Source of the DNA: Saccostrea echinata
Lineage: Eukaryota
Reading direction: 5' to 3'
DNA length: 64,000 nucleotides
Assembly (NCBI RefSeq): GCF_033153115.1
Contig: NW_026889779.1
Coordinates: 9,920,001 to 9,984,000, forward strand
Shown here one piece after another: positions 1 to 64,000 of the stretch; the first letter of the stretch is position 1; the number at the start of each line of letters is the position of its first letter. Below the pieces are notes generated by a model. It saw nothing but the letters and a program-made list of their open reading frames with translations. It did not search any database and was not told the origin of the DNA. A program made the translations under genes and the position numbers.

Positions 1-15000: not shown

Positions 15001-17650
15001 TTAATATACCAGAATCAAGTGGACCAAAAACATGAGAACTTCTTCAAAGTCTATTTTTGTATTGTTAACAATTATTGTTAAGAACATGATATGCCAGGTA
15101 AAAGTGCATCAAAATAAAAGGACACTAAAAAAAATATACAAAACATTGCTGCAATATCAATTACTGAATTTATTTCATATAGATCGACAATGTCCCATTG
15201 AAACAGACTTTAACAATCACATAAAAATATACTCTAATTTTAAGCATATGAAGAAAGAAGCACAGGCGAATCTTTTTACATTACGAGACAGTATGAGATC
15301 TTTTCATCAAAAGGCACTTATCCATATCTATTCCTGAATGTCTCCCCCCACAGCAGGATCCAGTTAATTTAACGAGTTTTACTAATTAAGACGATCTCCC
15401 TCTGCCATGAGTCACCAGGCTACTATACTATGTAAAAAGAATATGAATCTTCCTTCTTTTTTTTTTTTTGGTAATTTGGTTAACAAGAAAATAAGAGCGT
15501 GAGAAAGTCTTATGCTAAAGGGACATAACTCAGTAGGACAAGTGAAACACCAGTGCTGTAGATTTCACACTTGATAAAATTTTAATGTAATCACAAACCA
15601 CTTTTCAACATCTTTATCAGCTATATCTATAAATAAATTGACATTTGAAGTGTTATATTCTAATCATTAATACAGCCAATCTGTGTGGTAATCTGTATTT
15701 AATACACAGGATTTAACTACATTATAATCTTTGAATTAAGTCAGAATTCCAAGATTAACTTGGGTAGTTAATTCCCTCATTTTGTCTACCCAGTAGAAAC
15801 TTTTACCCAGATGTTACATTATCTAATACAATAATTACTAACGAGGAAATTAATCTCTCTCTTATAGGGTGAAGGAGTATCAATTAATTAAACTCTTTTT
15901 AAAGTATAGATTTATTTTAATATATACTGGCACCAGATTTGTAATAAGCATTTGGTTTATCTGAACTGTTTACTATAGGCATAAGCAGGCCTTTTAAAAT
16001 AAATGAACGATCCCAACATTTTCCAATCCTTAACTGGTCAAAACAATGTTAAAAATTTCATTTTGAGAAATATTTACAAAATAGAAGATGAATACATTTG
16101 GCCTAAAATTCCACTATCATCATGCATGCATCTAACTGCTGAATTGGATGAACATATGCTTTTTATAATTCAGCCAAATGGCAAGCATATTGTAGACATG
16201 ACATGCTTTCCATGGGAAAGATGTTAGACAAATAATCATTAGTGAAACAATATATACAACACTGAAATGCTCCTCATGGCTGTTTATTCGGAGAGGCAAA
16301 ATAAAATTTTCTACATGCAGGCACATACAGTTTCATTCATACTATGCTCCATTATATAAAACCCTGTTTTTTTTTTTCTCTCGTTAGCTCAATTAACTGC
16401 TTTTTTGGTACCGAAGTGTTCCTTTTACACTATTATAATGAATTTAATTAAAAATGGAAAGTTTAACAGGTCAAAATGTATAATAATTTAAATTAGACAT
16501 GTCTTTTTAATCTCAAATGTAAATACTTAAAACTCTCTATCTGATTGAGAAAGGATTTCATGAAAAAAGACCATTTACATCTCAGTGACTGGCAATTACA
16601 ACATGGCTCTCAAATCCACCAATATAACAAAACTCGAAGATCTTCATTTCCTTTGACAAACATCAGCCCAAATTGTTAATTCTCTTTGCATTCAAATTTA
16701 TAATTCTACTCAATATTTACTGCAGCTGTGACACAATGGTCTAAACATGTACAGAACTGCACCAGAGAAATTGATGTCTTTTTGCATATGGTGGGGTATA
16801 TTCTGGAGTCTTCATTATAAAAGGCTCTTTAATTCAAAGCAACTATCATTTCTAACTTTGATCAGGTTTCCAAAACAGAAGATAAAGATTAGCTATTCTG
16901 ATGAATGAACTTACTATGTAACAGGGTCATTTCAATTAACCCTCCAAAAAGCAGATACCAAAATGATTCCATGATAAGATTGTTCTTACATATCAAGGAT
17001 AATTGATTAAAGAGAAGTCAGATGCAGTAGACTTGAGGAATGCGACATGCAATCTTAAAAGAATGGGACATATAGAGACAATTTGTCTCCTAGCTGAAGA
17101 ATAGACAGTGTGATTAAAGGGAGACAATTCTTGCACATTTGATAAGAGGGATAAAAGTAATTAAGGTAGTGTGATCCTTAGGATCTAAAAATCAGCAGTT
17201 AAGTAATTGAAAATGCTCACAAAAAGGTCTCTGAATTCATAAAGTTATGTGTATTAACCCATGGTATCTCTTCAAAGTTCATTATTATAGGTAATCATAT
17301 AATATAGGGAAAATTATCAAATCTGTGCATTTTCTAATTGAAAATTGATCAACAAATACATTTTAAGATTAAAACACTATAGGTATCAAGGCATTCTGAA
17401 AAAAATTTCATGTCTGTTGTTCTTATACAGTATTTTAGTTTGGTTTGTACATATTTTATTATAATTACAAAGGGATTGCATGGGCACAAGTTCTGAAAAC
17501 TACTACGCTCTCTCCCTAGACATCTATGAAAAATTCTATAATGAGAAATGGTAATGCCTTCATATGTAAATTGCAGAACTTTAAAAAATTTACATCTAAA
17601 ACAATGCATAATATGCAATGTTGTGCTATATGTTTTGACATATGTACCAG

Positions 17651-17871
17651 GGGCCCGTTTTACAAAAGAACTTACGACTAAGACCTAAATATAATTTTGT
17701 GAATAAATATCTTCTCTACAATAATTTGAAAAAATGGTATTAATATTTTATAAAAGAATTCTGAAAAATATATTCATGCAAGCAATTTTTAATGAAATAA
17801 TAAATCTGAAACAATTTTACAGTCATCTAAAGATTTGGTCTTAGTCGTAAGTTCTTTTGTAAAATGGGACC
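17651..17871. mobile_element. PIF/Harbinger-type MITE (221 bp)
   Basis: ~35-bp TIR GGGCCCGTTTTACAAAAGAACTTACGACTAAGACC / GGTCTTAGTCGTAAGTTCTTTTGTAAAATGGGACC (2 mismatches). 3-bp CAG duplication at 17648-17650 and 17872-17874; a CWG TSD fits Harbinger. Confidence 0.85.
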
Positions 17872-20800
17872 CAGTTCTTTTTCAACATTTATTGTTTACG
17901 GACCTAAGAAAATTTCACTGAATGACCTACAAAATTGAGGACAATCTCTCAATAACAAATGGTAAGAACAGGTGATTTGATGTAAAATACTCCGTCAGCT
18001 GAATCAAAGGTTCGCAATTAACACCTATTCCAGATGTAAAAATGTGTTAACAATCTACATGTCGCCAAAATGTCCATCAGCTTCGTGTCATACTAGCTTT
18101 ATGGCATATACGTTTTCGGAAACAGCATTAAAAACTATTTAAACAACAACTCATTATGGGTCATGCACCAACTTGTAGGTCTAGTACATGATCTTGTCAA
18201 TGATTAACATCAAATATTAATGTATGATCACTTAAACACTTCCCTCCACCTGAAATTAAAAAAAAATAATTTATTTACCAGTGACAAGAATTACACCTGA
18301 GTATCTTGTTTTCAGAATTTTACTTCACCTATAAATTTCCAGCAAGATCCAAATTTAAAAATTCTTCAGTACATTTAGTCTTCCTACACTGGTTAAATAA
18401 AAAATGTAACTTTTCCTACCGATTAATGCCCTTCCTTAATATCAGATGGTCAGTGGTCACCACAACAAATTTTGTGAATGGTGAAAACAAGACTCCTGAA
18501 ATAGCCCGATAACCTTGACAACAGCACAGGAGGCAACTGTCAACATGATGATTGACATTAACGAGAATATCAATTTCCTGTAGTGTCGCATCTTGTGGTG
18601 ACTATATTAAAACAACTCTATTATTAAGCAGAATGGACAGGATATTTCAACAGTACTAAACAAATCAATTCTTGTAAGTAATACCGTTTTAACACCCCCC
18701 CCTTCCAGCCCTCCTCCCCCTACAAATGGAGACTGCAACAATTTAAAAGTATATTTCGTTGATATCATCTGTCTTTCATTTTTGAACTAAATCCTATGAA
18801 GCAAGCTTTCCAAAAAAAAAATTTGTTTCACTCTGATAATTTATAATTTAAATTCTTGCTACAATTTCAAGAAATTTTAAAAAATCTTACCACTACTCCC
18901 ATGATTTGAAAATCTTTTAAAATATCCATAACATAATTGCACAGAATATCCCTCAATTTAATATTACACGAGAGTGTTAGAGCTCAGTTGTTCAGATAAT
19001 CTACTACCAATCATCTTACTTAAACAAACTTTGTTTGCATTTAAAAAACAACTCAATGTGTTTGATCAAGCACTACCATTGTTTCCGATTTTAAAAATCG
19101 TATCACATTATCAAAATAATACATCTGCCCAAAGATCACTTTCCTATCTATCAAAAAATTTCACACCATTAGAAGTCTGCTTTTCAGGTTTTATGGACCT
19201 ATACAAAATAGTGTTATGATTGGATGGGTGTTGAAAGGAAACCCGCCTTCCGATAATCCCTCAGAACAAGGGAGCTTACTATGGTCCCTGCACAGGTTAT
19301 GCCCCCTGGTCTACCATTTCAAGTTGGTGCAATATGATTCCATTTCCTCTGTGGGTAACCAAGAACTCAACATAGTAATACTTTTGTTAAACAAAGTCAA
19401 TAACTTGGGAATGTCAAAGAAGATGACACATATTATCTATTTGACATACATCTGTTCAAAGCCTTTCTATTTTGACCTAATTAAGAAAATTTATGGATAT
19501 CATGCAATAAATCTGACCTCCAAAAAATTAATTTTTAGTAACTGGATCAATTTTCATGTTATGAAATTAAAATGACCTTCCTATCAAGTTTTGTATCAAA
19601 TGTTAATCTCTGTCTTTTGTCTATACCCAGACTTGTCAAGACAACTCTTTGCAAATACGCTTATGTATCAAATGAGTTTTCTTATCACCTTTCAAATCAC
19701 ATTACTTTTTTGGAAATGAAGACATGAAGTGATCTGCAAAATCTGCCCTAAACAATTTTAAAACATAAAAATTTGATTTATGATGGGTGGACGTCGGTGT
19801 ATATGACTTGCCCTGATCTACCTATTGACTGAAAAAAACTATTATTACACTTTCTGTCAGATATACAAGACAATGCAGAACATATTAAATTATCTAGATT
19901 AATAATATGTGCAAAATTCAGATCTTGAACAAGGTTCATTAGCTGTGAAATTCTATATCAGTCTTCTGAGCCCACATACGTTAATGTCTATTTTGTCCTT
20001 CAACCAAGGTGGTTTCATTTACTTTAAAAAAATAATACTTTTCTGATAACAATATTTTAAAACTGAAGTCAAAGAAAGTTATATCAGTGACAATGGTATA
20101 ATATTCAATCATTGTCAAAATTTATAAGCAGAATAAAAAAACAATTAAACATTCTTTGATTAATTAGAGGTAACATTAAACCTTAAAGAACAAACCAAAT
20201 AATCATCAATTTGAAATTTCCCAATTTCATATTGGCAAAGATCACTCATCTAATAAACAGACAAATCTAAAAGAAAGCAACTTGCTGGATATATCAAAAG
20301 GTCTGATAAGATGAATTTTAAAATCAAACACATAATTTACCTGACAAACAGAATAGAACTCCATCAGAAAGTAACTATGTCAATCTTATGACAGTTGCTA
20401 TGTCTGTACTGTCATTCTCTTAGTTTGACATCAGAGTACTTATCATTTAGCAGACAGTAGATGGACGTCTTTAAAAGTTCATTCAGGTTTCTTCAAGAAT
20501 TTGATTCATAATAAAAAGGTGAAATTTGTGTTTAAATGGTCTGAGGGCGTTCTACAACTCCCAAGGTAAACACAAGCCTTGAAGGAGATTACTAAAATTT
20601 GTAGCAATCAGTTAATACTAAGTGTTCACTTATAATAATCCAAATTTACAAAGGATTTACCCAATTGAAAGGCAGTGTTAATACATCATGTAATTGTGCA
20701 CTTAAAAATTATGAATAAAGACCCTTCCTGTAACAGACCAGAGCACTGACTGACTGTTTTAAATGGTTTAATACATGCCAGGTATGAATCAAATACTCTG

Positions 20801-21425
20801 CAATACAATATACATGACAATATATCCATCATAAAATCAGAGAAAAGTGACAGGCCGATATCAATATAATGTTCAGACAATTGCAGTGCTTCTCAGACTC
20901 TACTGTCAAATGACCATTCGCTTGATTAGATGACTAAAGACTTTAAATACCTCCCTCTCTCCTTCTCCACTACTCCATAAGGTACCCCCAAGTAAGAAAC
21001 CTGTCCGGCAGTTCAATTTAGTGGTTAACAATTAAGCAATTGTCTGCCTCTTGGAGCCATATTAGAGCTACTTTAATTGTCATCATTACCATAGATTATC
21101 ATTTTCTGTCAAGTAGAGAAATTGGAGCAGTATACATTGATGATCTCCATGAATAAACTGCTAATCATTGACATTGTTAGATGAATTTGAAGGCACAGTC
21201 CTGTGTGTTCTCTTTTTGTCATTCTGACAGACATTAAAGGTGTCAAGACCATGATAGACTTATCATCTAACATCTTCAAAATTATGTGATAGTTTCCTGT
21301 GTAGGTATCCCTGTAAGCCTGTCTTGATCTGTTATTTCACTAGGAATAATATATCACAATTGCATGACCCATTAAAACTTTTACATAACCTCAAAACCAC
21401 AGTGTTATATCTTATTGAAGACAGA

Positions 21426-21836
21426 TAGGGATGCACGATTTTATCGGTATACCGATATATCGTGATTTTTTATTGCATGATACGTATTGTGATACGGAGA
21501 CTAAAATACCAGTATTTGGTACATAATTATAAATTCCAGAAATTATTCATTTATTTCTTCGAACTATTAAATAAAAGTTACAGGATGTCTAAAAAATGTT
21601 GAAAAAAGTTAAGCTACTGCATCCAAACATGCTTTATATTATATGAATAAAAAACTTATGTTTTTACAGCCTATTTGTAAGAAAAATTATAGAAATTCAT
21701 TTGAAATTGTAGTAAAAATTCCCTTTAAAAATATCATTAAAAATTCCCTTTAAAAATATCATGACATTATCGTGATATTTTGGGAAAAAAATCGTGATAT
21801 ATCAAGATACGAAGTTTTTGGCGATACCCATCCCTA
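21426..21836. mobile_element. non-autonomous hAT element (411 bp)
   Basis: Ends TAGGGATG...CATCCCTA. Perfect 8-bp TSD AAGACAGA (21418-21425, 21837-21844). Subterminal ATCG/CGAT-rich repeats. Confidence 0.9.
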
Positions 21837-21942
21837 AAGACAGACATCCCTTTTTACTTAAATGGGGGTAAAAGACTGCCAAATATTCTCTAATAAGTCC
21901 AATGTTTTTGTTTCCTATAAAGCAAAAGAAAAGTTACATGTA

Positions 21943-22715
21943 CCGGGGCAGATCCAGCAATTTTTAAAAGGGGGGTTCCAGGTCGGTGCCCCCAACATTC
22001 ATGCATAGAATTACGCCACAGGCACTTCAAGTCCGTAGCAATGGTTTATCAAAAGGGCAAATTCCGAACAGAGTTGACAAGCTAAAAAAAAAAAAAAAAA
22101 ACTGTGCGCCACATTCTTACATCCTATTTCGGGGTAAGGGGGGGGGGGTGTCCTCTTATTTTTCCGCACTTTTTTGGTTTCAAATGCTTGAATTGCGTAT
22201 TTTGAACTTCCAGCAACAAAATGGGGGAGCATCCAAATCTAAACTTGCATATTAAAACTACAGCAAACGATTATTCTCAGAAAAAGTGAACCCACTCCCC
22301 CCGCATACTACTGGGGCATTTTACAACTTTACAACAACCATAATAGTCTCTTAAGTATGCTCCCTTTCATGACTTTTTATTCATACTTTTTAAAGTTAGT
22401 TACTTCAGAAGATGGACCAAAAATGGCATAGCTGAAGTTCGCTGGAATCTTCAAATGATATCAAAGTGAAATCTTTCATGTTACTTGTGGGTGGTCGGGG
22501 CCCGGGGCAAAGGTTCTGAACGTACCTGGAGGATGGAATATGGGACACTTTATCTAGCGAGCAGAAAGGGCAGAGATTGAACTACTTATTTTATTCAAAA
22601 TATTAGACGTTAAATGATCTATGTTACAGAAATCTCTCTCTTTCTCTCTCTCTGCAAAAACAAAGGGGGGGTTCCAACCCCCGGAACCCCCCCCCCCCCT
22701 CTGGATCCGCCAATG
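21943..22715. mobile_element. degenerate non-autonomous DNA transposon, GGCGGATCCAG-terminus (hAT-like) type
   Basis: Imperfect 15-bp TIR CCGGGGCAGATCCAG / CTGGATCCGCCAATG, G/C runs and a subterminal GGGGTTCC...GGAACCCC hairpin. The putative 8-bp TSD matches only 5/8 (TACATGTA vs TGTACGTA). Confidence 0.65.
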
Positions 22716-25700
22716 TGTACGTACTTATGTAATGAACCGAGAGGATGTCTATGTCAAATAATAAGACCAACTTAAGGGTTTGATCAAAGCCATAAAAAAA
22801 ATTGTCTACCAGTTGGTGGGCAGCATACACTACTTGGTCCACTTGATGTGACTAATTATGGCACTAAATATACCAACAATCACACTGATAATACTGTGAG
22901 CCTGGTAAGTCTTGATTATATGAAAAGCACTTATTTTGTGAAAGTAAGCAGAAGTTTGGAAGAGATTTTCTAAAAGCTTGAGTACTCCTGACCCAATTCC
23001 ATCACAGAACAAAGTGGCCAAGAATTATTTTCTTCCAGTCACTGTTTATCATCAGAAACACTTATAATTAGCTGTTATGAAGATAGATATCAAAGGAGAT
23101 GCCTGCAGGACAAAAATTCTCTTATTTTTTTGGAACATTTTCATATTACCAGAAATAATATCTATCTAAGAAGCAAGGCGACATGAAAAACAAACCAGAG
23201 AATGGGGGAACATCATAAAACACCTGTAGGGCCCCCTCCACCCTTCTTTTTATCTTCTACAAATTCCTCTTGGAATTCACAGTGGGAAACAGACACAGGA
23301 TTCTGGCAAAGAACAATATCACCTACCTGCACTTCTGTAAATCGCAGTATCAAAATAACAAAATATAGATTATCCGTATATTTAGCATCACTTTCATCAA
23401 TATCAAGAGCCGTGAAGTAAATTAACCTTTATAAAACTCAATCATTGCTCTGTCTCTAGATTTTGAGAACCCCCTGCTAACTTGTACTTTTTCCTTTCAG
23501 ATCAAATCTCCATTCAAAATTTCAAAAGTGGGTGACCTTTTTCAATGAAACAGACTAATCTTACACTCTACTTGACATTTTCCAGATATTAATAAAATCT
23601 GCTGGTGTCATATTTAAATATTAAACCGGTATACCTCTTAACATTCAATGTTGGTGTAGTGTTCCACAGTCAAGTATTAATATTTAAAATTAAATTTACA
23701 TGTAAATATTTTAAAAACAAAGATGTTACACTAACAATTATTTTTTTCCCATCTTTTCAAGTCAAAATTTAGGCAAATTCTAATATATATTACCATGATA
23801 ATGGAATACATACATCTGATATTCTACACAGATCTCAATTCTGAATGTGTGAAAGACATGAAATATATGACACATTTTATGATCTGTACTATTTAAAGAT
23901 TACTTAATGGATATAATAAATGGAATTACGATCACTGAGCACATGAAAATGTGTTTTCAAATATTAATTTTTCCCATACAGCTTAGAATTAGAAACTTAT
24001 AAGAGATTATCAGTATAAACTACTTAGGTATAAAACTTTCTCTTTATTCTCAGCCAAAATTACGTCACTAGCCTTCTGTAATAAGTCATTGACTTGTTCT
24101 AGTAGATTAATGTTAATAGAATTAACAAGATTAATTAAGCCATCAAAAGAATGAAATACTTATACTTACTTACACTCAGCCAATGGTATGTCAAAATATG
24201 TCTTATAAAATAGTTACGGAATAGTTGTCCTCACCATGTTAACCTTGTCTCTGTGCATTGAAGAATAAGTTCAAAAGAACCAAGAAGATAATGGCTGTTC
24301 TTGCATGCCAGAATGTATACTATTGGTTACACTTATACTGCCCATTATGGTTTCAAGATCATATTTTTTATCAATCAAATCACAATTGCCTGGAAACATT
24401 AAAGAAGAAAAAAGTTCAAAGTCATATTTTGTAAAATTTAATAAATTATCAAATTATTTCTTCAAAAAAAAAAAAAAAATTGTGAGTATAAATGCATAAT
24501 TAGGAAGTGGTAGATATTAAATCATCTGTTTTGCTCCATGACTTTGGAGAAAAAGAATGGAAATAAAAATCAATGTTCCAAGCCTTCTTGCTCTGGATGA
24601 CACCTACTTAATGACAACCTTTTTATTACCTGTGGTATACTCGTTTGATATACAAAATAGGATAATGGCTCAAATTTCATCAAGTTTCTGGCAAACACAA
24701 TTGATAAAAGATGTGGGATTTCCTTTAGAACTTATCTTTGATGGCATTACCATCCACTGAAAACCCTCATTTTATACAAAACTGGTTTAATGCACACTCT
24801 AATTGCATTAAAGGAGAATTCAAGTGAGTTTCAACACCTCTGAATCCGAATCAAGAGATATTTGTGTAGCAAGTGTACAAGGTGCTTGGTGCCAAAGACA
24901 CAGAAAAAGACTGGCACCCAGGTAACAAAGAAGACCAGTACATATAAACTTATCTTTTACATAAAGACTACGTTATCTTTCTATTGCAAGGTACAAGATC
25001 ATGAGGGACTAATTTCTGGAGATAAATTTTGTCTATATTGTTGCTGGCATGTAATCTCTGTGTGACATAGTGTAGGGGTAAATACTCTTTATATCACTAC
25101 AGGACGAGCCTACTGTCTATGTTGTTAGGACTCTAGCTGGAATCCCACACAGGAAGACAGAGATGTCTGACACACCAGAAATTGAGGAATTCTGTCAAAA
25201 TTGTCACATTTGACTTGAGATAATTTGAATTGGATAGTCTTGAAGTTAAGTCACAGGAGATTAAGTTTTACCAAACAAGTACGTACCAACAAGGCAACAG
25301 ACCAATGTACATTCTCAGACACTGCTTAAAGAGCCATTATGTCAAAGTGTGGGATCATGTATTTAATGATAGCATAAATTTTTTTAAAGACACTTTTTTT
25401 TAACAAACCTCTTATGTTGAGAACATTGAGCCTTCACAAACGAACTATCAAGTACCCAAAGACCAGTAGGTTCACAGGACTAAAGGTGATTGGGTGATCA
25501 ATCACATAGCTTTACTCCGACCACCAGAGACAAAGGTTCGCATGCTCGCTTTTCTTACAGCTCCCTTCTACAACATTAAGCAATCTCTTGTGCTTTTTTG
25601 CACCCAGACAGAGCCAACACAGAAAGCACACCAAAATCTCACCTGTCCATCCATTCAAGCACACCAAAATGTCTGTCTGCTGAATTTCTGTACAAACTAT

Positions 25701-28700
25701 GGCAACTCTGTGATAAATGATGACACTATAGCATTCACACCTTTGTTCTTTTTTCAGGTATTTACAGACAGGAATTACTCTTGCTCAGGAAACTGAAATA
25801 TTTCATAGTTTCCTAAATCCAAAAAGAAAATCTTGTCAAATCTTGACAAACTTGGGGAGCTATATGAAACGCATCACATAATCTTCTTGTGTTGGCTAGC
25901 AGAAGCTGGTAAAACAATGCTGGTTTACCTTATACATGGGTATTTAAGCCCGAAGAAAAAAAATTTTTGACAAGTGTTTAACCATCAAAAACATATCTGA
26001 TTTTTCTGAATTTATGACATTTGAAAGAAATACGAGATCAAAATAAAATTTGTTTCCTCAAACCTCATATAATACCTCTTAGAACAAAAGGTCTATTTAA
26101 CGGTCACTTAATATAAACCCAAATAACCTCAGAACTGTGATATGTAAATCGAGTTCGGTATGAATCTGTCAGCACAACGGAAGGACAAAAGGGGCACACA
26201 TTCTTTGGGTTCATCTGATCCAGTGTCATTGAATCCACCCAATTAAAAGCACACCCGACTATACAAAAGACACCCCAATAAAATTACTACTGCCTAGGAT
26301 ATATAGATGAGACTTTAATTTGATTTCTTGAATTATCTACAAAATATCTTGATCAGATTGGTGTCTTCTGTGCCATGAAATTTGTTTGATAGTTGGCACA
26401 CATAAGCCTGGGTATACCCACTGCTACCACACAACCAGAAAGACGACCAAACTTGTATTCCAAACAAAACCACTAGTAACCTAATGTTATACTGTCAAAG
26501 TGTGGTTTGAACCCTGAACAATGGTTCAACATTTCAAGACAGAGAACTGGCCACACATGCATATTCAGCTCAACAAGAGTGAAAAAAGTTAAACTTTAAT
26601 GATCATAATGAACATGCATCATTTACAGTATCAAGGAAAAAGTTTCCCATAGCCATAAAAACTCACAGACTTTCTGTGTTTGAGCAGTCAGGTGTTGTAC
26701 CTAGACACCCCTAACAAGCCTCCAACAATATAATCTTGAGGTCTGTGACTAACAAGCCGTCCATGTGACCACAATGTACCCAGTAATTAGCAGACGTCAG
26801 GATGCAGTCCTCCCCCCAGACCCCCTCAGCACCTGTCTGAAGCAAGAGGAGGGAGTTCTTTCTCTTTCATGTGAGATCTGACCTTTGACCACTGACAGAC
26901 TTTCTTATATTATTTTTATATTCATAGTCTTGGATATGATGGGAAATAAATCTATGAAAGTAAATAAGCTCTAATGAGAATTATGTACTCTTACAGGATC
27001 TATCAGCTGATGCCAAGGTTGTAGGGCATGAGAAAGACTTAGGAGAGTTTCTACATCACAGAGTAATTGAACTCATCAAAGAAAATATTGCATACATGTA
27101 TTATAGTAACAAATATGAGGCAGATATATTTCCTACAATTCTAAATTCATAGCCCAGCCTCAAATGAGCAGCCTGCATTCTTCACAGCTAATGTGCTGCA
27201 TTCCTTTACAGGACCTGGTGGTCTGAGGCTGCTATAACAGGCTGTATAATGTGTCAATCACTCCCTTACCGTCAGGGTTAGGCCAGACAGGTATATCACT
27301 CACACTTCTAATAAGCCTGTTAATTAGTCATTACACAGGTATATCCTACACATATTTCTGTGAAATATGACCACGTATTTACTCTCTCTACAGCTTCTGT
27401 CTCATATATATATTACATGTCGAAATATCAGAGCCAATTTGAAATGAAAACTTTCAATGCTCTTCTTTCTACTGACACTGTTCTAAAGTCATGCACTTGA
27501 AAAGAAATTTATTCCTCTTCGCAGTCATTTACGCTTTGAAAGTAAACTTCAATTCAAAAGCCAAATTAAGTCTCTCTTAAATCTAACTTACCAATGTGTT
27601 GTTAAAGTACTATTCACGCGGGACTAAAAAGTCCTAATTCAGCAATGGTACAAAGGAAAGGAAAGTGACTTTTCTTTAAACAAATATCAACAAAGGCTCG
27701 CTACATTAGAACATTGACTGAAGTGACCCATTTAACCCTGTGGTCATAATAACTCGGCTCAATACCTTTCTACCTGTCAAATGATAGATATCTTGGGACT
27801 CCCCATGATTTCCGACAGGTACTAGGACCATGTACAATAAGTCCAAAGCTTCTTTATTATTTCCACCTTTATTAAAACAAGACCCACAGAACTCCCATTG
27901 ATGTAACCTAGACTAATATCTATATTTTCTCATTTAATCTTTTTTACTTCTGTCTCCTCAATGACAGAAGGGAAGTGTTTAATGAATAGAAGACAGGAAC
28001 TGATTGAAGCTCTCTGTGATTTATAGGATTATGTTTCTAACTTGATTTATACCATGTACAAAAAATATGTCAGGTAGGCTAGTCCCTTAAAGAAGTTGGA
28101 ATTTATCAGGTGATATGACCCTATACGAAAGCCCCTGTTTAAATTAATGTATGTCTTTTTCATCTTGACATACTTAGTAAACCTAGCATTATCTGATTCG
28201 TTGGGATTACAGTCTTCTCTTTCTTGAAGTTTCTCATCAAACTCCCATTTTTCACTGTGCTCCTTCGTAATACAACTCTAAATGAAGAAAGGGGTTGTGA
28301 CATCAAAAGGATGAGTTAACCAGGTGTGAACAGGTAAATGTCCTTCTGGAACACCTGAGTCGTAAATATTCCTTGTTTCTGCATCTGTAATCTTGCCCTT
28401 AACTGATTACAACCTGAAACACTTCAGAAGTATCCTAGACAACAGATAGTTCAATATAAATTTAGTGGTCCTGTGGTTTACCTTACAGGTAAGATAAAGG
28501 TAAGGGACAAGTAAAAGATCAATCAACTCAATAAAGGAATCTGCTCCTGCAGTCAGGTCATCATTTGAGTGACATCCGAAAAAAATAGTAAAATGAATGA
28601 GAATTTATTGTTAATGTATACTCTTAAATTATTCCATCCATATACATAATGTAAAAGGGTGTATTGAAGAATTATTGATCACTGATTTTCTTGTGCCAGT

Positions 28701-31700
28701 CAAAAAATAAGTAAAAATGTACTGTTGAATATAAAGCCAGACCATAGAATTCATGAGAGATGAACGGAAAAGCTTACAATTCCAGAAACCAGCCCAAGGT
28801 CATTGTAAATGTATACAAAAGGACACCACGAAAAGGACAGCATGGAATAGAGTAAGGTTTAAGATTTTGAATAAAAATAAGAAACAGACTGTTTAAAAAG
28901 CTTTAAAATACATCCTGTGTTTAGCTACCTGTCACTCATTGAAATGACACTTTTATTTAAGACAGGGATTTTTCACAGAATAATGAACAAATCACTGTTT
29001 CACATCTGAAATTATGTTAAGAGAACTCCAAGCTTGTATATTTAAGGACAAAAAATAAAATTCAATTTTAATTCTTTGATCAACAACAAACAATAGAATT
29101 TGGACATAGAACCCAGAACTAGGTCACCCCACACAGTTGGTACCACCAAGAACCATGGGATCTGTCACTGTCATACATTTCAGACTTTTTTGTTTGTGTA
29201 CGAAGCTTTTTTTGATGAAGATATCAATCTTTTTAATAAGATACTCGATTATGAAATTATGATACAGCTAAGATATATAGCACCGTTTGATCAAACTACA
29301 GCCCTATAAAGCAAGCATTGTTTCTCCCGCAATCATAATAGCTATATAGAACTCTAATGACATATTTTATCATGTTAATCAAAGACATATCACTATACAT
29401 CTGATGTATATTGTGACAAATTTGAAAACCTTTCACCTACATTTGGAACGCCTGAGGAGTCTAAGGTTCCTTTAATTTAATTTGATTTGTGAATCATCTA
29501 ACTTTATCAAGTTATTTTATTGGCATTAATCCCCCCAGCGTCACGAGTACCTGTCTGAAACATGCACTTGTGACCTTTTATCATTTAAGGGTTATCTCCC
29601 TTTGATTTCTGGGGTGCAAGGCCCTTTCTAGTAACCCTTAACATTGGGTCATCTGCAGTCTCATGCCTTGTGTCAGCTTGACAAATGATATACTGATTAA
29701 TCAAACATCTTTTAATAAAATTTGACACATAATGATTATGATTATGAGTATTTTATCTTCCAAATTTTCGCAAGTTTTAGTTGAATATAAAATGGCAATT
29801 TACACAAATCTTAAGTTAAAAGAATAATTAATGAATAAATTGCTTTTTTTTTTCCAACATGAATCCTTGCATAAATATTGAAAATTTTCTTTCCAAATCA
29901 TCCTTATAGAATTTGGCAAATCATAGATAAATCACACATAATAGAAAAGAATGTTCCCTTTCATACATGTGTATATATGTTTGTAACCAGCTAAGACTTT
30001 ATGAATACTTAATAAATACAATGAATGATTAGGGCAAACCATGCGAAGTCTGAATAGTATTTCTTGTAATATTTACAACAATAAGAAACAGGTGTACTGA
30101 ATTCATTACTTACATCACAAGTCAAAGTGTCATGATGTATAAGTATGTATACCTGTACATGAATGGCACTTACAATCATTATTGAGAAATTGATCAAATA
30201 GAGAGGACAAAAAAGGAACCAATTCTAAAATTGGGTTCAACGATTGACACATAAAAAGCTTTTCAAATCTGCTGACATCCTGATATACATGTCCGCAGCT
30301 GGAAGCTTACATGTTTAAAAATTTACCACAATGTGGTGAAAGGGAGACAAAGAAACCGTGCAAACTTTACACATCAAAGATGACTATCTTTTCAAACACT
30401 TTGGGTGCTAGATATTTTCAATATTTACCCTGTACAATATGTTACTCCGGGTTTTATCAACGACCCTCGATCCAATGATATTGACGAAGTTCGTGGACCT
30501 GACGCCACTCTGTAAAAATCCTCTTTCAGAATTTATTTACCCTCGGATCTTGATACAAATATTTATAGTCTGTTTCTCTGTCCAACAGCAGGCGTCAATA
30601 TTTTCCAAGTGCTTTAAAAATATTCTTACGTATGTTACATAAATAAGACATTTTAACTCTCACTTTTTTCACTTTGGATAAAGTGAATATACAATATATT
30701 CAGTCAGTCTAATGAAATTCAACCAGTTCGATGTGCAAATATCCCCAATTTTGGAACTCAGGAATTATCATCGGAAGTTACAACTACATGTATCTAATAG
30801 TCTCACGTTTCCTTCACAGAGGATGTATTACTGGTGCTAAGCACAAACCCTAGACTGGTACAATAAGAGACTATGTGTAATAGTTTACAATCAGTTGTGA
30901 ATTTTGTCATGTACACCTCTATTAATTATATTTTTCAAGCTACAATTACATCACAAACTTCCTTCTCCCATTCAGAACTTCAATAATGACCCAGAGCAAG
31001 ATAAAAAAAAAATGGATCATTGAATTTAGAAGTGTATTTGATATATTTGCCTCCACTCTAATTCTTCAATATTAAAAAATATGTTTATTTCATGATATAT
31101 AGGAAAACCGCAGGACATTAAATCAGCAAATGTTTAACAAATTTTGATAATATAAAAGATAAAGAAGGTTTAACTTTATTTTAAAGCACTTAAAAGTCAG
31201 AGGAAAACACTTAAAAACCCTCCCTATGGAGATTGAATGAGATCAATAACCAAACAGCCTTATCGCCGTGACATTACTGTTGCTCAACAAGTTTGTCTCC
31301 TTACATATCAAAATTGGCCAGCTATCAGGAGTAAAAAAGATCTCTCTTTGAATTTGAACTTTGTTCTGTCTTAAGAAAGACATTTCAAGCACTGCTCCAA
31401 CCACTAAGAGTCTCAGGTTGCACAAATCAATGTTAAATATGAGAAAACTTCAAGGATTTATGCAAATGAATCTCTTTTATTAATAAAATTTAACATTTTT
31501 TTTTTTCAAACAGCTGGTTAAAATTCCAGTACTTTATACCTCATGCAACTTCTGCATGTAAAATCTTTTCAGTTACTTGTAAAATTACTTGTAAAACACT
31601 GATTACCCTATTTACTTTCCAACACCATTTAGCAGGTGCTTTTTTCAGACATCACTATAACACTTGAGTCTTCTCTGTGCTAAGACATACCTTCTGTTTA

Positions 31701-34700
31701 CAAGTATCAGTATGGAGTTATGTCAAACTTACCTTCAATTCATTTCCAAGCCTTCCATTCACCCTGATCTTGTCAATGTGCCTTAAACTCATATCTGTTC
31801 CTCTTCATGTGAAATTTTCCCCTAAAAATACATTGTCTATATTATACCATACTTATGTCCATTTCAGTTGATTTTTAATGGTATAGACATGTTCTGAAGT
31901 ACCAGAAAGGTATCAAATTTATTGTCTCTTTTGCTGAATCCATGCTATACTAGCTCCCACTGCATCTCAAAGCCAACAGAAAATATAATCCAAGCATTTA
32001 CATCCAATTTCCATTCAGAGATTTTGTCAAGTGTTTTTTTTTATTCTTTCATTGTACCCTTTCCTTTTACGGATAATTCTAGTTTAAACAAGCAATTCAA
32101 TCAGTAACTTAAAAGTCCCACTAAGCTAATCGCTAGCTTGAGTCCTACTGAATGGAAAATTGTCGTGTAGATTGTGAAAGTGGTGATGTCCCTTCAGGCA
32201 AGATATATTATCTCCGAAATATCATGTAGCTTTGACAAGGACCGATGATAGACAGTGATACCTATCATAGTAATACTGCCCCCTCCAATACACACGTTCA
32301 GAATGGAATTAAATCTACAGTCCTATGCACTGAATATTTAAACCCATGAACTTTTTGAGAGGATTATTAACCAATCATACAATGCTGGTCGTGGTCAATA
32401 ACTTTTCCCCCTAGAAGGCGAGGGTAACACAAACTAATCTCAGACAGTCTAATTCTTAGATACCCATCAACTCCAAGACAAAGTCACAGCATAATCAATA
32501 CAGGTGATCTACTTTTATACCAATTGCAAATATTTGTTCAAAGTTTGATTAAGTTGAATAATTTTTGACATGCTAACATTCAACAATAAATTGAATGGGC
32601 ATCTGTCTGAGATAATACAGTGGTTTTAATCCTCAGTTACAAGGTCTTTATCACTCATTAAATACAACTTTCATGTCAGCATACCTGTTCACATGGGCTG
32701 CTCGAGCATAGGTAAACAATGCAACTCAAACTAATCTGTGCTACTCAAATTAATTGACCAAACGTTAATCCTTGTCCTGCATTATATCAGAACAAACAAC
32801 TCCATGCCACATATAATTTTACATCATTCTAATACAAAAATTGAGATAAAATATTTTGACACTGAACATTGGAAGAATTTTTGTCAGATTATCATTTCCA
32901 ACACAAAATCATTGGAAGATATAGTTACATGAACCCATCAATGTATTACAATTAGGTGGAGCTTGTTTTTGGATCAAAATAAAACATTCAACAAGATAAA
33001 TTTTAAGTACAAAAGATATTATAAGTCTAACAGAAAAAATGCTAAAACATCCACTAGGGTTTAAGACTGAACTTAAGCTTAAAACTGTTTCCAAATATCT
33101 TTCAGAAAGTGCATCTTAATAGTACATTAATTTTGATAATTTAACTTTTCAGAAAACCCTATAAACCTATCTAATGTAAATGTTATCCTTAATTTAGAAA
33201 GGATGCAATTTTTTTCCCCCTGCAATTAAAAATTAAAAAAAAATTATTGTAACAAAACTTTATTTACTGTATACAGTAAAAACACCATCAGAAATTAAAC
33301 ATCTATGATCTATGCCCCCCCCCCCCCCTCCCTCCAGCTGTAGAACTGACAACTGCATATCCTAAAAAGATTGTGATGGCTGTATGACAACAGAGCTTCA
33401 GTTCTACATAAACATTCTTGTCACTGGTTTGATTCTTGCCATACTTTTGTTAGTTCTGATTGTCCTATTATCAAAGCCTTGCAGTTTCTCCCTCAAAAAT
33501 TAGACAAAGTGTCACAATAAATATTTTAAATATTTAACATTACTATGATAATCTGGTGTTGCATGCACAAAACAAAAACTGCATGTGCATCTAGAAATTC
33601 AAATGAATAATAATACTGTAGATGAATTGTCTTGCAACCAAAAAATGGTCAATTTTTGTGGTTTATGGGATGATACTAGGAGCCATTACTGAAGTCTTTG
33701 GATTGGACAAAATACATTATAATAGTATGGAATGGCAAAAGATATCAATGGCAAAACTACACATGAAACCAATTCATTAAAAGTACTTGTACTACATATA
33801 AGCATAAACAAACGATACCTCTCTTGAGCGGTGGTTTACATTTTATAATAATTTCACATCAACAGAATCTATAAAAACAAGTTTTTCTATATATCTTATT
33901 ACCTTATCTAAAGTATTTTGTTTTATATCAAACCTCCCAATATATGCTGGTTATAAAATTTACATAATAGAATTTCTAAGCATAATTCTAATTCAGAAAT
34001 TTTACTCTCTTTGCTCCTGCTAACAAAGAATTCATTCTATAAGTATGTAAATATTATTGCCTGCTACCCAAACTTCAAAGTGAAATATTCTACCTTGCCT
34101 GTAGAAGTCTGGTTCAGTTCCCACGTAACAACTAAGCTTAATGATTAAACGTAGATGATAAACTTAACCCGAAAACTCTCAGAAGGTGTAAGCTATCCAA
34201 CAGTATTATTCAATATAGGTGTTGCATAATCTTTCTTTCATACTTTTTTCCAGACGTATAATCATAGATATCAATGAGGCAGGTAAGCTTCAAAGTTCAA
34301 TGGCATGGAAACTAAATTTTACTTATAAAACTCTCAGGTAAGAACCTCCATGGTCCAATGCCTTATGTTGGGGATCTGCTGAGATTGACCTTTTTCTATG
34401 TTAATCACAAGGAATTCAGACCACTGGGTTGATCTCAGGGTACCTCAGTCCTTTGGACTTTGACTTTCTATCACTTGCCAGATCCTTTAATGAATTTGAG
34501 GAATCAATGAAAATCTTTGTGTAACTTATAAGGGATCAGACTTAGGATGATATTTGGGTAAAATCAATCATTTGTCAATAAAATCTTTTACTTGTCAATA
34601 ATGATATTACTTTTTGAATATCAATTAATTCATGAAATTCAATTTTTAAATATTTCTCTTTCCTTAAAAGATTGAAGTGACCCAGCCCGTGGACTCAAGA

Positions 34701-35666
34701 TTTAATTCTTTAAATACTTCTCTCTATTTAAAAGTTCTAATCCTGATCTGACATATGAATCCAAATGATACAATCATTTCTTAATGAGAACAGAAGACCA
34801 GTATAGACATAAGTGACATCAGAATACTGGTCAGATTTCTCCCTTTATCTGTCCAGAATAAAATGTACCTTGCTTCTACATGTACCTTTACTCAGGACAA
34901 CTAGGATATTTTGGATTGGATCTAAAACCATTTTTAAAATTATGAATTATTGTCTACAACCAGAGATGACAAAAAAGATTAAAATTTTAACAATGAAAAA
35001 AATCTGAAAAATGCTGAGAAATCTACCAAAAGGTGTACTTCATATGTGTATTAAGTAACTATAAAAAGACAGAAAAACACTGCAGAGAGGAGAGGATGAA
35101 ATTAATCAGGACTGGCAACTAAATAAAAACACTACCACCCTTTACAGTCAGGTAGACAGTGGGGCAAATAAAAGGGAACATGCAGCTATAAGACATTTGT
35201 TTGTTACTGACTGTAGGTAGAATCAACCTCCCACTCTGAAAGGAATTTGACTAAAATGAGTGTACATGTAAAATATCAATGAAGACATTTAATGTAAATA
35301 CACAGCTCAGTTTTAGAATAAGAGTTTAATTTTGGCGACAGCCTATTGCAGTAAAGAGGGTATGATTTATCCCATGAGACAAATGATTATTATAACATCT
35401 AGATACAGAAATATTGGTATAGATTTCAATTTGATGAATTTAACATGGATAAGCGTACTAATGGGATAAAATTTGGTCACATATTGCCCAGATTTTATCT
35501 ATGTGACCGGAATTTATCTATTTATATACCCTACGTAAATGAAATGATAGGGTCATTTTAACACCGCTGGCATACATCCCTCAGTACAGGTGAAGACTTT
35601 GGTCGCGTTTTCACTTTATACATACACTTTAGCCTCAAGTGCGTGCAAACATGTAGGTAAATTTAC

Positions 35667-36025
35667 CTGCACACATAATCTCATCATCATCTGTCTGAAG
35701 TTGTCTGTCTCCGACCTCAAGATGTATCATCATGACCTGGAAACCTTACCGTTACATCTATCACTTCAGAAAAAGAATTAAAACAAAATCAAATAAATAA
35801 TATCAATAACTGGAGCATTTTCAGTTTCAGGCATTCAAGATTATATCAAATGAAACTATCACCATTACTAAAAGTCAGCACATAATGTATTGTCATTTTT
35901 GCATTATAACAGGTAGAACATGTATGATATTTTGCTTACGTCTTACGTACTACTTTACTTTTATAGTGCGGTGACAAAATCTCGGACAGCGTCTTCACCA
36001 CTCTCTTCTCCTGTTTCCTGCATAC
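35667..36025 (-). other. pair of candidate small minus-strand exons (36025-35940/35947 and 35736/35757-35667)
   Basis: Acceptor TCTTTTAG before 36025, donors GTAAGC/GTAAGA, then a second block ending CAG|GTAAAT; locally higher GC/CpG. Possible readings are VCRKQEKRVVKTLSEILSPHYKSK or MQETGEESGEDAVRDFVTAL*, and MMIHLEVGDRQLQTDDDEIMCA. No homolog recognised and phases do not join cleanly. Confidence 0.25.
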
Positions 36026-36470
36026 CTAAAAGACTGAATTATAGTACCAGGAAAAACAAGCTTCAATGAATCAAAGAGGTCTATTTTCAGGACTTATCAC
36101 TCCATAATAAAAAAAAAAGAGTGTACAATACAGTAAAATAATAACTATTGAGAAATGTCTTTTCCACTTAATTTAACACTGAAATGTGAGTAATTTCAAT
36201 CTTAATTCTCTTCTTTTTATGAAAAAAATCTTCAGAATGATTATACATGTACTCTATTTATATCTTTAAAATTGTGGGTTCTCCATTGCCTACCTTGACC
36301 CATACACAGTATATTACTTAAACATAACATTTCAAGGTACCTTGATGGATACTCATGTATACTAAGGTACATGTATATATCCCAACACAGTCTTATGTAA
36401 CTGGCCCTAAATACAGACACACACTAAAGTAAAAAAATCTTCTTTAACTGTTTCACATACTCAATATTCA

Positions 36471-36601
36471 NNNNNNNNNNNNNNNNNNNNNNNNNNNNNN
36501 NNNNNNNNNNNNNNNNNNNNNNNNNNNNNNNNNNNNNNNNNNNNNNNNNNNNNNNNNNNNNNNNNNNNNNNNNNNNNNNNNNNNNNNNNNNNNNNNNNNN
36601 N
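36471..36601. other. assembly gap (131 N)
   Basis: Run of N. Confidence 0.99.
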
Positions 36602-36634
36602 GGAAATATAATTTCATGTATGTTATACATGCAC

Positions 36635-36731
36635 CTCCCAAGTCAAAGCTAAACATAAATTTCAAAATTCATATACATGTTATAGCTCCCAAGTCAAAGC
36701 TAAACATAAATTTCAAAATTCATATACATGT
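36635..36731. repeat. tandem duplication, 51-bp period, 2 copies
   Basis: CTCCCAAGTCAAAGCTAAACATAAATTTCAAAATTCATATACATGT at 36635 and 36686. Confidence 0.9.
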
Positions 36732-37948
36732 ATCCCAGGTACTCTAACATTTTGATAATTAAATGGTTCTAAACTTCTCAACAAGACTTACGTAATTACC
36801 TCCCTTATACCTCCTCTTGCTACATGTAGCTGTATGCACATTGTGACTGAGGATTGTCTCCCTTTCCCCACTACATCTGCAAATGATTAGAAAGAGATTA
36901 TTAATTATAATATTGTAATTATTTTTCCTCTTATTCATAAATGAATGTCATCATCATAATTATGTAGATTCAAACCCATTAGACAAATTTTAATAGATGT
37001 TTATATGCACATGTTAGAAATGGAGATTATAAACACTCTCCAACCACGAAATCAAAGCCCCACAAACCAATATTTTTTTTTGACTCGAAAATTTGATCCC
37101 ACAAAAGTATGCAATTTTACAGTAGGCCAGTGCTTACTATATTGACAGCATGAAGAAATTTCCTGCCTCTTAGTACTGCTGTATCTGGTGGAATTAGAGC
37201 AATGTAGACCTTAATTCTACTTATTTTTTTCTTTACCATACAACATTTTTTTGTGTTTGTCAGAATGTCCATTGCTGGTGTAACAAAAAGGGAGAAAAAT
37301 ACATTAGATTAATTAGAAAAAAAATGGAACCTGAGCCCCCTATATGCTAGACAGGTGAACCAGTGACTGGGCTTTCTTGTCAATTAATCTACCTAACCAC
37401 AATATTCTTACCTCCTTAAATGTCCCCCATCCCTACCCCCCCCTCCAACAATCCTGTTCACAGCTCTGCATGTAACACAAAGGCAGAATGTGACACACAA
37501 AGCACAGTGATGGACAAAAAGGAACAGAGTGACTAAGGTAACCTATAAGACATTCCCTAAATGAAACAAACTACAAATTGTATATTGCTATTTGACTTGT
37601 CATTGGAAATTAACCCTGAAGAAGTAAAACATTTCTCTAAGGAAAGATGATACAAACTTTTATCAAGTCTTGAAAATAACAACTTAAGTCAAGTTTATAT
37701 AAGTAAAATGAATAAGTTTAACTGCATTGATTTTAATTTTTCATTCAAACTTTCATTATAATAGGATTTAAAGAGATAAAAAGTTGTATAGATTAATAAG
37801 CATGGTTGCAGAAAAAATTGCAGAAAAAGTAGAATTTTGAAAATCATAGAAAGTTTTCAATTTCTTTATATTTCCGAAATTTATTATTTGTATCATTTGC
37901 AATCAAAATAGGTCCAAATATATATACCAATTAATCCAAGGATCCATA

Positions 37949-37958
37949 TTTAGCTCAT

Positions 37959-37993
<35 letters not shown>

Positions 37994-38042
37994 ATTTTGT
38001 CTGTAGTCCGTCTGTCTGTCTATAAACTTTTCACATTTTTGA

Positions 38043-38082
<40 letters not shown>

Positions 38083-38084
38083 TC

Positions 38085-38135
<51 letters not shown>

Positions 38136-39292
38136 ATGCCCTCTTTCAAGGGGAGATAATGAAGAATTCATGAAAAATTAATTGCATCCTTTAAAAATCT
38201 TCTTCTCAAGAACCACAGGGCCAGGAAAGATGAAACTCATGTGGAAGCATCCTCAGGTAGTGTAGATTCAATTTTGTTCAAAACATGACCCCCGGGGGTA
38301 GGGCGGGGCCACAATGGAGGATCAAAGTTTTACATAGAAATATATAGGAAAAACCTTTAAAAATCTTTTTCTCAAGAAAAGCAAAGCCAAGATGAGTCAT
38401 ATTTATATGGAAGCATCCTCAGATAGTGTAGATTCAAATTTGAACAAATCATGACCCCGGGGGTAGGGCAGGGCCACAATGGACTATCAAAGTTTTGCAT
38501 AGAAATATATAGGAAAATCTTTAAAAATCTTCTTCTCAGGAACAGCAAAGCCCTGATTGGTCATATTTATGTGGAAGCATCCTCAGGTGGTGTAGATTCA
38601 TTTTTGTTCAAATCATGACCCCCGAGGGAAGGGTGGGACCACAATGGAGGATCAAAGTTTTACATAGAAATATATAGGAAATTTTTCAAAAATCTTCTTC
38701 TCAGCAACAGAGAAGACCTGATTGATCATATTTATGTGGAAGCATTCTCAGGTAGTGTAGATTCTATTTTGTTCAAATTATGACCTCTGGGGGTAGGACG
38801 GGGCCACAATGAAGGATCAAAGTCTTAAATAGAAATAGTTTGGAAAATATCTTCTTCTGAAGAACTGCAAAGCCATGATTAGTCATTTTGATATCGAAGC
38901 ATCCTCAGATAGTGTAGATTTAATTTTGTTCAAATGATGACCCCCGGGGGGTAGGGTGGGGCCCAATGGGGGATCAAAAGTTTTACATAAAAACATATAG
39001 AAAAAATATTTCTTCTCAAGAACAGAAAAGCTATGTATAGTCATATTGATATGGAAGCATCCTCAGGTAGTGTAGATTCAAGTTTGTTCAAATGATGACC
39101 CCTGGGATAGGGAGGAGCCACAATGGTGGATCAAAATTTTTGAAAATCTTCTCAAGTACAACAAAGCCATTTGTTATATTTACATAGAAGCATCATCAAG
39201 TAGTTAATTCAATCTTTTCAATACTGAACTGATTTGTGCTTTTGCCAAGCCAATGTGCTCAGGTGAGCGATGTGGCACATGGGCCTCTTGTT
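37949..39292 (+). mobile_element. non-autonomous Helentron/Helitron (HINE/DINE-1-like) with ~7 internal ~166-bp Cg170-like tandem repeats
   Basis: 5' subterminal IR AGCTCATCTGAGC plus hairpin and (GTCT/GTCC)n. Repeat anchor GAAGCATC recurs near 38243, 38409, 38573, 38738, 38895, 39053 and 39186. 3' subTIR GCTCAGGTGAGC, palindrome GGCACATGGGCC, then TCTTG and a T-run. No TSD. Confidence 0.9.
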
Positions 39293-41462
39293 TTTGTTTG
39301 TATCATCTGTCCTTAATTTTTTTTCACCTTTTAGTCTCATAAGAGAGATAACTCTAACTGGGATAAATGAATTTTATTCCCCTAAAAAATTGTCAAGTAA
39401 ATAAATGGTTTATTTCTGTCAAATTTTGCCCTGCAAGGTATTTAATAATGTTCACAGTTTAATTAATCAAAGTTTTTGATTTTTTTTTGAGGGGGGGGGG
39501 GGTCATTAACACTAAAGCAAAATCTTATTCTATTGAACTGAGGGAGGATAAACTTCAGCATTGCATCAACATGAAAGAAAGCATGGTCATTTTTTTTTTT
39601 TTTGAATTGTATAGCAGCTTTTAAGATCTGTTAAAAAAATATGTACTTTTTACAGACAATTTCCCATGAGAATGACCTCAGTAATCATAATGCTCTGATT
39701 ACTTCATCTGTTACTTGGACCAGAACCAAAATTATGACTCGGAAAGAACTTTACAGATTAAATTACCCAGATCCAAAATTATGCGAGGATGGCATGTAAA
39801 AGATATCTATTTAAAGTCATGGCTGTAGGAACAGGGGTGTGGAGGGGGGCAACAATTTTGCTAATAATAGAATACTATAGAAAAAATAGCTACTTAACTT
39901 GATGCTAGTTCCCCTTCAATAATTCACCTATTCTCACATAATCCGTCCACATGCAGCCTAACTTTCATAAAAAAATAAAGTCATTAATTGGGGGAGAAGT
40001 CGATTGTTTTTAAGCAAACAAAACATGGGAGATTTATTTTTCAAAATATCAGAACTCAACCATGCATGATGACAAACATATTCAATAAGCAAAATAGGTA
40101 GTGTATTTTCCTTCGTAATTTACGCTATTGTCTTAAGTCGAAATGACCCCATCAAAAAATCGTTTTATTGCTAAAATGAATATTCAGTTTTACTTGTTTT
40201 TTGAGCACTGTGTCTGTACTGAAAAAAATATTTCAAAAATTTTGTTTCTGTGCCAGTGTTTTTCTCTTAATTTGTAATTAACAAATTTTGTTTGCTTTAA
40301 TCTTATTTTTCAACTGAAATAATTCTGTTCCTTTTTGCTAGAAATATTTAAACTGAATACCTGTGCGACTTAATTTTATGTTTATGAATCCTGAAGAAAA
40401 GAAGATTTTAAAACTTAATTTGGGAAGAAACTGTGAAAATTCTAAATCAATTTTCTAAAAGAAATATATTGATAACGTTAATTACAATTTTATTGCTATT
40501 CAAACCAAAACTTAATATTTTCTTTAATTTATTTTCACCCATCTAAATGACATGCAGTATTTTCAAATACCCATAAAATGCCACAAACACTATTTATTTT
40601 TCATCCTTTTGAGAGTTTCACAGTTAAATATAATGATAACATAAGATCTGCTGTTGGTATGTATTTTTCCTATCTTTCTCTAGTTACAGTGTATGCCTCT
40701 CCCTATTTTTTCTTCTTTCACTCCCATTATACGCATTTTTAATTTCTGCTTTTGACTTAACCATCTCTGTTGAATGAAATTTATGAAATATAATTACAGA
40801 GAAAGGCAATTAAAATATATTTAATTTATGTTATTTTTACTGTAATTTACGTTATGAATGTTTTGCTTCACTGAGTAATGAGAGAGATTTATGCGTGAAA
40901 TATTGCTACAAATAAATAGAAGTACACCTTGATTGTAAAAATTAATTGAAATTCACATCAAAAATACATCCTTGACGAATTAATAAAGAAATATTTGAAA
41001 GATGTTAAAAGGAAAACACGTAATTTAACATTTTACGTTAACTGATGGCGCTTCCTGCATTATATCTACATCGGAAGTTCGGTGATGTTAAGATGCTTTC
41101 GAGATAAAACCAATAACGTTTCCTGCATGGTTCCGTATTGTCCCGACGTCTTATTTGCAAGAAAGGTACCATATATGTATTATACTGATAACGGAAATTA
41201 CATAACGTAAATTACTTTGTATCAGATTAATTGGTGTAAAATATGCACTCGCACAGATCAATGCTCGTTTTAATATTTTACGTGTTTGGTAGCTCAGGAA
41301 GAATAAATTAATTAATATGCAAAGACAGTTTTACGTATCTACATCTACATCTACATAGTACATCGTTCCATCAAACTTGATGATTATAGGCTGGCCCTGC
41401 GCAAACAGACCTCTAAATTTTAATTTAAAAAGTATAAATAAACTAAGTGCTATGGAAATCAA

Positions 41463-41596
41463 NNNNNNNNNNNNNNNNNNNNNNNNNNNNNNNNNNNNNN
41501 NNNNNNNNNNNNNNNNNNNNNNNNNNNNNNNNNNNNNNNNNNNNNNNNNNNNNNNNNNNNNNNNNNNNNNNNNNNNNNNNNNNNNNNNNNNNNNNN
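41463..41596. other. assembly gap (134 N)
   Basis: Run of N. Confidence 0.99.
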
Positions 41597-41634
41597 CTCT
41601 ATGTCTTTATAGATTCTAGTGTGTGTCCTTTTAA

Positions 41635-41971
41635 GGACATACGCAACGTACCTTACCTACTGATAATTTTTCAAAATATTCTTAATTTAAGATCATAATG
41701 CCATCAGATGTTCATAGACAAAAAATCAACATGCATTACCAGGGGTTTTGAAAAGATATCAATTGATGAAAATTCTTGTATAATTTGAAGAAAAATATAC
41801 AAAAATTACTAAACATATATTTTAGATGTTTTGTTTATCAAAATTTGTTTTGGAAGAAGAGTACAACAGGATATATAGACATTAAAATGTAGCACACAGT
41901 TCCTTTAAGTATTGGAACTCTTCAACACCAGGGAAAAAGGCAATAAAGTTCAAACTATGTTGCGTATGTCC
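41635..41971. mobile_element. Kolobok-like MITE (337 bp) inserted in the LINE
   Basis: TIR GGACATACGCAAC(G/A)TA (15/16). TTAA at 41631-41634 and 41972-41975. GG...CC termini with TTAA fit Kolobok rather than piggyBac (CC...GG). Removal restores YNLKGHTLES. Confidence 0.85.
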
Positions 41972-42227
41972 TTAAATTATAATTATATTTTACAGGTGTG
42001 CGAGATCTGGTGATACTGAGTGAACTACATTTTTGAGGATGAAATTGCATCCCCCAGACATGTTCCCAATTAGCTAAGGAGTCGAGATCTTTTTGAAGCC
42101 TTGTATAAGATGTAACAGATGATGGTAAGTCATTTATAAAAATTAAAAATAGAAGGGGCCCAAGGACTGACCCTTGAGGAACCCCACTGACCACAGGCAT
42201 TGGACTGGATACCTCACCATCAAGGAC

Positions 42228-44102
42228 TATGGAATGCCAAATTAACATATATTCAAATATTTGAACCTATCTTCAATTAATTATACCTATCTTCAAATCA
42301 ATTGTACCTATCTTCAAATCAATTGTACCTATCTCCAAATGAATTAAAGATAGGCTTAATTCAATTATACCTATCTTTAATTGAATTGAAGATAGGTACA
42401 ATTGATTTGAAGATAGGTACAATTGATTTGAAGATAGGTGCAAATGCCATGAATTTAAGATAGGTATAATTGATTTAAAGATAGGTGCAATTGAATTGAA
42501 CCTATCTTTAAATATAAAGATACTGACAATAACAACTACGAGGGTTGTCCAAAAAGTTCGTGGACAATGGCGTTTTTGTCAAAATGAATGGTTCAAGATA
42601 TGCTTATTGTATACCAAAATACTAGTTATGAAAATCCAAGTCGGAATAGTTTGGTTTTTATCGTTTGAACTTAATATTTCTGTAAAAATCTCGGTCATTA
42701 AAGGTCGCCGATAGTGCGCACGGACCAGGGTTAAAATGCCATGAACTTTTAAATAAAATGATCTGATTGAAATGATTATATTCTTTTTAAAACGAGTCAA
42801 AACTGAATAAAAATTTAATATATCACAAATGAAGCGGTTATCGCCATTTTTTGATACCTTTTGATCGCTTACTAAATAGACAATGAAAATATTAAGTGAA
42901 AACAGCAAGAAGTATGTTTCAAAAATTGACAGAAAAAGCGACGTAGGCCATCCGAACGGGACAGCGTCCAATCATACAATTATAGTTAATATGGTTGAAA
43001 CGTCGTCAAAAACAAAATATTTATTCAAACAACTTAAATTTATTGGAAAATATTTAGTCTAGTGATTTGTAATTGGTGTATACGATTTTTCAACGGTGTG
43101 TAAAATTTCGGAGACTCTACAAGAAATGGAAAACCATTGTTATTTGATAAAATAGGATATATTCCTATTCATGACGTTGTTATAAATATAGCGCCGTCGG
43201 CTGGGCTGTGCATCCTGTGTTTACGAAGTGTTAATATAGATGACGCTCGTAAATTATTGTGTATTGTTTTGAATTTTAAAACTTAAATTAATTATAATCT
43301 ATACATAAATATTATTGCACACATTTGGCAATGTGGCATAATAAAGAAAAATAGCGTGCGTCTATGAACATGCGATAAAAAATCAAAATTCATATTTCTG
43401 ATGTTATCATGAAATAAGCGTTACGTCAGTCTGGCCCGTGCGACTTGCATATACAAAGTATTTACACCTATAAAAGGCTATAATGTTCAGTAAATAGTGT
43501 GCATTGTTTTAATTTTTTGTACATTTACTCAATCATGGTCTATATTAAGATATTATCGTACATGTTTGCCATTGCGGACTTTATAAAGAAAATTAAGCAT
43601 TTGTCCACGAACTTTTTGGACAACCCTCGTACTCCCCATAAAAATGTACTGTGCATTTCCCTCCATGTTCAAGTCGCTGTTAGAGGGAGCTTTCATGATC
43701 ATTATTTTCAATAACACAAAACGAATTGAACCTAGGTATAATTGAATTGTACCTATCTTCAAATCGTTTGTGGATATGTTACAATTGAACCTATCTTCAA
43801 ATCAATTGTACCTATCTTTAAATCAATTGTACCTATCTTCAAATGAATTGAAGATAGGTATAATTCAATTGAACCTATCTCTAATTGAATTGAAGATAGG
43901 TGTAATTCCATTAAAGATAGGTGTAATTTATTTGAACCTAGGTTTAATTATTTAGAGATAGGTATGATTATTTACACCTATCTTTAATTCAATTGTACCT
44001 ATCTTCAATTCATTTGGAGATAGATTCAATTATTTGAAGATAGGTACAATTATTTGAAGATAGGTTCAAATATTTGAATATATGTTAATTTGGCATTCCA
44101 TA
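42228..44102. mobile_element. non-autonomous IS3EU-like DNA transposon (~0.78 kb net of nested MITE)
   Basis: Perfect 49-bp TIR TATGGAATGCCAAATTAACATATATTCAAATATTTGAACCTATCTTCAA. 6-bp TSD AAGGAC (42222-42227, 44103-44108). Many ~21-bp ACCTATCTTCAAATCAATTGT subterminal repeats in both orientations. TAY...RTA ends with a 6-bp TSD fit IS3EU. Confidence 0.85.
42539..43629. mobile_element. non-autonomous Tc1/mariner element (1091 bp) nested in the IS3EU-like element
   Basis: Perfect 29-bp TIR CGAGGGTTGTCCAAAAAGTTCGTGGACAA. TA at 42537-42538 and 43630-43631. No transposase ORF. Confidence 0.92.
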
Positions 44103-44663
44103 AAGGACAACCTGTTGTACTCTGTTGCTGAGAAAAGCAGAGATCCACCTCCAGGTGTTGCCACGTATCCCATAATTATCCAACTTCCTCAGCAACTTCT
44201 GGTGAGGCACCTTGTCAAATGCCTTTGAGAAATCCAGAATGATCAGATCAGTTTGAGTGCTTGAATGTAAATTTTTCAGTAATTCATGGCTAAGAGTAAG
44301 TAGCTGAGTTTCGCAACTTCTCTTAGCTCTAAATCCATGTTGGCAGTCTACTAAAATATCATGTTGGTCTAAATGGTTCAAGACGTTGCTGACAACTATT
44401 TGTTCTAACAGTTTACAACAAATACATGTTAATGAAACAGGTCTGTAACTACTTGCCAAATATTTTTCCCCTTTTTTGAATATAGGAATAACATTAGCTT
44501 GACGCCAGTCTGCAGGTACTTCCCCTTGTGCCAGTAAAATGTTAAAAATGTGTGCAAGGTGTGGAGCAAATTTAGATGCGTATTGTTTCAGATTGCGAGC
44601 TGCATGGTATTTCATCTGGCCCTGTCGCTTTACTAGGATCTAAGTTATCTTGTAATTTTTGTG

Positions 44664-46499
44664 GGCAATCAGAAGTTAGAAGGTTATTCCCTATTCCCTA
44701 TTGACTATTCGAATGGCGAACCGGATGCTGCTACCGGTTCCCTATTCAAATTACCGTAAGTGTCCTAATAATTTTTTTTTCAAAATACTTGAATAACTCA
44801 TTATAATACATGTTAAAAATGCAAATCAAAGACATCACTTAAAAAGGAAGAATGAGGACCCCAAACCAATGTAGCTAGCCTGACCAAAATGATGACAATG
44901 GATAGAAAAGGTAAACCTTGAACCAGGAGCTGGTTAACACCCTGGATCCCATATTTAGACCTTCATCGTTTTACAGGGGAGGGGTCTGGGAGGGACCCCT
45001 TGACTGTCAAAAGGAATTGAGTTTACAAGAGCGGTAACCCATTTAGCTAGCCCGGTCAAAATTGGAAAAATCCCGTATAATACAGTTATAAGAGTCCATA
45101 GTTCTAGGGGCTGGCTAACACCCTGGATCCCATATTTTGACCTTCATCTTTTTACAGGGGAGGGGTCTGGGAGGGACCCATTGACTGTCAAAAGGAATTG
45201 AGTTTACAAGAGCGGTAACCCATTTAGCTAGCCCGGTCAAAATTGGAAAAATCCCGTATAATACAGTTATAAGAGTCCATAGTTCTAGGGGCTGGCTAAC
45301 ACCCTGGATCCCATATTTTGACCTTCATCTTTTTACAGGGGAAGGGTCTGGGAGGGACCCCTTGACTGTCAAAAGGAATTGAGTTTACAAGAGCGGTAAC
45401 CCATTTAGCTAGCCCGGTCAAAATTGGAAAAATCCCGTATAATACAGTTATAAGAGTCCATAGTTCTAGGGGCTGGCTAACACCCTGGATCCCATATTTT
45501 GACCTTCATCTTTTTACAGGGGAAGGGTCTGGGAGGGACCCCTTGACTGTCAAAAGGAATTGAGTTTACAAGAGCGGTAACCCATTTAGCTAGCCCGGTC
45601 AAAATTGGAAAAATCCCGTATAATACAGTTATAAGAGTCCATAGTTCTAGGGGCTGGCTAACACCCTGGATCCCATATTTTGACCTTCATCTTTTTACAG
45701 GGGAAGGGTCTGGGAGGGACCCCTTGACTGTCAAAAGGAATTGAGTGGGCTAGCTAAATGGGTTACCGCTCTTGTAAACTCAATTCCTTTTGACAGTCAA
45801 TGGGTCCCTCCCAGACCCCTCCCCTGTAAAAAGATGAAGGTCAAAATATGGGATCCAGGGTGTTACCCAGCCCCTAGAACTATGGACTCTTATAACTGTA
45901 TTATACGGGATTTTTTCCAATTTGACCGGGCTAGCTAAATGGGTTACCGCTCTTGTAAACTCAATTTCTTTTGACAGTCAAGGGGTCCCTCCCAGATCCC
46001 TCCCCTGTAAAAAGATGAAGGTCAAAATATGGGATCCAGGGTGTTAGCCAGCCCCTAGAACTATGGACTCTTATAACTGTATTATACGGGATTTTTTCCA
46101 ATTTGACCGGGCTAGCTAAATAGGTTACCGCTCTTGTAAACTCAATTCCTTTTGACAGTCAAGGGGTCCCTCCCAGACCCCTCCCCTGTAAAAAGATGAA
46201 GGTCAAAATATGGGATCCAGGGTGTTAACCAGCTCCTGGTTCAAGGTTTACCTTTTCTATCCATTGTCATCATTTTGGTCAGGCTAGCTACATTGGTTTG
46301 GGGTCCTCATTCTTCCTTTTTAAGTGATGTCTTTGATTTGCATCTTTAACATGTATTATAATGAGTTATTCAAGTATTTTGAAAAAAAAAATTATTAGGA
46401 CACTTACGGTAATTTGAATAGGGAACCGGTAGCAGCATCCGGTTCGCCATTCGAATAGTCAATAGGGAATAGGGAATAACCTTCTAACTTCTGATTGCC
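44664..46499. mobile_element. Mutator-like foldback element (1836 bp), entirely palindromic, with 181-bp tandem repeats in both arms
   Basis: Ends GGCAATCAGAAG...CTTCTGATTGCC. Perfect 9-bp TSD ATTTTTGTG (44655-44663, 46500-46508). ~270-bp near-identical outer TIRs. Arms abut at 45746/45747. Confidence 0.9.
44935..46228. repeat. 181-bp satellite array, ~4.5 copies forward then ~2.7 copies inverted
   Basis: CCCTGGATCCCATATTT starts at 44940, 45121, 45302, 45483 and 45664 (period 181). Reverse-complement copies span 45747-46228. Confidence 0.95.
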
Positions 46500-47180
46500 A
46501 TTTTTGTGTGCCATTTTGTGTATCGTTGATAACGTAAAATACATCCACTCATCTCTGATTAAAAGACCAATGTGTTTCTGTAAGTATTCTGCCATATAAC
46601 TTGTCTTTGTTTCCGACTGCATTTTATGGACTTTGTTGGATATTCTAGTATTTTAGGTTTTAGATACCCTTTTGTGCTATTTACGCAAATACTAGGATTT
46701 TGATAACGTATATTACACAAAAGCGACAAAGTTATTTCATATTTTTTAAAAATTTCACTTTAGACAAATATCTTAAGTGTGAAAATTCAATATACTAGTA
46801 TTCATGCATTGTAATATGCATTGTTATATGTAAAAGCTGTAACTTTTAGCATGAAATATAATTGCTGTGTTTTATTCAATGGTCCAAACTTTGCCTTTTG
46901 CCTAAGCGACAGATCGAAAAGCCATTTATTAGACTATATACTTGGACCCCAAAGAGGTTTTAACCCGTGTATTAACACTTAACATGTTGGTTGGGTAAAT
47001 ATAGACGTATCAAAAACAAAATACTACAAAATTTACCAATTACTTTAATAACAATGTAATTTAATTTGCTTGCGACATCCAAGTAGCGAGTATGGACGGA
47101 TTATGATAAGTAAATAATGTCTGCATGATGACCTTAAGCTTAATTATTATTTTTTGTCAAGTAAGGTAATCGCGATCTTT

Positions 47181-47316
47181 NNNNNNNNNNNNNNNNNNNN
47201 NNNNNNNNNNNNNNNNNNNNNNNNNNNNNNNNNNNNNNNNNNNNNNNNNNNNNNNNNNNNNNNNNNNNNNNNNNNNNNNNNNNNNNNNNNNNNNNNNNNN
47301 NNNNNNNNNNNNNNNN
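47181..47316. other. assembly gap (136 N)
   Basis: Run of N. Confidence 0.99.
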
Positions 47317-48027
47317 AAATCCTGTCCCACTCGTGAAATAAATTCCATTTCCAAAAAAAAAAAAAAAAAAAAAAAAAGGAATATCCTTTATCTATCTGTC
47401 ACCTGAGCATCGACATCTATGCATCTTACTCCAAGATGAAGAATTTCCCGCCACTGGTTGTTAAATCTTCACGAAAAATTCGGTGCAGCCTATATGATTT
47501 GACATCTCCGTATTATATTCCAAAAAATATCGTTGTCCCTTTTTTCAAAACAAATATTGCATGTATATTCTGATGGATAAGTTATAGCCTGTCTGGTCTA
47601 AAAAAAATTTGGACGAACTCAATAAAAGCACAATTTACAAAAGTGATGCTGATCAACTTTTTGGTATCAAGTCTAAAATTTCTAAAAGAAGAGACACAGA
47701 AACATGGAAAATATTCAGGATGAAATAAAGTAAAAGAAAATCAAAGAAACTTTCAGACTATAGAATGTTTGCAATATAATTATTAAACAAACTATCTCCC
47801 ATAATTCAGGGGAGTCATTTGACATAGGGAAGGCGAAATGAATCGAAAGGGCGGGGGGGGGTGTCTAACTAACCTGTTTTGACTTAAATAATGATAAGAT
47901 TTTCGCCAAAATCTTTATATTTTTTGGTCATAAGCCTAAAAGCACCACTTCTCGGTTTATAAAGCGTAAACTGCCCCAACCCAGGTTATACAGTATAACT
48001 TAGACTGCTATTAAATTCATTCCTTAA

Positions 48028-48355
48028 GGTCAGACGACACGTTCCTCAAATATCTGTTCTTGCATTCCTTTGTAATATACCAAAAATATTTATAATTACC
48101 ATTATATTTTGATTTATGAACTATTTTCAAAATGTTTGAAAAATATATATACCAAAAATCGTGATATCACCAGTTCAAGTGATCTCTATAGGATAGGATT
48201 ATATAGGAAACACCATCCTCCGGAATCTTTGCACAAATGCCTGGTATAATGTACAGGGTCTCAATTTTTTGTGAGGAAACTTGTTAAAGTAGCAATATTT
48301 CAATCACAAAATCTTTGGAAAAGTTATATATTTCTGAGGAACGTGTCGTCTGACC
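48028..48355. mobile_element. Kolobok-like MITE (328 bp)
   Basis: Perfect 21-bp TIR GGTCAGACGACACGTTCCTCA. TTAA at 48024-48027 and 48356-48359. Confidence 0.88.
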
Positions 48356-48572
48356 TTAAGTAGGCTGTCTGAAATTAATTCTACGTTTTACCTCACCTGA
48401 AAGTTCAAAAACCTACGAGGAATGGGAAAAAAAATCAAGCAAATAAAAATTTCAAACACAGTTCATGAATAAGAAAGAGAATATTAATCAGAGTTATACG
48501 TATAAACTTACTGTTTCAATTTATTTATTTTTTTATATATATTAAATTATTAAATCGGACACTTCAAAAGAG

Positions 48573-48730
48573 ACTCGACAGGCACACATCATTGAATAAA
48601 CTTTGAATCAACGTTGATTATATATGTTGATTCAACGTTCAGTTTATGTAAGATTGTGAAAATTTGGTTCAACGTTGAAATCTTAACGTTGATTCAATGT
48701 TGAAAATCAATGTTGGTTAGACATTGAATA
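48573..48730. mobile_element. terminal fragment of a DNA transposon with AACGTTGA subterminal repeats
   Basis: Cluster of TCAACGTTGA/ATGTTGA motifs after GGCACAC. No second end or TSD found. Confidence 0.5.
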
Positions 48731-49039
48731 ATTTTTTTTTTGGGGGGGGGGTCATTACTTATTCAAAAATTTAACTGTATATCAACTAAGATGCCTTCAT
48801 AATTATATAAATGAAAACATACAGTATATTGTAAACATTTAATCAACTTCCTATCAATAGAACAGTTACAATAAACAATGAATAAATTTCACAAAAATGC
48901 ATTTTATAAATTAATCATGGTGCAAAACCCGAACATTTTACAAAAGTTTTGTATTCTTACATGTGGACGAGAAATAGTCCAATTCATGAAAACATTCAAA
49001 GACAAAATAAACATTTCTTTTAAAAATATACATTTGTAA

Positions 49040-49185
49040 TGTGAGGACACGGACGCTTTAAAAATCGAGAACGGGTTGTCTAATGTTTTGTTGTGAATTA
49101 CTTTACGTACGCGTTACTTTGGAAGCTTACAGGACACTCTTTGACAATAATAATGTATCTTTGTGGTTATTGTCAAAAATAGACG
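49040..49185 (+). promoter_or_regulatory. candidate promoter / first non-coding exon of the plus-strand gene
   Basis: CpG-retaining patch ending ACG|GTATGT. Downstream sequence becomes T-rich and CpG-poor, like a plus-strand intron. Inference only. Confidence 0.25.
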
Positions 49186-49539
49186 GTATGTTGTAATCTG
49201 ATGGATTTGTTTTGATCTGTTATGTAAAGCCCGATGTCATTCAATTTTTTATACTTACAAGGTCGGATTTTTTCGTGTGGACCTAAGTGTAAAAAAGGAA
49301 TCTTCGACAGGTCTAACGTACTGCACATATGTGTCCACTTGTATTTCCTGGGTAATGTTTGTAAGCTATTGCGTCCCAGGAAGAAAATACTTTGTATAGA
49401 GGAAAATAATACTCGTTAAAAGTCTTTTTTATCATAAGCATTTTTTATTTTTTTTTTCTTTCTAGCAACACAACCCCTGTCCTACTTTTAGTTTAGTTTC
49501 TGTTTCAGTCATAAGTCATTAAGTCGTATGAATTAGAAG

Positions 49540-51803
49540 CAGGGTTGGCCTGGAATTACCAGTGGTAAATACCAGTATTTCATGTCCAGGTAAATACTAC
49601 AAAATTTCTCTAAACTTGGAAATGTTGGGAAATACAATGTTAAAGTGATTTTTTTTTATTTCTTTAATTCACTCAATCTTGTGCAAAATTCAGAAATAAA
49701 ATAAACAGAAAAACAGAAGATGAATAATACTGAATATGTCTCAAACTGCAATTTAATATATTCAGAGTGTATCACTACTCCAGGTCCCTTGTTTCCCTGG
49801 CTGTTTATTAAGAAAAAATTCGAAGTTTAATTCAAGTTTGTTTTCAGTTCTGAAAAATTATCAAGTTTGTTAATTATAAATCCAAGAACAAAATAAACTT
49901 GTTTTAATCCTTCATTCAATTGTGTAGTTATTACAGTCAATCATGTTGTTTTAACAGATTGCTCTGGACAGTTTGTGCTCCTGTTTTGAGAGGTTTACTT
50001 CGAGTAGAACTGAAAGGCCTCTTCTTTTTTAACGATTTTCTTGGATCCTTCTTTAGTTGCATAAAAAACCCAATTGAATCTTTGGGTTCAATTCATGGAC
50101 CTTTATAGACTACATCTGACTCGATGTCTGCTTTTCCGCAAATAGAAAGAATGTTCTATCATTAAAATGTCCTACGAACCCAGTTTTACGATAGAATGTA
50201 TTCTGTGTATTGGCAATGTAGCAAAGCAAACATGGGCGATAACTCTCAGTGCATTTACTTGAAAAATCCAAAAGAGTTCTGAATGCCAATATGGCATGTA
50301 AATTTGAAGCGAATAAAAAAAACATTGAGAAAAGTGTTGAATTCTTCCATTATGTGGATTAAATTTTTAGGTGAAATGTATCCACAGCCTTAGAAAGGTT
50401 TGTTACAGTAACAGTTATGATTAATTTGATGGTTATTTTCAATGCAACAGGGTTTTAAACTAACTTGTAATCCTTGATAGCTATGTGGGCTACTGAACCT
50501 TGCAATTCCACATCAAAATTTATTTGCCCACAGATTATCACACCTTTTATTGAATATAAAAACAACAACCCCATTTATCGTTTTTTTTATCATATGCTTC
50601 GTGTTTCTTTTCTATCTTGACCCGTCAATGCCACATTTTGCCCGACACAATCACTTAGACGCTTTATGTATAAGTACTTCTTACGGTTAATGATAAAGCA
50701 CTTTACTGATTAGGAAATTTTTCAAGAGAAAAATACAAAACATTAGGACAAAATTGAAAAACAAATATTTATTATTGTAAATTTTCTAATCGCCATGTGG
50801 GCAACTTGAACGTAATTTTAAGTCGCCCACATGGAACATTAGTCGCAAATTGCGAGTGGGCGACTGTTAATTTCAAACCCTGTGCAAATTCATTGAGTTT
50901 CTCCAAAATTGTTTGGAAGCGATTCTGCAATTTTCTGCCACATTGCGGGTATATGGGAGGCATTCTAACTGTGATGAGGGCTTGTCTTGAGACACAGATT
51001 ATTCTAACTATTCCGAAACTACTCCCTACTGCTTTTCTGCGATTGGTTTTTACTATATGTTATGTGTTATCTCCTCTATGATACGTCCTTTTCAGGATTT
51101 TTAAATGGTCATGGTTAGCAATTAACATCAAACGATTGCCGATATTTACCTGTTTTTACCTGCATTTCCCACAGAGCATTCTACTCGGTAGTGAGTACTA
51201 AATCACATTGTGATAAAAAATTGAATGAATCTCACATTTTACACTTAAATTTGGAGCTTGCACTAGATGAGAAAATGTGCATATTTGTTCTGTCGACTTT
51301 GGAAAATCTAGATCAGTGCTTGTTTTCAATCTTTGTTTTATTCAGTGCGATTGTTTTTAAATCAATTTTCTTATTTTGTGTTTTACAAGACTTATTTTGC
51401 TTAAAATCCACCTTCCATGTCCCCGCAGTAAGCAAGGGGGCAACAACTTTTACCTGGCTAACAGAAGAGGCAGGGAAAAAAAGTTGAGGAAAAGCAAAAA
51501 AAAGAAAAGCTGTGTCAAATCGCGTAAAAGGGAAACTGCGCATGACTGATATATGATTAAACATTTTATGATTATATAAAATGAATTACTTGGAAACCAG
51601 AAACTTTTAAATCATTGACAGTGATACCAGGTAGATATCTTAACCAATAAGGTGTACTACATGTCTATACCCGGACAAATATTAAAATTATGAAATATGT
51701 AGCTATTTCTTATTTCCCAGGAAATACCAGTAATTCCCGGGAATTACCAGTATTTCCCACTGTCCTGGGAAATATGAGTATTTCCTGGTTTTTTGCAACC
51801 CTG
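49540..51803. mobile_element. non-autonomous hAT element (2264 bp including nested MITE)
   Basis: CAGGGTTG...CAACCCTG ends. Perfect 8-bp TSD ATTAGAAG (49532-49539, 51804-51811). Subterminal TACCAGT/GGGAAAT repeats at both ends. Confidence 0.9.
50448..50882. mobile_element. CAGGG-ended MITE with 5-bp TSD (hAT5-like), nested in the hAT element
   Basis: TIR CAGGGTTTTAAACTAAC / GTTAATTTCAAACCCTG (15/17). TGCAA at 50443-50447 and 50883-50887. Confidence 0.8.
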
Positions 51804-51963
51804 ATTAGAAGCATCTCCATGATTTATCTATGCTTTACGTGTTTTTCAAGTTTTTATTCAAAGGCTTGGATTTTAGATGGGGAATCTTTTATTTTCTTAG
51901 AAAGCTTCAGGGTTATCCATTAAGAGAATTTCAGTCAGTTTTGCCATTTCTTTTCTGTATGTT

Positions 51964-52311
51964 TGTCGCTATCAGACATGTTTAATCACTGGTGGCCAGA
52001 TAGCTCAGTTGGTAGATCACCTGACTAGAGATTCAGGGTGCCCAGTTTTGAATCCTGGTCTGGTCCATCATATTCTTCTCCTCTCTTGTTATATTTGGTG
52101 CCATGCCATGTCCTTGAAGTGTCAGGTGAAAGACCTACTAGGGAGGAGCCTGGATTGGCATCTTAGGGGCTAGGAATGTGGCGGTCAGACAGGTTCGATC
52201 ACCAGTGGCTAGATAGCTCAATTGGTAGAACACCTGACTGGAGATTCAGAGGGGGAGGTGTGTGTTTGAATGCAGGTCTGGCCTGTCTCATTTTTCTCCT
52301 CTCCTGTTACA
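51964..52311 (+). mobile_element. TRIM (miniature LTR retrotransposon) with tRNA-derived LTRs, Helenus/biv-TRIM-like
   Basis: LTR1 51964-52093 (TGT...GTTATA) and LTR2 52177-52311 (TGT...GTTACA) align end to end. PBS TGGTGCCATGCC at 52096. Purine-rich AGGGGCTAGGAA before LTR2. 4-bp TSD TGTT (51960-51963, 52312-52315). Each LTR holds a tRNA-like A box and decayed B box. Confidence 0.88.
51994..52066 (+). pseudogene. tRNA-like cloverleaf inside LTR1 (not a functional tRNA gene)
   Basis: Acceptor stem GGCCAGA/TCTGGTC, A box TAGCTCAGTTGG, anticodon stem CCTGA/TCAGG with an 8-nt loop CTAGAGAT, decayed T arm CCAGT-TTTGAAT-CCTGG. Confidence 0.8.
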
Positions 52312-52711
52312 TGTTCATAAATACATGTGGCAGTATTCACTGACATTAGGGCAACATTTCATATGATACTATTCAATTATTTTTTCTTCTTTAAAACTAT
52401 TTTAAGTAGGAAAAAATTCCATCAGAAATTAACCTCATACTCTTCCTTATAGGATTTTTTTTTTTTATAAGCAAGAAAAAAATGTTGTGTGCTGTTTCGT
52501 GCTTTATCTGACAGTTTCAGAGAATGAGATCCATTGCAACTTCTCAAGTCTTTCCAACAAGCTTGGAAAAAACCTTAAATTTGTTAACATCACCAGATGT
52601 AAAAATTTTATAGAAAATGGAGTTGCTTCTTATCATTCTAAGTAGTAAGTATTAGCTAAATAGAGTTGATTGCCTTGTCTGAAGTATTTTTATGGTTAGA
52701 TCATTGTATTC

Positions 52712-53461
52712 CAGGGTTTTTTTTAGGGGTCGTAGGGGGCCTGTAATAGGCCCCATTCCCAATGGTAAAAAGTAGGTGTTTTTCCCAATTTCATAAAAGA
52801 AAATTCCCAAAAGAGAATCAAAACAAACAAATATGGTTAAAAAATGGCTGAACTCATTAACGTTTACAGGGTTCGAAATTCACTATATACAACTCGCAAA
52901 ACGCGAGTTAGAATTCCTAAATTGCGAGTTAAAAATTAGGTAACTTGCAAAAACTTGCGAGTTGATTTTTCTTGCATTGAAACTGTAGAAAAATTATATA
53001 ATATGACAAAACACAATGCTTTTGATTTAAATCAGTAATTTAAATAAAAGCCACACTGTAGTTGTATTTTGTGTATTGTACAGTTACTTTTTCCTTAAGT
53101 TACATGTATTTAATTTATATAAATTTAACTTTATATGAAAATTGCGAGTAGTCTTATAAAATTGCGAGTTCACTTTCTTGGTACTCGCAATTATTTGCGA
53201 GTTGTAATTTTAGGGAGTTTCTAACCCTGGTTTATCAGGAATGATGTTCAAAAAAAAAATCTAAAAGGTATGCTCCAAAAACTGATTGACTGAACGTAAA
53301 ATAAGTCAATAAATACCTTGCAAATGAAAAAAAACCCTCTTATTTGAATTTATTTACAAAAATATGAAATATGATATTCTTCCCAATTTCAACCAAAAGT
53401 CGCTATTTTTCCCAAATGGAAAGGCCCAGGCCCTTGGTTTTAAGACCTAAAAAACCCCCTG
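52712..53461. mobile_element. CAGGG-ended MITE with 5-bp TSD (hAT5-like)
   Basis: CAGGGTTTTTTTTAGG / CCTAAAAAACCCCCTG. TATTC at 52707-52711 and 53462-53466. TTCCCAA subterminal repeats. Confidence 0.82.
52867..53229. mobile_element. CAGGG-ended MITE with 5-bp TSD nested in the previous element
   Basis: CAGGGTTCGAAATTC / GAGTTTCTAACCCTG. GTTTA at 52862-52866 and 53230-53234. TTGCGAGT subterminal repeats. Confidence 0.85.
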
Positions 53462-53684
53462 TATTCAATGAAGTCTAGCTCCATGTTCTACAGATAAGAG
53501 GTGTATCAAATTAATTTCAATGTTTTATGAAAAGGGGGGTTGTCATGGATGCCTACGTACCACATTTGAAGTTGTTTTTCCATTTGTTGGAAAGGCAGAG
53601 GTTGTGATTGAGAGTAATATATGGATTCAGAAAACCACAGAGTCCACAGTGTAGTGATTCAGAAAGTCAGGACACACCATTAAT

Positions 53685-54474
53685 GAAATACGGAGATAAC
53701 GAACAGAAATCAAACTCAAAAGTCCATTGATAATACAAATTGGGAGCAGAGCAAACATAGACCTCTAAAACGTCAGAGGTGGGATCAAGTGCCATGGAGG
53801 AGTAAGCATCCCCTGTTGGCTGGTCACACCTGCCATGTGCTCCTTGTCGTGATCAGGCAAATGGGAAAATCCTTAGACAATTCAGTGTGTAAATAATGAC
53901 CTAAAAATTGGTGTGAAAAACATCAGTCAGCATTCAACTTAATGATAGATTGTATTTTATGACAAAGTCAGTGTGTTGACCATAGAACTTGGGAAATGAT
54001 AACTTTAAATGAGGCTTTTGATATATCTGTTTCATCAACTTTTTTTGTCAATAGCTTGCCTTGTTTTAGAAATTGTTCGTACATAGACATGCTCTTGCAT
54101 ATCGAATCAACTAAACAACTGGGATACATAAACCTCAAATACAGGTGATAAGGGAATATTGCTGCATAAAATAGGGAAGTTGACGATAGAAAAGTTGAAG
54201 TCATCACATTTATCATAAAGTTTTGTTGTTAGGTTACCATTCATGTCTTTTACTAGTAATATATCCAAATATGGAACAGATGTGTCAGACTCTGTGGTGT
54301 TTTTTATTTCAAGTTCTCTTGGATATATCGAGTCGACATATGAATGGAAGCAACTATTGTTAATTGGTAATATCTCGTTGACATACATATCTAAATGTTG
54401 AGTTGAAGGCCACAGCAAGTGTTTTCTTCTTCTCATGTAGAAGTTTTTGAATAAATTTTGCTTCATATGAATAC
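53685..54474 (-). pseudogene. 5'-truncated Penelope-like retroelement: RT C-terminal/thumb region plus 3' end
   Basis: Across frameshifts: YSYEAKFIQKLL...AFNSTFRY(V)NEILPINN (decayed RYIDD)...IYPRELEIKNTTESDTSVPYLDI...TKLYDKCDDFNFSIVNFP..CSNIP...VYVSQL...YEQFLKQGKLLTKK. This is the typical PLE RT motif order. Confidence 0.85.
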
Positions 54475-56047
54475 AGATTCTGTGAAATCAACAGCAACAT
54501 TGAATGATACACATTGAAGGGTATATTATTCATTGTGTTTATGTAACAGTCCAGTATATAACAGTAAATATGTCAGAGATAAACAGGGTATAGTAATTTG
54601 TTTTAAAAGTGAACAAAGAAAACTAAACTAAACTATACAATTATTTAAAGGAATTTGAAATCAGAAAATGCAATTTATAGTAAATTTAATATGAATCCAA
54701 TTTCTTTTCCCTCCCAGATTTTTGTCCTTTCCTAAAGTTATAATTTCCAAAGAGGTATCTGTTACACGTTATAGAGGTCAAAATATTTTGTAGTCAAACT
54801 TAGTTGTTGCTCCTTCACTGCATATATATTTCAATATGAATGTCAATTTACATGAAGCCATCATTAATTTTTTTTTAATTGATGTACTCTGACCTTCATA
54901 TTTCAAGGAAGGTTTTTTTCAGACTTATAAATTCATTGATGTTAATTTCATTATAATGTATACAAGGAACAGCTATATATATTTAATATTTATTGCTATA
55001 AAATAATTTTTAATCTAAAAACGTGTCTTTCAGAAATGAAAAATCTTGACTTGAAAAATGATAAGGACAATCTGTATTTCCCTGGGAACAAAAAATGACA
55101 TTAAAATTTAAAGTACTGAAAAATTAGCGAGTAGGTTTGATTTTGATGGGTCAGTCAGAGTACATCAAACAAAACATTTTTTAACTGTTGACCTGATTTA
55201 GTATGATGTTTCGTTCAATAACGGTATAGATTTTTCAGTCTAAACCTGGCATAAGCATTAGATTGTAATTTTTTAGAAAATTCTACTTAACTTACTTTGT
55301 AACAATGTTTGACTTATATGTAATTACAAAGGCAGAACATTAATTTTAGCAACAATTAGAGTCAAAGTATAATTTGTAAATTAAAGGTCAATATTTAGTG
55401 TTGTAAGGAGATTTTGTTGTTAATGGAAATTATTGATTTAATTTTAAACTTAATCGTTAAAGTGCATCAGTATTTTAAAAGTTTCTGAGCTATATACCTG
55501 AATAACAGGTGTACTTTTTGTTTTTAAATTATTTAATCAAAATGAAGTAAAATGACACGTACATTATTTACAAATACATACAGTACTTATGTCGTTATGC
55601 TATGATTTGAACATGTACAGTGTAATTGCTGGTGTTCTTAATGGAGATGTTCTTTTTACCATGTACCCCTCCCCTTATTATGCTTTTAAAAAAAAATATA
55701 ATTAAGAATTATTTTCCAGTTCTTAGTGTACAATGACAGTAAAAGAACTGTTGGTGAATGACTGCTAAATAGCTCTTTTAACACTGTAGCTTATCAGGTG
55801 CATACAAGCGGCTAGTTTCTGACAAAAATTGAAATATTTTCATTTCCATACTCTAGCCCTTAATTTTATCACACATAAGTATAATCTTGTGATATTTGTA
55901 TTATATCAGTTTATGTCACCTTCAATTTTATCACATTATTTGATAATGATGGGTCTGTTTTTCTCTATGCAAATTGGATTAAAAATATACATTTGAACAC
56001 ATGAAGAAGATCAGCAGAGTATAGAGCATAGAAATAGTATTAAATAG

Positions 56048-56640
56048 TTTTCAGCTCACCTTAGCCAAAGGCTAAAGTGAGCTTTCCTGATCAAAATTTG
56101 TCTGATGTTGTTGTGAACTTTTCACAATATCCTTTTCTTCTCAAGAACCACTTGGCCAACTTAAACCAAACTTGGCACAGAGGATCCTTGGGTCATTAGG
56201 ATTCAAGATTATTCAAATAAAGGACCACACCCTCTTTAAAAGGGAGATAATAAGAATTTGTGAAAATTTGATGGCATCTTTTAAAAAACTTCTTCTCAAG
56301 AACTATGGTGCAAAAAAAGATGAAACTTAAAGCTTCATTAGATAGTTTAGAAGCAAATTTGTTCAAATCATGACCCCTGTGGGTAGGGTTGGGCCACAAT
56401 GGGTGATCAAATTTTATATAGCAATATATAGGAAAGACCTTTAAAATCTTCTTCTCATGACACATCACATATAAATATGGAAGCATCCTCTGGTAGTGTA
56501 AATTCAAGTTGTTCAACTCATGACCCCCAAGGAAAGGAAGAGCTGTGCAATAGCGATCAAAGTTTTACATAGGAATATATGGGGGAATTTTTTTTTTACA
56601 GGTCTTCTCAAGTATAAGAAAACCATGATAAGCCATAATT
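56048..56640 (+). mobile_element. older HINE copy: 5' end plus ~3 degenerate Cg170-like repeats
   Basis: AGCTCACCTTAGCCAAAGGCTAAAGTGAGCTTT start and TCAAATCATGACCCC...GGGCCACAAT units homologous to 37949-39292. A matching 3' end lies at 59509-59540. Confidence 0.8.
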
Positions 56641-57900
56641 ATAAATATTTGATTGGTGTTACTATGGTTACTACAAGTAGAATTGTTGTGAAATACATTC
56701 AAAACGTCACTACCCCTACAGTTTTGGGAATTCAATAAAAATTGGCACACATGTAGATTAATTAGGCCAGGTAAAATTAATCTTTAGATTCTCATCCCCG
56801 CCCGCCCCTCTCAAAGTGCCCCGCTCCGTTGTTTTTTATTTTGATTTTTGGGTGTCAAAAGTATTTTCATGTATTTTTATTCAGCAAGAATTTGGGTCAA
56901 AAGTTAAGAGTTATCTTACATCTGTATTAAAAGTCGCGTGGCGCTATTTATAGCAAAAAGCCATGTGAACAATGGAGAAAAATCAGCAATAAAAGCAGTT
57001 TAAATACGAAAGGAAAAGATAATTTGTCAGTAAAGAGAAGACAGAGAAGCAAAAATAACATAAAGACATCTAGATACTATCACTGGCATGAGCAAGTTTT
57101 TAAAGAGATTTCAACCAAGTAAAAACAGAAGAAGAAAATGACACCAGGACAAGTTTTAACGATCTCCTGTTGTACTTGTATGTGATTTTGCATTTAAAAA
57201 AAAGACATCGTCGGCAGACTTTAGAGAATAATAGTGCAAAGGAAATGTTAAATCTTAAAAATGTTCAGGCCTAGGCTTTCAGTTGAATATTTTACAGATT
57301 TTGCAAATATGACATATGATTTTGTTTGGCGTGTGCCGTATCTGTTTACTTGATAATTTGTTAATAGAACTATAAATATTTTAATTTTTTATAACAAGAA
57401 TCTTCTGTAGACATTTAAAGGATATGAAAACAATAAAATCTATTCATATTGGCATTAACATAATGTAAAGATTTTGTGTACGAAGAGTGTTTTGTTGATA
57501 CTTTCAATTACAAAAAATAAAAAATAAAATCCGCCCACCCGCCCCAATTTTTTAAGAAATTAGGATGAGAATCTAAATTTTAAATTTATGTGGCCTTACA
57601 CTGAGATACATAATTCTATTTATCAGTTTTTGATTTTGGTGAAATGTTGCCTTGGTTACTAAAAAAAAGAAATTTCTGTGAAATACTTTTAAAATGCTAC
57701 AACCCCCACAGTTTGGTTTGATTTTTATATAACTTGGCATGCAAATATATTACACTGAGATACATATTTGTCTTTATCAGTTTTTGATATTGATGAATGA
57801 TGTTGCCATAGTTGCTAAAAATAGAAATTTCTGTAAAATTCTTTCAAAAGGCTACTCTTCCTACAGTTTTAGTCTGATTGCAATAAATCTTGCCACAGAA
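56640..57900. repeat. degenerate ~155-bp tandem repeat interrupted by a MITE; further copies at ~60350-60650
   Basis: CTGAGATACAT at 57601 and 57755. The unit GTTGCCATRGTT...TGTGAAAT...CTAC..CTACAG recurs. Removing 56765-57598 restores ATTACACTGAGATAC. Confidence 0.7.
56765..57595. mobile_element. PIF/Harbinger-type non-autonomous element (831 bp)
   Basis: Imperfect 33-bp TIR GGCCA...TTTAGATTCTCATCC. TTA at 56762-56764 and 57596-57598. CCGCCCGCCC subterminal motifs. Confidence 0.82.
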
Positions 57901-58256
57901 AGAGACTAAACCAAGGATCATTTATATTTTATTTTTTGCTAATGCAAAGCTTCAAGTCCTACTGCTACTTTTCTCTTCCTTTGTTATAGGTACAAACCAG
58001 TAGAGCTAGAGTCTCATCAGAGACTTCTGGTTATGTATTTGTCATATAATCAAGTCTTGTCTGAAAAGTTGCTCAGAATAAATTTTTTGCAAGCTTGGTT
58101 TTCCTTAGTATGTTTCCACATGTAGTAAACAATGCTTGAAAAAAATCCTAGTTTTTAAAGAGCATACTTAGTATCAGTCCTTCATCCTTATCAGAAGACC
58201 ACATTTCTGCTTTAACATTTTTAATTGTCAAAATTTTTCCTCTTTAGTACATGGTA

Positions 58257-58388
58257 CAGTAAAACTCAGTTATAAGGACATTTTAGTTCCTTATAGCTAA
58301 AATTCTTTATATCCTTATATAAGGTGATAAAAAATCCTTATAACTAGGATATCATTATATTCGAATTCTTTATAACTGAGTTTGACTG
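58257..58388. mobile_element. pogo/Tigger-type MITE (132 bp)
   Basis: TA-CAGTAAAACTCAGTTATAA...TTATAACTGAGTTTGACTG-TA. Confidence 0.85.
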
Positions 58389-58702
58389 TATATTAGAGAC
58401 AATGCCATATAAATGTGGTTCAGGATTTAAATTTCTTTGTCTCACAAGCTTTCATTCCATTATTTATTCATGATCTAGATCTTTGATGCTGATCAGTTCT
58501 CTGTTACAGTTGGGCTGATCGCAGTAGTAACATAAAACATGTATACATGTATTTGTTGATCTTGTGTTGAAGACAGTAGTTAAATCCTGCATTTTTGATG
58601 ATCTGTACTGTACGGACTTGGATGTTCCAAAATGTAACTCCCACTGTATCCTTTTCACCTGTATACTGATGTTGTGGGATTGATTTTTACCTGTATTTCC
58701 AG

Positions 58703-58953
58703 ATACATGTATGTATCAGTAATTTCCTCTGATGCTATATCCGATCAACAACTGGAGCTGCAGTGATAGAACAGTGGATCAGTGTTCATGAAAACTTGAA
58801 AAGGTAAGATACCATACCTGTATAAATTACAAAAAAGTGTACAGAAAACATTGACAAGTATGTATATATACCAGAAAGTTTGATGAATGAAAAAGAAGGA
58901 AGTACTTGAAATGTTTGACATATAAAACCACAAACACCACTTAGGATTCAAAG
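58703..58953 (+). other. candidate 5'-UTR exon (alternative donors after 58803 and 58953)
   Basis: Acceptor TTTTTACCTGTATTTCCAG; donors AAG|GTAAGA and AAG|GTAAGT. Lies upstream of the coding exon at 62631 on the same strand. Confidence 0.35.
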
Positions 58954-59176
58954 GTAAGTGAAAAATGAATGCAATTGTACAGATCAGTGTAGTTATAGTG
59001 TTTCACTTCATCTGTCTTTATGTGTATTTGGATGTAATATGTCTATATTTATTTTATAAATTCTTTTTATAATTTACTGTTTTGAATATGTTTAAATACA
59101 GTATCTTACATATAAGTTCCACTTATAAAAAGTTTTTTGTTTACAAGCATTTGGTAGAAGGAATACTGTAGGGTTA

Positions 59177-59265
59177 TTGAACTTATATTGGTGAATATTG
59201 GCAAGAGTTGGCAGTACAAATATGCATGAGCTTGTGAGTGCCAGTATTCACTAAGATAAGTTCAA
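59177..59265. repeat. 27-bp-arm inverted repeat, relic of a palindromic (Crypton-like) element
   Basis: TTGAACTTATATTGGTGAATATTGGCA...TGCCAGTATTCACTAAGATAAGTTCAA (3 mismatches). Confidence 0.65.
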
Positions 59266-60649
59266 CTGCTGCTTTATTAAACAGCTAAATCATTTTCCCA
59301 TTAATTTATAATAATTAAATTGAATAACTCAACATTAATGAAAATTTTCCAGTATCAGTATTTAAACTAGATGCTGTCATAAGACAGTAATACCTGCACT
59401 AAGGTGTTTGCCTCTAAATACACACTCCTTCATATTTGGGTAACCAATTAAAAAGCCACAATTCTATAATTTATACGGTAAATATACAAGTCAAATCGAG
59501 CATAAAATGCTCAGGTGAACATGTGGCCCAAGGGCCTCTTATGTAAGTATTTCATATACTAAATATATTACCAGTTTGAAATTACAGAATTCAATTGATG
59601 ATGTAAATAATTTTTATTTTAAAAAGGGGGGGGATGTAAATTTTGGCCCGTAATTGGAACTTTTTAAATTTATTTTCAAAATAACATATGATTATTTTTA
59701 GTGCATAACATTTTTGATGAACTTAAAAAAATTAAGATGCCAATGAATTGATCAAATTGTGCAAACTTTTATCAGTATTTGAGTTGGCAAAAATCCTCTA
59801 CAAAACCCAAACCCAGTCGATTTTGTCATCCCCTCCAATTTGCCTGTTTTGGGGGAAAAAAAATTGCACAAGATGTACAGAAATATTCTTTGTGATTATA
59901 AAATTTGTAAACATATTATGTTACACCTTTTTGAAAATTTCTAGACCCGCACCTCACATTGGACTTGTGTCACCCTACGAGTACTAGTTTTACCATTATC
60001 ATTATTGGATTGCACATGGTGTACACATCATCATATCAGTAGGAATTAATTCATAGTGTGTTTTAATTGGATTATATTTAATGAAGTTGACAGAACCTAT
60101 GACAAGTGGCAAGTACAAGTTTAGGTATAGAATGGGGTAAAATTATCTGAAATGCAAATGATTAGGTTATAGTTTAAAAAGGGTCGAAGATCAATGGATG
60201 CCACATGCAAGTTATACATTGAAGCAAGTTCCTGGGGGTCATTTCCATTCCCTGGATATGGAAACAATCAATTTGCTTTAAATGAAATCAGAAACCCCAA
60301 AGCTGTCTTTGTATTATGACAAATTAAATGGTATAAGGGGACATTTGTTCTTTCAAAACTCTACTCCTTCTACAGCTTTGACCCTGGATTTCATTAATAC
60401 TTTGAGAAAGAGTAGACTTTACTAAGATACATAATTCTGTTTATCATTTTTGGATTTCCTTGAACACTGTTGCCATAGATAGTAAAAAAAAAGATATTTT
60501 TGTGAAATTCATTCAAACTGCTACTCCTCTTAGAGTTTTGGTTTGATTTTAATAACTTTGTGCACAATCAGCCTTTAATAATGTACATAATTCAATGTTT
60601 ATCAGTATCTGATTTCCATGAATGATGTTGCCATGGTTACAAAAAGTAG

Positions 60650-61345
60650 ATTAAAAATGCAGAAAAAATATCATTTTTTGACACCTATTTGCCCCCAAGA
60701 TAAAAATGAAAATTCCAAAAACCTTATTGCACATCTACAGGACACCATCAATCATCTTCCAAAAGATGATTAGGGTACTGCATAAAATGTAAGAAAAGTT
60801 CTGGGAACCAGGGTCTTTTTTTTGTACTAAAAAAACATCATTTTTCAACCCCCATTTGACCCCCAGAGTGAAAATGAATCTACAGGACACCACCAATCAT
60901 CTTCCAAAAGATGAATAGGCTACTGCGTAAAATGTAAGAGGGTTTCTGGGAGCCAGGTCATAGTAAAAAAAAAAAATCATTTTTCGTCTCCCAGGGTGAA
61001 AATGAAAATTCTGAAACCTTATTGCACATCTACAGGACACCACCAATCATCTTTCAAAAGATGATTAGGCTACTGTGTAAAATGTAAGAGGAGTTCTGGA
61101 AACCAGGTTTTTGTGGAAAAAACATCATTTTTTGGGGGTCCCGTTTTGCCCCTGGGGTAATATTTAAGATTCCAAAACATCATTGCACATCTACAGGACA
61201 CCATCTATCATATTCCAAAAGATAAATTTGTCACTGCTTAAATAAAAGAGGAGTTTGAGGAAGAATAAAGTGTGACAGATGGATGGACGGACGGAGCAGG
61301 GTAACAACGGTATACCCGAATTTTCTTTAGAAAGTGTGGGTATAA
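60650..61345 (-). mobile_element. second Helentron/DINE-1-like family with ~4 internal 145-161-bp repeats
   Basis: Minus-strand start TTATACCC...GGGTATA hairpin followed by (GTCC/ATCC)n. TCTACAGGACAC recurs at 60734, 60879, 61029 and 61190. Confidence 0.8.
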
Positions 61346-61561
61346 TTAAAATTGCAATATCAGAATCTGTCCTGGATGTGTTCAATTTCTCCATCATCAT
61401 TCCATTATCTCTACCAAGCATTATGATTTGCTTATTGAGGTTTTTATTTAGGCTTATAGGTACTAAATTATTAATTAATAAATTCCATTTGTGTGAAAAT
61501 AGGCACATCTTACCTAGCTGCCACTACCCATCATAAGTATTGCCATTGAGTGGATGACCAG

Positions 61562-61778
61562 GCTCCAAGACCATAAACTGAGAACAGACTTAAGTCAAAA
61601 TTTTAAATCAATATAATTTTTTAAATGATTTTGATAATGAAATAAATTTTTGTCCACGTGTATGGATTTTTGTAATAAACACACCAGCAAAGTTTCATGC
61701 ACATAAATTAATTAAAACTCAAGATATTTAAAATCAAAATTTTGACTTAAGTCTGTTCTCAGTTTATGGTCTTGAGGC
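61562..61778. mobile_element. PIF/Harbinger-type MITE (217 bp)
   Basis: ~43-bp TIR containing CAAGACCATAAACTGAGAACAGACTTAAGTCAAAATTTT. CAG at 61559-61561 and 61779-61781. Confidence 0.87.
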
Positions 61779-62300
61779 CAGATGACATTTTTTGGCTTAC
61801 AATGTGTCGTTCGATATTGAACACTCACATTCGGAATGTTAAAAGACATATTCATATACATATTGCAAACTTAGCGTTCAATAAAACACCAAAATATTGA
61901 ATGGTAAAATTCTCAAGATTTTAAGTATTTTTTTTTATTATTATTATTATAGACCAATTATAAGCTATATGTGTATAATACAAGGGAATGTTGGCTTTAA
62001 AACATTTTTACCAGGTTACCTCTATATCCTCTTACTAAGAGCTGTAAACAAGAATAATTTATATATTCACCCAGAAAATTTAATCAAGATATGTGACTTT
62101 CTGTAAAAAATATATGAGATCAGTCTACAGAATTTTGGGACAACCCTCTTATGTTTATTTGCTTATGTAATATATGTTTTTTTTTTTTAAAAATGTATGT
62201 TTGATGATGAAAACTATTCTGTGAATTTACTTGAAATGTCCAAAAATGTCTGTGATTTGTTGATAAACATAATGGTTTCGCATTTTCTGTAATTTGGAAT

Positions 62301-62541
62301 AAAATGACACAGCACTTGCACTTTCTGTTCAAGTCGGAGCATATTTTATCCATAAATAAAAATATACAAATTAGAGTGCATTTCTTAATTTAATGGTCCA
62401 TGGGAATTCACTTGATAAGCTTATATTATCCTTTGGAGATAAATGACACAGCACTTGCATTTTATGTACAAGTCAGAGCATATTTTATCCACAAAGAAAT
62501 ATATACAAATTAAAGTGCATTTCTTAATTTAATGGTCCATG
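62301..62541. repeat. direct duplication of ~100 bp, period ~140
   Basis: AAATGACACAGCACTTGCA...GTGCATTTCTTAATTTAATGGTCCATG occurs twice. Confidence 0.85.
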
Positions 62542-62664
62542 CAAAAAGATTTCTATCTTTAAAATTGGGGTCTCTTTTTCTCTCTCAATTTTACAAAAAA
62601 TTTATACTTTAATCAAAATTTTGACTGTAGATGCTGCAGAAATAGAGTTTGAAGAGTGAAAGCA

Positions 62665-62811
62665 ATGGTATCTCCATGGCGATTACGTGTAATTCCCAAC
62701 AGTCGACAGCTCTTAGTTCTGGCATGCCTTCTCTTCCTATTCTGGTGTATGACACTTTATCGGGTTTCCAATATTAATCCTGCAAGGCAGAAGGAAAGTG
62801 AAGTACTTAAG
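62665..62811 (+). CDS. probable first coding exon of a type II (signal-anchor) membrane protein, e.g. a Golgi transferase-like enzyme; gene continues beyond the window
   Basis: Acceptor TTTTGACTGTAG before 62631, GCAATGG start, 49 codons MVSPWRLRVIPNSRQ-LLVLACLLFLFWCMTLY-RVSNINPARQKESEVLK, phase-0 donor AAG|GTTAGT. Basic short tail, hydrophobic span and polar stem. Confidence 0.65.
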
Positions 62812-63011
62812 GTTAGTATCATTTACTTACATAATCAAGAGATGAAAATTCTTGCCATATTAGATATCAATAACTGTAAAATGTTGAAGGCAAATCAGTT
62901 AAAGTGAATCAATAGACCATTTTCAAATTATTTCCTCTCAAGGAATTATTTAAACAATAAAATGCTTTGGTTGTTAGTATGGGAATTAATGTTGCAGAAA
63001 AAATACAATTA

Positions 63012-63187
63012 CAGTCAAACCTCATTATCTCGAACTCGATGGGACCAAGAAAAAACTTTGAGATATCCGAGAGTTTCAGATATCGAGGGTAAAATACTTA
63101 AAGAAATATGCGGTTAGGACTTCCCAATCACTTCGACATATCCATGGTATTCGAGATATCCGTGTTTGACATACCGAAGTTCAACTG
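63012..63187. mobile_element. pogo/Tigger-type MITE (176 bp)
   Basis: TA-CAGTCAAACCTC...GAAGTTCAACTG-TA with TTCGAGATATC subterminal repeats. Confidence 0.85.
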
Positions 63188-63533
63188 TATGTAATTTTTT
63201 TCTGCAATAGCTGCGACGTTAATTCTTGTACTAACAAACAAAGAAAGACATTTTATTGTTGATATTTACATCTGTACAAATAATCATCTAAAGTAGGATT
63301 CAGCAGATTAAAAATTGTATTATTGACATGTACGTCATTGTATGTTTCATTGAGTACAGCCACTACTCAAGAAATCATTACAGGTGAAATGTTTAGTGTT
63401 GTTTATTGACTGATAAACGGCAATGGTTTTCTTAACAAATAAAGGAGAAAATATTCAGTGGATGACTGGATGTAAATAAAGTAAGAGTAATGCAATAGCT
63501 TAGACCTTAAAAAGATGGGTAACTTTCTATATA

Positions 63534-63630
63534 CAGTAAAACTTGGTTATAACGAAGTCACTGGGACCTGTGAAATCACATTATTATATCCATAATCTGT
63601 TATATCTGTATAAGGAATTCGTAAAATTTA
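63534..63630. mobile_element. left part of a pogo-type MITE related to 58257-58388
   Basis: TA-CAGTAAAACTTGGTTATAACG. Right end not within the window. Confidence 0.6.
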
Positions 63631-63634
63631 TATA

Positions 63635-63800
63635 TAGAGGATATTCAATGTTTTGTAGATGAATATGGAATTTATTTTACGAGTGGGACAGGATTTTGAT
63701 ATTTTCATGAGTGTGAAGCACGAGTGAAAATATAAAAAAATCTTGTCTCATGAGTGAAATAAATTCCATATTCATCTTCAAAACATTGAATTTTCTGTTA
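63635..63800. mobile_element. long subterminal palindrome of a Crypton-like non-autonomous element; related fragment at 47317-47350
   Basis: ~55-bp arms ATTCAATGTTTTG...GGAATTTATTT...GGGACAGGATTTT / AAAATCTTGTCTCA...AAATAAATTCCATATTCATC...CAAAACATTGAAT around TTTTCATGAGTGTGAAGCACGAGTGAAAA. The family name is tentative. Confidence 0.6.
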
Positions 63801-64000
63801 ATTACATTTTCTTATATTTTCCCTTTGGCTAGAGCTGTATTTTTGTTGCACAGTGTTATAGGCTGTGACGTCGTAGTTTGAGAAGTCATAGCTAAGTGAG
63901 ATTGAAAAACGTTGAAAACATGGATTTTTAATGACATATTTGGAAAACTTAGCATATACTTAGTCTCTGTCAGGATGGCTCATTAACTCTATCTTTTATA

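What the first reader, a model, noticed from the sequence alone, without database searches (positions are those of the whole stretch)
51964..52311. 348-bp LTR retroelement whose LTRs each contain a tRNA-like sequence (Pol III-promoter TRIM)
Seen: what looks like two tandem tRNA-SINE heads is TGTT-[LTR 130 bp]-PBS-83-bp interior with purine tract-[LTR 135 bp]-TGTT. LTR1 folds a full cloverleaf with an 8-nt anticodon loop; LTR2 is more decayed in the T arm. The PBS TGGTGCCATGCC matches 10/12 of TGGTGCCGTGAC, the complement of the tRNA-His 3' end. Known: Cassandra TRIMs carry 5S-derived LTRs, and I recall tRNA-bearing TRIMs (Helenus, biv-TRIM) with 4-bp TSDs in animals, so the class is rare but probably not new. 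Inference: Pol III-transcribed and mobilised in trans by a tRNA-His-primed Gypsy-type element; the diverged LTRs indicate an old copy.
Basis: partly seen in the sequence, partly recalled or inferred. Interest (0 to 1): 0.7.

Follow-up and report, generated by a model that had tools for sequence, protein, structure and literature searches.

The report
Decayed oyster Helenus mini-retrotransposon copy
This is an old, broken copy of Helenus-1, a tiny gene-less jumping element described from oysters in 2024, whose two end repeats each hold a tRNA look-alike; other copies in this genome carry a copy of the host tRNA that primed them, and the family is likely moved by a Gypsy retrotransposon with the same priming signals.

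Summary
The feature is real but already described. Window 51964-52311 is TGTT-[130-bp LTR]-primer site-83-bp interior-[135-bp LTR]-TGTT, with a tRNA-like unit in each LTR. It belongs to a dispersed family: 28 of 39 insertion sites have an exact 4-bp duplication, and solo LTRs and tandem arrays occur. Young copies match the published Helenus-1_SaGl consensus (Kojima 2024) at 126/130 (LTR) and 99/103 (interior), counted by eye. This copy is decayed: LTRs 103/130 alike, most CpGs lost, both B boxes damaged, polypurine tract mostly deleted. Points I did not find in that paper: (1) some copies have their primer site rewritten to the exact 18-nt complement of mature host tRNA-His, repeatedly and independently; (2) a young Gypsy family shares the primer site, 15/16 of the purine tract, the LTR tips and the 4-bp duplication, making it the likely helper; (3) hybrid copies point to co-packaging. 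Pol III transcription is untested; every LTR carries a T5 run that would have to be read through once. The helper is inferred. Known family, modest mechanistic extras.

The parts
51960..51963 (+). left target-site duplication TGTT
   Evidence: sequence; family makes 4-bp duplications, 28 of 39 sites
51964..52093 (+). 5' LTR, 130 bp, TG...TA (family TG...CA)
51994..52066 (+). tRNA-like unit of the 5' LTR: A box at about 52001-52012 intact, B box at about 52044-52054 mutated (now holds a T4 run), 8-nt anticodon loop
   Evidence: Rfam RF00005 40.3 bits, E 9.3e-07; alignment with young copies
52073..52077 (+). broken T run behind the first tRNA-like unit (T5 in young copies; predicted Pol III terminator)
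   Evidence: function inferred
52096..52107 (+). primer-binding site for tRNA-His(GUG), 10/12 here; young copies have 10 contiguous matches and then a 1-base gap
   Evidence: host tRNA-His genes; Fig S2 of PMC10886601
52111..52143 (+). decayed remnant of the family's first interior hairpin (predicted)
52160..52176 (+). deletion junction: 5' arm of the second interior hairpin joined to the last 5 letters of the polypurine tract; about 19 bases lost
52177..52311 (+). 3' LTR, 135 bp, TG...CA, with a 5-base insertion before the T arm
52207..52284 (+). tRNA-like unit of the 3' LTR, T arm and B box destroyed
   Evidence: Rfam RF00005 19.4 bits, below the gathering score
52291..52295 (+). T5 run behind the second tRNA-like unit (predicted Pol III terminator)
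   Evidence: sequence; function inferred
52312..52315 (+). right target-site duplication TGTT
   Evidence: sequence

Best explanation
The element is a decayed, likely dead copy of the oyster Helenus-1 family of miniature non-coding LTR retrotransposons, whose intact copies are likely transcribed by RNA polymerase III from the tRNA-like unit in the 5' LTR, are primed by host tRNA-His, and are likely reverse-transcribed and integrated by the particles of a Gypsy family with the same priming signals. Steps: (1) Inferred: Pol III starts at the tRNA-like unit of the 5' LTR, reads through its T5 some of the time and stops at the T5 of the 3' LTR. This gives an RNA of about 310 nt with the tRNA-like unit repeated at both ends as the R region. 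(2) Inferred: the RNA is packaged in Gypsy particles, probably by way of two interior hairpins or the cloverleaf. (3) Shown by genomic fossils: mature tRNA-His, with its CCA, is the primer and is copied into plus-strand DNA, mostly for 18-19 nt. (4) Inferred from conservation: the purine tract primes the plus strand. (5) Shown: integration leaves a 4-bp duplication, and solo LTRs and tandem arrays form. The window's copy has lost most of its purine tract and both B boxes.
For: Family: 53 matches. Nearly all LTRs begin TG and end CA. Exact 4-bp duplications occur at 28 of 39 sites with two outer flanks, none of 5 or 6 bp, against 15 of 1482 non-self pairings; 4 of these 28 are solo LTRs and 4 are three-LTR arrays. 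Two copies have identical LTRs (L008, L021). Published identity: 126/130 and 99/103 to Helenus-1_SaGl, by eye; lengths 129/103/361, duplication 4; His primer. Priming: 7 of 9 pattern hits are tRNA-His genes without encoded CCA. Of 92 genomic copies of the 18-mer complement including CCA, 18 sit in Helenus-1-type and 14 in Helenus-2-type elements by my reading. The match stops at 18-19 nt in 85 of 92, as expected from the stop at modified A58 (established retroviral knowledge). Eight rewritten copies need 8 changes on the tree, at least 4 forced by well-supported branches. Helper: 19 of the 92 belong to one Gypsy family with protease-RT-RNase H-integrase order and LTR pairs 95.7-99.8% alike. 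It shares 15/16 of the purine tract and the TGTRG start and GTTACA end, and has exact 4-bp duplications in 3 of 5 full copies. Hybrids: a Helenus-2 5' LTR with a Helenus-1 interior and 3' LTR inside one 4-bp duplication (L077 = L079); a Helenus-2 array carrying about 770 nt of the Gypsy leader and gag between the primer site and a 12/13 purine-tract microhomology (L174). Decay of the window copy against L008: 20 of 42 CpG positions changed against 37 of 301 others.
Against: No Pol III evidence: the two raw RNA runs laid are oligo-dT libraries, from an organism whose reads differ from this genome's family. Depth is equal on both strands, 88% of reads run on into unrelated sequence, and no start or end pile-ups appear; this looks like passive carriage in Pol II transcripts. 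Host tRNA-His genes end at T5-T9 runs, three of seven at T5, so T5 can be a working terminator and read-through is not assured. The helper is not unique: a sister Gypsy family also matches 15/16 of the purine tract and 10 letters of the LTR end, but its one full copy shows no duplication. A third family has a 4-bp duplication and a partly similar tract. The Gypsy chimera L174 involves Helenus-2, not Helenus-1, has no outer duplication, and could be templated DNA repair. Folding z-scores of single interiors are weak (-0.5 to -2.0).
Confidence: 0.9

Rival explanations
1. Two tandem tRNA-derived SINE heads, or a dimeric SINE moved by a LINE.
For: Each repeat has A and B boxes and a pyrimidine tail; tRNA SINEs are common in bivalves (PMC11481361, search listing only).
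Against: Fixed TG...CA ends, fixed 4-bp duplications (28 of 39; none of 5 or 6), primer site and purine tract directly inside the LTRs, solo LTRs with 4-bp duplications, no 5' truncation series or variable tail.
Confidence: 0.01
2. Same element, but its full-length RNA comes from host Pol II read-through or a Pol II start; the tRNA-like unit is kept as an RNA structure (packaging, processing or export signal) rather than as the promoter.
For: A T5 run lies just behind the tRNA-like unit in every LTR and would stop Pol III before the primer site. The acceptor stem is kept by changes on both sides between Helenus-1 and Helenus-2, which a DNA promoter alone would not need. Helenus sequence is present in oligo-dT RNA.
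Against: A and B boxes are conserved across both families and across Helenus generally (PMC10886601, section 3.5). The RNA reads are unstranded in pattern and mostly embedded in other sequence. The covariation rests on one split between two families.
Confidence: 0.2
3. A functional tRNA gene or pseudogene pair.
For: Young LTRs score 62.6 bits on the Rfam tRNA model and fold a perfect cloverleaf; ARAGORN calls them.
Against: An 8-nt anticodon loop with no assignable anticodon in most copies; always embedded in LTRs; the window copy is not called by ARAGORN. The tRNA-like 3' end is not complementary to the primer site (sequence).
Confidence: 0.02
4. The helper is not Gypsy family A but its sister or another tRNA-His Gypsy family.
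For: The sister family (L141/L185) matches 15/16 of the purine tract and 10 letters of the LTR end and has identical LTRs; family C has a 4-bp duplication.
Against: Family A is the most numerous of them among the 92 hits (19, against 2 and 3), has exact 4-bp duplications and is the one caught in a Helenus chimera. Family B has a different purine tract and LTR end; family E has a 5-bp duplication.
Confidence: 0.3

Closest known systems
Helenus-1_SaGl, Saccostrea glomerata (Kojima 2024, PMC10886601; I read the whole main text in six parts, and supplement passages, Fig S2 and Tables S1-S3)
   Same: LTR 126/130 and interior 99/103 identical to young copies here (by eye); same primer site with a 1-base gap against tRNA-His; same purine tract; 4-bp duplication; length 361 against 362-363.
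   Different: Three LTR substitutions and T5 instead of T4 are shared by nearly all copies here, so the host is likely a related oyster rather than the consensus's species (inference). The window copy is about 79% like its best relatives and lacks most of the purine tract.
Helenus-2C_CGi and Helenus-2_SaGl / Helenus-2_CGi (same paper)
   Same: Same tRNA-like core, His primer site, purine tract and interior hairpins. A Helenus-2_SaGl-like family also lives in this genome.
   Different: Different U3 part or acceptor stem; different spacer before the primer site.
Cassandra TRIMs of plants (as described in PMC10886601)
   Same: Non-autonomous LTR element with a Pol III gene sequence in each LTR; tandem arrays.
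   Different: 5S-derived, not tRNA-derived; plant; Pol III transcription was shown there and is not shown for Helenus.
biv-TRIM (PMC6934838; first of five parts and word-search passages read)
   Same: Bivalve TRIM with solo repeats and tandem forms.
   Different: 202-218-bp repeats, 77-80-bp interior, no canonical primer site, purine tract GGGGAGA; no tRNA in the repeats reported in what I read.
Gypsy-39_CGi (named in PMC10886601 as a tRNA-His Gypsy)
   Same: Same 18-nt primer site as the Gypsy families found here.
   Different: Only its first 23 interior letters are given in Fig S2, so I could not test whether family A is its orthologue. The paper names no helper for bivalve Helenus beyond the primer-site match.

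Membership tests
Helenus (TRIMp3) | Two LTRs, whole element under 1 kb, no coding sequence | tested here: met
   348 bp here, 362-363 bp in young copies; interior 83-104 bp
Helenus (TRIMp3) | tRNA-derived sequence with A and B boxes inside each LTR | tested here: met
   Rfam tRNA 40.3 and 19.4 bits here, 62.6 bits in both LTRs of L008; B boxes mutated in the window copy
Helenus (TRIMp3) | Primer-binding site complementary to a tRNA 3' end right after the 5' LTR | tested here: met
   Host tRNA-His genes; 10/12 here
Helenus (TRIMp3) | Polypurine tract before the 3' LTR | tested here: met
   Present in 18 of 19 aligned interiors; the one exception is the window copy, where it is mostly deleted
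Helenus (animal) | 4-bp target-site duplication | tested here: met
   TGTT here; 28 of 39 sites exact, 4 more with one mismatch, none of 5 or 6 bp
Helenus-1_SaGl | Sequence identity to the published consensus | tested here: met
   126/130 and 99/103 for young copies, compared by eye; no program alignment was run
Helenus (TRIMp3) | Transcription by RNA polymerase III | tested here: inconclusive
   Only oligo-dT reads and contigs were on offer; no start or end pile-ups. Also untested in the defining paper.
Helenus (animal) | Mobilised in trans by a Gypsy element | tested here: inconclusive
   Shared signals and chimeras support it; no direct test
tRNA-derived SINE | Single head, LINE-like or simple-repeat tail, variable-length duplications | tested here: not met
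Retrozyme / ribozyme-bearing TRIM | Self-cleaving ribozyme in each LTR | tested here: not met
   No ribozyme family at E up to 1 in L008 or E up to 5 in the window; the 130-bp LTR leaves only 30 and 27 bases beside the tRNA-like unit
biv-TRIM | 202-218-bp repeats, 77-80-bp interior with the conserved TGATCCCAAAGGAC segment, no canonical primer site | tested here: not met
   Lengths, primer site and interior differ

The most novel reading that the evidence does not exclude
This genome holds the first matched Helenus-helper pair in animals, with a fossil record of its reverse transcription. A young Gypsy family supplies the particles. Helenus-1, Helenus-2 and the Gypsy RNA share particles and swap strands at the primer site. 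The tRNA primer is inherited in about one junction in seven, although a review states that Ty3-type elements strictly inherit their own primer site. The LTR cloverleaf with its non-decoding 8-nt loop is kept as an RNA structure, a tRNA mimic that gets the RNA packaged.
Probability: 0.35. Interest if true: 0.5.

Novelty: already known. Interest (0 to 1): 0.22.

Why it matters
The window copy itself is ordinary: a fossil of a family published in 2024. Such LTRs can be mistaken for tRNA genes (ARAGORN calls young copies). The surrounding evidence bears on a question that the defining paper leaves open: how a Pol III TRIM stays tied to its helper when their LTRs share no long sequence. Here the shared part is small and defined (primer site, 16-nt purine tract, LTR tips, 4-bp duplication), and hybrid copies record co-packaging. 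The T5 in each LTR makes a sharp prediction about where the RNA starts and ends.

Tried and rejected
ARAGORN on the window found no tRNA. RNA reads gave no sign of a discrete Helenus transcript; the 'goes back 233' joint there is just the interior-LTR junction, not a circle. Laying RNA on window 47400-64000 showed only repeats and no GT..AG joint among the 15 joints listed of 352, so the gene context of this copy is unknown. No long frame lies near the element. The pattern anchored on ACAnT found no Gypsy helper in 17 hits, because family A has a longer spacer; the looser 18-mer did. No similarity between Helenus-1 and the Gypsy elements beyond the primer site, purine tract and LTR tips, and no clear copy of the second interior hairpin in family A. 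One search used a structure string that was off by one column and is superseded. In one search, duplicates were removed by element sequence, which dropped identical solo LTRs; redid it by flanks. Folding the predicted full RNA gave z = -2.4, with a low-frequency minimum-energy structure in which the two LTR copies pair with each other; I draw nothing from it. Look-ups of earlier findings by place and by sequence returned nothing. I did not establish the host species beyond 'oyster, likely Saccostrea or close' from the family match.

Full report
Observation. The window reads TGTT (51960-51963), a 130-bp repeat (51964-52093), an 83-bp interior, a 135-bp repeat (52177-52311) and TGTT (52312-52315). 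The repeats are 103/130 identical. Rfam places a tRNA at 51994-52066 (40.3 bits, above the gathering score of 29) and a weaker one at 52207-52284 (19.4 bits). ARAGORN calls none in the window, and the first unit's minimum-energy fold is not a cloverleaf. The first repeat ends TA rather than CA.

The family. A search of the window's own genome (923 Mb) gave 53 matches from 40 scored of 1306 first-look candidates, the best others at 79% identity. A search with a young LTR gave 45 matches from 40 of 1678. These are not copy numbers, and the loci are best hits, not a random sample. In the 60 loci fetched, 47 distinct elements were delimited. I dropped 8 that abut further element sequence. Of the other 39, 28 have an exact 4-bp duplication, 4 more have one mismatch, and none has 5 or 6 bp; non-self pairings match in 15 of 1482. 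The 28 are 20 two-LTR elements, 4 three-LTR arrays and 4 solo LTRs. Young copies are 362-363 bp with 130-bp LTRs, two of them with identical LTRs. Their tRNA-like unit scores 62.6 bits and folds a full cloverleaf with an 8-nt anticodon loop. This rules out tandem SINE heads.

It is published. Kojima 2024 (PMC10886601; whole main text read) defines Helenus as TRIMs with tRNA-derived LTRs, 4-bp duplications in animals, and 51 families in pteriomorph bivalves. Searching its supplement with five short motifs hit Helenus-1_SaGl of Saccostrea glomerata. By eye, L008's LTR differs from it by three substitutions and one T (126/130), and L004's interior by four substitutions (99/103). Table S1 gives 129/103/361 bp and a 4-bp duplication. 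Fig S2 assigns it to tRNA-His with the same 1-base gap. A second family like Helenus-2_SaGl is also in this genome. The host is therefore an oyster, likely Saccostrea or close (inference).

State of the window copy. Against L008, 20 of 42 CpG positions and 37 of 301 other positions differ, and 3 CG pairs remain of 21. About 19 bases of the interior are deleted, removing the 3' arm of the second hairpin and all but the last 5 letters of the purine tract. Both B boxes are mutated. On the tree it is a long branch outside the young group. It is very likely immobile.

Priming by tRNA-His. Seven of nine hits to a primer-site-plus-B-box pattern are tRNA-His(GUG) genes, none encoding CCA. The other two are Helenus copies into which more than 30 nt of tRNA-His were copied with a few mismatches (L061, L062). 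The 18-mer complement of the mature 3' end, CCA included, occurs 92 times, against 0 for the reversed control. I fetched and classified all 92; my reading of that table gives 18 in Helenus-1-type elements, 14 in Helenus-2-type, 19 in Gypsy family A, 2 in its sisters, 27 in other LTR families and 12 unclassified. The match ends at 18 or 19 nt in 85 of 92, which fits the known stop of reverse transcriptase at modified A58 (own knowledge). In Helenus-1 this 'rewritten' site replaces the family's imperfect one at several different junctions. Eight such copies need 8 changes on a tree of 45 rows, at least 4 forced by well-supported branches; the bootstrap had not settled. One array carries a standard and a rewritten unit as sister rows (L009). 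Exact standard junctions number 69, against 11-13 rewritten ones with the same prefix; among similarity-chosen interiors the share is 2 of 41. A review (PMC7472051, section 4.3 read) describes such reversion for mouse ERVs, HIV and MLV, and states that Ty1 and Ty3 strictly inherit their own site. Low-frequency inheritance in a Gypsy-dependent TRIM is therefore a small departure, not a new mechanism.

The likely helper. Family A has gag followed by a pol with protease, RT, RNase H and integrase in Gypsy order, LTRs of about 1.2 kb that are 95.7-99.8% alike in five full copies, and the perfect 18-nt site. Its purine tract matches Helenus-1's at 15 of 16 letters. Its LTR begins TGTRG and ends GTTACA. 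Three of five full copies have an exact 4-bp duplication, one has a mismatch and one has a damaged end. Nothing else is shared. Controls: family B has a different tract and LTR end; family E has a similar tract but a 5-bp duplication; family C has a 4-bp duplication and a partly similar tract; a sister of A matches the tract at 15/16 and 10 letters of the LTR end but its one full copy shows no duplication. So the A clade is the best candidate, not the only one.

Hybrids. L077 and L079 are one site, duplicated. It has a Helenus-2-type 5' LTR (88% to Helenus-2, 78% to Helenus-1), a rewritten primer site, a Helenus-1 interior and a Helenus-1 3' LTR, inside one TAAC duplication. The hybrid thus formed before integration, most simply by strand transfer between co-packaged templates (inference). 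L174 is a Helenus-2 array whose first interior is replaced by about 770 nt of family A's leader and gag. It starts at the primer site and returns to Helenus at a 12/13 match between gag and the purine tract. It has no outer duplication, so templated DNA repair is an alternative.

RNA structure. In 19 aligned interiors two hairpins are 88% paired. The second has 9 cells with changes on both sides at 2 pairs; 0 of 500 shuffles reach that cell count, but 229 of 500 reach the pair count, and the alignment is out of register for Helenus-2 in the first hairpin. The cloverleaf is 93% paired in 16 distinct LTRs, with the acceptor stem kept by double changes between the two families. Relatedness inflates these scores, and the signal rests on few events. 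A packaging role is a guess. The paper's main text has no occurrence of 'hairpin' and does not discuss a terminator for Helenus.

Transcription. The only T runs of four or more in a young element are the T5 just behind each tRNA-like unit. If Pol III is the polymerase, it must read through the first and stop at the second. Host tRNA-His genes use T5-T9. The RNA data on offer could not test this: two oligo-dT raw-read runs and two contig sets show Helenus sequence on both strands equally, mostly running into unrelated sequence, with no pile-up of ends. No exon structure around the window copy was found.

What is in print. Searches: 'Helenus' with 'retrotransposon' gave 6 papers, 5 listed; 'TRIMp3' gave one relevant paper. 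From listings and abstracts I saw no follow-up that names a helper or shows Pol III transcription for bivalve Helenus. I did not open the 2026 papers that mention Helenus (PMC13570524, PMC12859917), the library lacks most subscription journals, and Repbase was not available. Earlier notes of this scan list 145 findings with the words Helenus, TRIM, tRNA and LTR in at least 23 genomes, so the class turns up often.

Verdict. Interest 0.22; the helper and strand-transfer fossils would raise it to about 0.5 if confirmed.

Noticed in passing
L077:1390-1680 (G000:C19 about 529430-529710; duplicated at C23 about 13.2 Mb, L079): Hybrid element: Helenus-2-type 5' LTR, tRNA-copied primer site, Helenus-1 interior and 3' LTR, inside one 4-bp duplication.
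   Followed up: yes
L174 / L189 (G000:C54 about 16810300-16811800, minus strand): Helenus-2 array with about 770 nt of Gypsy family A leader and gag in place of its first interior; a small palindromic repeat element is inserted in its middle LTR.
   Followed up: yes
L061:1501-1540 and L062:1501-1540: More than 30 nt of tRNA-His copied past position 58 into Helenus interiors.
   Followed up: partly
L176, L135, L082, L091 at about 1500: Helenus-2-type LTR, tRNA-copied primer site, then almost directly another LTR with no interior; looks like end-to-end joining of plus-strand strong-stop DNA.
   Followed up: no
L117-L119, L185, L191, L193: Several tRNA-His-primed Gypsy families with open gag and pol frames and LTR pairs 99-100% alike, so recently inserted.
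   Followed up: partly
L008:1504-1526 (U3 of each LTR): A 7-bp hairpin that contains a second B-box-like motif upstream of the tRNA-like unit; role unknown.
   Followed up: no
L008:1610-1622 and L008:1723-1733: The pyrimidine run at the LTR's 3' end is largely complementary to the purine tract and pairs with it in the predicted fold.
   Followed up: no
L063-L069, just 3' of the tRNA-His genes: All seven host tRNA-His genes share an identical 25-nt 3' trailer before the T run, and it could form a hairpin.
   Followed up: no
window 51705-51795: Short A+T-rich palindromic repeat (10-bp units in both orientations) 170 bases upstream of the element; probably a MITE or satellite remnant.
   Followed up: no
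window 44085-44639 and 41955-42266 (minus strand): Fragments of a LINE-type reverse transcriptase (RVT_1, E 5e-17 for the first).
   Followed up: partly
window 56100-56580, 53500-54600, 57400-58500, 62900-64000: Very abundant repeats in RNA contigs and reads; not classified.
   Followed up: no
runs X21 and X22: Reads of organism C carry the letters of the published Helenus-1_SaGl consensus at the positions where this genome's family differs, so the family has species-specific variants.
   Followed up: no
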